From contig CAWEMM010000012.1 of NCBI GenBank assembly GCA_963810095.1, positions 256,001-320,000 on the forward strand: a stretch of 64,000 nucleotides of DNA, read 5' to 3'. How positions within the stretch are numbered: the stretch's first letter is position 1; each line of letters begins with the position of its first letter. Both the position numbers and the translations under genes were made by a program. Shown piece after piece: positions 1-64,000 of this stretch. The notes beneath the pieces are model-generated. The model did no database searches. It was not told the DNA's origin and saw only the letters and a program-made list of their open reading frames with translations. The stretch comes from an uncultured Chloroflexia bacterium. Its GTDB lineage: Bacteria > Chloroflexota > Anaerolineae > CG2-30-64-16.

Positions 1-183
1 TGTGTTACTCTTGATCATATCCTTCCCTGGTGCCCGGTTCCCCGGAATGATCCGGCCCGAGCCAGGCATTGGCTTTCGCACTCAGGCCTGGAACGTCTGG
101 ATGGTTCCCGCATGGTGGTTGTGGTGCGTTGCCGTGGATAAAGGCGTTGCCAAGGTATCATTAGGCAGGAAATCTGCAGCAGT

Positions 184-1797
184 GTGAGAGGAATGCGAAG
201 AGTGACGAAAACCAACGCTACAGTGAGCAAATCGATCTTAGCCCGCACCCCACCCATTGCTCTGCTTGACGCCTCCGTCCTATGTCTTGGACTAGCCGTC
301 CTGTTTCTTTTCGCTGCAGGAACGATGGCTGACCTCGACTTATGGGGGCACCTGCGCTTCGGGCTCGATTTTCTGGCGACTGGTCACCTGGATCGGGTCG
401 ACCCGTATTCCTACACCGCCGCCGGCCAACCTTGGGTTAACCACGAGTGGCTGGCCGAGGTCGTCGCCGCCGCGTTCTATCGCTCGTTGGGTGCCGCTGG
501 ACTCATGCTTCTAAAAGTGCTGCTTGCAGCCCTGATCGGCGCCGCGATGTTCATGGGTCTCAGACAAGAAGGCCTGGCCCCATTGCGTTCTTGGCTTGTG
601 GTTTCAATTTCTCTTGCGACGTTGATGATGGGCGTGGTGACTCTGCGGCCGCATCTCTTCACCTTCTTAGCATTTGCCCTGCTCCTGCTAATCCTGATCC
701 GCGCTGACGCGGCCGGCCCCGTTGGCTGCTGGCGCTGCCTGTGCTTTTTGCAGTATGGTCAAACCTTCACGGGGGCTTTCTTGCAGGTCTCGCTATCGTA
801 GGCGCATGGCTCTTCAGTTACCTCCTCGCGGCAGCAGTCCCAAAATACAAAGAGGCCCAGCAACCTCACCTACCGCTGTGGATCGTTGCCTTGACAAGTC
901 TCGGTTGTGCGTTGGCCACACTGATTAACCCTTACGGCCCGGAACTCCTTTCCTTCTTACTGCGAACGGCTACCGTCTCGCGGCCTGAGATCACTGAATG
1001 GCAGCCCTTCGATCTTACGTCGCCTCCTGGGGCGATCTATCTGCTGGTGTTAGCGCTGGGAATAATCGCGATCGGCCGTACTCGAGAGAGACGCAGGCCG
1101 CTGACGATAGTTCTGTTTGCCGGGATGGCGCTGGCGCCCCTGGTCGCCGTCAGGCACACACCACTCTTTGCAATCGCGACTGTGCTCCTCCTGACAGAAC
1201 ACATCAGAAGTGCTTGGCCGCAGGCCCGCACGCGAGGCGCAGCAAGCCCGGCTTCGGGTCCGGTTGTGTGGATCTTGGCAGTCGTCACGTTCCTGGGGGC
1301 GTCGCAATCTTCGGGGTCTCCGCCTCCAGGGCGAACTGCCTCTCGATAGATCAAGCCTTCTACCCGGTGCGGGCAGTCCAGTTGCTTGAACAAACATCCG
1401 GCCCTCTGAACCTCGCAGTTCATTTCAATTGGGGCGAGTATGTTATCTGGCATCTCGGGCCCCACGTCAAAGTATCCATCGACGGCCGCCGAGAGACCGT
1501 CTACGCGTCCGAAATCTATCGCCAGAACAGCGACTTCATGACAGGCCACGGAGAATGGGATCGCATCCTGACTGAATACAACACCGATACGGTGCTCGTG
1601 CCTTCTCGGGGGCCGGCTGCGAACCTGCTGCGCCTTTCCCGGGCTGGCGGACTGTGGTGGATGATGGAACAGGCGCATTGTTTGTGAAGGCTTCCAGTCC
1701 GGCCAGCAAGGCCCTTGCCACTACCAAGGGTGAGTCTGCGGCGGCTGAGTCCTCGGCTTGTTTTCCATCCGTACCACGCCTTGACGATAACAGGTGA
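184..1797 (+). CDS. Polytopic membrane protein, GT-C/ArnT-like putative glycosyltransferase (frameshifted)
   Basis: Joins ORFs 184-801, 741-1349, 998-1687 plus a tail ending at TGA 1795-1797. Motifs DLDLWGHLRFG..DPYSYT..WVNHEWL, LRPHLFT, WSNLHGGF, INPYG, EITEWQP, FNWGEY..IDGR; many TM segments. Confidence 0.6.
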
Positions 1798-2461
1798 CAA
1801 TCGAACGATCTCTCTCATTGACTGCTAAGTACACTGTGATACAAGTAACTAAGCTGTCCGCTGGCCGGAGCCCTTGATCGCGCGACTGCCACCCTCCGCG
1901 GCCGTCATGGCTTGCACCGTCGAGAGGCTTCCGGATGGCGCCTCGGAGACGTACTTCCGTGCCGCTCGGAGACATATTAGTCCGCATCGACGGACGCTCC
2001 GTAGAGGTACGTGAAGTCTCCCACCGCGCGGCGGGCCAAGATGGTCCAGGTTGCCTCGTGGGATACGGCCTGCTCGCCCTACTCCTTCGCGGGTGGCCGC
2101 TGCGCTCCTAACGCGTGGACCTCGTGCGTCAGGTCTTATTCGCACTCAGCTTGCCGCAGTGGCTGTTATTGTAGCGCTACCGCGCTCAGCAATGCTGCTT
2201 GGCTTCACTCACGGCCGGCGACACAGGGAGAGCAAGCGTCGTACGTCTACGTCGCAAAGCGCAGCGCCATGGATACTGCGGGGCTGCGTCGGGTGAGCCC
2301 GATCATGCCCGGCGATTGTTGCACGCTACTGCGCGGAGTATCTGGACAAGACAAGCGTCATGCGCTGCGGTTCGAGAACGACGATGCGGCCATCTACGAG
2401 GCAATCGATCCGCAACGCGCGGCCTCGTGCGGAATCTGCATACCGGCACTCGTGTCCAAAG

Positions 2462-3345
2462 GTGAATCGCATCGAGACAATGATGCTGCCGTCGCCTTAC
2501 TTATCGACGACACAGGACTGCATCCGGAGGATGGGCCTACACGATCGGGTGCGGTTCCAGTCGTCGAGCCCACGGCCGCCGCTGTGCTCGCGCTCAGAGA
2601 CGGGCAGACGCCCGCGGCGACTCTGGAGAAGGCCGATGGCCTGGCTGAGGGGCTACAGCACCCGGACGGCGGCTGGGGCATGAGTGCGGAGGACGGCGAG
2701 AGCGGCTGGCACACGGCCTGGGCGATGCTGGCGCTGCGCAGGGCAGGAGGAGCGGCCGAGCCGCTGCATCGGCGCGGCCGAGTGGCTGCTGGCGGATCCC
2801 GTTTTTCAGAGCCAGGGTGACGAGATGCAGGCGGAGGCCCAGGAGCAGCTTGCCATCGACATCGCGTTGCGGGGCTGGCCTGGCTGCCCGGTCAGGCCGA
2901 GCTGGGTCGAGCCCACGGCGCTCGCGATCCTGGCACTTGACTCGGCTTGCCGACGACCCCAGCGCTTCGGCGCACGCGTCCAGGAGGCGGTCGACGTACC
3001 TGGTCGACCGCCGCTGTCACGCCGGTGGGGCTGGAACTTCGGCAACCCGGTCATGCTCGGCGCGGCGCTGCCGCCTCGCGCCCACACGACGGCGGTTACC
3101 CTGCTGGCGCTGGCCGAACGGCGGTGGCACAAGAGTCGAAGCCGGCGACATCGCGGCGCTGCGCCGGCAAATGGCTGCGCGAAGGCGGCGCGCTGGCGTT
3201 GGCATGGGGCCTGCTCGCGCTCAAGGTGCTCGGCGAGACGGTGGCCGGCATTCCGGCGCGGCTGGCAGCCTGCAGCGGAGGATGGGCGCTGGAACGGAAA
3301 CCCGTATCACACGGCGATGGCGCTGCTGGCAGAAAGGAGGGCCTG
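2462..3345 (+). CDS. Prenyltransferase/squalene-cyclase repeat (alpha/alpha barrel) protein (frameshifted)
   Basis: QW-like repeats LQHPDGGWG, VEPTAAAVLAL, WVEPTALAILAL, GWNFGNPVM, DGRWNGNPYHTAMALLA across several frames. Confidence 0.7.
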
Positions 3346-4403
3346 TGGACGCACGGGTCGAGGGTCCGACAGCCGCCCCGCGAAGGAAATCACCGGCGCC
3401 GCAGGTGTTCTACGGCTGGCGGGGCTGGGCACGATTCGGCGGCGGAACTGCTCGCTCTGCTCAAGACGACCGAGCCCGTCGGCTTGGCCAACATGCTGCG
3501 CTGGACGGGCCGCGACCGGGTACTGGACTGGTTCGGCCGCGCCCGCCGTGGTCGGGCTGGTCGCGTGCCGCGTCCTATGCGGATGCCCTCAGCTGCCTGC
3601 GGGAGACCTGGCGCCTGGCGGCGATGCCGGATGTTGCGGGCAAGCGCGTGCTGGTCAAGCCGAACCTGATCGACGCCATCGAGGGCCATCCCGTCGACGA
3701 CGGCGCCGCAGATGGTGGCGGCGGTGGTCGACTTGCTGCAGGAGCTCGGCGCGGGCGAGATCGCGGTCGGCGACGGGCCCGGCTTCCACCGCGAAGCAGA
3801 GTCCGTCGCACGAGCTGTCGGCCTTGCCGCGGTCCTCTGGCGACCGCAAGCGTGCCCTTCGTCGACCTCAACTACGACGATCCCGCGCCGGTGCGGACGC
3901 AGGACGGCTGGTTTCGGAGCGAGCGCGCAGCTCTGGCTGCCCCGGCATGTGCGCGAGGCCGACCTGATCGTTTCCGTGCCCAAGCTCAAGACGCACCACT
4001 GGGCCGGCGTGACGCTGAGCCTGAAGAACCTGTTCGGCCTCGTGCCCGGCTGTCGCTACGGCTGGCCCAAGAACGTGCTGCATGTGCAATGGCATCGCGC
4101 CGAGCATCCTGGGCATCTACCAGACGGTGCGGACGGGTGGTGACGGTGGTGGATGGCATCGTCGGCATGGAGGGCGACGGGCCGCTGTTCGGCTCGCCGG
4201 TGCCCCACGGCTTGCTGGCGGTCTCGCGCGATCCGGTCGCCGCCGACATCACTTGCGCTGGTCTGATGGGGTTCGCCCTCGATGAGATCGCATACTTGAG
4301 CCTGGCAGGGGCGACGGGAATCGGCTCGACGGAGAATATAGAGGTGCGCGGCGCGGACCCGGCGGGGCTGCGCCGCACCTACGAACGGCCGCCGGCCGCG
4401 TAG
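3345..4403 (+). CDS. DUF362 domain protein (frameshifted)
   Basis: AGGAGG before GTG 3345; KRVLVKPNL, GDGPG, VPKLKTHHWAGVTLSLKNLFG, DGIVGMEGDGP, DPVAAD. Confidence 0.85.
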   Translation: MDARVEGPTAAPRRKSPAPQVFYGWRGWARFGGGTARSAQDDRARRLGQHAALDGPRPGTGLVRPRPPWSGWSRAASYADALSCLRETWRLAAMPDVAGKRVLVKPNLIDAIEGHPVDDGAADGGGGGRLAAGARRGRDRGRRRARLPPRSRVRRTSCRPCRGPLATASVPFVDLNYDDPAPVRTQDGWFRSERAALAAPACARGRPDRFRAQAQDAPLGRRDAEPEEPVRPRARLSLRLAQERAACAMASRRASWASTRRCGRVVTVVDGIVGMEGDGPLFGSPVPHGLLAVSRDPVAADITCAGLMGFALDEIAYLSLAGATGIGSTENIEVRGADPAGLRRTYERPPAA

Positions 4404-4598
4404 CGTCGTCTTCGCACCCGATTGCGGCCTGCGTGGTCCCGCACGAGGGTCTTGCCGAGGGTGATCTGAGTGACGGGGCACAGTTCGTTGTCAAACATTT
4501 GCGAACGGCAGAATTGACGCAACCTCTCCTTCATGCTATAAGAATCTTCGCCGCCCATCGCCGCCTCGCCGAATCCAACGTCCGTTACCTGAGGTCCC

Positions 4599-5499
4599 AT
4601 GCCGCTTGGCGGAGTCACAGTTCGCGCCGATTGGCAGGTTATCGAGAAACGCGAGCAATCTGAACGCGCCGCCCGGCGCGCAACCCTTCAGCTTGCGGTT
4701 ATCGCGTATGGACTGATCGCACTTGCGATCGTCGCACTGCCGGCCGCGGCTCGCCTGCTGCAGTTGTTCCAGGTCGCACTCTTCGCGGCCGCCTTCCTGT
4801 TCATGCCGCTCTTTACGACGGTCAAGGGCAGGGCAGGCGACCGCCGGACATTGGCGGTCACTATCGCGGCGTTGTGCTTGCGGTCGTCCTCGCGTCCTGA
4901 CCTCGCCGTTCATCGATAGTAATTCACCCCTTCCGTCCGGCCTCATCTCGCCCTGGTTCAGCCTGCTCATCCCGCCCGGCATGGTCGTGCTGCTCCACTG
5001 GATCACCCACCGCCACCCGGGCCTCTCGCACGAAATTGGGCTGACCCGGCGGGCCGCGCCCTACCAGGCCGCCATCGGCATCAGCCTCGGCGTTGCGCTG
5101 GGCCTCAACCTCTGGATCGTGGCCGGCGCCGTGCCCGGAGGCCCCCGCCCTGCTCTGCCGCCCCCAAGCACGCTGGCCTGGCTGCTGGCGACGGGAACTG
5201 CGTTGACCGCATTAGGGGAGGAGCTGACGCTGCGCGGCGTCTTGTTCCGCATGTTCGCGGCCGAATCACACGGGCTGCGCCTGTCGGTGTTCTTGCGCAT
5301 CGTCACGCTCGGTGCGCCGCTTTACATCGCGCCCGTCATGCTCAGCCTCCAAGCGCGTGCGATCCCGATGGGCCTGCTGTACGGCACGCTCTTTGGCGTC
5401 CTTGCCATCGTACTACGCGCGAGCCTGAGGAGCATTACCGCGTCGCTTGCCGCCAACGTCATGTTTAGCCTGTTCATGGCCCTGGTCGTTCTCGCATGA
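4599..5499 (+). CDS. CPBP/Abi (CAAX protease-like) membrane protein with degenerate active site
   Basis: Multi-TM; motif 1 GEELTLRG; motif 4 region SITASLAANVMFS lacks the usual His; stop overlaps kinase start (ATGA). Confidence 0.65.
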
Positions 5500-7865
5500 T
5501 CGACCTTCCCCGCGCCCCGCGCATCATCCCGCCGAGTCTCCGGACGGGATTTCCGCTGGCTGCGGGCGTCCTGGCCGCGCTGGCGATGGCGGCTCTCTAC
5601 ATCACGGCCGTTGCCGAACCTCGGTTGATCCCGTTCGCCCGACTGTTCGCGTTTCTCCCCGTCGGGCTCTCGTCCTATAGCCGCCGCAACTGGCTCCCCG
5701 GGCTATCCTACACGGCGCTCTTCGGCTTCACATTCATCTGGCAGGCGGGGTGGACCGCGTTCGCGGGCGACCCTCATGCCGATGTTGCCGGCGCACTCAG
5801 CTCATCCCTTCTGCTGCTCGGCACGTCGCTTGCGCTGCACAGCATTGCGGCGGCCCACGGCACCCGCGAGGCGCTGGCCGACGCTGCACGGGAGCGGGGA
5901 GAATTGCTCGAGCGAACCACGAGCCTCGACCGCGTCGCCTGGTTCGTGTCGCAGGAGGCCATGGCCGACCTGCGTGCCGAGGACGCGGGCCTGATGGTGC
6001 GCAACCCGGTCGATGAGCGGTGGGAGTTGTACACCCGGCAGACGATCGTGCCGGCAGCGCAGGAACCGATAGGTGGGCCGCTGCGCTTGACCGATTGGCT
6101 GGCCGGCCGCGAACGCGAGACCATCATCGACGATCTTTGGTCGGACAGGCGCTTCGAGGGGGACGACCGCTGGCGGTCGCTGCTTGCCAAGCCGCTGCGC
6201 GATCCCGGCGGCCGGCTGCTGGCCGTCCTCGTGCTGACGCACACGTATCCCGGCATGTTCGGACCGGAAGACATCACCGCGCTCGAGCGGCTGGCCGGGT
6301 CTGCCGAGACCGCACTCGGGCATGCCAGCGCCTACGAGCGGGCGGGTTGGGCGTCCGAGCGCCTGGCTCGGCAGCTCGCAGCCATCCAGAGAACCGCACG
6401 CGAGCTGAATGCGGAACTCCAGCCTGAAGCCATCGCCGGGCGAACACTTGACTGCGCGATGGAAATCACCGGCGCGGACGCGGGCGCGATTCTCGTCGAG
6501 GCCGGCGAGCTTCCGGCCGCTTGTGCGCAGCACGACGGGGGGCCTGGGCGACCCCTCGCGTCAACTGCTGCGCGCAGCTTCTGCCGAGACCCGAGCCAGC
6601 CTGGAAGAGGGCGAGGCGGATGGCCTGCTCCTCCCGTCCGCAGGCAGCCGGCTGCTTGCGCCCATCCGCCGGGAATCGCGACCGTTTGGCGCGATCGTAC
6701 TCGAAAGTGCCACGACGGGTGCGTTCAATAGTCAGGACGTGCAGGCAGTCACAAGTCTCACGAACCACGCCGCCGTGGCGCTCGAAAACGCCCGGCTCTT
6801 CGCTCAGATCCAGGCAGAACGGGAAAAGTCGCAGCAGATTGTGCTCAACATCGCCGACGGCGTGCTGACGCTGGACGCCAGTCGGCGCCTGACCAGCCTC
6901 AATCCCGCCGCCGAGCGCCTGGTGGGGCGGGCTGCCGGCGACGCGCTGGGCCAGGGCTTGTGCGAGCTGCTGGATTGCGGCGCAGAGGACTGCCCCGGGG
7001 CCTGTCTCCAGGCTGGAGAGGATCGTGTCCGGCGAGGAAGGCCTCGAGCGCCGCTGGCGGCGCAGATCAGACGACGAGACGGGTCCACTGCTGAAGCTGA
7101 GCGCAGGGCCCCTTCTCCTGCCCGAGCGTGGCGCGGTGGTCTTGCTCCACGACGTCACCCGCGAGGAGGAGTTGGCCCGGTTCCAACGCGAGCTGGTGTC
7201 GACCTTCTCCCACGAGCTGCGCTCGCCCGCTGGCAAACATCGACGCCGTGGCCGACCTGCTGCTGGCAGGCAGCGAACCGGAGCGGAACGGCCGCTGGCG
7301 CGAGATGCTCGAGCTGCTCAAGCAGCAGAGCCACCGCCTGGCGGGCCTGGCCGAGCGAACGCTGGACGTGGCCCGGCTGGACGACGGCCGCTGGCGCCTG
7401 GAGCCTCGGCCGCTGCCCGCAGCCAGGACGGCCGAGGAGGCCCTCGAGCGCTGGCGCTTGGGCTTGCCCGGTCACATGCTGTGCCTGGAGGCCGCGGCGG
7501 ACGCCGGCTGGGTCTGGGCCGACGAGGTGGCCGTCAACACCGTGCTGGATAACCTGATCGACAACGCGGCCAAGTATTCGCCTCCGGGCACCACGATCAA
7601 GGTCTGCGTGGGCGCGGGCGAGCCGGGTTTCGTCGCCTTCGCGGTGGAAGACCAGGGACCCGGCATCGCGCCCGAGCAACGGTCACGCGTGTTCCAGCGC
7701 TTCCGCCGGGGCGACGCAAGTGATTCGCAGCGTGTGTATGGCTATGGTCTGGGCCTCTACGTGTCCGAGCGCTTGGTTCAGGCCATGGGCGGGCGGATTT
7801 GGGTCGAGCCGGGACCGGTGGCAGGGAGCCGCTTTGTGTTTACGCTGCCGGTAAGAGAGGGGTAG
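5496..7865 (+). CDS. Membrane sensor histidine kinase with two GAF domains and PAS (frameshifted)
   Basis: N-terminal TMs; GAF motifs RSLLAKPL, AAVALENARLF; PAS IADGV..LNPAAERL; H-box FSHELRSP; N-box LDNLIDNAAKYS; G1 EDQGPGI; G2 GYGLGLYV. Confidence 0.9.
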
Positions 7866-7869
7866 TCAC

Positions 7870-8551
7870 GTGAAGCTCCTGGTAGTCGAGGACAACACCA
7901 CCCTCAACGACCTGATCTGCGAATACTGCAAGGGGCAGGGCTACGAAACGTTCGAGCGCGTCGACGGGCGAGGACGCGCTGAAGCTGGCCGAGATGTGTC
8001 AAGCCCGATCTCGTCCTGCTCGACGTGATGATGCCCGGCATGGACGGCTGGGAAGTGATCAAGCGCCTGCGAGGCACATCCGATGTGCCGGTGCTGTTCC
8101 TGACGGGCAAAGGCACGGGCGAAGATGTCGTCCAGGGTCTCAAGCTGGGCGCGGACGACTACATCAAGAAGCCGGTGAGCATGGAGGAGCTGGGACTGCG
8201 GGTTGCGGCTGTGCTCAGGCGCTCGAACCGGGAAGAGACGCCCCTTGCGCAGTTCGACGACGGCCATTTGCACATCGACATGGCGCGGCGGCTGGTGACC
8301 CTGGGGGGCAGCTCGTCAAGCTGACGCCGACCGAGTTCCGGTTGCTGAGCTATCTCGTGGCGAACCGCAGCCGGGCCGTGCCCCGCCAGGAGCTGCTCAC
8401 CGAGGTCTGGGGGCCTTCCTACGCCGAGGACGTTTCAAACCTGCAGGTCTACATCCGCTACCTGCGCGAGAAGCTGGACGACACGGGCGATCCGCCTCGG
8501 TATATCCACACGACCTGGGGGGTGGGCTACCGGTTCGGGTCGGGCAAATGA
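7870..8551 (+). CDS. OmpR/PhoB-family response regulator (frameshifted)
   Basis: [59 protein letters not shown]. Confidence 0.92.
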
Positions 8552-8577
8552 CCGGGTAATGGGCGGATTGTCACAGA

Positions 8578-8630
8578 GGATTTCTAAGAAATTCCAAAGG
8601 ATCATTTCAGTGGTGTCTCATGGTATAGTC
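8578..8630 (+). promoter_or_regulatory. Putative flp promoter: imperfect direct repeat plus extended -10
   Basis: ATTTCTAAG / AATTCCAAAG tandem about one helical turn apart, then TGGTATAGT; SD AAGGAG before ATG 8713. Confidence 0.45.
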
Positions 8631-8712
8631 TGGGCACAAAGGTAAGTCAATCCTGTATGAGTAATCCTGCTTAAGTAGAATTACCAACCGAACCACCAGA
8701 GAAGGAGACACC

Positions 8713-8932
8713 ATGTTGACCCAGTTCTACTTCAACGTCTACAACTACCTGAACAACCTGCTCCACCGCGAAGAGGGCCAGGACCTGGCGGAGTATGCGA
8801 TCCTGCTCGGCCTGATCGCGCTTGTCGGTAATCGCTGTGGTTACTGCTCTTGGCGGCCAGATCAGCAACTATCTTCAACGAACATCGGTACCACCTTGGC
8901 CAGCGCTGGTATTCCGGCCGGCGGACAGCTGA
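8713..8932 (+). CDS. flp: Flp family type IVc major pilin (frameshifted after hydrophobic helix)
   Basis: Leader ending REEG^QDLAEYAILLGLIALV (Flp G..EY motif), strong SD; 3' end approximate. Confidence 0.9.
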
Positions 8933-8970
8933 GTCACGCGACCGCGGCCCGTAGTGCGGAGGTTTCGCAG

Positions 8971-9016
8971 CGAGGGCGGGCACAGCCATGGGCGGCCCTG
9001 CCCTCGTGTGTCTTTC
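8971..9016 (+). terminator. Hairpin after flp (possible terminator/mRNA stabiliser)
   Basis: CGAGGGCGGGC...GCCCTGCCCTCG followed by TGTGTCTTT. Confidence 0.4.
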
Positions 9017-9094
9017 GTAGAAGTGTCGCGACGCGCATCGCCAGGAGACCTCCGGGCGACGTCGTGCGGCACCTGTTGGCAGTCGAGCAATCCT

Positions 9095-9125
9095 TTGACA
9101 CCCTGTGCGGCGGTCAGGCTATACT
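9095..9125 (+). promoter_or_regulatory. Putative sigma70 promoter for tadE-cpaB operon
   Basis: TTGACA 9095-9100 and TATACT 9120-9125; the 19-bp spacer is long, but the region is indel-prone. Confidence 0.4.
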
Positions 9126-9261
9126 CATAGAGTCGCTCAGAGATGGAGACCTGACCGCCCCGGTGTCTGACATGGCCACTCGTGCATTCGTTGTCCGGTC
9201 GTTTGGAGTTTCAACGATGATGATGGCTGTGCCTGACCTTCAGTACCGGCGTTGCACTAGG

Positions 9262-9680
9262 ATGCACGCGAGCGCGGGCAGGACCTGGCCGAGTTCGCCA
9301 TCGTGCTGCCCGTCCTGCTCCTGCTGATCCTCGGCATCATCGAGTTCGGCATCCTCGTTTACGACTACAACACGATCTCGAACGCGGCGCGCGAGGGCGC
9401 GCGCTACGGCATCGTACACCCAAGCACGAACGGTAACGGTACGTGCGCCGCGCCGGGAGCCAATAGCATTCTGACTGCGGCCTGTAACCTTACCACCGCC
9501 CTTGTGCCCGGGGAAGTAATCGTTACGACGACCAATTGTTCGAGCAACGGTCCCCTGGGGTGCCTGACGGTCGAGGTCACGTACGACGCATCGCTAATCA
9601 CCGCGCCCATCATCCAGGCGGTTGGGGGCTCGGGCACGATCACCATTACCACATCTGCAACCATGGACAAAGAACAATAA
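9262..9680 (+). CDS. tadE: TadE/TadG-like minor pilin
   Basis: ERG^QDLAEFAIVLPVLLLLILGIIEFG..NAAREGARYG; start approximate. Confidence 0.9.
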
Positions 9681-9689
9681 GGAGCACTT

Positions 9690-10478
9690 ATGGCACGCAC
9701 GCGCGGATGCATCTGGCTGGTTGCCGGCGTCATCGTCGCGCTGCTGGCGGGCGTCGTCGGCTTCGTCGCCCTCCGGGGCGCGCAGAACCAGCAGGCGCCG
9801 CAGGCCGCGCAGGCCGGCGGGCGCCACTGTCAAGGTGGTGACGGCGGCCCAGGCCGTGCCCATCCGCACGCTGCTCACAGACCAGATGCTGGCGGTCAAG
9901 GACATGCCCGTCCAGGTCGTGCCCGAGGCTACGTCGCCGACCCGGCGCAGGCGGTGGGCAAGATCGCGACCACCGAACTGGCGGCCGGCGAGATCCTGCT
10001 GGCCAGCCGGCTGGTCGATCCCGACGTGGTCGCGGCGAACGGACGAGATGGCGCTGGTGATGAACCGAGGACCAGGTGCTGCTGGCGTTCCCGGCGAACG
10101 ACCTGATGAACGGCCTGGGCGTCCTCAAGCCCGGCGACCACGTCGACCTGCTCTTCTCGATGACCTTCCCGGACCGGACCGGCGGGCGCGGAGGGCGAGA
10201 ACAAGGAACTGGTCGCATTCAACGCGCTGCAGAACGTGACGCTGGCCGCGATCGTCGGCGGGCAGCCGGACGAGAACGGCAATGCCGGCCAGGCGAAGGC
10301 GCTGCTCCTGACCATCACGCCGCAGGACGCGCTGACGCTGAAGTACCTGAAGGATGCCGGCGCGGTGATGGACGTCGTGCTGCGCGCTCCCGGCGCCGAG
10401 CAGCCGTTTGAGGTCGAGCCGGTGGACATGGACCGGCTGATCAACGAGTACCGGATTCCGGCGGCCATCGGGCGGTAA
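9690..10478 (+). CDS. cpaB: Flp pilus assembly protein CpaB/RcpC (frameshifted)
   Basis: N-terminal TM, SAF domain VVTAAQAVP..GKIATTELAAGEIL, LKPGDHVDLL, LTITPQDA, VVLRAPG. Confidence 0.88.
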
Positions 10479-10550
10479 TGCGATCGCGCAACGCTGCGAG
10501 CGTAACTCGATGCGGCCTGAGTAGTACGATCACGAGACGAGTGCGGAGGG

Positions 10551-11797
10551 ATGATTGGCTAGTCTGGTTCCCGGCGAGACGCTGCGGGTCCTGCTGGTCA
10601 GCACCGAAGAGGAAATGCGCGAGACGGTCGGCGACAGCCTGGCAAGGCTCGGCGGGCGACCACCGGCTCTACTGGGTGTCGCAGCCCGACCTCGCGCCCG
10701 GCCGCGCCAGCGACCTGATCCCGCACGTCATCCTGGTCGACGACGAGCTGGCGGGCGCCAGCGTGACCGGGCTCATCGGCCTGCTGGCCCAGCGCGCGCC
10801 GCGGGCCGCCATCCTGGCGCTGGTCGAGCCGCGCGAGCGTCAGCACGGCGCAGGCGGCCATGCTGGCCGGCGCCCGGGGCTTCCTCCTCAAGCCGCTCGA
10901 CGCGCGACGAGCTGGGCAACGCGCTGCGCCAGGTGCTGGCGCAGCGCGGACCCGACCGGCGTGCCGGACGCACCAGCCGCTCGTCTCCGGCCGGATCATT
11001 GCGTTCTGCGCGCCGAAGGGCGGCACCGGGCGCACCACCCTCGCCATCAACACGACGATCGCGCTCCAGCAGATCAGCAAGCGGGCGGCCGTCCTCGTGG
11101 ATGCCGACTACGCCGCGCCGGCGCTCGACGTCGCGCTGAACCTGGACTCCAGCCGCAACATCGTCGACCTGCTGCCCAAGCTCGCCCGGCTCGACGCCGA
11201 TCTCGTGTCGGGCGTGCTGGCCACGCACGCGTCGGGCATCCGGGTGCTGCTGGCCCCGCCCCCCGCCGACCTGACGCACCCGATCTCGCTGCCCCAGGTG
11301 CAGCAGGTGCTGGCAACGCTCAAGCGCATGTTCCCCTGGGTCGTGGTCGACCTCGGCCTGCCGATGGACGAGACGGCCTTCGCCTTCCTCGACAGCGCCG
11401 ACCGGATCGTCATGTCGGTGCTGCCCGAGATGGTCGGCCTGCGCAACACCCGCCTGATGCTGGACCAGCTGCACGAGCGGGGCTACCCCTCGGAGAAGAT
11501 CTGGCTGGTGCTGAACCGGGCGGACATGCGCGGCGGCGTCTCCGTGCCGGACATCGAGGAGCGGCTGCGCGATTCGCGTGCGCTACAAGATCCCCGACGA
11601 CCAGGCGCTGGCGACGTACAGCGTCAACCGGGGCGTGCCCGTTGATGATGAGCCACGGCGACAGCCGGCTGGCCAAGGCCGTCCGCGGCTTTGCGACCGA
11701 GCTGGCCCGCGAAGTGATGGGCCCGGACGCGCTCGACGAGCCGTCCAACGGGCTGTTCGCGCGCTTCCGCGGCCGCCCGGCGGCGGCGGAGTCCTGA
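10551..11797 (+). CDS. cpaE: CpaE/TadZ receiver + MinD/ParA-like ATPase (frameshifted)
   Basis: Degenerate receiver (AMLAGARGFLLKP), deviant Walker A PKGGTGRTT, VVVDL, LVLNR. Confidence 0.88.
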
Positions 11798-11800
11798 GCC

Positions 11801-12760
11801 ATGACGAGCATGCCGCTGGCGTTCAGCATCCTGGTCGCCGGGGCCGTGCTGCTGGGCTTCATCGGGCTTTGGCGCCTGACGCACCGCGAAGATGCCGTCG
11901 AGGCGCGCCTGCGGCAGTATGGCGGCGCCGGACCGCAGTCGGCGCCTGGCGCCGGCGGTGCAGCGCGGAGCGAAAGCGGTTCGGCGGCCTGAACCGGTCG
12001 CTCGGCCGCATGAGCCTGGGCGAGTCGATCGCCGACCGGCTGTCGCGCGCCGACCTGCCGCTGACGGTCGCCGAGTTCGTGCTGATCGGCTGCTCGTTGG
12101 CGGCGGGCTTGGCGCTGCTCGGCTGGCTGCGCGGCGGCGTCCTCTTGGCTGCGGTCCTGGGCATCGCCGGCTTGTTCCTGCCGCTCATCTACCTCAACAG
12201 CGCGGGCCAGCAAGCGCCGCGAGGCGTTCACCAGCCAACTGCCCGACGTCCTGACCCTGCTGGTCGGCGCGCTGCGCGCCGGGTACGGCGTGACCCAGGC
12301 CATCGACATGCTGGTCGACCGGATGGCCAAGCCGGCGTCGGTCGAGTTCGGCCGGGTGATGCGGGCCGTCAACCTGGGCATCCCGGTGAACCGGGCCTTG
12401 AACGACATGGCGGACCGGGCTGGCAGCGACGACCTCTACCTGATGGTGACTGCCATGAACGTCCAGGCCGAGTTGGGCGGCAACCTGGCCCAAATCCTGG
12501 AGACGATCACGGAGACGATCCGGGAGCGCATCCGCATCAAGCGCGAGATTCGGGTCCTGACGTCGCAGCAGCGCATGACCGGCTACCTGCTCGCCGCCTT
12601 GCCCATCGTCGTTCGGGCTCGTCATCTCGTTGATCAGCCCGGACTACCTCGCGCCGCTGTTCGAGCCCGGGATCGATGCGGCTCGTGCTGGTCGGCACGT
12701 GTGTTCATGATGATCGTCGGGTTCCTGGTCATCCGCAAGATCGTGGACATCGAGGTCTAG
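11801..12760 (+). CDS. tadB: TadB (T2SS F family) platform protein (frameshifted)
   Basis: FTSQLPDVL..ALRAGYG, ELGGNLAQILETITETIRERIRIKREIRVLTSQ, ends KIVDIEV. Confidence 0.92.
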
Positions 12761-12764
12761 CGCG

Positions 12765-13752
12765 ATGGACATCGCACGCGATCATCGAGCAGTTCGGGCC
12801 CTTGTGGTCGCCGGTGACCTTTGCGGCGCTCCTGGCGCCTGGCGACCGCGCTTCGCCTGGATGGCTTTCCGGCCGCCGCCCCCGCCGCGACGTCTCAGAC
12901 CGCCTCAACGACTACCTCGACCGCGGCGACATCGTCATCGAAGAGGACCTGCGCGCAGCCGTTCTTCCGCCGCGCCATCTGGCCGGCGCTACGCGGCGTG
13001 CTGCGCTTCCTGGGCCGGCTCCTGCCCAATCGGAACCTGGAGGCGACGCGGCAGAAGCTGCAGCAGGCGGGCAACCCGGGCGGGCTCAGCGCGCTCGACT
13101 TCTACGGCATTCGGGTGCTGGCCGTTCTGCTGCTTCGGCGGCCTGATCTTCTTCTTGAGCCTGCAGCAACCAGTCGCTGCTCCTGGCGCTGCGCAATGCG
13201 CTGTTGGGCTGCGTGTCTGGGCTTCCTGCTGCCCGTCTACTGGCTGCGGACCAAGGTCCGGCAGCCGCAAGAACAAGATCCTGCGCGCCCTGCCCGACGC
13301 CCTGGACATGCTGACGATCGGCGTGGAGGCAGGGCTGGCGTTCGAGTCGGCGATGATCCGGGTGGGCGAGAAGTGGGACAACGCGCTCACGCGCGAGTTC
13401 CAGCGAGCGGTGGCCGAGATGCGGGTGGGCATGAGCCGCGAGGATGCGCTGACGCGGATGGCCGAGCGGTGCGGCGTGCCCGAGCTGTCGACCTTCGTCG
13501 CCGTGCTGGTCCAGTCGAGCCAGCTCGGCGTCAGCATCGCCCAGGTGCTGCACACGCAGGCCGAGCGAGATGCGCCTGAAGCGGCGGCAGCGGGCCGAGG
13601 AACTGGCCCGCCAGGCGGGCATCAAGATGATCATCCCGCTGGCGCTGTTCGTGCTGCCGGCGCTGTTTATGGTCATCCTGGGCCCGATCGTTCCCGCGCT
13701 GCTGGACGTGTTCAGTGTTGTTGGCGGACGAGCCTGGGCGGCGCTCCCGTGA
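12765..13752 (+). CDS. tadC: TadC (T2SS F family) platform protein (frameshifted)
   Basis: ALPDALDMLTIGVEAGLAFESA, QLGVSIAQVL, RRQRAEELA..KMIIPLALFVLPALFMVILGP. Confidence 0.92.
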
Positions 13753-13796
13753 GGCAGAGACGTGAGTGCGATGAGCTGCGATATGAGGATGCGCGT

Positions 13797-15693
13797 ATGG
13801 AAGCTGATTTCGCGACACCCGGCTCGCGGCCGGGACGATCCGCTTTACGATGAAGGGCTGGCGCACGTGCAGGCCGGCGAATGGACCGCGGCGCTGCGCT
13901 GCTTCGAGACGCTGGCCGAGCGCTACCCGGGCGACGCGGATGTCGTCCGGAACCTGGACCAGACGCGGTTCCGCGCCCGGCTGGACAAGGAAACCAAGGT
14001 CAAGCCGAAGGGCGTTCACGATTCGCTGGGGCCGCGTCATCCGCCGCGTGCTGATCGTGGTGCTGCTGGCCGCACTGGCCTATGCGGTCGTTCTTGCTCG
14101 TCACGACGCAGATCGCCCCGCGCTCCAGCGCAAAGCGCGCGAGCGGAACGCGTTCCTGGCCCTGGTGAAGAACTGTAAGGACATGGCCGAGGGCGTCGAC
14201 TTCGCCGGCGCTCGCGCCGCCTGCCAGGCCGTGCTGCAGAAAGATCCGAACAACACGGATGCTCCGGCGCTCCTCCTCGTCATCGACAAGAAGGAGCAGG
14301 AGAAGAAGGCCTGCGACGAGGCCGAGGCGCTGCTGAATAAGGGCGACGACCAGGCCGCGCTCGACGCGTTCACCACGATCCAGCTCAAGAACCCCGGCGC
14401 CTGCAAGGCCGTCGAGCGCATCCAGGTCCTGAAGGACCGCCTGGACGTCGCCGGCGTCCTGAAGCTGTGCCGCGACGCCGCAGCCGCGGACAACTACGAG
14501 CAGGTGACTAACTTCTGCGAGCAGGTGCGAACGCGTAACACGACCCTCGAGGCCGAGGCCATCGCGGGCTACCTCCACAAGGCATACTTCGCGCTCGGCA
14601 AGGCGATGGTCGAGCAGAAGCCGCCCCAGCTCGAGCAGCTGCCGCTCGCCCTGGACGATTTCACCAAGGCGCTTTCATTTGCGCCAAACGACCCGGAGGC
14701 TCAGGCCGAACAGCGGCTGGCAAGCCAGTACCTGGCCGGCCAGCAGGCCCTGGAGGTGGGACGGCTCGACGACGCCATCGCCCGGCTCGCGCCGGTGGTC
14801 GAGCAGCGCCCGAAATACCTGGATGGGCTCGTCGTCCAACGTCTCTACGACGCCTACTTGCGCCGGGGCGACCAGTACCGCGACGCCGGCGACCCCAGCC
14901 TGGCGTACCACAACTATGACCTTGCGGCACGGCTGCCGGGCATCGATCCGGCCAGCGCGATCAACCGCCGCGACAGTGTCGCCGGCCTCCTGACACCGAC
15001 GCCCACGCCGACCAACACGCCGACGATCACGCCGATTCCGACTGCCACGCCCTACGTCCCGCCCAAGCCGACGCCGCTGCCCACGCCCCCGCCGCCGCTC
15101 GCAACCTTGCGAGGCAAGATCGTCTTCTTCTCGGCCAAGCCCGAGCAGGAGGGCATGTGGGTCATGAATCCGGACGGAACGGGGAAGCGCTACCTGGGGC
15201 CGGTTACCGAGCAAGATGCAGAAGGAATACGACGAGCTGCGCAAGAAGGAGACCTTCTCGCCCGACGGCCGGTTCCACGTGTACGCGCTGAAAGGCAACG
15301 GCGACGTGACCGTCCAGGTCTACTACCAGGGCAAGGACCGGGACGGCTACCTGGTGACCCAGCGGGTCACGAATTTCTCGCAAGATCTGCCTACGACCCG
15401 GTCTGGGCGCCCGATGGCAGCCGGATCGCATTCGTCAGCCCCGAGCAGGGCAGTGACGATATCTGGATCGATCTACCCCGACGGCACGGACGCGTGGAAC
15501 TACACGCAGACGAAGGACCGCGTGGGAGTGGGACAAGTGGCCCACCTGGTCGCCCGACTCTCGCCAGATCGCCTTCTGGTCGAACCGGGAAGGGACCAAG
15601 CAGCTTTACGTCATCGACGCCGACGGCCGCAACCTGAGAAAGATCAGCGGCGACGCGCCGTGGGACGAGTACAACCCGTTGTGGATCAAGTAG
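13797..15693 (+). CDS. Membrane-anchored TPR protein with PT-rich linker and C-terminal TolB/PD40 propeller (frameshifted)
   Basis: N-terminal TPR, one TM (VLIVVLLAALAYAVV), helical repeats, PTPTPTNTPT linker, DPVWAPDGSRIAFVS and PTWSPDSRQIAFWSNR repeats. Confidence 0.8.
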
Positions 15694-15837
15694 ATGAGGC
15701 CGTTCTTCCACGGAGACAGGAGAACCGAAGGCACAATGACGCAGCACCCTTCATTGAGCCCTTTGTGGACCTTTGAGGCTTGGCGTCTTCTTGTGAGCAT
15801 GGATGCACTGACCAGACCCTGATTGACGAGGTGAACC

Positions 15838-17193
<1,356 letters not shown>

Positions 17194-17202
17194 TCGTGAC
17201 CT

Positions 17203-17830
17203 GTTGTTGGGGGCCGTCGGGCCCCCCGCCATAGGGCTTGGATCCTTTACTTTTGTTGGGGGCCGTCGGGCCCCCAACGCCCCCGACAGGGGGCTGCGCC
17301 CCCTTGACCCCTAAAGGATCACGGGGATATGCGGTTTCTGCCGCAAAGCGTAGGCTGTGGTCGACGTGGGCGGGCCTCCCGGCAGCGGCTCCAATAAAAC
17401 TGATATTTCGGGACAGAGCCGCAGAAGGCCCCGGGTAGCCTGGACTTCCGACTCCTACCCGGGCTCACTATTGCCGAGCAGCGTACCTTTTTGGGGGTCT
17501 CGGGGGCGAAGCCCCTGAGGCGGCGGGGTGGCGGGGGCCAGCCGGCCTCCTGCCAGAAGAAACCAAGATGCGAAACGCTGGCGGGGGCCAGCCGGACCCT
17601 GCCAAAAGCGAAGGAAACCAGGAGCTCTGAGGGCGAACCCGCTCCAACGGCAGGCCGGCCTTCGATCCCGCACGAAATCGGCATTTGCGCCAAGCAAGCA
17701 GGCAACGCCGCCGTCGCCCGCAGCACCCGGGTCCTACCGGCGCACAACACCGCCAGGGGCGTAACCTTGGGGGGTCTTGGGGGCGCAGCCCCTAAGGCGG
17801 GGGTGTCGGGGGCGAGCCCGCCCCGCAACA
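17203..17830. repeat. Cluster of GC-rich palindromic REP-like units
   Basis: Direct repeat TGTTGGGGGCCGTCGGGCCCCC x2; units TTGGGGGTCTCGGGGGCGAAGCCCCTGA and GGCGGGGGCCAGCCGG shared with 23150-24000. Confidence 0.75.
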
Positions 17831-17869
17831 CAGGAAAAGGATCAGCGATGCCGACAGTACTAGGAAACC

Positions 17870-18912
17870 ATGCCACAACCACTAACCGCGCTGCAGCTCG
17901 AAGCCACCGGCCCGGCCACCCTGGCCGAGGTCATGGAGGAGGTCGAGTTCCAGGCGCAGAACGGCAAAGCCGAACGCCTGCGTCCCATCCCGACCGGCTT
18001 CACGCCGCTCGACGACATCCTCAACGGCGGCCTGCGTTCGGGCGAGCTCATGATGGTCGGCGGCACCTTCGGCGTCGGCAAGACCATCTGGGCCCTCCAG
18101 GTGGCCCGCAATGCCGTGGTGAACGACGCGACCGCCCACCGCGCTGTACATCTGCTATGAGCACGACCGGCCCCATCTGCTGTCCCGCCTGCTCTGCATG
18201 GAGAGCGCCGAGCGCGGCTATCGCGAGGACGCACTCACGCTCAAGAAGCTGGCAGACCTCACCCTGTCGTCGCAGGGCGGAACCGGCGGCCTGATCGCCC
18301 GCCTGCGCAAGGTGCCGCGCTACGCGCCGATCATGCAGGCGCTCGACTCCTACGGTGACCGCCTGATCCTCGCCAAGGCGAGCGGCGACCACACCGGCCT
18401 CGACCAGGTGCGCACGTGGGTGCAGGATGAGGTGGCCGCCGGCGCCACCCGGCTGCTGGTCGTCGTCGACTACCTGCAGAAGATCCCGGTGCGTCTCAAC
18501 ACCCTCGAGCCCGAGACCGAAGTCACCACTTATCTGACCCAGGGCCTGAAAGAAATGGCCATGGCCCTGGGCGTGCAGGTGCTCGCGATCGCCGCGTCCG
18601 ACCGGATCGGCCTGAAGTCGAAGCGCATGCGGCTGGCCGATCTGCGCGGGCAGCTCCGCGCTCCAGTACGAGGCCGATATCGGCTTGATCATGAATAACA
18701 AATACACCATCATCAGTCGCGAACACATGGTGTATAATGTGTCACAAGCAGATGCGATGCGTGGCTGGGTAGTCATGAGCGTGGAGAAGAACCGGGCCGG
18801 CCGCAACGCGGTCGACATGGAATTCCAGCTCGACGCGTCGCACTTCCGGATGGTATCGAAGGGCGACTTCGTCCGCGAGCGTCTGGTGGACGAAAAGGTC
18901 GTCCTGGAGTAG
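17870..18912 (+). CDS. DnaB-like SF4/RecA-fold ATPase, C-terminal domain only (frameshifted)
   Basis: IPTGFTPLDDILNGGLRSGELMMVGGTFGVGKT, CYEH, VVDYLQ, LKEMA, DLRG(S)SALQYEAD, EKNRAG; about 345 aa with no DnaB N-terminal domain. Confidence 0.85.
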
Positions 18913-18923
18913 TCGCCGCCTTG

Positions 18924-18981
18924 GCATCCTGAGCGAAGGGCTGGGCGTCGCCTGGGCGACGCCCGCACGCAGTCGAAGGAT
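18924..18981 (+). repeat. Palindromic repeat family GCATCCTGAGCG-(hairpin)-CGCAGTCGAAGGA
   Basis: Same ends at 25789-25840 (reverse), 25852-25901, 26452-26497 and 34896-34946. Confidence 0.85.
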
Positions 18982-19003
18982 CGCCCACGGAGAGCGACAT
19001 CAC

Positions 19004-20803
19004 ATGGCCGAATTGCTCGCAGCTGAGGGATGGGTCAAGGCAGGCTCGGCAGGGTCATACCTGAGAGAAAACCTGCCCAGCGACTACATCGTCGTGGCAG
19101 ACGCGCGCGCGTGTCAGGCCAATCGCTGGCCGCTGCGGTCGTCGGCCACGGCGCGCTCTTCCTCATCGAAGACCTCAACGCGGAGCCGGGCGAGGCCGCG
19201 GCTTTGCCCGCGTCCGGTGGCAAGAACGGGCACGGTCCGGTGGGCGCAGCCGAAAACTTCCTCAAGGACGAATTCCCGGCGCTCAAGCTGTTCCTCATGG
19301 CCGTGCGCGGCGCGCGCGACTGGGCCGAGGGCCCCGTGACCTGGCGGGTTTCTGAACCGCTGGAGTGGGCGGATCAGCCGCTGGCCGACGTGATCGTGGC
19401 CGCCGACAAGGAAGTCGTCGCATCGCTCGACGACGACCAGCGCGAGGAGCTGGCCATCGGGCTCCGCGACCGGCAGCTGACCGCCACCCAGGCCGCCAGC
19501 AAGCCGTTCATGTTCCCCTCCGGCGGCGCATTTCGCACGGGCACCCGCGTCACCAGCGTCCGCCAGGCGATCGACCACATGGACCGCTACCCCTCAGACG
19601 GCGCGCAGGTGCTCCGCGATGGCACGCTGGCAGCCTGGTTCGAGGACGAAGGCGCGCACCATCTCGCGGGCCTGGCCCGGGATGTGACCCGCCAGTCGAA
19701 GACCGACACTCGCATCATGCTCGAGACCTTCCTCCTCGGCACCGGCCTGGTCGAGCGTCCCCGCCTGGTAACCCGGCCCGCCCGGGTGGAGCTTGGGCTG
19801 GTCGTCCAGGGGCAGAAGGTGGCGCACCGGCTCCGGCTTGAGAACGGAGCGCGGCAGCCGGGGCTTCCTCTTCGGCAGCGTCACGGCGTGCGGCCCGTGG
19901 TTGCGGGTGGAGCCGCGGGAGTTCGCCGGGCACGCCGGTCGAGTTAGTGGTCACGGCCGAAACCGGCGCCCTGCCGATTTCGTCCGCATCCTACCTCTCA
20001 GACGTCGAGATCAGCTGCAGCGGGAGCGTCGAGCCGGTCTGCGTGCCCGTCACCGTGTCCGTCGTCGCAGCGCCGCCCGGGTTCATCCGCCTCGGCGTCC
20101 GGCCGCTGGCCGGGTTTCTGCTCGGCGCCCTGCTCGGCGCGTTGATCGCGCTGCTTTGGCGGGCCACGGGTCTCGTCGGCGACCACAACCTGCTCCTCTG
20201 GACGACCGCGCTGGCCGCCGTGTGGGGGCTGGCGGGCGGGGTCCGTGCCTTGCGCCAGCCGGGAGCCTGGCCGACCCGTGTCGCTCTGCCCCGTTGGCTG
20301 CTTAAGGTGCTCGCATGGAGCGCCGGCCTCGCCCTCCTGGCCGCGGTGATCATGGAAGCGTGGCGTCTTGGGCTGGGCGGTGGGCTTGAGTTCGAGGGAG
20401 TGTCGCTGGCAGCCGCGGCAGCAGCCGGCGCGGCATTCGGTTTCGCGGCCGCCACCCTCGACGAGCTTGCGCACAGCCGGCATGCGTCCGACCCCGGCTA
20501 CGTGCACGGCAAGCGCTCCAGCCGGCGGCCGGTGCTCTTCGCCGTGGCAGGCATCGTGCTGGTGCTGGCCGCACTGCTCACCCCCCGGGTGATTGCGACC
20601 GCAGGTGAACCGGAGCGAGGTGCAGGCCGAGGCGGCGCCCGGCCCGGAACTGGGCTGAGGCCCGCTGGAACGAGCTGACGATCGATGGACAAGCTGATCT
20701 ACAGCCTGACGCTCAGTACGACCAGAAGGAGCCCGGGGTCGTCGGGCCAGCCCACGCCCGGCCCGCTGATAAGCTCCCCGAGCGGCAGAAGCTGGATCAC
20801 TGA
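19004..20803 (+). CDS. Multidomain membrane protein: degenerate NERD-like N-terminus, helical domain, Ig/BACON-like domain, ~5 TMs (frameshifted)
   Basis: YLRENLPSDYIVVAD..AAVVGHGALFLIED resembles NERD; GRGFLFGSV..PWLRVEP..VPVTVSV is Ig-like; hydrophobic C-terminus; end approximate. Confidence 0.55.
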
Positions 20804-20822
20804 TGTGCGGCGGGAGGAACGT

Positions 20823-21218
20823 ATGAGGCGAGCTGAACGGGGGGCGAACTGGTCGAGTTCGCGATCGTCGTGCCGCTGCTTGATCCTGTGATCTGCGGGA
20901 TCGTCGATGTCGGCAGCGCTTCTACGGGTACATCGTGGTCGACGAATGCGGTGGGCGAGGGAGCACGGTACGGCGCACGTGGCCGGACGACACTGCGGGA
21001 ATTATCCAGCGGGTGAAGGACGAGATGGGGAACAGCAGGTGCGCTTCTTTGCCACCTGTAGAGACGCCCCGATGAGCAAGCCGGCGGTCAGCTCGAGGAG
21101 CATTCGAGGTCAGCGTCATGTGCAAGTTCGAACCCATAACACCGTTCATTGCGGCTTTGGGACCGGAGGACAGTTGACGATTTCCAAGCACGGCAGCGAA
21201 TATCAGGGCATCTCATAG
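20823..21218 (+). CDS. tadE: Second TadE-like minor pilin (heavily frameshifted)
   Basis: Reconstructed MRRAERG^ANLVEFAIVVPLL..GIVDVG..TNA.REGARYG. Confidence 0.7.
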
Positions 21219-21282
21219 CTCCTGCTGTCAATGGGCAGCTCCGGGACGTTCTGCGAAGGGCGGAAGGAGAGAGAAAGATGAT

Positions 21283-22320
21283 ATGCATTGCGGCGAATCC
21301 GGGCAGACTCTGGTGCTGGTAGCAGTGTTGCTCGTCGTCCTTTTGGGCTTTACCGCTCTCGCCATCGATGTGGGGAGCCTATACGGAGAGCGGCGGCGCA
21401 TGCAGAACGCGGCCGACGGGGCTGCTCTTGCAGGGCGCAGAAGAATTGTGTCTGGGCAAAGGCGGAAGTGCGCGATAGCCATGGCGAACAGACTATGCCA
21501 CAACGAACGGGGCGACAGTGGGCAACCCCTGTTCCACTCCAATCGGAAGTAGCAACCTGTCTCCATCACGGTTACCACCGGGAAGACCTCTGGCACGTTC
21601 CTCGGGGCGGTTCGGCCCAACGTCGGCAGAGGTAGCAGCGGTCGCGTCGGCAAGATGTGAAGCGCCTGGCACTGGCATCCCAACGTTCCCGATGACGATC
21701 AAGCATCAACAGTATCAAGGATCTTCAGTGCGGCGACACCGAGTTAATCACGGTCGAGAATGCACCTGTCATGTCCCCCTGCCCCAGCTCATGCGACTGT
21801 GACCATGTCTTCACGGGTCAATCACACCGACACGAACTCGGAGCGCGGACTGGTTCGAAGCGTCGAACATCTGCGGGACAGGAACCGAGGTCCGACTGCC
21901 AGCATTAAAGACGCCATGCCGTGGGGTAGCTGGCAAAATGACCGGTATTCACGTCGGGAGTTGCCTTGATCCAAAAACCGGAGCGACACGGGCACGTCGG
22001 GGCAACGGAAAGGGCAAGGACCTGAGGATTGGCTCGACCTTCAGACAGGCGACACCGCGAAGGTTGTCTTCCCGCTGTTCGACCAATTTAACAACTCCTG
22101 TGGCTCGGGTTGCTTGGCATACAGGGTGAGCGGTTTTGCTTGTGTCGATCTTGACCTCTCAACTGCCAGATACGACCGAAGACTGTGCCAGCCGCAGCGA
22201 GCAAGGTTGACCGGGCCTCAAACAGCAGACGACGAGCGGCGATCGCGCAAGTTAGACCGGGCTCAGCGGCGGAAATCCCCGGGGGACGGGACGATCTCAC
22301 GCCGCCCAGATACCGTATAA
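21283..22320 (+). CDS. tadG: TadG-like pseudopilin (heavily frameshifted, end uncertain)
   Basis: ESG^QTLVLVAVLLVVLLGFTALAIDVGSLYGERRRMQNAADGAALAG. Confidence 0.75.
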
Positions 22321-22386
22321 TGAGTGTCCAGCTGATCGCCTGGCGCTGTTGCCGCCTCAGCGGCGTCTTCACCGGGGAGAAGCGGC

Positions 22387-23041
22387 ATGGCAGCAGATAT
22401 CCTACAGAAGGGGCGAACGGCCGCGGCACTCCAGCGGGCGAGCGGCGTTTCCGGTCATCCAAGTACGCTCACCCTTCCCTGGTACTTCTTCACCAAGGGC
22501 CGCTGCCCGCACTGTGGCGAGCAGCGGCCTCTTCGCGCCCCGCTCCTCGAACTGGCGGTGATCGCCGCGTTCGTCTTCATTGCGTGGCGCTTTTGGCCCG
22601 ACCCCGTTCGGCGATCGCGTCGCTCTACTGGGCCTACGCCTGGTTCCTGCTGACCGTGCTGGTCATCGACCTGGAGCACCGGCTGGTGCTGAACGTGATG
22701 ACCCTGCCCGCCGCCGTCATCGCCCTGGCCGCCAGCTTCCTCCCGGCGCGCCCACGCCGGTCGAGGCGCTGATCGGCGGTGCGGGCGCATTCGTCGTCTT
22801 CTTCCTCATCGCCCTGATCGGCCGGGGTGCGATGGGCATGGGCGACGTCAAGCTGGCCGGCGTGATCGGCCTCATGCTCGGCTATCCGCTCGTGGTGCCC
22901 GCCCTGCTCGCCGGGATCCTGCTCGGCGGCCTCGCGGCCGCCCTCCTGCTCATCACCCGTCGCGCCACCCGTAAAACCGCCATCGCCTACGCGCCCTACC
23001 TCTGCGCCGGCGCGCTCGCGATCCTGGTGTTGATGAAGTAG
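22387..23041 (+). CDS. A24 prepilin peptidase with N-terminal Zn-binding remnant (frameshifted)
   Basis: GRCPHCG, IDLEHRLVLN, GMGDVKL, IAYAPYL. Confidence 0.88.
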
Positions 23042-23149
23042 TAGGCCCGACCGCGGCGGTCCGGCCCGCAGTGGACCTGCGTTTCATGCGCATCGCGCCA
23101 CGAACGCCCCCTACGGCGACGCGACCCCCTCTTTATGGGCATTAACCTG

Positions 23150-24000
23150 GCGAAGGGCGTAACCTTTGGGGGTTTCGGGGGCGAAGCCCCTGAAGCGGGG
23201 GCGTTGGGGGCAAGCTTGCCCCCAACAATCTAAACCCGCTCGGCTACACACCGCGATTCTGTGGCTCGCGAGATGTGCAAGGCCCGCCTCGCCGACGACC
23301 AGCGTTCTGTGTGCAACGTCCGGCCAGCGCCCCCCGGTGACGATGCGATCCCGCTCTTGACGGCGGTCAACCTCGCTAGGGGCGTCGCGATTGGGGGTCT
23401 CGGGGGCCAGCCGGCCCCCGCCGAAAGAAACCTGCGGCGAGGGTGGCAGGGGCGAGCCTGTCCTCCGCCACGCACGAGACCAGCATTCGTGCCAGGCCAT
23501 TACAGCAACGCCACCGGCGCCAGCACACCTGGCGCCCACGACGGCTCAGCACCGCCAGGAGCGTGCCCTTTGGGGGTTGCGGGGACGAGCCGGCCTCCGC
23601 CGCAAGCAACCCTGAGGCGAGGGTAGCAGGGACGAGCCTGCCCTCCGCCTCGCACGAGACCAGCATTCGTGCCAGGCCATTACAGCAACGCCACCGGCGC
23701 CAGCACACCTGGCGCCCAGTGCGACTCAGCACCGCCAGGAGCGTGCCCTTTGGGGGTCTCGGGGCGCGAAGCCCCTGAGGCGAGGGTGGCAGGGCCGAGC
23801 CTGCCCTCAGTCCTCGCACGAGAACGGCATTCGTGCCGGGCCATTACAGCAACGCCACCGGCGCCAGCACACCTGGCGCCTACGACGGCTCAGCACCGCC
23901 AGGAGCGTGCCCTTTGGGGGTCTCGGGGGCGTGCCGCCGCAGCGGGTTGCCCCTTGAGGCGGGGGTGGCGGGGGCCAGCCGGTCCCCGCCGAAAAAAACA
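23150..24000. repeat. Mosaic array: REP-like hairpins interleaved with three near-identical ~105-bp units
   Basis: Core CGCACGAGACCAGCATTCGTGCC...GGCGCCAGCACACCTGGCGCC...GCACCGCCAGGAGCGTGCCCTTTGGGGG starts at 23471, 23651 and 23815. Confidence 0.9.
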
Positions 24001-24015
24001 ATTCCGGAGCACACC

Positions 24016-24382
24016 ATGACGCCACCAAGCAAAACCTACCAACTCGTCAACACCACGAACGGCACGACGGTCGCCCAGACAACCCGCCTCGCCGACAACC
24101 CCTGGACCAGCTTCAAGGGGCTGATGGGCGCCGCGCCCCTGCCCGCCGGGCGAGGCCCTCCTCATCACCCCCTCCTCCTCCATCCACACCCACTTCATGC
24201 GCTTCGCCATTGACGTTCTTTATGTCAATAAAGACGACATGATCGTCGGCATCGACCGCGACCTGAAGCCCTGGCGCTTCGGCCACTTCTACAAGGGCGT
24301 CAAATACGTCGTCGAAATGTCCTCCGGCGGCGCCAAAGACTGCCAGGTCGGCGACAGGATCGAGCGAAAGTCTCTGGACTAA
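24016..24382 (+). CDS. DUF192 domain protein (one frameshift)
   Basis: ADNPWTSFKGLMG..GEGLLI..SIHTHFMRFAIDVLYV..LKPWR..VVEM. Confidence 0.88.
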
Positions 24383-25509
24383 GTCAGGGGCGTCTCGGTG
24401 ATCGTGCGGACCATCGCCCACAGGTTCTCCATCGGCGTGTCAAGCTGCACGTGGTGCGTCGGGCCCGATGATCAGGCCCCCACCTCGGCCCACGGTCGCC
24501 AGTCGCTGGCAGACCTCGTCCCGCACCTGCTCGGGCGTGCCAAACGGCAGCGTGTACTGTTCGTCGATCGTGCCCCAGAAGCACAACCGGTCCCCATACT
24601 GGCGCTTCAACTCGGCCGGGTCCATGCACGCGGGCTGGATCGGGTTCAGGACGTCGACCCCCACCTCGATCAACTCCGGGATGATCGGCGTCACGTTGCC
24701 GTCCGAGTGGTAGGCCACTTTCAGCGCCGGGTTGATCCCCTTAATCGTGCTGATGAACTCGGCCATCCGGGGCTTGAGGAACTTGCGCCAGTGCCGCGGC
24801 GAGAAGAGCATCCCCTGCTGCTGCCCCACGTCGTCGCCGATCCAGATCATGTCGACGCCCATCTCCGTGAGGCGCTTCGCCGCCGCAAGGTGATAGCGGA
24901 AGGGGATTTCGAGAATCTCGTCGGCAAGGTCGGGATCGCTCACGAAGTCGGACAGCAGCCGCTCATACCCGCGCAGCGCCCAGGCGCACTCGAAGATCGT
25001 AGTGACCGTGACGCCGACAATCCAATATTCGTCCTTCAGCGTCCGGATCACCCGCTCGGCCTCCACGTAGAGCTCGGGCCGGTTTGGGTCGGGCGCGCGG
25101 TATTGCGAGAGCGCGCCCTTGTCCGCCAGCGGATGGCCGGTGATTTCCGTGTACTGCCCCACCCCGTAAGGCGTCTCGTACGGCACGTTGTGAAAGCCAA
25201 TGCCCCACTCGTCCACATAGTCGTGCTCCGCGGCATAGTACGAGTTCGCCCACCCCACCGACGTCTGGAGCATGTCCTCGTCGAGGGCCATTTCGAGCTC
25301 GTAGGTGTTGCCCCCGCCGTGCGGGTTGTGCCCCGCCACATGTTCGTCAACCGCATCGCTATGGGGCCGGTCTCCCCGTGGCGCGTCCCCTTCAGCGCCA
25401 GGTCCGCACGCAGGCGCTCGGCAAACTCGGGCGTGAAGCTGATCGACATGGGGCAGCGGTCGGGCACGCGCCCGTTCAGCGCGGCCCAGACCCGTTCGCG
25501 ATGTTTCAT
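24379..25509 (-). CDS. Uroporphyrinogen decarboxylase / MtaA-like family protein (frameshifted)
   Basis: MKHRERV, YVDEWG, WIGDDVG, YHSDG, LNPIQP, FWGTIDEQ..LPFGTP, GGLIIGP(T)HHVQ. Confidence 0.85.
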
Positions 25510-25788
25510 GGTCACCTCGTATAATCGCATGATCCGAACCCTCGGAGGACCACGCCCCCGTGGGTCTCATATCTTCGCGTCAAGCCAAGGGAATTGGACA
25601 CTGATTGAAAGGATCCGACTGATTCTCATGATCTTTTTCGAAAAGGACAGTGCAGATCAGTTCAATCAGTTGCATCAGTGTCCCATTTCAGATGAGTGTA
25701 AACTGCTCGCAACGCGAGGTTGCGCATGTAGTGCGAGCTTTCCACTTTGCGATCAGTTTAGGTACAAGGACACTGATTCTGTCGGGTC

Positions 25789-25901
25789 GCATCCTTCGAC
25801 TGCGGCACGCCAGCTGCGCTGGCGCCTCCGCTCAGGATGCTTCAAGCTCAGGCATCCTGAGCGGAGGGCGGTCCGCAGGAGCGCCCGCAGTCGAAGGGTG
25901 C
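25789..25901. repeat. Inverted pair of the GCATCCTGAGCG...GTCGAAGG repeat
   Basis: Reverse copy 25789-25840 and forward copy 25852-25901. Confidence 0.85.
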
Positions 25902-25931
25902 CAAGCGTCATGGTTCATCAGATTCGCTATT

Positions 25932-26277
25932 CACGCATGGTTCCTGCCGGTCCCGCCTCATCCCCCGCACAGTCACTTATCCGGGCGAACGTGTACCCGC
26001 AGCGTTGCCTTTGGGGTTCCAAGGGGCGCAGCCCCTGGTCGGGGGCGGCGGGGGCAAGAGCGCCCCCGCCAACCTAGTCGCCAGGCGGCGCACGGCAGAG
26101 ACCGGTCCCGTCTGATTCTCGGATAGATTCTAAATACACGCATGGTTCCTGCCGCCCCGCCTCATCCCCCGCACAGTCACTTATCCGGCAAACGCGTACC
26201 CGCAGCGTTGCCTTTGGGGTTCCAAGGGGCGCAGCCCCTGGTCGGGGGCGGCGGGGGCAAGAGCGCCCCCGCCAACC
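25932..26277. repeat. Two ~140-bp direct repeats ending in GC hairpin doublets
   Basis: CACGCATGGTTCCTGCCG...CTTTGGGGTTCCAAGGGGCGCAGCCCCTGGTCGGGGGCGGCGGGGGCAAGAGCGCCCCCGCCAACC at 25932 and 26137. Confidence 0.9.
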
Positions 26278-26451
26278 AGTCATCATGCATAAGCCGATTA
26301 TTTCACTGTGTTCGGGGATCAGGAGCAGCCGGGGCAGGTCCGCCCCTTCGCAGCCGCTGCGGCAGATATGGCGAGGGTAGCACGACTTCGTGCTGGGGTC
26401 AAACACCTGGGTGGGCGGGACGCGTTTCAGAGTGGGGGCAAGGTCAGCGGA

Positions 26452-26497
26452 GCATCCTGAGCGGAGCGGAGTGAAACGTAGCGCAGTCGAAGGATGC
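26452..26497 (+). repeat. GCATCCTGAGCG...CGCAGTCGAAGGATGC repeat copy
   Basis: Ends match other family members. Confidence 0.85.
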
Positions 26498-26618
26498 GGC
26501 GCGGGTGAGACATGACAGGACGCAAACGACGCAGACAGGGATGAATCGACAGGACCTATGTCAATAGCGGCCCGTAAATCCACCCCATCGGCGTCATCCG
26601 CGTCCTGTTCGTTCGTTC

Positions 26619-29600
26619 CTACTGTTTCACGATCCTGCCTTCGACCACCGGGCCCACCGGCGAGTTGTCCGCCACGTAGTTCACCGCCAGGTTCAGCAGG
26701 TCGTCGCCCGGCTGCAGCACGTTCGTGCCCTGGCCGAACACCGTGTACCCGTCGCCGCCGCCGTACATGAAGTCGTTGGTGACGAAGCGCACCGAGTCGC
26801 CCGGGGCGATCGGGGTCGCCGGGCCACCCATCCCCTGCGGCGTCTTCCACATGCCGGTCACGACCGGGGTCGTGCCGTTGCACGTGTAGGTCGCCTTCAG
26901 GCCCGCGATCTGCGGGAAGCGGCCGGTGGCGATGGCCGTGTTGCACGCGGGCGAGAACCCGTTCAGGAACGCCTGCTCGAGCTGCGCGCCGGTGAGCGTG
27001 AGGATCACGGTCCGGTTGCCGAACGGCAGCACGGAGAACATCTCGCCCCACGTGATCTCGCACGGCGCCTCGCCCGCGCTCGGCGGCGTGCAGTTCAGGT
27101 CGGCCCGCAGGCCGCCCGAGTTGGTGTACGCGCCGTCGATGTTGGCGTACGACTTCCACATCGCGTCCGCCACCATGTTGCCCATCGCCGACTCAAGCAG
27201 CCGCGACGGCGCCCGCTTGATGTCGAACTGCTGCGTGCCGATCACCTGGTTGCGCAGGATCGCAGTCTGTGCGTTCGCATCGTCCACGATCGCCTGCACG
27301 TCGGGCCGGGGCGCCACGCCGATGGTCTTGGCAACCCGGGTCGCCGCGCCCGCCCATTCCACGTCCTGGTCGTGGATCACCAGCTGCCCCACGGAGTAGC
27401 TGGCCCCTGCATTCAGCCCTTCCGCAATCAGGATGCGGCCCTGCATGAAGTTTGCGATCCGGTGCGTGTGCCCCGCAAAGATCGCGTCCACCTGCGTGTC
27501 CTGGATCTTGTTTGCGATGGTCACGATCGGGCCGTCCCACGGGGTCGGCGTCGTGCCGTCCACCGCGTTGTTGCCCACCACTGCGCCCTGGTGGATCAGG
27601 ACAATCTGGATCTTTACCCCCTGCTGGCGCAGCTTCTCAGACTCGGCCCGGATGGTATCGGCCTCGTCCAGGAAGTTCAGGCCGGCCGTGGCCCCGGCGC
27701 TCACCAGCTCGGGCGTCTCCTTCAGCTCGATGCCGATCACGCCGATCCGCTGCGTTGCCGAAGTCAAAGACCTTCGTCCCCTGCACCCACTCGGGGTTGA
27801 GCCCCGTCACCGCGTCCACGATGTTTGCGCCCAGGAAGGGGAAGGTGGCCCGCGCCTGCTGTTCCAGCAGCCGCTGCACGCCGTAGTCGAACTCGTGGTT
27901 GCCGTACGATGTCGCGTCGAGCCCCCACGCGTTCTCCACGTCGATCGCGGGCATGTCCTTCAACAGCCCGGAGTTGGCGGGCGAGGCGCCCACATTGTCG
28001 CCCGACGCGAACAGGAACGCGGGACCGGCAAATGCCGCCGCCTCCTCGTCGAACATGGTCGCGAGCTGCCCCGCGCCGCCCACCAGCACGTTGCGCCCGT
28101 CCATCGTCGTCGTCGTCGAGTCGAGCTGGCCGTGGAAGTCGGTCAGCGCCAGCACCGGCACCAGCGTGCGCGACTCGCTGCCCCGCAGCAGGTCAAGCCG
28201 GACGACGCCCTGCGAATGCTGGGGCATCGGCACCTTCAGGATGTACGCGGCGGTGGGCGCAAGGTCGATCGTCCGCAGGCTGAACTCGCCCTTGGCAATG
28301 TTCTGCCCGCCCGCCAGGAACGTGGCCCGCATGTTGATGCTGGCCGCCAGGTTCTGCACGTCGGGCACGTAGCCGTGCTGGCCGAAGAACGCCGAACGGG
28401 CGACCAGGGTGCCCGGGGTCGCGGCATCGAACTGGTAGGGCGGGTACGCAAACACGACCAGGTCGCCGGTGCGGGTCGGGTGCGCCATGTCCGCGGTGCA
28501 GTTGGGGCCGTTCGGGATGTAGCGCGCCTCGGCCTTGGTGTACATCCGGTCGATCATCTTCCAGCTTTCGGGCTGGCCGTCGCCGGTCCAGTCGTTCGGG
28601 TCGGTCAGCGCGCCAGAATGCCGCCTTGATTGCGGCGACGGTCGATGCCTCGTCGGTCGCAGCCACCTGCTGCAGCCCGCCGCCCGCCGGGTCGCGGCCG
28701 GCCAGGTTCAGGTAGATCTGCACGGTCCCGCCGGCCCAGCACGCCTTCGCCTTGCCGATGGTCTCGCCGGTGGCCGGGCGGCAGTTGGACGTCTGCGGCT
28801 TGGAGAGCAGGCCCAGGTCGACCAGCACCTTGCTCGCGTCGATCGCCAGGAACTGCGGCGCAAAGCCGTGGTCCGACGCGACAAAGGTCGTGGCCTGCTT
28901 CGGCATCAGACGACTGGACCAGGCCCAGCGTCGCGTCCGCGCCCTGGTACGCCCGGCGCAGGAACCCTCGCGCTGGCGCCACCCGGCCGTCGGGCGTGCC
29001 GTTCACCTGCACGTCGTCATACGCCGGGTTCGGCTGGCCGTTGTGCAGGGTCGGCAGACCAGGCCGAGGAACTGGTGCTGGAACTCGTCGGTGGTGGGGT
29101 AGCCGACGAGCGCCAGGTCGGGCTGGTAGATGCCGAGGATGTACTTGATCAGCGGGTAGGCAGACGCTTCCCAGTACAGGCCTTGCTCGACGTACGTCTC
29201 CTCGCTCGACGATCGCCCGCTTCGAGGATGGCGAAGTCGGCCGAGCCTGGAGGACGGGGAACTTCTGCGCCACGTACTCCTCGAAGTCGCCCGTAAAGCC
29301 GGGTTCGCCCGGCCAGCCGGTCCAGGTCGCGATCGCCCGGGTCACCGACGTGTGGAACAGGCGGACCTTCGAGAGGTCGGGCGCGAGTTCTTCGACCTTG
29401 ACCAGGAATGCCCGCGGTCTTGCCGTCGAGCGCGCCGCCCGAGATCTTCACCTTGACGTCGCCCCACTGGCCCTTCGCCAGCGTCGCCACCGCCTTCGCC
29501 CCGTTCTTCTCGGCGCAAAGAGCACCCTGTCGTAGTTGACCTGCTTGTCGTTGGTCGAGTCGAAGATGTAGGCGTTCAGCCCGTACTTGTCGATGCCCGC

Positions 29601-30364
29601 GTCGAGCACCCGCAGCCGCATCTCCTTGGCGGGGCTGTAGGATCTTCGGCGTGTTGGTCCACCCGCTCGCGTCAACCGGCGCGGCGCCCGCAAATGGCGC
29701 TTGTCCCGCAAATCCGGCCGGATGATCGAACTGCAGGCCAAACGACGCGACGAAGGCCGCGTTGTCGTCGGGGCTGATGTAGTTCGTCGCCACGCCCCGG
29801 CCCGAGAAGAAGTTGCGGTAGTCGACGGTGGGCCCGGCGATGGTCGCGCCTCGGCCCCCCGCCCATTCGAACTGCACGACCTTCTTGCCCCCGCGCTCCG
29901 CGGCCTGCGCCAGCGTTTCCGCCTGGAGCACGCCCGGGTCGAACGCGGCCGTGCGGTTGCTGAACGGCCGCGCCATTCATGTGGAAGGTGTTGTTGGTCG
30001 AGCCGGTGACGGCCGGCCATGCGCCCGTTGCCAGGCTATACCAGCCCGCGCCGGTGTTCGGCGGCGCCTGGGTGAGCAGGCCGCCGTCGCTTGCGATGGC
30101 GCCCTTCTTCATCAGGTCTGCGAAAGTGGGCAGGAGGCCCTGCGACACGTAGTCGGCGACACGGTTTTGCATCAGGCCGTCGGAGGCAAAGAAGACGAGG
30201 CTTTCGCCCTTGTCCGCCTGCGCTGCGGCAGGCGCGGCGCCGGCAAGCGCCTCTCCGGCGGGCGCTGCTGCCGCACCCACGGCAGACAGGATCAGCAGCA
30301 CGATCATCACCAACACGATGCCACTCTGGCGTCTGGAGAATCTCACTTTCCCACTCCTTCTCAA
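26619..30364 (-). CDS. Secreted alkaline-phosphatase-superfamily phosphodiesterase fused to 5'-nucleotidase (frameshifted)
   Basis: Signal peptide; [24 protein letters not shown]; then [46 protein letters not shown]. Confidence 0.9.
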
Positions 30365-30580
30365 TTCGATCGGATGTGTCGCCCTGGGAGCTGCGGCATC
30401 GCTCCCCGGCGTCCGGCCCGGGGGCCGTCGGCGGAAGCATCAGTTCTCAAGCGCCATTCTACTGCTTTTCTGATTATAGACAAGTATGGCACGTTCCTCG
30501 AATTTACTTAAAACAAATCGCCGCCGGTTTCCCGGGCGGCGATGCTTCCTGTTATTTCCCTGTAAAACAGGGAAACCCTG

Positions 30581-31825
30581 CTACCGTCCCCGCAGCTCGC
30601 TGGCGATCCGCCCCCAGCTGATGCTGGCGCTGGAGAGCAGCGTGTCGGCCCGGAAGAAGCGGGCGGCCAGCAGGACGAACAGGTATGCGGTGATCACCAG
30701 GCCGGCCAGCGCGACGAACGGCTGCCATGGGGGCACACCGCCGGTCGCCAGCCGCGTCACCATCGCGGTCGGCGCAGTCAGCGGGAAGAGGCTCAGCACG
30801 GTGGCTGCCACGCCGTGCGGGTCCTGGAAGAACACGTTGTTGAGCCACAACGGGATCAGAAGCGGGATCAGCAGGACGAACGTGAACTGCGACCCCTCGC
30901 GCATGGTCGGCGCCAGCGCTCCGAGCGCACCCAGGGCCGCCGCGTACAGGATATAGCCGAAGATGAAGAAGAGCCCCGCCCACGCGAAGAACGCAAGCGA
31001 CAAGCCCTTCCCCGCCAGCGCGGTCGCCGCAGCCGCCCCGCCGACCAGCAGGAACTGTCCGCCTCCCATCCAGATCGTCATCTGCAGCAGTGCGATCGCG
31101 CCCAGGCCGACGACCTTGCCCAGCATCAACTCCCGCGGCGAGAGGCTTGTCAGCAGCAGTTCCGCGGTCCGGTTCTCCTTCTCGCGGCTGACGCTCTGGA
31201 GCATGTACCCCGCGCTCATCGTGATGATGAAGAAGAGGATGAACATGACCGCAAAGGGCAGGATGAAGTCGGTGAACTGCGCCTCGGCGCGGTTCTTTGG
31301 CTGCGTCTCGCCCACCGGCGCCAGGCTGCGCTCGTCCATGTTGGCGATCGGCGCGGCGATCGCCGCGGCCGCCGGCGATGCCCCGGCCAGGTTGTAGCGC
31401 AGGACGTACTCGAGCTGGCCGTTGCCGGCGACGCCTGAGATGGGCGAGGGGTGCTCCGACACGGCCACAACCTTGCCCGTCTCCCGGAAGTCCGCCGGGA
31501 TCAGGAAGTAGTGCGGAATTTCGCCCGACGTCAGCGCGGCCTTCGCCGACGCCTCGTCCGGATACACTTTGAACTGGGAGCGCATATCGGTGGGGATTGT
31601 CTGGATGATGCCCGCCAGGTCCACATAGGGCACGGCGGGCCCGCGCAGCGCCGCGGTGACGGCGGTCGAGGCCTCCGTGATCGTGCGCTGTGCGAAGACC
31701 TGCGGCAGGAATGTAAACACCATGATCATGATGGGAAAGACGAACGTGAAGAACCAGAACGACGGCTTCCGCAGCATGCTGATCACTTCGTACTTGATGA
31801 CGATGCCAACGTTGCGCGCTTTCAT
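30581..31825 (-). CDS. ABC-2 permease (NatB/YhaP-like)
   Basis: REKENRTAELLLTS..LMLGKVVG; six-TM layout with large loop. Confidence 0.9.
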   Translation of the reverse strand: MKARNVGIVIKYEVISMLRKPSFWFFTFVFPIMIMVFTFLPQVFAQRTITEASTAVTAALRGPAVPYVDLAGIIQTIPTDMRSQFKVYPDEASAKAALTSGEIPHYFLIPADFRETGKVVAVSEHPSPISGVAGNGQLEYVLRYNLAGASPAAAAIAAPIANMDERSLAPVGETQPKNRAEAQFTDFILPFAVMFILFFIITMSAGYMLQSVSREKENRTAELLLTSLSPRELMLGKVVGLGAIALLQMTIWMGGGQFLLVGGAAAATALAGKGLSLAFFAWAGLFFIFGYILYAAALGALGALAPTMREGSQFTFVLLIPLLIPLWLNNVFFQDPHGVAATVLSLFPLTAPTAMVTRLATGGVPPWQPFVALAGLVITAYLFVLLAARFFRADTLLSSASISWGRIASELRGR

Positions 31826-33074
31826 GACGCTTGCCTCCCGGCGCTCGGTGCTGGGGCCGCCTTGCGCTCCGCACGCAGCAGCCCCGGCAGCGCGGCCAGG
31901 CTCAGCGGCTGGCCGTAGCGCAGCATGCCCATGCGGAACACGCGTGCTGCCAACCAGATGCTGCCCACGGCCGCAACAACCAGGATCAGGAAGCTCAGGC
32001 CCAGCTGCCAGGTGGGGATCTCCGTCACCCCCCATCGCATCGCGATCGTCATCAGCGACGTGGTTGGAAACAGCGTGAGCGCCACCAGGATCGGGCTGTC
32101 GGGGCTCGTGAAGATCAGGATGAAGAAGAAGAACGGCAGCGCGAACAACAGGTTGAAGAAACCCGAAATCTGCTGCCCGTGCTGCAGCTCCGTCACCATG
32201 CTGCCGACCGTGATCATCATGCCAGCCAACAGGACGTAGGTTGGCAGGAAGAAGAGCGTTGCGAGGGCCATGGTCGTGCCGGGAACCTGGATCGTGCGCA
32301 GCCAGGGCACCTGTGAGCTGCCCCAGACGAGGGCCAGGGCCAGCGCGAACAACCACACCCCAATCTGCGTCAGCGCCACGCCGATGAGACCGATGGCCTT
32401 GCCGCCGATCAGCTGGAGCGGCGAAACCGAGGTCATCATGACCTCCACCATGCGGTTTTCCTTCTCCGTCGTCACGGCCTGGAGCAGGTAGCCGCCCGAA
32501 CTCATCACGACCATGATGAAGAAGAAGCCGATGACGAACGGCAGGATCGTGGAAACGATAAACCCTTCCTGCGGCATCTCGCGGGGGTCGTTCGCCGACC
32601 GGTAATTCAGCGCCACCCCATCGAGCAGCACCTTCTGCGCGCCCGCAGGGGCGTCGGCCACCAGGTGCGCGGTCAGGAAAGTCTGAAAGGCCGCACGCGC
32701 GCTGCGCCAGAGGGCGACGTTCCCCAGGTGAGAAGCGTGACGTGCCTCGAAGTAAGGTAGTCGGCGGGGATGAGGTAGTAGGCCTGGATCGCGCCGGACT
32801 GCAGGGCCGCCCGGGCCGCCTCGTCGCTCTCGAAGGGCCGGAGATCCACCTCGGCCTCCCCCGCCGCGTACGCCTGCGTCACCGCGGCCCGGGTGACCCC
32901 GGCCAGGTCCACGTAGCCCACCGGCCGGTCGTCGCCCTTGGGCATCGCCGTGAAGATCGCAATCGCGACGATCGCGCCGATAAAGAGCGGCATGCCGATG
33001 AGCGAGAGCAGGAAGGAGCGCTTGTGGACCATCCGGTTGTACTCGGCGACCGCCACCTTCCAGAGGTTACCCAT
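31822..33074 (-). CDS. ABC-2 permease (NatB/YhaP-like, frameshifted)
   Basis: MGNLWKVA.., TEKENRMVEVMMTSVSPLQLIGGK. Confidence 0.9.
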
Positions 33075-34050
33075 TGGCCGCCTCCCGTGCAGGCGCCGCG
33101 GCGCCCGGCTGCTCGGAAACCCGAGCGCCGTCCGGCCCGGCTTCCATGTCCGCTTCGCCCGACACCACGTTGATAAAGATATCGTCCAGGGAGGGCTCGG
33201 CCAGCTCGAAACGCTCGATGTGCGCGCCGGGCTGCTCGGCCAGCGCCCGCAGGACGCCCTGCGGCGCGGCGCCGGCGGCCAGGGACAGCCGCCAGTGGTT
33301 GTTCTCCTGCCGAGCCTCGCGCACCCCGGGCAGGTGGGCGAAGTCTGCCTTGCCGTGGACCAGCACTGCGTTTGTCGAGAACTCACGCTTGATCTGGTCG
33401 ACCGGGCCGTAAAGCACGACCCGCCCCTTGTCGATCAGGACAATGCGGTTGCACATGGCCTCCACCTGGTACATCAGGTGCGTCGACATGATGATCGCCT
33501 TGCCCGCCTGGGCCTGTTCCGAGAGCATGTCGATGGCCATCCGGGTGTTGACGGGGTCCAGATTGGCGAAGGGCTCGTCGACGACGATCAGGTCGGGCTC
33601 GTGGACGAGGGTGGCGATCAGTTGGGCCTTCTGCTGCATGCCCCGGCTCAGGTCCTGGATCTTCTTCTGCCGCGCGTCCCACAGGTCGAGCCGCTTGAGC
33701 CACTTCTCCAGCCGCCGGGTCGCATCCTTCTCCGACAGGCCCTTGAGCGTCGCGAGATAGTGCAGGGTGGGCTCGAGCTTCTGGTCGCGGTACAGTCCGC
33801 GCTCCTCGGGCATGTAGCCGATGCGATGCTTCTTGGCCTCCGTCATCGGGCCGCCGAACAGGCTGACTTGGCCGCAGTCGGGGCGGAAAATGTCGAGCAT
33901 CATGCGGATCGTGGTGGTCTTGCCCGCGCCATTGGGTCCAAGCAAGCCGAAAATCTCACCGGGATACACGTCGAACGAAACCTCGTCGACCGCCCGCAGG
34001 CTGCCAAAGGTTTTGCATACCCCGTTTAGCGAAACTACTGGTTGAGCCAT
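33067..34050 (-). CDS. ABC transporter ATP-binding protein (YhaQ-like)
   Basis: GPNGAGKTT, LSRGMQQK, VDEP, STH; C-terminal EPSLDDIF. Confidence 0.93.
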   Translation of the reverse strand: MAQPVVSLNGVCKTFGSLRAVDEVSFDVYPGEIFGLLGPNGAGKTTTIRMMLDIFRPDCGQVSLFGGPMTEAKKHRIGYMPEERGLYRDQKLEPTLHYLATLKGLSEKDATRRLEKWLKRLDLWDARQKKIQDLSRGMQQKAQLIATLVHEPDLIVVDEPFANLDPVNTRMAIDMLSEQAQAGKAIIMSTHLMYQVEAMCNRIVLIDKGRVVLYGPVDQIKREFSTNAVLVHGKADFAHLPGVREARQENNHWRLSLAAGAAPQGVLRALAEQPGAHIERFELAEPSLDDIFINVVSGEADMEAGPDGARVSEQPGAAAPAREAANG

Positions 34051-34275
34051 GATGAACTCCCAAGTGAAAAAACCGTGTGGGTTGTACTTGACCCTTCAAT
34101 CGTGTATGGTAGCACGAAACCTGCCGGGAACCCGTATCGCCGCTCCCAGTCGGCTGACGCGGTGCGTCCGCAAACCAGACGAATCTGGTGGACAACTCGC
34201 TATAGTGGATACGCCGAACGAAGGCGCATGGTTGCGCTTTTTGGAGTAGAATGAGGCTGACTCAAGGAGGTTGCC

Positions 34276-36273
34276 ATGGCTGCGTTACCGATCGTCAAAA
34301 TGACCCTGTACAAGCACGGCGTCGGCTTCTTCACGCGGTACGGCGAGCAGCCCGGCGAAACCGCTGCCCTTTCGTTCCGGACCGGGGAGATGAACGACGT
34401 GCTCAAGAGCCTGACGGCCGTCGCCGCGGGCGGGCAGGTGTTGGGGGTGGATTACCAGACGCCGGAGGATAAGGCTGCGTTGCTCAGACGGTCGTCTATC
34501 CAGTTGTCCGACGAGGCGAGCCTGCGCGACCTCCTGCGGGATGTGCGGGGCCGCCCGATCACGATCATCACGACGACCGGCAGCCAGACAGGGGTAGTGG
34601 TCGGGGTTGACCTGCCGGGCGAGCGCGAGCCGATGAACGCCGCGCTGGTGTCGCTCCTTCTCCCCGCCACGCGTCAGGTCATCCCCGTCCGCCTCGGCGA
34701 TATCATGATGCTGACACTGGACGACGACCGGGCGGCCGCCGACCTGACCTACTTCCTCGAGACCAGCCTGACCGAGGAGGATAAGCGGGCGGTGACCGTC
34801 CGCCTTTCGCCCGGCGCGCAGGCGGTCAGCATCAGCTACATTGCCCCAAGTCCCGTCTGGCGCGTCAGTTACCGGCTTGTGGCCGACGAGGCGGAGCATC
34901 CTGAGCGGAGCGCGTCTCAAGGGGACGCCGCGCAGTCGAAGGACGCTCCCCGCGCACCATCCCAGTCCGAGTTCACGGGACTGCTCCAGGGCTGGGCGCT
35001 GTTCGACAACACCCTGGACGAAGACCTGGAGAACGTCGAGGTGACCTTCGTGGCCGGGATGCCGGTCAGCTTCGTCTACGACTTGTACACGCCGTTCACG
35101 CCCGACCGCCCGGTCGTCAAGGAAGAGGGCCGCGCCGTGGCCGCGCCGGTGGAGTTCGAGGCCGCCGAGATGGCGTTTGGCGCTGCGCCACCTGCGGCAG
35201 CCACGCGGGCTGCATGATGCGGGAGACGCTGGAGGTGCCTGCGTTCCGCAAAACGCTCAATGCCACGCAGCGCAGATGTGGCCGCGTCGACGACCGTCGC
35301 CGCTGCGGGCCAGGAACAAGGGGAGTTCTTCAGCTACGTGGTCGCCAACCCGATCACCGTGCGCCGGGGCCGGTCTGCGATGGCGCCCATTCTGCAGGGC
35401 GAAGTGAAGTTGACGAAGGAGCGGCTCTACAACGGCCAGAAGCACCCCCGCCACCCGGTCATCGCCATGCGCTTCAAGAACGAGTCGGGCCTGACCCTGG
35501 AACGGGGGCCGCTCACCGTCGTGGAGGCGGGCGAGTACGCGGGCGAGGCAATGCTGCCCTTCACCGCCAGCGACGGGGAAATCTACCTGGCCTACGCGGT
35601 CGACCTGGGCATTACGGTAAGCGAGGAGCCGGGCAGCGAGCGGCGCCTGGAGAGCATCGCCATCCGGGAGGGTCTGCTGGTGGTGCAGGAGTGGGACATC
35701 CAGTCGGTCAAATACCGCCTGCAGAACCGCGGCCGGGCGGCCGCCGCGGTGACGATCGAACACCCCGCACTCGGGGGCTACGAGCCGTTCGAAACGGCCG
35801 AGCCGGCCGAGCGCACGGCACAGTTCCTGCGCTATATCGTGGACGTGGAAGCAGGCAGAAGCGCGACCTTCACTGCCCGGCAGCGCTGCGCCCTCTCGCG
35901 GCGGGAGGAAATCCGGAACCAGAACCTCGCTCAGCTGGCCCAGTGGCTGCGCGACAAGGCGCTTGACCAGGGGACGTACGACCGGCTGGCTGCGATTCTG
36001 AGGCTCTACGAAGCCATCGGCAAGCGGGGGCAGGAAATCCAGAAGAACGCGATGACCCGCCAGAAACTCCTGGAGCAGCAGAAGGTCATCCAGGGGAACC
36101 TGGCCAGCCTCAAGGACAGCGGCGAGGAGGGGCAGCTGCGCACCCGTTACGCCCGCTCGCTGGCCGACCAAGAAGACCGGCTGGCCGCCCTCGACCGCAG
36201 CGACGAGGACCTGCGGAAGGCAAACGAGCAGACAGAGACCGAGATCGCCGCGGCCATCAAGGAACTGAGCTAA
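34276..36273 (+). CDS. DUF4139-type protein (frameshift near 35215)
   Basis: LYKHGVGFF, MNDVLKSL, SYIAPSPVWRVSYRL, LQGWALFDN, VAGMPVSF; C-terminal coiled coil. Confidence 0.75.
34891..34949 (+). repeat. Palindromic repeat copy embedded in frame in a CDS
   Basis: GCGGAGCATCCTGAGCGGAGCG is identical to the start of the intergenic copy at ~26447; ends CGCAGTCGAAGGACGC; encodes AEHPERSASQGDAAQSKDA. Confidence 0.85.
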
Positions 36274-36348
36274 CCACAACGACACCAGGACGCGATGCGT
36301 TGCGGGCGCCCATCCGGCATGGCGGCCTGGTGTCTTTGTCGTAGCGGC

Positions 36349-37729
36349 TCAATCCGCAGCAGCGAGCACGTCTGCCGCCGACACGCGCGCCTTCGACGCG
36401 AACGCGGCGACGCCCACCCGCTGAAGCAGCCAGATGGAGACGAACAGGCCCCCGGCTTCGATGATGAAGACGGCTGCGTACGCGGCGCTGTAGCTGCCCG
36501 TGAGCGAGAGCGCGACGTCGCGCACGATGCCGCCCGCAGCAATGCCCGCCCCCCGGGAAATCAGCTGGATCACCGACCAAAGGGCCAGGTAAGTTCCGGC
36601 CTGGCTTTCCTGGTTTACCGCCATCAGCAGGCTCACCCCACCCACGGTGAAGATGCCGAACCCCAGGCCGAAAAAGATGAGCGTCGGCATGACCATCGGC
36701 AGCGCCTCGCGCAGTGCGACAGCGCCCAGCAGCAGGAGGGGCAGCCCCAGCAGCACCAGGCCCCAGGACGTGGTGCTGACCTGCTGATCCGGCCGCCTGC
36801 GCCGTGTCAGAATGAGTGTGCCCACCATGCCCACGATCACGCCCGTGCCCCAGTAGGCATTGAAACGGGTTGTCTGACCCACGGCCAGCCCAAACACGTC
36901 ACCCCCGAACGGCTCGAGGATCGCATCCTGCATGAAGGCGAAGAAGGCCGAGACTGCGAGGAAGATGGCATAGCGCCGGGCACGCGGGTTGGCCCAGATG
37001 GCCGAGACGGCCTCGCGGATCGACGGCTGCGCTGCGAGTTCATCCTGCGCGGGGCGTCCGCCGCCTTCGGGAACGTGGGGCGACAAACGCCTTGACCGCC
37101 GCTCCTCGCCAACGACGGAAATGAACCAGAAGAAGGCCGCGCCGCCGACGCCGACGAGGACCAGCCGCGTGAAGGCGGCCGGATCATAGACCGGCATCAG
37201 GCGCGGCATAGAGGGCCGGGATGAAGGCGAAGCTGACCACGAGCATCAGTTGCACGATGCCCATCGCCTGGCCGCGCTTGTCATAGGGTGCGCTGTCGTG
37301 CACCAGGGCCAGAAACGGGGCGCCGGAAATCAAGGTGCCCGCGCCGTAAACCACGAACGAAAGCACGGCCAGCGCCCAGCCCAGCGGTGAGCCGGGATCG
37401 CGCGTGATCGCTACGGTCGACAGCGGCAGCAGCGGCAGTGCGAGCAGCATGAGCAGCCGGCCCAGCCAGATGTAGGCCACCCGGCGGCTGCCCAGGATGG
37501 GCCGGGTGTCCGACCGCCGGCCGGCCCACAAAGAGAGCGGCGCCAGAAAGTAGCGCAGGGCCGACAAGAGCGCCACCGGCCAGGCTGCAATGCCGAGGTC
37601 GCTGATGAGCACCCGGTTCCAGACCGCGGACGTCAACAGATCGGCAAACGAAGAACCGATATGAAAAGAACCGAGTTTTAGCGAGCGACGGATGCTGAAC
37701 TCGGGTTCGTGTGGGTCAGTATTTGGCAT
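36349..37729 (-). CDS. BCD/PucC-family MFS transporter (one frameshift)
   Basis: WNRVLISDL, WAGRRSD..RRVAYIWLG, QDAILEPFGGDVFG, GTYLALW. Confidence 0.85.
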
Positions 37730-37803
37730 GGCGTCAATCTAGCGGAAATCGCCCTGTTCGACAGTAAGGAGGATGCCAGCACGCCCCGCAAGGCCCGGTT
37801 AAG

Positions 37804-37866
37804 CACAAAGACACGAAGGGGCACTCCGCCCTCCTTCGTGTCTTCGTGTCTTCGTGTCTTTGTGGT
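37804..37866. repeat. CACAAAGACACGAAG / CTTCGTGTCTTTGTGG inverted repeat with 8-bp tandem units
   Basis: (CTTCGTGT)x3; related pairs at 39006-39083, 39991-40047 and 58081-58200. Confidence 0.8.
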
Positions 37867-37878
37867 CGGTTTGCGGAC

Positions 37879-38925
37879 TTACGCAAGGACCTCGCGCACC
37901 GCTTGCAGCGTCGCGGCGATGTCTTCCCGCGTCACGTGGTAATTCGTCACGGCACGAACGCGACGAGGGTCCATGTCGGCCATCCGCACGCCGTATGCTT
38001 CCAGCCGCTCGGAGAAGGTGACGGCGTCCATGTCGGGTCGGAGAATCTTGAAGAAGACGATGTCGGTGCGCACCGACACCGGCTCGACCTCGATGCCGGG
38101 CAGGTCCGCCAGGCCTGCGGCCAGCGCCTCGGCGTTCGAGTGGTCGTCGGCCAGGCGGTCGACCATTTCGTCCAGCGCCACGATGCCCGCTGCTGCGAGG
38201 ATGCCCACCTGGCGCATGCCCCCGCCTAGCACCTTGCGGTTGCGGTGAGCCTGGGTAATGAACTCCCGGCTTCCACAGATGATGGAACCGACCGGCGCAG
38301 CCAACCCCTTGCTGAGGCAGAACGTCACCGAGTCCGCATCCCTGACGAGCTCCTTAGCATCGACGCCCAACGCGACCGACGCATTGAAAAGGCGCGCACC
38401 GTCGATGTGCAGGCGCAGGCCGCGACTGTGCGCGAGGTCCGCGACCCGGCGGGTGTACTCCACCGTGAGCGGGACGCCGCCGCACCGGTTGTGCGTGTTC
38501 TCCAGGCAGATCAGCCGGGTGCGTGGCGCGTGGATGTCGTCGGGGCGGATGGCCGCCGCAAGCTCGCCCAGGTCCATCGTACCGTCAGCTTGGTTCTTAA
38601 CCAGGTGCGGCATGATGCCGCCCAGGGCCGCGCAGCCGCCCTGCTCGTAGCGGAACGTGTGCGACTGGTCGCCCATGATCGCTTCGTCGCCGCGGCCGCA
38701 ATGGGTCAGCAGGCTGACGAGGTTGCCCTGGGTTCCCGAGGCGACAAAAAGGCCGGCCTCCTTGCCCAGGCGCGCCGCCGCCTTCTCTTCGAGGCAGTGC
38801 ACTGTGGGGTCTTCGCCCCACACATCGTCGCCCACTTCGGCATCGGCCATCGCCTGGCGCATGGCCGGAGTCGGCTTCGTGAACGTGTCACTTCGCATTT
38901 CAATGATATGATCCATGCTACGCAT
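37879..38925 (-). CDS. ltaE: Low-specificity L-threonine aldolase
   Basis: RSDT, VGDDVWGEDPTV, SGTQGN, ENTHN, HIDGARLFN, CLSKGL, RKVLGGGMRQ. Confidence 0.93.
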   Translation of the reverse strand: MRSMDHIIEMRSDTFTKPTPAMRQAMADAEVGDDVWGEDPTVHCLEEKAAARLGKEAGLFVASGTQGNLVSLLTHCGRGDEAIMGDQSHTFRYEQGGCAALGGIMPHLVKNQADGTMDLGELAAAIRPDDIHAPRTRLICLENTHNRCGGVPLTVEYTRRVADLAHSRGLRLHIDGARLFNASVALGVDAKELVRDADSVTFCLSKGLAAPVGSIICGSREFITQAHRNRKVLGGGMRQVGILAAAGIVALDEMVDRLADDHSNAEALAAGLADLPGIEVEPVSVRTDIVFFKILRPDMDAVTFSERLEAYGVRMADMDPRRVRAVTNYHVTREDIAATLQAVREVLA

Positions 38926-38963
38926 AAAAGAAAAATCCTCCCTGTGCAGGGAGGATTATACCA
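38926..38963 (-). promoter_or_regulatory. Overlapping extended -10, hairpin + U tract and SD upstream of ltaE
   Basis: Minus strand TGGTATAATCCTCCCTGCACAGGGAGGATTTTTCTTTTATG; perfect 11-bp arms 38934-38944 and 38947-38957. Confidence 0.6.
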
Positions 38964-39005
38964 TACGCGCCGCAGGCGAACCCGATTTACGACGATAACT
39001 GACCA

Positions 39006-39083
39006 ACCGCAGAGACACTAAGAATCCCGGAGAACAAGAGAATGACCTTCGCCGACCTCTGTGTCTTGGTGTCTTTGTGGTGA
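39006..39083. repeat. ACCGCAGAGACAC / GTGTCTTTGTGGT repeat pair
   Basis: Same family as 37804-37866. Confidence 0.7.
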
Positions 39084-39102
39084 GAACTCACGCACGCATC
39101 GG

Positions 39103-39912
39103 CTAGTACTTCCGCACCAGCGCCCGATACGCTGCGGGCTGGCGGCACTGGAAAATCTGCGACTCCTCGCGCACCGTGCGAATTTCGTCCAGGTCCACCG
39201 TGGCGACGGCATACCCCTCCGCCGCGTCCAGGCACGTGTGCACCTGCCCGCGCGGGCCCACCAACATGGACTCGCCGCCGAAGGTGTAGCTCGGCTCCTT
39301 CCCGATGCGGTTCGCCGCCGCCAGGTAGACTGCATTCTCGCAGGCCCGCGCGACGGTGAAGGCCCGCCACGCCTCCATCTGGTCACTGGTCCATGCGGCG
39401 GGCGCGACGATCAGGTCTGCGCCGTCGAGCGCCAGACCGCGCGCGACCTCGGGAAACGCCATGTCCCAGCCGATCATGACGCCGAGCCCGCCAAATTCGG
39501 TGTCGAATATCGGCATGCGGTAGCCGGGGCGAAAGGCGAGTCGCTCCTCGCCCTGGAGGTGCAGCTTGCGATAGTCGCCCAGCAGCTCGCCGTCCGGCCC
39601 AATCACCACGGCCGCGTCGAACAGAATGCTCTCGACCTTTTCCTTGACGGGCATGCCGAACACGACGTACACGCTGAACTCCGCCGCCTTGCCCGCAATA
39701 TAGGACACGGCATGGCCGGTCACCCGTTCGGCCAGCCGCGTAAAATTCAAGCCGCACTCGTAGCCTGACAGCGCCAGTTCCGGAAAAACGATGAGGTTGG
39801 TCGGCTGCTCGCTGCAGATGCGTTGGATGTAGCTCCCCATCCGGCGGAGGTTCTCTTCATTATCGTTGATCGCCGGCGTCATTTGGGCCAAAGCAATCGT
39901 CACTTCTCGCAT
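39103..39912 (-). CDS. Carbon-nitrogen hydrolase (nitrilase family)
   Basis: ALAQM, FPELALSGY, YRKLHL, ARACEN; nucleophile motif reads MIGWD instead of ICYD. Confidence 0.88.
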   Translation of the reverse strand: MREVTIALAQMTPAINDNEENLRRMGSYIQRICSEQPTNLIVFPELALSGYECGLNFTRLAERVTGHAVSYIAGKAAEFSVYVVFGMPVKEKVESILFDAAVVIGPDGELLGDYRKLHLQGEERLAFRPGYRMPIFDTEFGGLGVMIGWDMAFPEVARGLALDGADLIVAPAAWTSDQMEAWRAFTVARACENAVYLAAANRIGKEPSYTFGGESMLVGPRGQVHTCLDAAEGYAVATVDLDEIRTVREESQIFQCRQPAAYRALVRKY

Positions 39913-40047
39913 CGTAAGGCTCCTCTCGCTAATTGTGCACCATTTTAGAACATTTGTTGGCAAATTGCAAGTGCGGCTTTGCCGCATAGGCACAAAGACA
40001 CCGGATGTTCGCAAAGTTTTATTGCCATCCTTGTGTCTCGGTGGTAA

Positions 40048-40413
40048 TTATTCTCGGCCGGTCGGCAGGCCCTCCCACAGCCGCTCGACGTGGTCCATGC
40101 CCCGCCAACCGAATCGCCCGAGGTCGACGTGCCCGCTCGCATCGAACACCACGCCTTCCTCCTCGAGCAGCGCCCGCTGCAGGTCGGCCCCCAGGTCCAC
40201 CCGCGAGATACTGATACGCCCTCGGCTGTTGATGACCCGCTGCCACGGCACATCGTCGACATCGCTGCCGCGCAGCGCGTTAAGCGCCCACCCCACCGTG
40301 CGCGCGGCCTGCGGGTGGCCGAGCAGCGCCGCGATCTGGCCGTAAGAGGCAACCTGGCCGCGCGGAATCTGGCGCACGACGGCGTAAACCCGGTCGAAGA
40401 AACTGGGCTCCAC
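40048..40413 (-). CDS. Alkyltransferase-like protein (ATL, MGMT family)
   Basis: IPRGQVASYGQIA, ARTVGWAL, PWQRVINSRG (Trp in place of Cys); SD GAGGAGG before GTG. Confidence 0.9.
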   Translation of the reverse strand: MEPSFFDRVYAVVRQIPRGQVASYGQIAALLGHPQAARTVGWALNALRGSDVDDVPWQRVINSRGRISISRVDLGADLQRALLEEEGVVFDASGHVDLGRFGWRGMDHVERLWEGLPTGRE

Positions 40414-40676
40414 ACGAACCTCCTCATGGCCGGCCGGCGTAAGATGGAATAGGACGCTGATTGAACGGATCGGACTGATGATCATGATCTTTTACCCTAA
40501 GGACAGTTCCGATCAGTTGCACGACTACTTGCGGGCATTGTACTGCGGGTGGGCGAGCGTGCCAACGCCGGGACCGCCGTTTCGGGGCCTGGGCGCATAG
40601 GCTGAATATGGTAAAATGCACGAGTACGACGTGGTTTGAGCGAATGCGAGCGATGAGGCGAAAGGCAGTGGCTTCT

Positions 40677-43340
40677 ATGACGAATCCCTTCAATCCGTTC
40701 GATAAGGTGCTGGCCCCCGCCACCTCGGGCGCCGGCGAGAAGCGGCGCACAGCGAGCGCACGGGGCAACGGGGGTTGGCTGCTCATGGGGGATGACCCGG
40801 ACCGCACTGTGCGGGCGGGCCGGCGGCGGCGCACTGAGGGCGACCCGGCGCAGCGCGAGCGTGCTGAGGCGCCCGAGCGACACGATGCACCCCCGCCCTC
40901 TTCCGGCGGCGGCGGGGGCGGTGGGGGCGGCTGGCGCCCGACCGGGGGCGGCGGTGGGGGTGGGTTCAACCTGCCGGGCGGCACCCGCGGCGCGGCTGGC
41001 GGCGGGATGGGCCTGGTGATGCTCTGCGTGTTGATCGCGTTCTTCCTGCTGACGCGCGGCGGGGGCGGCGGCGGTAGCACGGATCAGCAAAGCGGCCAGG
41101 TAGGCCAGGAGCCGCTGCCCACCCAGAGCGCGGGCGGATTGCTGGGCCAATTGGCCGGCACCGAAGCCCCGCTGCCCACCCGCGCGCCCATTGCGACCGC
41201 CCGGGCAACGCGAACCCCGTCGAACGCGGGCGGCCAAGCGGGTGGTGGCCAGGCAAGCGGCGGTCAGTCGGACGCGGCCGCGGGCGTCACGCCGGGGCAA
41301 ACCTGGACCGTGATGCTCTACCAGGACGCGGACGACAAGATCCTCGAAGAGGACATCTTCATCGACTTCAACGAGGCCGAACGAGTCGGTTCGACGGACC
41401 GGGTCAAGGTGGTCGCCCAGATGGACCGCTATAAGGGCGGATTCAGCGGCGACGGCAACTGGACGAGCACCCGGCGCTACGAGCTGAGCCGCGATAGTGA
41501 CCTCAACCGGATTAAGTCGAAGCTCGTTTCCGAAGGCGAAGTAAATATGTCGTCGGGCGACACCCTGGCCGACTTCGTCACCTGGGCCGCGCAGACCTAC
41601 CCCGCCGACAAATACGTGCTGATCCTCTCGGACCACGGGATGGGCTGGCCGGGCGGGTGGTCGGACCCCGACCCCGGCCGCCAGGGACAGCAAGTCGACC
41701 GGCGGGTACCCCTGGAAGGGGCGATCGGCGACAACCTGTTCCTCAACGAGCTTGACGCAGCCCTGGCGAAGGCGCGGCAGCAGGCGGGTATCGACAAGTT
41801 CGAGCTGATCGGCCTGGACGCGTGCCTAATGGGCCACGTCGAGGTGATGGATGCGCTCGCGCCGCACGGCCGCTACGCCGTCTTCTCGCAGGAGACCGAG
41901 CCCTCGCTTGGCTGGGCCTACACCGCCTTCCTGAACAGCCTCGTGAAAAACCCCGACGTGGACGGCGCGGCGCTGGCCAAGGCCATCGTGCAGAGCTACA
42001 TCGACCAGGACCAGCGGGTAGTCGACGACCAGGCGCGCAACGACTGGATTGGCCGCGGCAACCCCGTCAACGGCGGCGCCAGCCTCCAGCAGGTACGCGG
42101 CGAGCTGAACCGCGATATCACGCTGACTGCCGTCGACCTGAGCAAGACCGGGGCGCTGATCCAGGGCCTCAACCAGCTCGCGTTTTCGATGCAGAATGTC
42201 GATCAGAGCGCAGTCGCGAAGGCCAGGCGCTACACGCAGTCGTTCACCTCGATCTTTGGTGATCAAGTGCCGCCTTCATACATCGACCTGGGCCACTTCC
42301 TCGTGCTGCTGACGCAGGCAACGAAGGACCAGGGCGTCGGCCAGGCGGCCCGGACGCTGGCGCAAGACCTGACGCAGGCAGTCATTGCCAAGAAGAGCGG
42401 GCAGAACAAACCGGGCGCGACGGGGCTGTCGATCTACTTCCCCGTCGGCCAGCTGTACCAATCCGCGGCAGCCGGGCCGCAATCGTACACGGCCATCGCC
42501 GACCGGTTCGCGAACGACTCATTGTGGGACGAGTACCTCGCGTTCCATTACGGCGGGCGGACGTTCCAGGAGGATGCTCAAGGGGTCGCGGCGCTGGCTG
42601 GGGGTGTGACGCGCGCGCCGGGCGCAGGCAAGATCACGCTGTCGCCGGTGCAGAAGGACAAGGCCCAAGTCGCCATTCGGGACAAGGTGCTGCTCAGCAC
42701 CAACGTCAGCGGGAACAACCTCGGCTATGTCTACTTCTTCACGGGTTACCTGGACAAGCAGAGCAACTCGATGTTCGTCATCGACCAGGACTACCTCGAG
42801 GCGCCGCAGACCAAAGAGGCGGGCGGCGTGTACTACCCCGACTGGGGCCAGGGCGACTTCAAGCTCGAGTTCGAGTGGGAGCCGCTGGCCTATGCAATCA
42901 ACGACGGTCAGACGCGGGCGCAGGCCGCCCTGATGCCCGAGAGCTACGGCCAGAACTACGAGGATACCGTCTATACGGTCGACGGCCTCTACACGTACCA
43001 GGACGGCGAGCAGCGCTATGCTCGGGCCTATTTCCGTGATGGGCTGCTGCGCAAGGTCATGGGGTTCAACCAGGCGCAGGGGGATCCGGGCGCGCCGTGG
43101 GAGATCACGGTAACGCCGGGCGACAAGTTCACGGTGTACGAGACGTGGCTGGAGCCGGATGGCCAGGGCGGGCTCAAGCGGGGCCAGCAGGAAGGGAAGA
43201 CGCTGACCTTCCAGAGCGACCAGCCGTTCAAGTGGGAGGAGCTGGACGCGGCCGCCGGGGATTACGTCGTGGGCTTCATCGCCGCCGACCTGGAAGGAAA
43301 CACGACTGCCGCGTACACCACCGTCACCGTGCTGCCGTAG
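40677..43340 (+). CDS. Membrane-anchored clostripain-family (C11) cysteine peptidase
   Basis: WTVMLYQDAD, catalytic SDHG and GLDACLM, SQETEP; Gly-rich N-terminus and TM. Confidence 0.9.
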   Translation: MTNPFNPFDKVLAPATSGAGEKRRTASARGNGGWLLMGDDPDRTVRAGRRRRTEGDPAQRERAEAPERHDAPPPSSGGGGGGGGGWRPTGGGGGGGFNLPGGTRGAAGGGMGLVMLCVLIAFFLLTRGGGGGGSTDQQSGQVGQEPLPTQSAGGLLGQLAGTEAPLPTRAPIATARATRTPSNAGGQAGGGQASGGQSDAAAGVTPGQTWTVMLYQDADDKILEEDIFIDFNEAERVGSTDRVKVVAQMDRYKGGFSGDGNWTSTRRYELSRDSDLNRIKSKLVSEGEVNMSSGDTLADFVTWAAQTYPADKYVLILSDHGMGWPGGWSDPDPGRQGQQVDRRVPLEGAIGDNLFLNELDAALAKARQQAGIDKFELIGLDACLMGHVEVMDALAPHGRYAVFSQETEPSLGWAYTAFLNSLVKNPDVDGAALAKAIVQSYIDQDQRVVDDQARNDWIGRGNPVNGGASLQQVRGELNRDITLTAVDLSKTGALIQGLNQLAFSMQNVDQSAVAKARRYTQSFTSIFGDQVPPSYIDLGHFLVLLTQATKDQGVGQAARTLAQDLTQAVIAKKSGQNKPGATGLSIYFPVGQLYQSAAAGPQSYTAIADRFANDSLWDEYLAFHYGGRTFQEDAQGVAALAGGVTRAPGAGKITLSPVQKDKAQVAIRDKVLLSTNVSGNNLGYVYFFTGYLDKQSNSMFVIDQDYLEAPQTKEAGGVYYPDWGQGDFKLEFEWEPLAYAINDGQTRAQAALMPESYGQNYEDTVYTVDGLYTYQDGEQRYARAYFRDGLLRKVMGFNQAQGDPGAPWEITVTPGDKFTVYETWLEPDGQGGLKRGQQEGKTLTFQSDQPFKWEELDAAAGDYVVGFIAADLEGNTTAAYTTVTVLP

Positions 43341-43363
43341 CAACTATACAGCTCCAGTATGTT

Positions 43364-43390
43364 GTAGGGGCGACCAGTGATCGCCCCTAC
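43364..43390. repeat. GTAG-type REP hairpin
   Basis: GTAGGGGCGA-CCAGTGA-TCGCCCCTAC, perfect 10-bp stem. Confidence 0.75.
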
Positions 43391-43603
43391 TGCCCTCACG
43401 ACCCCCCTAGCCCCGCGTTGCTTCTTGCCTCACGCCTCGCGTCCCCTGCCAAGTTAGTATATAATGAGGTCGCTGCTCCCTTGTGCTGACTCTCCATGTC
43501 TGGCGCGCCCGCCCGCGGCCGCGCTCCAGGCCCACCGACTCCGTCCATGGAGACGTCGCAAAGCAGTACAAACTCATAGGGTTCTCCGTCAGGAGGCACC
43601 ATC

Positions 43604-45616
43604 ATGAAGCTCCTCTGTTTGCGGCTCATCACCCTGGCGACCCTGCTCATCCTGATCTTCCCGGCCAGCGCCTTCGCGGCCGGTCCGCAGCCGGAGCGAC
43701 CCACGCCGGCGCGCAGTCCGGCAGATCTCCCCGGCCGCGTGTTTCTCCCTGTAGTTCAGAACGACATCCCCCTCTTGGCCCCGATCGTGCCGGCGACGAC
43801 CAAAGTCCTCGACGCAACCACCGGCGAGCATCTCGCGGCCGTCTCACCCGATGGCGCGACCTTCACCTTCGATCAGAACACGCCCATATTGCAGGCCCTC
43901 GCTCCCGGCAACATCCTCGTCAGCGCGCCCGTGGCTGCTGCGCCAGACGGTTTTCTGCGCCGCGTGACGAGCATCGAGACGACGGGCGGCGCTGTGGTCG
44001 TACAGACCGAGCCCGCAACGCTGGAGGACGCCGTCGAGCAAGGCGAAGTGCGTCTGACCGAGGATTTGTCTGCTGCCGGGATGGCCCCCCGCGAGTTGGC
44101 GCCGGGGGTTGTGCTGCGGCCTTCCTCGACCACCGCTCCGCAGGCCGACTTCGTCGTCGATCTAAAGGATGTCGTTGTCGTCGACCTCGATGGCCTCCAA
44201 AGCACGACGGACGACCAGGTGCGGGCGAATGGCAGCATCCGCCTGAAGCCCAGTCTGAAGTTCAATCTGCGCATCCGGCGCTGGACGGTGGAAACACTGG
44301 AGTTGACGGCCGCGGCACGGGAGACCACCGACCTGAAGTTCGAAAGCAGGATGTCGGCAAGCTTCCTCAATACGGAGAAGCAGCTCGGCAACCCCATCCA
44401 TTTACACACAGACACGTTATGGATCGGCCCTGTGCCGGTCGTGTTGACGCTCGTGCTCACGTTCCAGGTGGGCAGCGAGGGGAGCGTGCACGTGGGCGTG
44501 TCCGCGGGCGTGCAGCAGGAACTGAACGCAACGTACGGCCTCAAGTACGCCAACCAGGCATGGAGCCCGGTGACCGACTTTTCGAACACCTATACCTACA
44601 CGCCGCCGACCATCGACGCGGGGCTGGATCTGAAAGGGTATGCGAGCGCCCGCCTGAGTGTGCTGGCCTACGGTCTGGCCGGCATGGACGCCGCGCTGGA
44701 GGCCTACCTGAAGCTGGAGGCGGACCCATGCGCCAACCCGTGGTGGCAGCTCTACGGCGGCTTGCGGGCGCCGGTCGGGGTGCGCGTCGACCTGTTCGGT
44801 TACAAAACCATCGTCAACAAAGAGCTGATTGCTATCGACAAGCGCATCTGGCTCGCAGCCGCAAGCGGCGGCCTGCTGAACTGCAATGCCGGGCTGGTGC
44901 CGGCCGGTCCCTTCAAAATGGGGTGCGACGCATCGCGCGATCCCTGGTGCTATCCTGAGTCAGATCAACTCCCCCTGCACACGGCGTACCTCGGCGCGTA
45001 CCGGATCGACGTGACGGAGGTAACAAATGCCCAGTTCGCGCTCTGCGTTGCGATGGGCAAATGTACGCCACCCTCCTCCACCTGGTCCGAGACGCACTCG
45101 TCGTATTACGGCAACCCCGCCTTCGCCGACTACCCGGTCATCTACGTGAACTGGCACCAGGCGGACGCGTACTGCCGCTGGGTCGGCAAGCGGCTGCCGA
45201 CCGAAGCCGAATGGGAGAAGGCGGCGCGCGGCTCTCGCGACACCCGCACCTACCCGTGGGGAGACGCCGCGCCGGACTGTTCTTACGCGGGCCACGCAAC
45301 GTACCCCAGTGGGCACTGCACCCCAGACACCAGCCCGGTGGGCAGCTTTCCGAAGGATGTCAGCCCGTACGGCGTGCAGGACATGGCGAGCAACGTGGTT
45401 GAATGGGTCAGCGACTGGTACAGTCCGACCTACTACAGCGTCTCACCGGGCGCGAACCCGGCCGGACCGGCAAGCGGCTACGAGAAGGTGCAGCGCGGCG
45501 GCGCCTGGAACACGCACGAGGTGTCGCTCCGGGTCGCCTATCGGGGACACGTGCTCCCCACCACGCTCGGCGCAAACGATCTCGGCTTCCGCTGCGCAGT
45601 CAGCGTCGCACCGTAG
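43604..45616 (+). CDS. Secreted protein with C-terminal FGE-sulfatase (SUMF1-like) domain
   Basis: Signal peptide; [47 protein letters not shown]. Confidence 0.88.
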
Positions 45617-45819
45617 GCGAAACCCCGGACGGCGGATGGGAGAGCGAGCGGTCTTCACGGCAGGACGGCTCGGGTCTGCGCTCCAAGACGCTGGCGTATC
45701 TTCGAAGCGGGTGTCGCTGCTGAGGCCCTGCGCATCTTTGGCGTATAATGAGGGTCGGTTTCTCCTTCCGCCGCTGGCGCTGCCCGGCGAACGCCTAACT
45801 TGCCGGAGGTCCCCGCCCC

Positions 45820-47310
45820 ATGCACACCGCTCGCTTCGAAGTACTCAGCGCGGACGAACTCGCGCGCATCCATGCTGCTTCGCTCGCCATTCTCGCGGAG
45901 GTCGGCATCAAGGTCGACTATCCGACTGCCCGGGCGATCTTTCGTGACGCGGGTGCGCACGTCGACGACGAAAAGCAGGTAGTGCGCCTGCCGGAAGCCC
46001 TGGTCATGCGAGCCGTCGCGTCCGCGCCCAAAAGCTTCGCGCTCCACGGCATTGATCCTGCAGTCCGCTATCTCGTCGGGCCCGAGCAAGGGGGGCCCCT
46101 CTTCGCCGGCCTCGGCACGCCGACCCGTATCGCAGACCTGGACACCGGCGTGGTACGGGAGGTGACCTCGCAGGACGTGCTCGAGCACATCGTCTTGATC
46201 GACGGGCTCGACCACATCCACAACTCACAGATGGACGTGTGGCCGGCCGACATTCCGATGACCACCATCCACGCCGAGGCCATCTGGACCTGGGCGCATC
46301 ACAGCCGCAAGTCGTTCGGCATGGGCTGCTACGGCTACCTGCCCACCTGGGACATGATGCGGCTTATGGCGATTGCGGTGGGCGGCAAGGCGGAGCTGCG
46401 CCAGAGGCCGCGCTTCCTCGCCATCTGCTCGGTCGTTAGCCCGCTTCAGATGGCCCAGCAGCAGGCCGAAGGGCTCCTGATCTGTGCCGAGTACGGGCAG
46501 CCGCTCGCGATGTCGCCGGAAGCGATCGCGGGTGCCACTGCACCTGCGACGCTGGCGGGGCTACTCGTCCAGGAGAATGCAGGCATCCTGGCCCATATCG
46601 TCCTTGCGCAGATCTACCGCCCCGGCACGCCTGTGCTTTACGGCACGGTGTCCACCATCGCCAACATGCGGCATGGGACCGTGGCCCTGGGCGCGGCCGA
46701 AACGGGCTTGATTACGGCCGCGTCGGCGCAACTGGCGCGCTTCTACGGCCTGCCCTGCCGCTCGGTCGGCGGGGTGACCGAGAGCAAGCTGCCCGACGTG
46801 CAGGCGGGCCTCGAGCGCATGCAGACCCTGTTGCCGGCAGTCCTGGCGGGCGTGAACCTGATCACGTGCGGCGGCACGCTCGACAGCACACTGCTGGAGC
46901 ACCACGCGCTGCTCGTGCTCGACGACGAGGCGGCGGGGTCCGCGCTGCGGCTGGCGCGGGGGATCGAGGTGAGCGACGAGACGCTGGCGTTGGACCTGAT
47001 CCGGCAGATTAACCACACGGGGAATTACCTGGCCGAGCCGCACACCGTGGCGCACTTCCGCCGCGAGCACTACCAGCCGAAGCTGTTCGTGCGCGATCCC
47101 TGGGACACTTGGGAGAAGAGCGGCTGCCGGACCGCCATCGACAACGCCCGTGCACGGGCAAAAGAGATCCTCGGAAAGCACACGCCCAGGTCCCTCGACC
47201 CGGCAGTGGAGGCGGAGTTGCTGAGGCTGCGCGAGGCCATTGCCGCCCGGTCGCTGGAGGAGTTCTACAGCTACGAACTGCCCGAGCTGCAGAACCTGGA
47301 GGCTATATGA
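45820..47310 (+). CDS. Trimethylamine methyltransferase (MttB) superfamily, non-pyrrolysine
   Basis: IHAASLAILAEVGI, VSPLQ, GATAPATLAG, RFYGLP..SKLPDVQAG, YLAEPHT; no in-frame TAG. Confidence 0.9.
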   Translation: MHTARFEVLSADELARIHAASLAILAEVGIKVDYPTARAIFRDAGAHVDDEKQVVRLPEALVMRAVASAPKSFALHGIDPAVRYLVGPEQGGPLFAGLGTPTRIADLDTGVVREVTSQDVLEHIVLIDGLDHIHNSQMDVWPADIPMTTIHAEAIWTWAHHSRKSFGMGCYGYLPTWDMMRLMAIAVGGKAELRQRPRFLAICSVVSPLQMAQQQAEGLLICAEYGQPLAMSPEAIAGATAPATLAGLLVQENAGILAHIVLAQIYRPGTPVLYGTVSTIANMRHGTVALGAAETGLITAASAQLARFYGLPCRSVGGVTESKLPDVQAGLERMQTLLPAVLAGVNLITCGGTLDSTLLEHHALLVLDDEAAGSALRLARGIEVSDETLALDLIRQINHTGNYLAEPHTVAHFRREHYQPKLFVRDPWDTWEKSGCRTAIDNARARAKEILGKHTPRSLDPAVEAELLRLREAIAARSLEEFYSYELPELQNLEAI

Positions 47311-48704
47311 CGCAGGCGACCCTGACGCCCGGGCAGCCCGTTCAGCGGAAAGCGGCTCCTTCCGCAGCCCTGCCGCGGCGACTGAAGCTGCTCTTCTCCA
47401 CGGGCGACCTCTCGACGAGCATCCCGCTCGCGATCCTGATGTTCTTCCAGCTCTTCTTCCTCACGGACGTCGCCCGGCTGCAGCCCGCGCTGGCCGCCTG
47501 GGCGATCGGCCTGCCGCGCATCTGGGATGCTATCAACGACCCCCTGATCGGCCTCATTTCCGACCGCATCCGCTCGCGCTGGGGCCGCCGGAGGGTGATG
47601 CTGTTGTTCGGCGCGGTCCCGCTCGGGCTGACCTTCATGGCGATGTGGTTCGTGCCGCCGTTCTCGCAGGCGGGCCTGGCCGTCTACTATGCGATCGTCT
47701 TCCTCCTCTTCGACACGGCATTCACGGTCGTCCACGTCGGATACAACGCTTTGACGCCCGAACTCACCAGCGACTATGACGAGCGTTCCTCGCTCAACGG
47801 CTACCGCATGGTCTTCTCCATCGCAGGCACCCTCGGCACGATCATTCTCGCAACCGTGCTTGGCTGGGTTATCGCCGACAAGCGGACCCTATTCGCCATC
47901 CTGGGCGTGACGCTGGGGTTCTTCTCCATGATCCCACCCCTGGTCGTGTTCCGAGTGACGCACGAGAAGCCGGCCGAGGAACTGCCGCCCCCGCTGCCGT
48001 GGGGCCAGGCGATCAAGGCGACGCTTGCCAATCGCCCGTTCCGGCTCGTGATGGGCCTGTATCTGCTCAGTTGGACGACCGCGAGCATCCTGGCCGCGGT
48101 CCTGATCTACTACGCATCCTACCGGCTTCGAGTGCCCGAGCAGGCCAACTACTTCGTCCTCGTGGCGCAGGGCATGGCGATCGTGTTCATCCCGCTCACC
48201 GTGTGGCTGGCGCGGCGGCTGGACAAACGCCGGGCGTTCATCATTGGATGCATCTCGTGGGTATTTGCGCTGCTGGGGATTGCGGCGCTCGGACCCGACC
48301 AGGTCAGCCTGGCCTACGCGCTGGCCGCGCTGTCGGGCTTCGGCATTGCGACGGCTTACGTGATCCCCTGGGCGATGGTGCCAGACGTGGTGGAGGTCGA
48401 CGAAGCGGAGACGGGCCAGCGCCGAGAAGGTTCGTACTACTCGTTTGCCTCCTTCTTTCAGAAGCTCGCCACGGCCGCCGCGCTGTGGGGACTAGGGCAA
48501 GGGCTCGCACTGTCGGGCTACATCACGCCTTCGGCCGGCAATGCGACGCCCATCCAGCCCCCGGTTGCGATCGCGGCGATCCGCCTCTTCACCGGCCCGA
48601 TTCCGGTCGTGCTGCTGCTGCTCGCAATCGTCTTCGCCTGGCGCTACCCGATCACCCGCGAGAGCCACGCCGCGCTCGTCGAGAAACTCGCATCCCGTGA
48701 CTGA
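47307..48704 (+). CDS. GPH-family (MelB-like) MFS symporter
   Basis: RIWDAINDPLIGLISDR.RSRWGRRR, ELTSDYDER, RREGSYY, QKLA. Confidence 0.9.
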   Translation: MTQATLTPGQPVQRKAAPSAALPRRLKLLFSTGDLSTSIPLAILMFFQLFFLTDVARLQPALAAWAIGLPRIWDAINDPLIGLISDRIRSRWGRRRVMLLFGAVPLGLTFMAMWFVPPFSQAGLAVYYAIVFLLFDTAFTVVHVGYNALTPELTSDYDERSSLNGYRMVFSIAGTLGTIILATVLGWVIADKRTLFAILGVTLGFFSMIPPLVVFRVTHEKPAEELPPPLPWGQAIKATLANRPFRLVMGLYLLSWTTASILAAVLIYYASYRLRVPEQANYFVLVAQGMAIVFIPLTVWLARRLDKRRAFIIGCISWVFALLGIAALGPDQVSLAYALAALSGFGIATAYVIPWAMVPDVVEVDEAETGQRREGSYYSFASFFQKLATAAALWGLGQGLALSGYITPSAGNATPIQPPVAIAAIRLFTGPIPVVLLLLAIVFAWRYPITRESHAALVEKLASRD

Positions 48705-49953
48705 CTTCGAGACCCTGGCCGTCCACGCGGGCGAGGAAGCCGACCCATCGACCGGCGCCCTCCGCCTGCCGCTCCACATGGCGACCACGTTCAAGCTGCC
48801 GCCGTTCGGCGGGCGGCTGTTCGAGGCACTGACGCTGTCCTCGCCAGGCGCGCCCCACGCCTACACCCGCTGGAGCAACCCGACGGTGCGCGGCCTGGAG
48901 GAACGGCTCGCGGCGCTCGAAGGGACGGAGGGGGCGCTCGTCACCGCGACGGGCATGGCGGCAATCTCGGCGCTGGCCTTCACCCTTCTGTCGGCTGGCG
49001 ATCACCTGGTCGCATCGGAAGTCTGCTACGCGGGCGCGGTCGAGCTGTTCGGCCTGCACCTGCCGCGCTTCGGCATCGAGGTCAGCCTGGTTGACACGTC
49101 TGATGTGGAGCAAGTGGCGGCCGCGCTGCGCCCGAACACCAAACTGGTCTACGTGGAGACGCCCGCCAATCCGATCCTGCGGATCGCGGACATCGCGGCG
49201 CTCGCACAGGTCAGCCATGCACGGGGCATTCCCTTGGCCGTCGACTCGACGTGGGCCGGCCCAGTCCTGCAGCACCCTGCCGGACTCGGCGCCGATTATG
49301 TCATCCACTCCCTCACCAAGTACCTGAACGGGCACGGCGACGCGCTGGGCGGCGCGATCTGCGGCCGCAGTGCGGCCCTCCACAAGATCCGGCAGGACGC
49401 GTTGGTGCACCTGGGCGGTGCGGCGAGCCCGTTCAACGCGTGGCTGATCCTGCGCGGGCTGGCGACGCTGCCCTTGCGAATGGCGCAGCACTCGGCCGGC
49501 GCGCTGCAAGTCGCCGAGTTTTTGACGGCGCACCCTGCGGTCAAGCGGGTGTGCTACCCCGGCCTCACCTCGCATCCACACCACGAGCTGGCTGCACGCC
49601 AGATGAGCGCGGGCGGTGGTATGATTACGTTCGAGCTGAGCGGCGGGCTGGGCGCGGCGATCACCTTGGCCGAGCGGATCAAGCTCTGGTCCTATGCCAC
49701 GTCGCTGGGCCACGCACACAGCCTGCTCTTCTATTATCCCACCGACCTGTACGTCGACGCGGCGCCCTATCTGTCGACCGCTCAAAAGGCGCGCATCCGC
49801 GAATGGACCGGCGACGGGATCGTGCGGGCCAGCGTCGGGCTGGAGTCGCCGCGCGACCTGATTGCCGACCTGGACCAGGCGCTGCGCGGCCGGTCGTTCA
49901 AAGGTTGGGTCGGACCGCTCGCCTACCGGCTTGCGGCCCGGCGGTCAAAATAA
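48697..49953 (+). CDS. Cys/Met-metabolism PLP-dependent lyase/synthase
   Basis: TLAVHAG, YTRWSNPT, TGMAAI, ETPANP, HSLTKYLNGHGD, RASVGLE. Confidence 0.92.
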   Translation: MTDFETLAVHAGEEADPSTGALRLPLHMATTFKLPPFGGRLFEALTLSSPGAPHAYTRWSNPTVRGLEERLAALEGTEGALVTATGMAAISALAFTLLSAGDHLVASEVCYAGAVELFGLHLPRFGIEVSLVDTSDVEQVAAALRPNTKLVYVETPANPILRIADIAALAQVSHARGIPLAVDSTWAGPVLQHPAGLGADYVIHSLTKYLNGHGDALGGAICGRSAALHKIRQDALVHLGGAASPFNAWLILRGLATLPLRMAQHSAGALQVAEFLTAHPAVKRVCYPGLTSHPHHELAARQMSAGGGMITFELSGGLGAAITLAERIKLWSYATSLGHAHSLLFYYPTDLYVDAAPYLSTAQKARIREWTGDGIVRASVGLESPRDLIADLDQALRGRSFKGWVGPLAYRLAARRSK

Positions 49954-49976
49954 CGCGGACGCCCAAAGGAGGTCTG

Positions 49977-50692
49977 ATGAGCGTACGGTACGCATTCCTG
50001 CTGCTGGAAGAGCACCCGTGGGGCGCGAGCTGCTGCGCGCACTGCTCGAACGCGGGTACGAGCCTGACCTGATCCTCCAGGAAGTCTCGGAGGTGGCGGG
50101 CATCGAGCGCGAGAAGTTCCTGGCGCGCATGGCAGGCCAGTGCCTCGCTCCCCGCGTCGCCGAGCAGGTCCGCGAGCGGGTCATCCCGGTCTGGTACGTG
50201 AGCAACCACAACAACGACTTCTGCGGCGAGCTGCTGGCGGCCGACCCGCCCGACCTGCTCGTGCTGGGCGGCACGCGCATTCTGCGCGAGACAATCCTCG
50301 ACGTGCCGCTCATCGCCACCGTCAACGCACATCCCGGCCTGCTGCCAACCCTGCGCGGCTCATCCTCGGTGGGCTGGGCGCTGTACAAGGACCTCCCTCA
50401 GGGTGCGACCACGCACTTCGTCGACACCCATATCGACGAGGGCGATGTCATCCTGCGGCAAGCGCTGCCCGTGCAGCGCGGCGACACCTATGAAAGCATC
50501 AACGGGCGCATTGCGCGGCTGGCCGGTGAGCTGATGGCCGACACCCTGGCCTACTTCGAGCGCGGCGCAGTGCCGCGCACACCCCAGGACCGGACGGAAG
50601 GCGAGACGTTCACCGTCATTCCGGAAGACCTGCTGGCTGAAGGGAAGCGGCGCCTGGCGGATGGAACCTACTCGCACTTTGCCGAGCAGTAG
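49977..50692 (+). CDS. Formyltransferase (N-terminal Fmt/PurN domain only; one frameshift)
   Basis: NAHPGLLP.LRG, GATTHFVD..IDEGD. Confidence 0.85.
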
Positions 50693-51587
50693 CGACGCGG
50701 GGCTACTCGACCGGCGGGCTGCGCGGCGGGCGCCCTGGTTCCTGGTGCTCTGCGCAGTCCTGTGGAGCACCAGCGGGCTGTTTATCAAGCTGGTCGGGTG
50801 GCAGCCGCTCTCGATCATCTGCCTGCGCAGTGCGGTCGCGGCGGTCGTGCTGCTCGCGTTCCTGGCGCTCAGCCGCCGCGCGGGCGACCCGTCGGCCCCA
50901 CGGCTGTTCACCCGCCTGACCGCGCTCGAACTGCTGGGCGCTGCGTGCTACGTCACGACCCAGCTCACCTTCGTCACCGCGACGAAGCTCACTACCGCGG
51001 CAAACGCAATCTTCCTCCAGTACACGGCCCCGCTCTACGTCCTGCTGTTCGGCTGGTTCTTTCTCCACGAACGGCCGCGGCGCGCGGACTGGCTGACCAT
51101 GCCCCTGATCTTCCTCGGCCTCCTGCTCTTCCTGGGCCAAGGCCTCACGCTCCAGGGCCTCACGCAGCCGGGCATGGCGGGGAACCTCTTGGGCGTCATC
51201 AGCGGTGTGACGTTAGCCGGCATGATGATCTGCACGCGTGGGCAGGGCGGGCTGGCCGTCCGGACCTTTCTGATCGGCATGCTGGCCGGTGCGGTGATTG
51301 GGCTGCCGTCGCTGCTCGCAGAGACCATCACCCTGCCCGACGTAGCCATGGTGACCTATCTCGGGGTGTTTCAAATGGGGCTGGCGCTGGTCTTCTACAC
51401 GGTTGGCATCCGGTCCGTCCCGGCCCTGGAGGCGACGCTGATCCTCACGCTCGAGCCGGTGCTGAACCCCGTGTGGGTGTTTCTGGCAATCGGGGAGGCG
51501 CCCGGTGCGCTGGCGCTGCTCGGCGGCGCACTTGTGCTGGCAGCGGTGATCGTGCGAGCCGTTCTGGGGGCGCGGGCTGCCCGCTGA
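50661..51587 (+). CDS. EamA/DMT family transporter (start uncertain)
   Basis: LWSTSGLFIK, TTAANAIFLQYTAP, LEPVLNPVWV. Confidence 0.88.
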   Translation: MEPTRTLPSSSDAGLLDRRAARRAPWFLVLCAVLWSTSGLFIKLVGWQPLSIICLRSAVAAVVLLAFLALSRRAGDPSAPRLFTRLTALELLGAACYVTTQLTFVTATKLTTAANAIFLQYTAPLYVLLFGWFFLHERPRRADWLTMPLIFLGLLLFLGQGLTLQGLTQPGMAGNLLGVISGVTLAGMMICTRGQGGLAVRTFLIGMLAGAVIGLPSLLAETITLPDVAMVTYLGVFQMGLALVFYTVGIRSVPALEATLILTLEPVLNPVWVFLAIGEAPGALALLGGALVLAAVIVRAVLGARAAR

Positions 51588-51605
51588 CAGCCGTCCGCCG
51601 AGGTG

Positions 51606-52052
51606 CTATAGCGTCCGGGCCGGCTTCAAGCGCTCCCACGGCTCAACCTCTCCCTGGACGACGTTAAACAGCGGGTGCGGCTCGGGCAGCACCAGCCCTT
51701 CCAGCTTTGCGTGCCATTGCGGCCCGCGCTGCTCCAGCTTCGCCCTCAGGTGCGCCAACTCATGGACCAGCTGCCCCTCGGTCACAGGCAGGCACTCGAC
51801 CGGCAGCCGGTCGCCGAGCTTGTCTACGTCAAAGTGGTACCCGCGCCGCGTTCCCTCTTCCCACAGCTCCCACAGGTACGCTTCCAGCGCCGCCAGCGGG
51901 TTCTCGGCCTTGCGAAAGCGGTCGAGCTGCGGGTGGTTTCGGTAGCCCTTGGTCTGGTTGCGCAGGACGGCGCGCGCCAACAGCGCTTCCCGCCAGCAGG
52001 CGACCAGCCCTTGTGGGTCCAGGTACTTCGGGTGAATCGACCAGAGCCGCAT
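51606..52052 (-). CDS. Pyrimidine dimer DNA glycosylase / endonuclease V-like protein
   Basis: MRLWSIHPKYLD..GLVACWREALLA..GYRNHPQLDRF. Confidence 0.85.
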   Translation of the reverse strand: MRLWSIHPKYLDPQGLVACWREALLARAVLRNQTKGYRNHPQLDRFRKAENPLAALEAYLWELWEEGTRRGYHFDVDKLGDRLPVECLPVTEGQLVHELAHLRAKLEQRGPQWHAKLEGLVLPEPHPLFNVVQGEVEPWERLKPARTL

Positions 52053-52070
52053 CGTCCGTATTCCTTACAC

Positions 52071-52115
52071 AAAAAGACCCCCGGGGCAGCCCTGCGACGA
52101 GCAACCCCGGAGGTC
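52071..52115 (-). terminator. Intrinsic terminator after LysM gene
   Basis: Minus strand GACCTCCGGGG..CCCCGGGGGTCTTTTT. Confidence 0.65.
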
Positions 52116-52134
52116 GAGTCTTCCGTCTATACCG

Positions 52135-53382
52135 CTACCACCAACAAGCCGGCGTCAGCGAGCCGACGCTCGAGAGCGGCACCCACACATTGGGATTGGC
52201 GCCGGGCACAGGGCCGATGAAGAACCAAAGCATGTTGTTCTGACTGCCGTCTTTTGCGCCGCGGGTGGCCACAAAGGTGCCCGGATTGGCGAAGGTGCCC
52301 AACTGCGTCCCGCCAACCTGGGCGTAGAATGGCTGTCCTACGAGGATTGCGACCCGGCACTGCTGTCCCTGGTAATCCTTATATACGACGGTACCGCTAC
52401 CGCCCCCCGGGCTGAACGTGACAGGGACGCTGACCGCCTGTGCATTCGGCGTCTGGGGCGCGTACGCCACGACGAAGCCGGCAGTTGGCTGGGGCACGCT
52501 GACGGTTAGCTGCACGGAGAACGTGCCCGGACCGCCTGCGCCCACATTCGTACCCTGCAGCGTCGTCGGCACTTCGGCAAGAACCACGCCCAGGTTGGTA
52601 ACCGCACGGACGACCAGCGAGCCCTCAAACAACCCCTGCCCACTGCCCGTTACCGTAAAGGTCGGCGGCAGCGTCGCGTTCGGCGCCGGGAGGGTAATCT
52701 GGATGCGGGATTGGACCGGCGTGGGAACGGTTGGAATGGGCGTGATCGGGATCACGGTCGGCACGACGACGGGCGGACAGTTGTTGCCGGGGTACGACGG
52801 CTGGCACGGCTGGATAGGCGGCAGCGGCTGGCAGTTGTTCCAACCGCCGCAGCTGGGGATCACCAGGCGCTGGCCCGCCCAGATGAACCAGGGGTTAATG
52901 CCGTTCGCCTGGCAGAGCGTGTTCACAGTGATGCCGAATCGCTGGGCAATGGACCACGACGTGTCGCCCAGCGCGACGGTGTAAATGTTGCCGTTAAGCC
53001 AACCGCGGGCGTGCAGGGTCGGGCCCCTGTCGCAGCCTCCACTCGGGCACCCCCCGCAGTTCGGGCCGGTGCACCCGCCGCAGTTCCATCCGGTGCATCC
53101 GCCGCAGTTCGGGCCGGTGCACCCGCCGCCACCGCCGCACTGGTTGACCACCCGCAGCTGCATGCCGGGATAGAGCATGTTCGGATTCGAGATCACCGCG
53201 CCGTTGAGGTTAGTCAACTCCTGCACGCTCATGCAGTAACGGGTCGCGATGCTGTACGCCGTGTCGCCGGGCTGCACGACATAGATCGTGATCTGGCCGG
53301 CCTGCGCGCTCGCCGCAAGCGGCGTGACGCTCAACAGGAGCACCGTGAGCAAAACGACCGAGATGGGAACCAGGCGCTTCAT
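52135..53382 (-). CDS. Secreted protein with two LysM domains, Cys/Gly repeats and Gmad2-like Ig domain
   Basis: YVVQPGDTAYSIA, YTVALGDTSWSIAQRFG, CTGxNCGG x3, VTGSGQGLFEGSL. Confidence 0.85.
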   Translation of the reverse strand: MKRLVPISVVLLTVLLLSVTPLAASAQAGQITIYVVQPGDTAYSIATRYCMSVQELTNLNGAVISNPNMLYPGMQLRVVNQCGGGGGCTGPNCGGCTGWNCGGCTGPNCGGCPSGGCDRGPTLHARGWLNGNIYTVALGDTSWSIAQRFGITVNTLCQANGINPWFIWAGQRLVIPSCGGWNNCQPLPPIQPCQPSYPGNNCPPVVVPTVIPITPIPTVPTPVQSRIQITLPAPNATLPPTFTVTGSGQGLFEGSLVVRAVTNLGVVLAEVPTTLQGTNVGAGGPGTFSVQLTVSVPQPTAGFVVAYAPQTPNAQAVSVPVTFSPGGGSGTVVYKDYQGQQCRVAILVGQPFYAQVGGTQLGTFANPGTFVATRGAKDGSQNNMLWFFIGPVPGANPNVWVPLSSVGSLTPACWW

Positions 53383-53428
53383 GCGGCCCTCCTCGCAATG
53401 CAGGTTGCTCGCTGATAGGTTCGATGAC

Positions 53429-53457
53429 ACTATAGCAGAAAAGCACCGCAATTGCAA
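53429..53457 (-). promoter_or_regulatory. Sigma70-type promoter of LysM gene
   Basis: TTGCAA-17 bp-TATAGT with extended TG. Confidence 0.7.
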
Positions 53458-53471
53458 GAAGTAAATATTAT

Positions 53472-54767
53472 TTAGTTGGCACGAACCACCGGCACTTTTC
53501 CGGTGTGGGCGGCAATGGTCACCGACGCAGCCACCCAGGCCTGCTTGTCCTTGAGCTGCACTTGCCACCAGGCCCGGTCCGACGTGACGCCCACCACCGG
53601 GAGGCTGTCGCCGGGCTTCATCTTCCCAACCACGAGCGCACCGGTGCGGGGCCCTGCCCGCAGGTTCACTTCGCTGCCGCCCGCGTAGACCCGAGGACCG
53701 CTTTTCGGCGACAGATCAACCGGCGCACGCAGCCAGCGGTCGAAGAATGCGACGGTGGACTTCATCGCCTCGGCAAAGTGGCGGCTGATGTTATGGTCGT
53801 CTCCGCGGTATTCCCGCAGCGAGATGGGCATTCCCGCGGCCGCCCCCTGATCGTAAAGCAGTTCGGAGAACTCGACCGGCACGACCGGATCGCCTTGCGC
53901 ATGGTGCAGTTGGATCGGTCCGGCCAGATCGTCGAGAAAGTAATTGGCGGAAAGGTCCTGCCAGAGGGCCGGATTGGCCGGTGGGAGCGGGTGCGCGGTG
54001 TAGAGACTCATGCCGTTGCTGCGCGCGGCGTAGAGCGAATCTGCGGACAGTTTGTCGCCGGGCCGGCCCGCCCACACCAATTCCTCGTAGCCGGCGACCA
54101 CGCCACCCCAGATCACCCCGGCCTTGATGTCGGGCGAGGACACCATCGCTCGCAGCGTGATCCAACCGCCCATCGAATGCCCCCACATGCCGATGCGTCC
54201 GGGATCGACCTCGCTAAAACGCTTGAGGGAGGAAACTGCGTTCAGCACGTCGATGGTGTAGGCCGGCGACTGGTAGGGACCGGGCGCCTGGCCTGCGGAG
54301 TGGCCGTGGCCGCGGTAATCCGGCTTGAAGACCACGTAGCCGGCCCGGGCAAGGGCATCGACGTAGGCCACGTAGCGCTCGGTGGTCACGTACTCCTTTG
54401 GGGGGATGTAACCATGATTGAACACGATCGTCGGCCAGCCGGAAGCAGGCCGCTTGCCGGCCGGCACGGTCAGGAGCCCGTATTGTTTCAGACCTTCGGA
54501 AGTGTAGGAGGCAATGTAGCGGTAATAGTTCACTCCGGACGCAAGCTTCTGCTCAATTTTCAGATCGCTGCCCGGATACTTCTGCTGCTTCAAGTACGTG
54601 ATAGACAGCTCGTCTGAGCGGTCGTGGGAGACAACACTGTCGGCTGAGGGGCTTCGGACCGCGCCTGGGGACGGACGCGCCTCGCTCACACCCGTGGTGG
54701 CACACACGAGGACGAGGCAGATCAGAAGCACCGGCAGCCGCACGCGGGGGAAGTGCAAGCCGGTCAT
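53472..54767 (-). CDS. Secreted alpha/beta hydrolase (S9-like) with C-terminal SH3b domain
   Basis: NHGYIPP, PDYRGHG, GHSMGG, D (GDPVVP), H (DDHN); VNLRAGP..WWQV..AWV. Confidence 0.88.
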   Translation of the reverse strand: MTGLHFPRVRLPVLLICLVLVCATTGVSEARPSPGAVRSPSADSVVSHDRSDELSITYLKQQKYPGSDLKIEQKLASGVNYYRYIASYTSEGLKQYGLLTVPAGKRPASGWPTIVFNHGYIPPKEYVTTERYVAYVDALARAGYVVFKPDYRGHGHSAGQAPGPYQSPAYTIDVLNAVSSLKRFSEVDPGRIGMWGHSMGGWITLRAMVSSPDIKAGVIWGGVVAGYEELVWAGRPGDKLSADSLYAARSNGMSLYTAHPLPPANPALWQDLSANYFLDDLAGPIQLHHAQGDPVVPVEFSELLYDQGAAAGMPISLREYRGDDHNISRHFAEAMKSTVAFFDRWLRAPVDLSPKSGPRVYAGGSEVNLRAGPRTGALVVGKMKPGDSLPVVGVTSDRAWWQVQLKDKQAWVAASVTIAAHTGKVPVVRAN

Positions 54768-55288
54768 GGGTGTTTTCCTCTGTGGGATGATTGGGACGCG
54801 GCTGTACGCTCACCCTGCTGCCTGCACCGATCGAGCCGTCGCATCAGGTGCCGAGCGACGCGGTGGCTCCCTGTGAGGAGGTTCCCGATTGGAGCAAAGC
54901 CGGCCAGGTTGGTGGCCCGGATAACGCCCCGCCACTCGGTGCAGCTTGTGAGCCAATGCTCCCAAGCGGAACGCCGCAACTGGACGAGATCCCGGCTCGA
55001 CTGCCGAAGATTAAGGGCAGCCATGACAGAGGATGAATGTAAGGTCAGTTTAGCATAGGGGGGCAGAATTACAAAACTATCAGATGACCGCTCGGGCGTT
55101 TGACAACATGCACATGCAGAGATCGACCCGGGACGGCGGAAATGTGTTGGCCGAAACAGTCGGCGCGGCCCGCGCCTGATAGAGTCTCTGTGAAAACTCG
55201 ATCAACGGGCGATCTTCGCATAGAATGACGCGGGCACCCCTTCTGACTGGGGCTTGGTATCCGTTAGCATCAAAGTAAGCGAGGCATC

Positions 55289-58069
55289 ATGGCAGACGAG
55301 AGCGGTATGTTGTCCCCGGAGTGGCACACGCTGGGCGCCGAGGACGTGCTCCGCCGGCTGGACGTGGACCCGCAGCGCGGGTTGGATGACGGGGAAGTAC
55401 AGGCCCGGCAGGCGCAGTATGGCCGCAACGAGTTGGAGGAATCGCGGGGCCGTCCGCCCCTCGCCATCCTTCTCGACCAGTTCAAGGAGACAATGGTGAT
55501 CGTGCTCATCGTTGCCGCGATCATCTCCGTCGTTCTGGGCGAGGGCAAAGACGCGGCGGTGATCCTCGTCATCGTGGTCCTCAACGCGATCCTCGGCTTC
55601 ACGCAGGAATACCGCGCCGAGCAGGCGATGGCCGCGCTCAAGAAGATGTCAAACCCGGTGGTTAAGGTGCGACGCAACGGCGCGCTCCAGAAAATCGGAT
55701 CCGATCAACTGGTGCCGGGCGACATCATCGCGATCGAGGCGGGCGATTCCATCCCCGCGGACGCCCGGCTCGTCGAGGCGGTCAACCTGCGCGTGCAGGA
55801 GGCTGCCCTCACGGGCGAGTCGACGCCGGTCGACAAGGACCTGATCGGCACGTTTGCCCCGGACGCGGCCCTGGGCGACCGCCACAACATGATCTTCATG
55901 GGCACGGCCGTGACCCTGGGGAGAGGCGTGGGCGCCATCGTGGAAACCGGGATGCGGACGCAGCTCGGGCATATTGCGCACATGATCCAGAGCGCGGAGG
56001 ACGTCAAGACGCCGCTGCAGAAGAGAATGGCCCGCCTGGGCACTTCGCTTGCGATCGTGGCTCTGGTCATCGTCGCAGTAGTATTCGCGCTGGGCCTGCT
56101 GCGCGGTGAAGAGATCGGCCCGCTGTTCCTCACCTCAGTTGCGATGGCCGTGGCCGTGATCCCCGAAGGGCTGCCCGCGGTCGTGACGATCGCGCTGGCG
56201 CTCGGCGCACAGCGCATGCTCCGCCGCAAGGCATTGATCCGCAACCTGCCCGCAGTCGAGACGCTCGGCTCGGTGACGACCATCTGCTCGGACAAGACGG
56301 GCACGCTGACCGAGAACCGGATGACCGTCGTGCTGCTCGACGTGGCGGGCCAGAGCCAGACCCTTGCCGAGGTCTTGCGCCACGACATGCCCGTACTCCA
56401 GGCAAACGAGGCCAAGCGCCGGGATGGCGCGGACCCCAGTCAGGCCGCCCACGCCATGCTGCTCGCCGCGGCTGCCCTCGCAAACGATGCGGTGCTGCAG
56501 GCCGACCCGCAGAGCGAAGGTGACTTCACCACGATCGGCGACCCGACCGAGGGCGCGCTGGTGGTCGCCGCGGCCCGGCGCGGGCTGTGGAAAAACGACC
56601 TGGACGCGATCTTCCCGCGGGTGGGCGAAGCGCCGTTCACTTCCGAGCGCAAGCTGATGACGACGGTGCACCGGCTGCCGCCCAACGAACCCGCGTCTGT
56701 CATCAATCCGTACCTCCGTAGCATGCTGGAAGCCGAGGGGACGCCGTACGTCGCGCTGACCAAGGGCGCGCCCGACCAACTGCTCAATGTATGCAACCGG
56801 GTCTGGGTCAATGACGCGTTCCAGCCGCTGGACGACGGTTGGCGGCAGCGTATTCGCGACGCAAACGCCAAGCTCGCAGCGGACGGGCTGCGGGTGTTGG
56901 GCGTGGCGATCCGGCCGTTGCCCGAGGCGCCACAGCCCGGCAAGGCCGAAGCCGTGGAGCGCGACCTGGCGATGGTGGGGCTGATCGGGATGATCGACCC
57001 GCCGCGGGCTGAAGTGCGCGACGCAGTGGCCACTTGCCGCAGGGCAGGCATTCGCCCCGTCATGATCACCGGCGATCACCCCCTCACCGCGACCCGCATC
57101 GCGGCGGACCTGGGTATCAGCGAGAACGAGCGCGTGCTGACCGGGCAGGAACTGGCCGTCATGTCTGACTCAGATCTCGACCGGCTGGTGGGCGAAGTTA
57201 ATGTGTACGCCCGTGTCTCGCCAGAACACAAGCTGCGCATCGTCAATGCGCTGCAGCGGCAGGGGCAGGTGTCCGCGATGACGGGCGATGGGGTGAACGA
57301 CGCGCCCGCGCTGCGCCAGGCAGACATCGGCGTGGCAATGGGGATCACGGGCACGGACGTCTCGAAGGAAGCATCAGACATGGTGCTGCTGGACGACAAC
57401 TTCGCGACCATCGTCAATGCGGTGGCCGAGGGCCGGGTCATCTACGACAACGTCCGGAAGTTCATCCGCTACACGCTCACCTCAAATGCGGGCGAGATCG
57501 TCGCGCTGCTCGTCGCGCCGTTCTTCGGCATGCCCATTCCGCTGACCGCCATCCAAATCCTGTGGGTCAACCTCGTGACGGACGGCCTGCCGGGGCTGGC
57601 GCTGGGCGTCGAGCCCCCCGAGCGGAACACGATGAACCGGCCGCCCTACCCCGCCAACGAGAACGTCTTTGCACGCGGCATGGCCCTGCAGATCCTCGTC
57701 ATCGGCTTCGTCATGGGCGCGGTCTCGCTCCTGATGGGCTACCTGGAGTGGCGGGCAGGCAATCCGGCGTGGGTCACGATGGTATTCATGACCCTGACGC
57801 TATCACAGATGGGCAACGCGCTGGCCATCCGGTCGGACCGGGACTCGCTGTTCCGCATCGGGCTGCTGTCGAACAAGCCGATGCTCGGCGCGGTCCTCCT
57901 GACCTTCCTGCTTCAACTCGTGGTGACGTACGTCCCGTTCTTCCAGGATATCTTCGGAACGCAAGCACTGACGGCTGGCGAGCTCGCGATCAGCCTGGCG
58001 GCGAGCACCGTCGTCTTCATCGTGAGCGAAATCTGGAAAGCGATCCTGCGCCGGCAATCGGGGGAATGA
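55289..58069 (+). CDS. P-type IIA cation (Ca2+-type) ATPase
   Basis: TGES, IPEGLP, DKTGTLT, KGAP, DPPR, TGDGVNDAP, WVNLVTDG. Confidence 0.95.
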   Translation: MADESGMLSPEWHTLGAEDVLRRLDVDPQRGLDDGEVQARQAQYGRNELEESRGRPPLAILLDQFKETMVIVLIVAAIISVVLGEGKDAAVILVIVVLNAILGFTQEYRAEQAMAALKKMSNPVVKVRRNGALQKIGSDQLVPGDIIAIEAGDSIPADARLVEAVNLRVQEAALTGESTPVDKDLIGTFAPDAALGDRHNMIFMGTAVTLGRGVGAIVETGMRTQLGHIAHMIQSAEDVKTPLQKRMARLGTSLAIVALVIVAVVFALGLLRGEEIGPLFLTSVAMAVAVIPEGLPAVVTIALALGAQRMLRRKALIRNLPAVETLGSVTTICSDKTGTLTENRMTVVLLDVAGQSQTLAEVLRHDMPVLQANEAKRRDGADPSQAAHAMLLAAAALANDAVLQADPQSEGDFTTIGDPTEGALVVAAARRGLWKNDLDAIFPRVGEAPFTSERKLMTTVHRLPPNEPASVINPYLRSMLEAEGTPYVALTKGAPDQLLNVCNRVWVNDAFQPLDDGWRQRIRDANAKLAADGLRVLGVAIRPLPEAPQPGKAEAVERDLAMVGLIGMIDPPRAEVRDAVATCRRAGIRPVMITGDHPLTATRIAADLGISENERVLTGQELAVMSDSDLDRLVGEVNVYARVSPEHKLRIVNALQRQGQVSAMTGDGVNDAPALRQADIGVAMGITGTDVSKEASDMVLLDDNFATIVNAVAEGRVIYDNVRKFIRYTLTSNAGEIVALLVAPFFGMPIPLTAIQILWVNLVTDGLPGLALGVEPPERNTMNRPPYPANENVFARGMALQILVIGFVMGAVSLLMGYLEWRAGNPAWVTMVFMTLTLSQMGNALAIRSDRDSLFRIGLLSNKPMLGAVLLTFLLQLVVTYVPFFQDIFGTQALTAGELAISLAASTVVFIVSEIWKAILRRQSGE

Positions 58070-58080
58070 AACGGGAGATC

Positions 58081-58200
58081 AACCACAAAGGCACGAAGTC
58101 ACTAAGGTTCACGAAGTTTCTTCTGACTTCAGCACAGTGAGGTCATAGATATCAAGAAATGGTCTTCGGGGGGCTTTGTGACTTCGTGTCTTTGTGGTTA
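58081..58200. repeat. AACCACAAAGGCACGAAG / CTTCGTGTCTTTGTGGTT inverted pair
   Basis: Same family as 37804. Confidence 0.8.
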
Positions 58201-58281
58201 TAAAAGATTCGCGTGCCACATCTCCGCCCGCTTGCGTTTGTGCTCCTCATCACATAGAATGGCCCTAAAAGGAGGATCCCC

Positions 58282-59260
58282 ATGATCCCCAACCAATGGT
58301 ACGCGGTCCTGGAATCCCACGAGGTCAAGCGAGGCAAGCCGGTCGGCGTCACCCGCATGGGTGAGAAGATGGTTTTCTGGCGCGATCCGGCAGGGAAGGT
58401 GGTGGCTCAGGCCGACCTGTGCCCGCACCGTGGCGTCGCACTGAGCGCGGGCCAGATTGAAGGGCGACTGCATCATGTGCCCCTTCCATGGCTTCCTCTT
58501 CGACAGCTCGGGCCGGTGCACGTTAATTCCCGCAAACGGCGCCAACACCCCCATCCCCAAAGCCTTCAACGTCAGAACCTATCCCACCTACGAGGCGAAC
58601 GACTTCATTTTCCTCTATTGGGGTGAACCCAAAGGGGACATCGGTAAGCCCCCCTGGTTCGCCGATATCGACGCGAGCTTCTCGTACGCCTCGGGTTCGG
58701 ATCACTGGCCAACGCACTACTCGCGCTGCATCGAAAACCAGCTCGACGTCCCGCACGTGCCGTTCGTCCACAAGACCACTATCGGGCGCGGCTCGGGCAC
58801 CATCATCGACGGTCCGTGGGTGACATGGACTGCTGACGACCGGTTCAATATCGTCCCGCTCTACCGCACGGAGGACGGCAGTACCGCGATTCGGGCGGAC
58901 CAGGCTCCTGTGCCCCAGAAAGAATTCCACCTCGAATTCATCTTCCCGAACCTGTGGCAGAACTACCTTTCGGAGAAGCTCCGGGCAATGCTGGCCTTTG
59001 TCCCCGTCGACGACGAGAACACGGTCATCTATCTGCGGCAATACCAGAAGTTCGTGGGGACGCCTGGGGTGCGCACTGTGGTCAACAAGCTGTCCATGCC
59101 GTTCAACAAATTGATTCTGCGGCAGGACAAGCGCCCTGTCATCACCGAGCGGCCGAAGGCCACCAGCTTGCGCATGGGCGAAAAGCTCATCCCCGCCGAC
59201 GGGCCGATCATCGAGTATCGCCGCCACCGGCAGAAGCTGATCGACGCGGCGAACTGCTAG
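58282..59260 (+). CDS. Rieske non-heme iron oxygenase alpha subunit (one frameshift)
   Basis: CPHRG..CPFHG, ENQLDVPHVPFVH, QD. Confidence 0.9.
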
Positions 59261-59288
59261 GCCAGCCGTTCGGAGCCCCGAAGAGCCC

Positions 59289-59690
59289 TCACGGCTTCTT
59301 GCTCTTCGGGGCCTTCTTTGCCTTGGGCGGCAGCGTCGCGGCGTAGGTTAGCGCCTTGTCCAGCCAGGCAGTCCATTCCTGAGGCGCTGCGGACATCGCC
59401 TCCGAAGTCTGCACGTACTCTCGCATCGGCCGTTGTCCCATCGGGGTGAAGACCGCCGCGCCCGGCAAGGTCAGGAACGCTGCCCGGTCATCCGGCGCCA
59501 GCCGGAAGAAGATCCGTTCTCCGAAAACTCCGGCAAACATGTTCCCGCTGTAGAATGCGCACGGGCAGCCGAACATCTTTCGCGCCTCTACGGCCGGCAG
59601 CGGACGTATTGCTTCTCCAAACGCCTCAACCAGCTCCAATGGCGGCTTGGGCCACCGGCCCATGCTGCCGCCAGCAGTCTCTGCTGTCAT
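59289..59690 (-). CDS. TfoX N-terminal domain protein
   Basis: RKMFGCP..GNMFAG..FFRL..PMREYV. Confidence 0.8.
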   Translation of the reverse strand: MTAETAGGSMGRWPKPPLELVEAFGEAIRPLPAVEARKMFGCPCAFYSGNMFAGVFGERIFFRLAPDDRAAFLTLPGAAVFTPMGQRPMREYVQTSEAMSAAPQEWTAWLDKALTYAATLPPKAKKAPKSKKP

Positions 59691-59765
59691 CTGCCCCTCC
59701 CATAGACGCGACGAATCCCCACGGATTATAACACCGTGGGGATTCGCGCTGGACGCGGCAGCCTG

Positions 59766-60575
59766 CTAGAGTTCTTGCCGGCGGAAGACGATGATCGCAA
59801 TGGCGACGAACAGCGCCGAGGCAAACACGGCAAAGTAGACGGCGGTCAGCGGCGTGGGCTGGCCTGCCAGCAGCGCCATCGACACACTCTTTGCGTCGGC
59901 CGAGCTGCCGTTTATCGGCATGGCCAGGGTCCACGGCAGCAGGTTCGCCAACGCCGGATTGAGCTCCGCCAGCTTGGGCGCGAGGAACTGCTGTGCAAAC
60001 AGGAACGCCATCGGCAGGCCAATGACCGGGGCCGGGTGATCGAGAAGCACGCCCAACATCAGGGTGAGCGTCAGGTAGAAGAGGATGTTGGCGAAGAGCG
60101 CGCCCAGGGCTGCCAGCCAGTCGAGTGGCGGCACCCACGTGCCGAGCACGAGCCCGGTGATCAGGTAAGCAATGAGCCCCTGCGCCAGCACCATCGTGAC
60201 GAGAATGCCGAGCGTGTTGGCAACGAACTTCGAGAGGATGAACGCCGGACGCGAGAGCGGCTTGGACAGCACCCACGCCGCCGTGCCCGCGCGCTTCTCG
60301 CCGATCACCGCGTTCTGCATGATGATTGTCACACCGATCGGGCCCGCGATCCCCATGAAGATGCAAAAGATCATGCTCAGGTCGAACCCCGCATTTTGGG
60401 CGTTGAGCGCAGTGATCAGGTAGATCAGGTTGATCGAAGCAGCCCAGATCAGGATTTGGTTGAGCCATGTGCGGGTGGCGAACCACGCGCCCAACTCGCC
60501 GCGCAGCATATTCCGCAGACCGCGCGTCCACCCCCCGCCCGTCTCCATAATCATCGCACTGTTACCGCTGGCCAT
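59766..60575 (-). CDS. ABC-2 permease
   Basis: GEKRAGTAAWVLSKPLSR..FILSKF. Confidence 0.9.
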   Translation of the reverse strand: MASGNSAMIMETGGGWTRGLRNMLRGELGAWFATRTWLNQILIWAASINLIYLITALNAQNAGFDLSMIFCIFMGIAGPIGVTIIMQNAVIGEKRAGTAAWVLSKPLSRPAFILSKFVANTLGILVTMVLAQGLIAYLITGLVLGTWVPPLDWLAALGALFANILFYLTLTLMLGVLLDHPAPVIGLPMAFLFAQQFLAPKLAELNPALANLLPWTLAMPINGSSADAKSVSMALLAGQPTPLTAVYFAVFASALFVAIAIIVFRRQEL

Positions 60576-61533
60576 GTTGCTCACCTCCCTCGACGAGGCG
60601 GAGGAAGACATCCTCCAACTTGTTCTCCTTCAGATGATAGTCGGTCACGATCACGCCCTCGGCCTGCGCCAGGAGGCGGAAGAGGGACGCTTCGGCGGCG
60701 CCCGGGTCACACACGCTCACGGTCCACTTGGTCGAACCGTTGGCCGGCCCCTGCCGAATCCCCGTGACCCACGGCTGCCCGGCGACGACGGGATAGATCG
60801 CTTCCGTGTTACCTTTCAGCCCCACCTCGTACGCCACGCCGCCCTGATCGGCCGATAAGAGCTCGGCAATCGAACCCGATGCGATCAGTTGACCGTGATT
60901 GAGGATGGCCACGGTGTCGCTGACACGCTGGACGTCGTCGAGGATGTGGGTGCAGTAGAAGATCGTCGTGTGCTCGCGCAACCGCTCCATCACCTCGAGC
61001 ACGTCGTGCCGGCCCATCGGATCGAGCGAGGCTGCCGGCTCGTCGAGGATCAGCAGGTCAGGATAGTTCACCTGCGCCTGCGCGATCCCCACACGCTGGC
61101 GCTCGCCGCCCGAGAAGCCCTTGATCGGCCGGTCGGCCTTGTCCGACAACCCCACCAACTCCAGCGTCTCGGCCACCCGTGCGTCGATTTCCGCCTGGGG
61201 ACCCCGGAAGAAGAAGTGCGCCGTGTAGTCGAGGATCTGTCGTGCGGTCATGTGCTCGTAGAAGCGCGGGTCCTGGGGCAGGTAACCGATCCGGGCGCGG
61301 ATGGCTACAGAATCCCGGACGGAGTCGAGCCCGAAGACACTTGCCGACCCGTCCGTCGGACGGATAAGACCCAGCAACAGCTTGATCGTGGTGGTCTTGC
61401 CCGCACCGTTTGGACCGAGAAAGCCGAAAATCGAATGCTGCGGCACACGCAGGTTAAGGTCCTTGAGCGCGTGGATTTCCTTAAATGACTTGCTCAAGCC
61501 GTGCGTATCGATAACCCAATCGGTTCCGTTCAT
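60562..61533 (-). CDS. ABC transporter ATP-binding protein
   Basis: GPNGAGKTT, FSGGERQR, LDEP. Confidence 0.93.
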   Translation of the reverse strand: MNGTDWVIDTHGLSKSFKEIHALKDLNLRVPQHSIFGFLGPNGAGKTTTIKLLLGLIRPTDGSASVFGLDSVRDSVAIRARIGYLPQDPRFYEHMTARQILDYTAHFFFRGPQAEIDARVAETLELVGLSDKADRPIKGFSGGERQRVGIAQAQVNYPDLLILDEPAASLDPMGRHDVLEVMERLREHTTIFYCTHILDDVQRVSDTVAILNHGQLIASGSIAELLSADQGGVAYEVGLKGNTEAIYPVVAGQPWVTGIRQGPANGSTKWTVSVCDPGAAEASLFRLLAQAEGVIVTDYHLKENKLEDVFLRLVEGGEQHGQR

Positions 61534-61648
61534 GGTCGCCTCCTTGCGGCCGTCATGGCAAGCCGCCTGTGTGTACTTACGCAAGATCCCTTCGGAGGTC
61601 GCGCGCCGGGAGCCCGCCCGATGAAATAGCCGATATCTTTTTGGGGGC

Positions 61649-61704
61649 TTGACAAAAGCAGTCATTGGGTGTAAATAGTAGTTGTCTTAGCAACTACTAT
61701 TTAC
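61649..61704 (+). promoter_or_regulatory. Promoter overlapped by perfect 14-bp inverted repeat (operator)
   Basis: TTGACA 61649-61654, 17 bp, TAAATA; GTAAATAGTAGTTG-TCTTAG-CAACTACTATTTAC at 61671-61704. Confidence 0.8.
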
Positions 61705-61713
61705 GGAGGAAGC

Positions 61714-62640
61714 ATGGGCGACGCGCAGGGGCTGCTGACAGAATTGGGATTTGGCGAGTACGAAGCGAGGGCATACCTGGCGCTGCTGGGCCGCGAGTCG
61801 CTCAACGGCTATGAATTGGCGAAACTGTCGGGGGTTCCCCGTGCCAATATCTACGGGGTCCTGCAGAAGCTGGAGGACCGGGGCGCGGTCGTCCACATGG
61901 ACACGGCGGCCGGCAGCCGTTACGCCGCGCTCCCCGTCTCCGAGCTGCTCACGAACCTCGAGCGGCGCTACCAGGCGACTCTGGCGGCCACCGCCGACGA
62001 ACTCAGCCAGATTACCGCCCCAGCCGAGGACGGTCACGCGTGGAACATCGAAGGGTACGAACACCTGCTGGAGCATGCCCGCGCACTCCTCGGCCAGGCC
62101 GAAGGGCGCATTCTCGTGGCCACCTGGCCGCAGGAAGCCCGAGTCCTGGCGGCAGACCTGAACGGCGCACAGGAGCGGGGGGTCGAGATTACCACGCTCT
62201 GCCTCGCGGGCTGCCAGCAGGAATGCGGCGCTTGCCGGGGCAGCATCCACCGCTACCGTCTGTCGGACGACGAGGCCGAGCGCACGCTGGTCGTCGTCAC
62301 GGACCATCCGAGTACGACCGCGGAGACGGAAAGCGACGGCGACGTTCTCGCCGCCGAGATCTTCCCCGGCGGGCCAGATGCGCTCGTCGTCTACGCCGCC
62401 CGCGGCATCCGCACCCGCCAGCGACAGCTCGTCGACCTGACGGCTTCGTACATCCGCCACAGCGTCGCGCTCGCCGCGGTGCTGGCCGACCTGGGGCCGC
62501 ATCTCGCCAAGCTGCTTCATCCTGAGACGCGGCGGGCCCTGGCCCAACTGTTTGCACCCGGCCCCCACGCGGAGTGGCTCGCCGGGCTGCTCGACCGCCC
62601 GGCTGCAAACCCAGCCGGGGATGATCCTGCCAGCACATAG
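61714..62640 (+). CDS. TrmB-family transcriptional regulator
   Basis: LGFGEYEARAYLALL..GYELAKLSGVPRANIYGVLQKL..G; WNIEG. Confidence 0.9.
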   Translation: MGDAQGLLTELGFGEYEARAYLALLGRESLNGYELAKLSGVPRANIYGVLQKLEDRGAVVHMDTAAGSRYAALPVSELLTNLERRYQATLAATADELSQITAPAEDGHAWNIEGYEHLLEHARALLGQAEGRILVATWPQEARVLAADLNGAQERGVEITTLCLAGCQQECGACRGSIHRYRLSDDEAERTLVVVTDHPSTTAETESDGDVLAAEIFPGGPDALVVYAARGIRTRQRQLVDLTASYIRHSVALAAVLADLGPHLAKLLHPETRRALAQLFAPGPHAEWLAGLLDRPAANPAGDDPAST

Positions 62641-62684
62641 CCCCGGACGCGAGGCCGTACCGGAAAGAGTATCGGAGTGGAGAG

Positions 62685-63350
62685 ATGAACGTGTTAGGGA
62701 AGCGAAGGATTGTGTGGTTGGTTGTCGTCGTGGCGATGTTGGCAGCACTCTTGGGGGTGCCTATCGGCGCCGCGGCCCATGGGGCCGTTCCGAGCCGGCC
62801 GGAGTCTCGGGCACAAGCGCTTGCTTTTGACCGGCAGATGCACAAGCTGTGGGAGGATCATGTCACCTGGACCCGGCTGGTCATCGTCAGCTTTGCGGCC
62901 GGCCTGCCCGACTTCAACACGGCCGTAACGCGCCTGCTGCAGAACCAGGTCGACATCGGCAACGCCGTCAAGCCATTCTACGGGGACGCAGCGGGCAATC
63001 AGTTGACCGGGCTGCTGAAGGAGCATATCCTGATCGCGGCCGACCTGCTTCAGGCGGCCAAGGCCGGCGACACCGCGGCGTTCAACAGCGCTAAGGCCCG
63101 CTGGTACGCCAACGCCGATCAGATAGCGGCGTTTCTGAGTGCAGCCAATCCGCAGAACTGGCCGCTGGCCGACATGCAGCAGATGATGCACCAGCATCTC
63201 GACCTGACCCTTCAAGAGGCCTCGGCGAGGCTGAGCGGCAACTGGAGCGGTGATGCGGCCGCCTACGATGCCGTGCATAACGAGATTCTTGCGATGGCCG
63301 ACATGCTGAGCGAGGGGATCATCAGGCAGTTCCCCAACCAGTTCCGCTAA
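62685..63350 (+). CDS. Secreted conserved helical protein of unknown function
   Basis: Signal peptide; KLWEDHVTWTR, LLKEHI, WYANAD, MMHQHL; several helix-spaced His residues. Confidence 0.75.
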   Translation: MNVLGKRRIVWLVVVVAMLAALLGVPIGAAAHGAVPSRPESRAQALAFDRQMHKLWEDHVTWTRLVIVSFAAGLPDFNTAVTRLLQNQVDIGNAVKPFYGDAAGNQLTGLLKEHILIAADLLQAAKAGDTAAFNSAKARWYANADQIAAFLSAANPQNWPLADMQQMMHQHLDLTLQEASARLSGNWSGDAAAYDAVHNEILAMADMLSEGIIRQFPNQFR

Positions 63351-63364
63351 GCGGCCGGGCACCA

Positions 63365-63407
63365 AAAAGCTCAGCCGTCGAGTGTTACGCTCGACGGCTG
63401 AGCTTTT
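63365..63407. terminator. Bidirectional intrinsic terminator
   Basis: AAAAGCTCAGCCGTCGAG..CTCGACGGCTGAGCTTTT between convergent genes. Confidence 0.85.
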
Positions 63408-63476
63408 GTGTTCGGAAGGTCGCGCGGTGAATGCCTGCGCAGTGTCACGCCGGACCGCGCGCTGTCAGGAGAATTG

Positions 63477-64000
63477 CTAGGTGATCAAGGGGCGTATTCG
63501 CGCGGCGAATGCTTCGCTTGCGGGGTCATCCGTGACAATACGCACGTCCTCAGGTCGCCGCGCACCCAGCTCCAGCTCGACGGCCCGGGCAATCTGCGCC
63601 TGCTCGAAGACCCGGCCCGCGCTCACCTGCGGCGTCGTGCCGAACAGGCGCAAGATGGCCACGCCGACTGCGTCGAGCGCGACCCGATCCCGTCCCGCCA
63701 AAACTACTTCGGGACGCACCACGTTCCCCCGATCCGGTCCGCCGTTCGTGAATGCCTCCACCCCGTCGAGCACCACCAGGCTCGGCGTGTAGCTGCGGTT
63801 GATCTCTGCGATCATCGGCGCGCTGGTTCGGGCTGCCGTGCAGTTCAGTCATGTAGTTGTGGCCGGCCCCGGCGACCTGCTTGGCTGCGAACCCCACTGA
63901 GTTCTTCAGCGAGAGGGTGAAGTGGCCGCCAAAGCGGTGTGTTTTGAGATTGCAGGTCTGGACCACCGCATCCGCGTCGAGGAGCCGTTTCGGCACTGCG
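63477..64000 (-). CDS. DUF362 domain protein (5' partial)
   Basis: LKTHRFGGHFTLSLKNSVG, LDGVEAF..GGP, DRVALDAVG. Confidence 0.85.

Follow-up and report, generated by a model that had tools for sequence, protein, structure and literature searches.

The ATPase encoded between cpaF and the second pilin set of a Chloroflexota Tad locus is, judging from its sequence and gene position, probably an extra motor or DNA pump of the Tad-like pilus. Its gene lies at positions 17870..18912 (+ strand) of the window, the whole stretch of 64,000 nucleotides that was analysed. The protein belongs with the replicative helicase DnaB in fold and motifs. Comparison of loci indicates that its placement within the Tad locus is conserved and not accidental.

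All genes of the locus described here are on the + strand. The locus is headed by a histidine kinase and a response regulator (6823..8536), which are syntenic in orthologous loci. Core Tad genes for a Flp-like pilin, TadE, CpaB/RcpC, TadZ, TadB, TadC and a TPR/PD40 protein follow (8692..15690), several of them frameshifted. The cpaF/tadA-type pilus ATPase gene (15838..17190) is spread over three frames and was located by tblastn with the intact protein of an orthologous locus, L008 (T2SSE, 148.7 bits). No other T2SSE-family gene was found in the assembly. A non-coding insert of approximately 0.5 kb (17290..17792), with 28-nt inverted repeats at its ends, sits between cpaF and the ATPase gene, and parts of it recur in the genome as short matches on C6, C11, C14 and others. 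In orthologous loci this insert is missing and the two genes are spaced by gaps or overlaps of just 0-60 bp, which suggests one operon.

Downstream of the ATPase gene, a membrane protein of approximately 600 aa is encoded in four frames (19004..20759). It comprises a NERD-like N-terminus, a helical domain, a PapD/ASH-like beta-sandwich and 4-5 TM helices, and in its nearest Atlas cluster 67% of members carry a NERD (nuclease-related) domain. In L008 and in the subgroup to which the window belongs, this domain has no D..ExK residues, and L105 and L108 lack the domain entirely. A Foldseek search with the 603-aa protein returned generic PapD/ASH-like beta-sandwich matches only, with no NERD or channel match, and a Pfam search of the same protein gave no significant family. 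The second pilin set, at 20814..22152, consists of genes for TadE-like and TadG-like minor pilins (the L008 counterparts match Pfam TadE and Tad), so the position between cpaF and these pilins given by the first-pass annotation was correct. A prepilin peptidase gene (Peptidase_A24; 22185..23041) is split over two frames, and a DUF192 gene (24125..24379) recurs at the end of these Tad loci. The comEC gene is present in the assembly; this is weak support for DNA uptake, because comEC and DNA-uptake genes are widespread.

No single open frame covers 17870-18912. Two single extra bases distribute the coding sequence over three frames, and the longest ORFs at the gene are 96, 166 and 75 aa (table 11). 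The GGTFGVGKT motif is in the frame of 17870-18160, ICYEHD and VVVDYLQ are in the frame open over 18123-18695, and SSALQYEAD and EKNRAGR are in the frame open over 18616-18912. The SF4 motifs of the first-pass annotation are thus all present on the + strand, but in three different frames, and both frameshifts had been missed; its single motif string 'DLRG.SALQYEAD' conceals the second frame change. When the gene was read through with the code GCTN=A, just two four-letter steps, at 18143 and 18660, were taken before the stop was reached, giving 346 aa. This protein, a reference-guided read-through across both breaks, aligns over 100% of its length with an intact 346-aa protein in the database at 90% identity, and the read-through is therefore far above chance. 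Intact orthologues of 340-350 aa (63-90% identity) are common in Anaerolineae/Chloroflexota metagenome genomes, and the closest database proteins carry Anaerolineae names, which places the organism in Chloroflexota and not among the actinobacteria.

The read-through protein matched Pfam DnaB_C (PF03796) at 72.5 bits (cut-off 27), relatives from other loci scored 74-94 bits, and the Pfam search gave no match to the DnaB N-terminal domain PF00772. KaiC (PF06745) matched at 28 bits over residues 40-85 only. In the PDB profile search, DnaB helicases scored 84-88 bits, KaiC 55-62 and RadA 33. The protein begins at the DnaB linker, with model helix 24-36 aligning from DnaB residue 145. Residues invariant relative to the genome's own DnaB comprise Walker A G70, K71 and T72, E97 (H1a), Walker B D200, H4 L258-R259-x-S261 and the arginine finger K306-x-R308-x-G310. 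When family search patterns were chosen by conservation, the H4 stretch LRGSSA[LVI]xYE was one of the top two. The AF2 model (pLDDT 83) is nearest in fold to the E. coli DnaB C-domain (Z 29.5, rmsd 2.6, 258 aligned), followed by Aquifex DnaB (28.0), T4 gp41 (26.1), Twinkle (23.9) and T7 gp4 (23.5), with RadA (22.8), KaiC (21.4) and FlaH (17.7-18.0) lower.

By sequence and model, the product is a DnaB-type (SF4) linker helix plus RecA-fold motor domain, without the primase-binding N-terminal domain, as a C-terminal-only DnaB reading had proposed. All catalytic motifs are retained, as is the H4 loop, which in DnaB lines the central channel. The strong conservation of H4 could stem from ATPase mechanics and not from DNA contact. 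A canonical dnaB was looked for elsewhere in the genome and is present on contig C6 as an intact 446-aa ORF (364 bits on DnaB_C). Of five other carriers checked, four likewise have canonical DnaB N-domains, and the genome of the fifth is 76% complete. The ATPase is not the replicative helicase, and the name 'replicative DNA helicase', under which JGI entries list its relatives, is misleading for these genes.

Gene neighbours were counted by tblastn with known Tad proteins, because ORF calls are crude in high-G+C DNA, where opposite-strand shadow ORFs compete. Close orthologues were found at genome loci L008 (= L033, one contig), L009, L010, L034, L036 and L035 (other strand), and cpaF was directly upstream in all five distinct genome loci. 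The same arrangement was seen in 25 of 27 metagenome loci that are at least 47% identical and have an upstream flank longer than 360 bp. Among close orthologues, the expected linkage to cpaF was borne out. The 3' neighbour in linked loci is either the NERD-like membrane protein or minor pilins. The cpaF-linked loci group in one clade (SH-like support 98); 28 of its 30 rows have cpaF adjacent and the other two have too little flank. Some more distant members, from separate lineages, also adjoin tad genes (L084, L085, L119, L120 and the Actinomycetota locus L011). Similar proteins had been suggested to lie beside actinobacterial tad genes, and L011 agrees with this, being 36% identical and right after tadC, but it represents only one Actinomycetota metagenome genome.

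The ATPase gene is not found at every such locus. One relative (G020, locus L166) has an otherwise identical locus without it, and close orthologues were present in only 4 of 40 relatives while cpaF relatives were present in 27 of 40. The pilus therefore works without the ATPase. The gene is accessory, not core, and is dispensable for the locus type.

The ATPase may be described as a conserved accessory subunit of a Chloroflexota Tad-like (type IVc) pilus locus. It would assemble into a hexameric ring on the cytoplasmic side of the pilus platform, where it may be anchored by CpaF or by the adjacently encoded NERD-like membrane protein. ATP would be used to thread single-stranded nucleic acid, which would couple the pilus to DNA uptake or transfer. 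We favour, tentatively and with somewhat less than even confidence, an accessory DnaB-type ring ATPase of the pilus machine whose most likely activity would be single-strand DNA translocation. Complex prediction for CpaF and the ATPase gave 'no answer' (score 0.00; two runs without controls). Tad pili can serve, and are needed for, transformation in Micrococcus luteus, as the first-pass annotation noted in part and as is stated in Denise et al. 2019 (PMC6668835), and a second paper reportedly links them to DNA uptake in Liberibacter (PMC8513845).

A more far-reaching form of this proposal is possible but doubtful. Some monoderm Chloroflexota may have gained a third kind of motor for a type IV filament machine, a DnaB-derived hexameric ring, encoded with CpaF, that pumps single-stranded DNA in or out of the cell. 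The ring would be docked to the Tad platform, for which the NERD-like membrane protein encoded next to it might provide the link. If true, transformation or conjugation-like transfer would proceed without a ComFA- or FtsK/VirD4-type motor.

The main rival to a DNA translocase is a ring that, by analogy with ArlH/FlaH, would serve as a nucleotide-dependent partner or switch of the CpaF hexamer, for assembly/retraction or on/off control, and would make no DNA contact. We consider this rather unlikely, though a serious contender. Its analogue is found in the archaellum, where KaiC-like ArlH partners the motor ArlI, and the position of the gene directly after cpaF is in its favour. Conservation of the ATPase also tracks that of CpaF, far above the other locus proteins; at L086, the values are 91% for CpaF (F) and 81% for the ATPase (D), against 49% (N) and 36% (E) for others. 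Precedent is drawn from three papers, according to which Tad systems originated from archaeal pili (PMC12488501, PMC6668835), many archaeal type IV pilus loci encode KaiC-family ATPases (PMC4858521), and ArlH is a KaiC homologue able to regulate ArlI (PMC12488501). FlaH is itself among the structural relatives listed above. However, the ATPase is much nearer to DnaB than to KaiC or FlaH in both sequence and fold, the DnaB H4 channel loop and arginine finger are kept, and the sister clades are not beside any pilus ATPase.

A further explanation is that the protein is a Chloroflexota helicase paralogue for DNA repair or recombination, whose gene simply came to reside in the Tad operon of one lineage and which acts independently of the pilus, on chromosomal or incoming DNA in the cytoplasm. 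Sampling of 400 other Chloroflexota genomes turned up the wider family in 44, among them all 16 from family f34, and these members have housekeeping surroundings, either tilS-ftsH or rpoD with lipoyl synthase. In the f34/f57 clade the gene is by tilS-ftsH and cpaF was within 10 kb at 1 of 20 loci; an MrfA-type DEAD/MZB helicase is near f57-clade relatives (L068). A large sister clade of 35 rows had no tad genes in the flanks, and pilus specificity thus does not extend to the whole family. In 4 of 4 good genomes checked, a family member occurs alongside canonical DnaB and a separate RadA. Against this, the position between cpaF and the pilins is fixed in 25 of the 27 loci, down to approximately 50% identity, and tad association recurs in other branches of the family. 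Hitch-hiking is consequently hard to uphold, and we regard the repair paralogue as unlikely.

The window copy might be a true pseudogene in a decaying Tad locus. Relative to the intact L008 proteins, approximately 20 frame changes are spread over a stretch of approximately 15 kb, whereas further along the window, at 40-58 kb, reading frames of 933-950 aa are uninterrupted, and the repeat-bounded insert between cpaF and the ATPase gene adds to the appearance of decay. A second copy of the ATPase gene lies on contig C16. It is 95% identical to the window copy and has neither extra base, that is, neither the C near 18139 (run CGCCCACC) nor the G near 18648 (run CGCGGGC). The two copies differ by 43 substitutions, 37 of them synonymous, and also by 1-base insertions that are private to each. 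The C16 copy is preceded by an IS-type transposase. Frame changes in the locus are mostly +1 insertions, and the two that were aligned base by base in the ATPase gene are in short G/C runs. Compared with the window, short-read contigs (approximately 93-97% identity) over 18504-18738 and 18571-18719 each lack one letter, and others over several frame-change sites of the locus are 1-2 letters shorter. These come from four sequencing runs of one study with 5-7% of sampled words, cover the gene patchily and, among the pieces listed, none spans the first break near 18139. The same kind of frame breaks was seen in L010, another long-read-style genome. The two frameshifts in the ATPase gene are most likely assembly insertion errors, and the real gene is therefore probably intact. 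The ATPase gene is under purifying selection. Together with the intact 346-aa orthologue, the synonymous substitutions argue that it is not a decaying dnaB fragment, a possibility that had been raised at the outset, and a pseudogene is improbable.

Chance insertion of a phage, plasmid or defence-island helicase is very improbable and already largely refuted: PHROGs DnaB-like families do match (phrog_19, 79 bits), a 36%-identical relative is on one unverified, unannotated 'Bacteriophage sp.' scaffold and the C16 copy has its upstream transposase, but that scaffold has 73.6% G+C and no phage annotation, plasmid records gave eight matches only (seven of approximately 25% identity to ordinary plasmid dnaB and one short, 52% over 12% of the query), PADLOC gave no match, and neither the flanks inspected in four 20-kb loci nor the scanned ORFs of the window contained relaxase, integrase or phage genes. 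The earlier expectations that phage and replication genes are lacking nearby, and that homologues do not cluster with plasmid or phage helicases, hold for the window ORFs scanned and for the plasmid and phage collections searched, where matches were weak or doubtful.

To our knowledge, no dedicated cytoplasmic motor is known for Tad-dependent DNA uptake. A literature search that covered few subscription journals gave no paper placing a DnaB-like or helicase-like ATPase in a Tad locus. Tad pili are described as driven by a single bifunctional ATPase, CpaF. A helicase-derived ring fixed by cpaF would, if real, be either a bacterial counterpart of the archaeal KaiC-type accessory ring or the missing cytoplasmic DNA motor for Tad-dependent uptake. 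The question is directly testable in this family, which is large, strongly conserved and easy to express. The case also shows how the JGI name can misdirect the interpretation of such genes.

Compared with known systems, the ATPase is closest to DnaB, with which it shares the fold (Z 28-29.5), motifs H1, H1a, H2 and H4, the arginine finger and the linker helix. It is unlike DnaB in lacking the N-terminal primase-binding domain, in scoring 68.2 bits on the replicative DnaB equivalog TIGR00665 (cut-off 385), in having two insertions and a conserved C-terminal tail, FVRERLVDEK, in its H3 (AASDR, not LSQLSR) and in being a pilus-operon gene while the normal dnaB sits elsewhere. RadA/Sms, a DnaB-type helicase that serves recombination and transformation and has zinc-finger and Lon-like domains besides its RecA-fold part, is alike in its RecA-fold ring, KNRxG-type motif and structural Z of 22.8. 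The ATPase differs from it in scoring 21.9-31.8 bits on TIGR00416, over the P-loop region only and below the cut-off of 403, and no RadA match was obtained outside the RecA-fold part, so that it probably lacks the zinc-finger and Lon-like domains.

The L008 locus resembles an actinobacterial set in which a Tad-like system is kept beside a helicase-type gene. Its CpaF best matches TIGR03819, 'TadA family conjugal transfer-associated ATPase' (343 bits), its TadZ matches TIGR03815 and its TadG-like protein TIGR03816, all three scores being below the curated cut-offs. We take the older name of this set to be 'helicase/secretion neighbourhood', and its helicase is presumably a DEAH-box protein, not DnaB-type. 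ComFA, an SF2 DEAD-box protein, is the ATPase that serves DNA uptake on the cytoplasmic side in monoderm bacteria. The role proposed here for the DnaB-like ATPase would be the same, that of an ssDNA motor powered by ATP on the inner side of a competence pilus or channel, but the two proteins are unrelated in sequence. ArlH/FlaH and other KaiC-family proteins share with the ATPase that a RecA-superfamily ATPase is encoded beside a type IV filament motor ATPase, and two papers give the precedent of a KaiC-family ring modulating a type IV filament or archaellum motor (PMC4858521, PMC12488501). Unlike ArlH/FlaH, the present ATPase is of DnaB and not KaiC type, is bacterial, is approximately 350 aa long and is encoded in a Tad locus.

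The ATPase gene (17870-18912, plus strand) did not form a single ORF under translation table 11. It was divided among three plus-strand ORFs of 96 aa (17870-18160), 166 aa (18198-18698) and 75 aa (18685-18912), each occupying a different frame. The SF4 motifs listed in the first-pass annotation were all recovered by three-frame translation but were spread over these frames: GGTFGVGKT in the first, YICYEHD and VVVDYLQK in the second, SSALQYEAD and EKNRAGR in the third. The two shifts of frame were each +1. With a code reading GCTN as alanine, just two in-frame four-letter steps (18143 and 18660) were followed by read-through to the stop codon, giving a 346-aa protein (P0001). Intact relatives carried ..RALYICYEHD.. 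and ..DLRGSSALQYEAD.. at the two break sites.

P0001 scored 72.5 bits on Pfam DnaB_C (cut-off 27); matches to KaiC (28 bits) and AAA_25 (27 bits) were marginal and confined to the P-loop. The Pfam scan found no DnaB N-terminal domain, which agrees with the absence of the primase-binding domain described previously. All NCBIfam DnaB models fell far under their equivalog cut-offs (TIGR00665, 68 bits versus 385). P0001 matched DnaB-like helicase families in PHROGs and gave no match in PADLOC. When the family profile (A3) was compared with solved structures, the best single-domain relatives were DnaB helicases (84-88 bits), with KaiC at 55-62 and RadA at 33 bits. The AlphaFold2 model of an intact orthologue (mean pLDDT 83.4) was matched by the E. 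coli DnaB C-domain (Z 29.5), Aquifex DnaB (28.0), T4 gp41 (26.1), Twinkle (23.9), T7 gp4 (23.5), RadA (22.8), KaiC (21.4), FlaH (17.7-18.0) and RSF1010 RepA (17.8). The family was then aligned with the genome's own DnaB. Walker A GKT, H1a E97, Walker B D200, H4 L258-R259-x-S261 and K306-x-R308-x-G310 were invariant, whereas H3 (AASDR), two insertions and a conserved C-terminal tail set the family apart. From these family scores, fold matches and aligned motifs, the protein is the linker and motor domain of an SF4 helicase; it is apparently catalytically competent, and it is not a replicative DnaB.

The window's assembly comprises 6.13 Mb in 16 contigs (completeness 88.5%). A full dnaB elsewhere in it, left for confirmation by the first-pass annotation, was located on contig C6 as an intact 446-aa ORF (364 bits on DnaB_C). 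RadA above cut-off and a DnaB N-domain were present in four good-quality genomes holding a family member; in a fifth, 76% complete, neither was seen. Since DnaB and RadA coexist with family members, the family is a third paralogue and not a replacement for either.

Of 7999 candidates scored in a word-indexed search, 1141 proteins reached E <= 0.001. The best 120 were 324-390 aa long and 63-90% identical, with query coverage of at least 97% in about 118 and 94% in three 324-aa matches; those named came from Anaerolineae or Chloroflexota metagenome genomes. Database names of relatives were 'AAA family ATPase', 'DnaB-like helicase C-terminal domain-containing protein' and, at JGI, 'replicative DNA helicase'. 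Close orthologues occurred in 4 of 40 related genomes (G004, G012, G022, G023). All other matches were weak, with E values of about 1e-4 to 1e-7, and fell mostly on canonical-DnaB-like frames of ~450 aa; two of the 40 genomes gave no match to the ATPase at all. Full-length relatives at 35-43% identity were found in 44 of 400 other genomes sampled evenly across the phylum, concentrated in two small-genome families, f34 (16/16) and f57. A 36%-identical relative also lies in a 6.8-kb unverified, unannotated 'Bacteriophage sp.' record from a faecal sample (L171, MT839844.1), which may be a misfiled bacterial contig because its G+C content is 73.6% and no phage features were seen in it.

The close orthologues occupied five distinct genome loci (L008, on the same contig as L033; L009; L010; L034; L036), and L035 had the same arrangement on the other strand. 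By Pfam and NCBIfam names, the order was HK - RR - Flp - TadE - CpaB - TadZ - TadB - TadC - TPR/PD40 - CpaF, then ATPase - ~600-aa protein - TadE - TadG-like - prepilin peptidase - DUF192. When metagenomes were scanned with A3, 577 relatives were obtained; the best 80 loci, a sample biased to high scores, were kept (33 at >=47% identity and 47 at 38-46%), and tblastn searches using L008 and L084 Tad proteins located their Tad neighbours. The linkage to tad genes and cpaF noted in the first pass held here as in the genome loci: among loci of at least 47% identity with an upstream flank above 360 bp, cpaF lay directly upstream in 25 of 27 (exceptions L091 and L112), with an intergenic gap of 0 to about 60 bp. 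Downstream, 22 of the 33 loci continued with the ~600-aa protein, five went straight to TadE/TadG and six were too short. Any tad gene was found in just 3 of the 47 loci at 38-46% identity (L119, L120, L148).

In a FastTree phylogeny that combined 94 family members with 13 canonical DnaBs, the family was separated from DnaB with support 100; all supports are SH-like, and several of the longer branches were flagged. All 28 cpaF-adjacent rows fell within one 30-row clade (support 98), and a 35-row clade (support 99) had no tad genes in its flanks. TadZ or TadE/G lay within 10 kb in 14 of the 18 rows of the f34/f57 clade, whose genomes are close kin and not independent cases; these relatives adjoin tilS-ftsH, with cpaF within 10 kb in 1 of 20 genome loci examined. 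At L068, L076 and other f34/f57 loci, a 37-39%-identical relative was present in all or most sampled genomes, with TadG-like, RR-TadZ and MrfA-type DEAD/MZB helicase genes within about 10 kb. Isolated branches lay next to a whole, divergently oriented tad operon (L084), beside TadE, TadG and CpaB (L085), beside cpaF, tadZ, rcpC and tadE (L119), between tadB/C immediately upstream and DUF192 downstream (L120), and directly after tadC in an Actinomycetota metagenome genome (L011). PMT_2 glycosyltransferases adjoin the ATPase gene in L119 and lie near it in L084 and L085. DUF192 (COG1430) recurs at the ends of these Tad loci (window 24125-24379; L088, L090, L105, L120), and in L088 it forms a fusion with a GT87 glycosyltransferase.

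Relatives of cpaF (E <= 1e-30) were found in 27 of the 40 related genomes and the ATPase in four. Genome G020 shares the unusual locus order (L166, G020:C9:1-17000); there the ~600-aa protein gene begins 57 bp downstream of cpaF and the ATPase gene is absent, which makes a natural presence/absence pair for comparison. Other class-level relatives had the ordinary order CpaB-TadZ-CpaF-TadB-TadC. The ATPase gene is accessory and optional for the locus.

Neither Pfam nor NCBIfam gave the ~600-aa protein a significant family. In the ESM Atlas it lay nearest to a Chloroflexota cluster (score 0.96) with NERD in 67% of members, and an alignment of 13 homologues showed a NERD-like N-terminus. D...ExK-like residues were present in some homologues (e.g. 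..DAVVVGPQGLFALEIKPWEG.. in L097). In L008, L086 and the window these residues are degenerate, and L105 and L108 lack the N-terminus entirely. The AF2 model (pLDDT 76.9) ran from an alpha/beta N-domain through a helical domain and a beta-sandwich to long hydrophobic helices; only the sandwich was matched by Foldseek, to PapD/ASH-like domains.

The ATPase is a motor domain of DnaB type whose catalytic motifs are intact; it is under purifying selection, and in one clade its gene is fixed between the pilus motor gene and the membrane protein or minor pilins. We tentatively propose a ring ssDNA translocase at the Tad platform: the protein would form a ring at the cytoplasmic face and thread ssDNA. 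A nucleic-acid substrate is favoured because the protein is closer to true helicases than to KaiC or FlaH, because the H4 channel loop is among the family's most conserved stretches, and because the neighbouring protein is nuclease-related. The 88.5%-complete assembly contains comEC, and no T2SSE ATPase other than the window cpaF was found in it, which leaves this Tad locus as the one type IV filament system found there that could act in DNA uptake. In M. luteus, passages of PMC6668835 document transformation that depends on Tad pili. The main alternative, an ArlH-like partner of CpaF, is rather less probable; it would have an archaeal precedent in a RecA-superfamily ATPase working with a filament motor, and is consistent with the tight cpaF linkage. 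It is unlikely that the gene encodes a general repair helicase carried into the operon by hitch-hiking.

Counted against the intact L008 proteins, frame changes occurred in almost all Tad-locus genes of the window (HK 2, RR 2, TadZ 4, TadC 3, TPR at least 2, CpaF 2, ATPase gene 2, ~600-aa protein gene 3). About 20, most of them +1, fell over roughly 15 kb (6823-23041), in contrast to open ORFs of 933 and 950 aa at 40-58 kb, and this difference would suit a true pseudogene in the window strain. However, a second copy of 17801-20697 and 22464-25587 on the 21-kb contig C16 (90-95% identity) differed in the ATPase gene by 43 substitutions, 37 of them synonymous, and each copy had private insertions: the window carries an additional C near 18139 and an additional G near 18648, both absent from C16, which in turn has an extra G near 18096 and breaks at residue ~77. 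Four sequencing runs of a single study gave short-read contigs that partly cover the region and may stem from a close relative; these were one letter shorter than the window over 18504-18738 and 18571-18719, and two letters shorter over 19029-19242, 19811-19963 and 16104-16276; none of the pieces listed covered 18139. Insertion errors are the probable source of the extra bases, given the strong purifying selection, the position of the private insertions in short G/C runs and the shorter accurate-read contigs. The alternative is very recent decay; a true pseudogene is very unlikely.

Indel density was very uneven along the window, which may point to low coverage or a mixture of strains in part of a long-read assembly. 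A PucC-family gene (36352-37738, minus strand) was split over two overlapping frames, likely by another indel. Upstream of the second copy (C16, L032, 1-10213), the place of cpaF is taken by an intact transposase-like ORF of 412 aa, its sequence suggesting the DDE/rve type; either the contig is a strain variant or the pilin half of the locus has truly been duplicated in part. Between cpaF and the ATPase gene lies a non-coding element of 0.5 kb (17290-17792) flanked by terminal inverted repeats of 28 nt; it looks like a miniature mobile element, and its G/C-rich sub-repeats recur on several contigs. Short dispersed repeats of 50-190 bp (25590-26510 and 23150-23230) had dozens of copies at 80-100% identity across C2, C6, C7 and C9-C14, and internal direct repeats were present at 23391-23991.

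A mobile-element helicase is scarcely credible, as no relaxase, coupling protein, integrase or phage genes were found in the flanks of four 20-kb loci, which contained ordinary metabolic genes.

No description of a DnaB-like ATPase in Tad loci was found by full-text searches of largely open-access literature. Passages of a survey of Chloroflexota type IV filaments (PMC12488501), which reports Tad pili for about 1,234 out of 3,780 genomes, make no mention of a DnaB-like component; its source-data tables might list extra locus genes. The general idea of an accessory RecA-superfamily ATPase is known from archaea, where passages of PMC4858521 place the gene for such an ATPase with that of a type IV filament motor.
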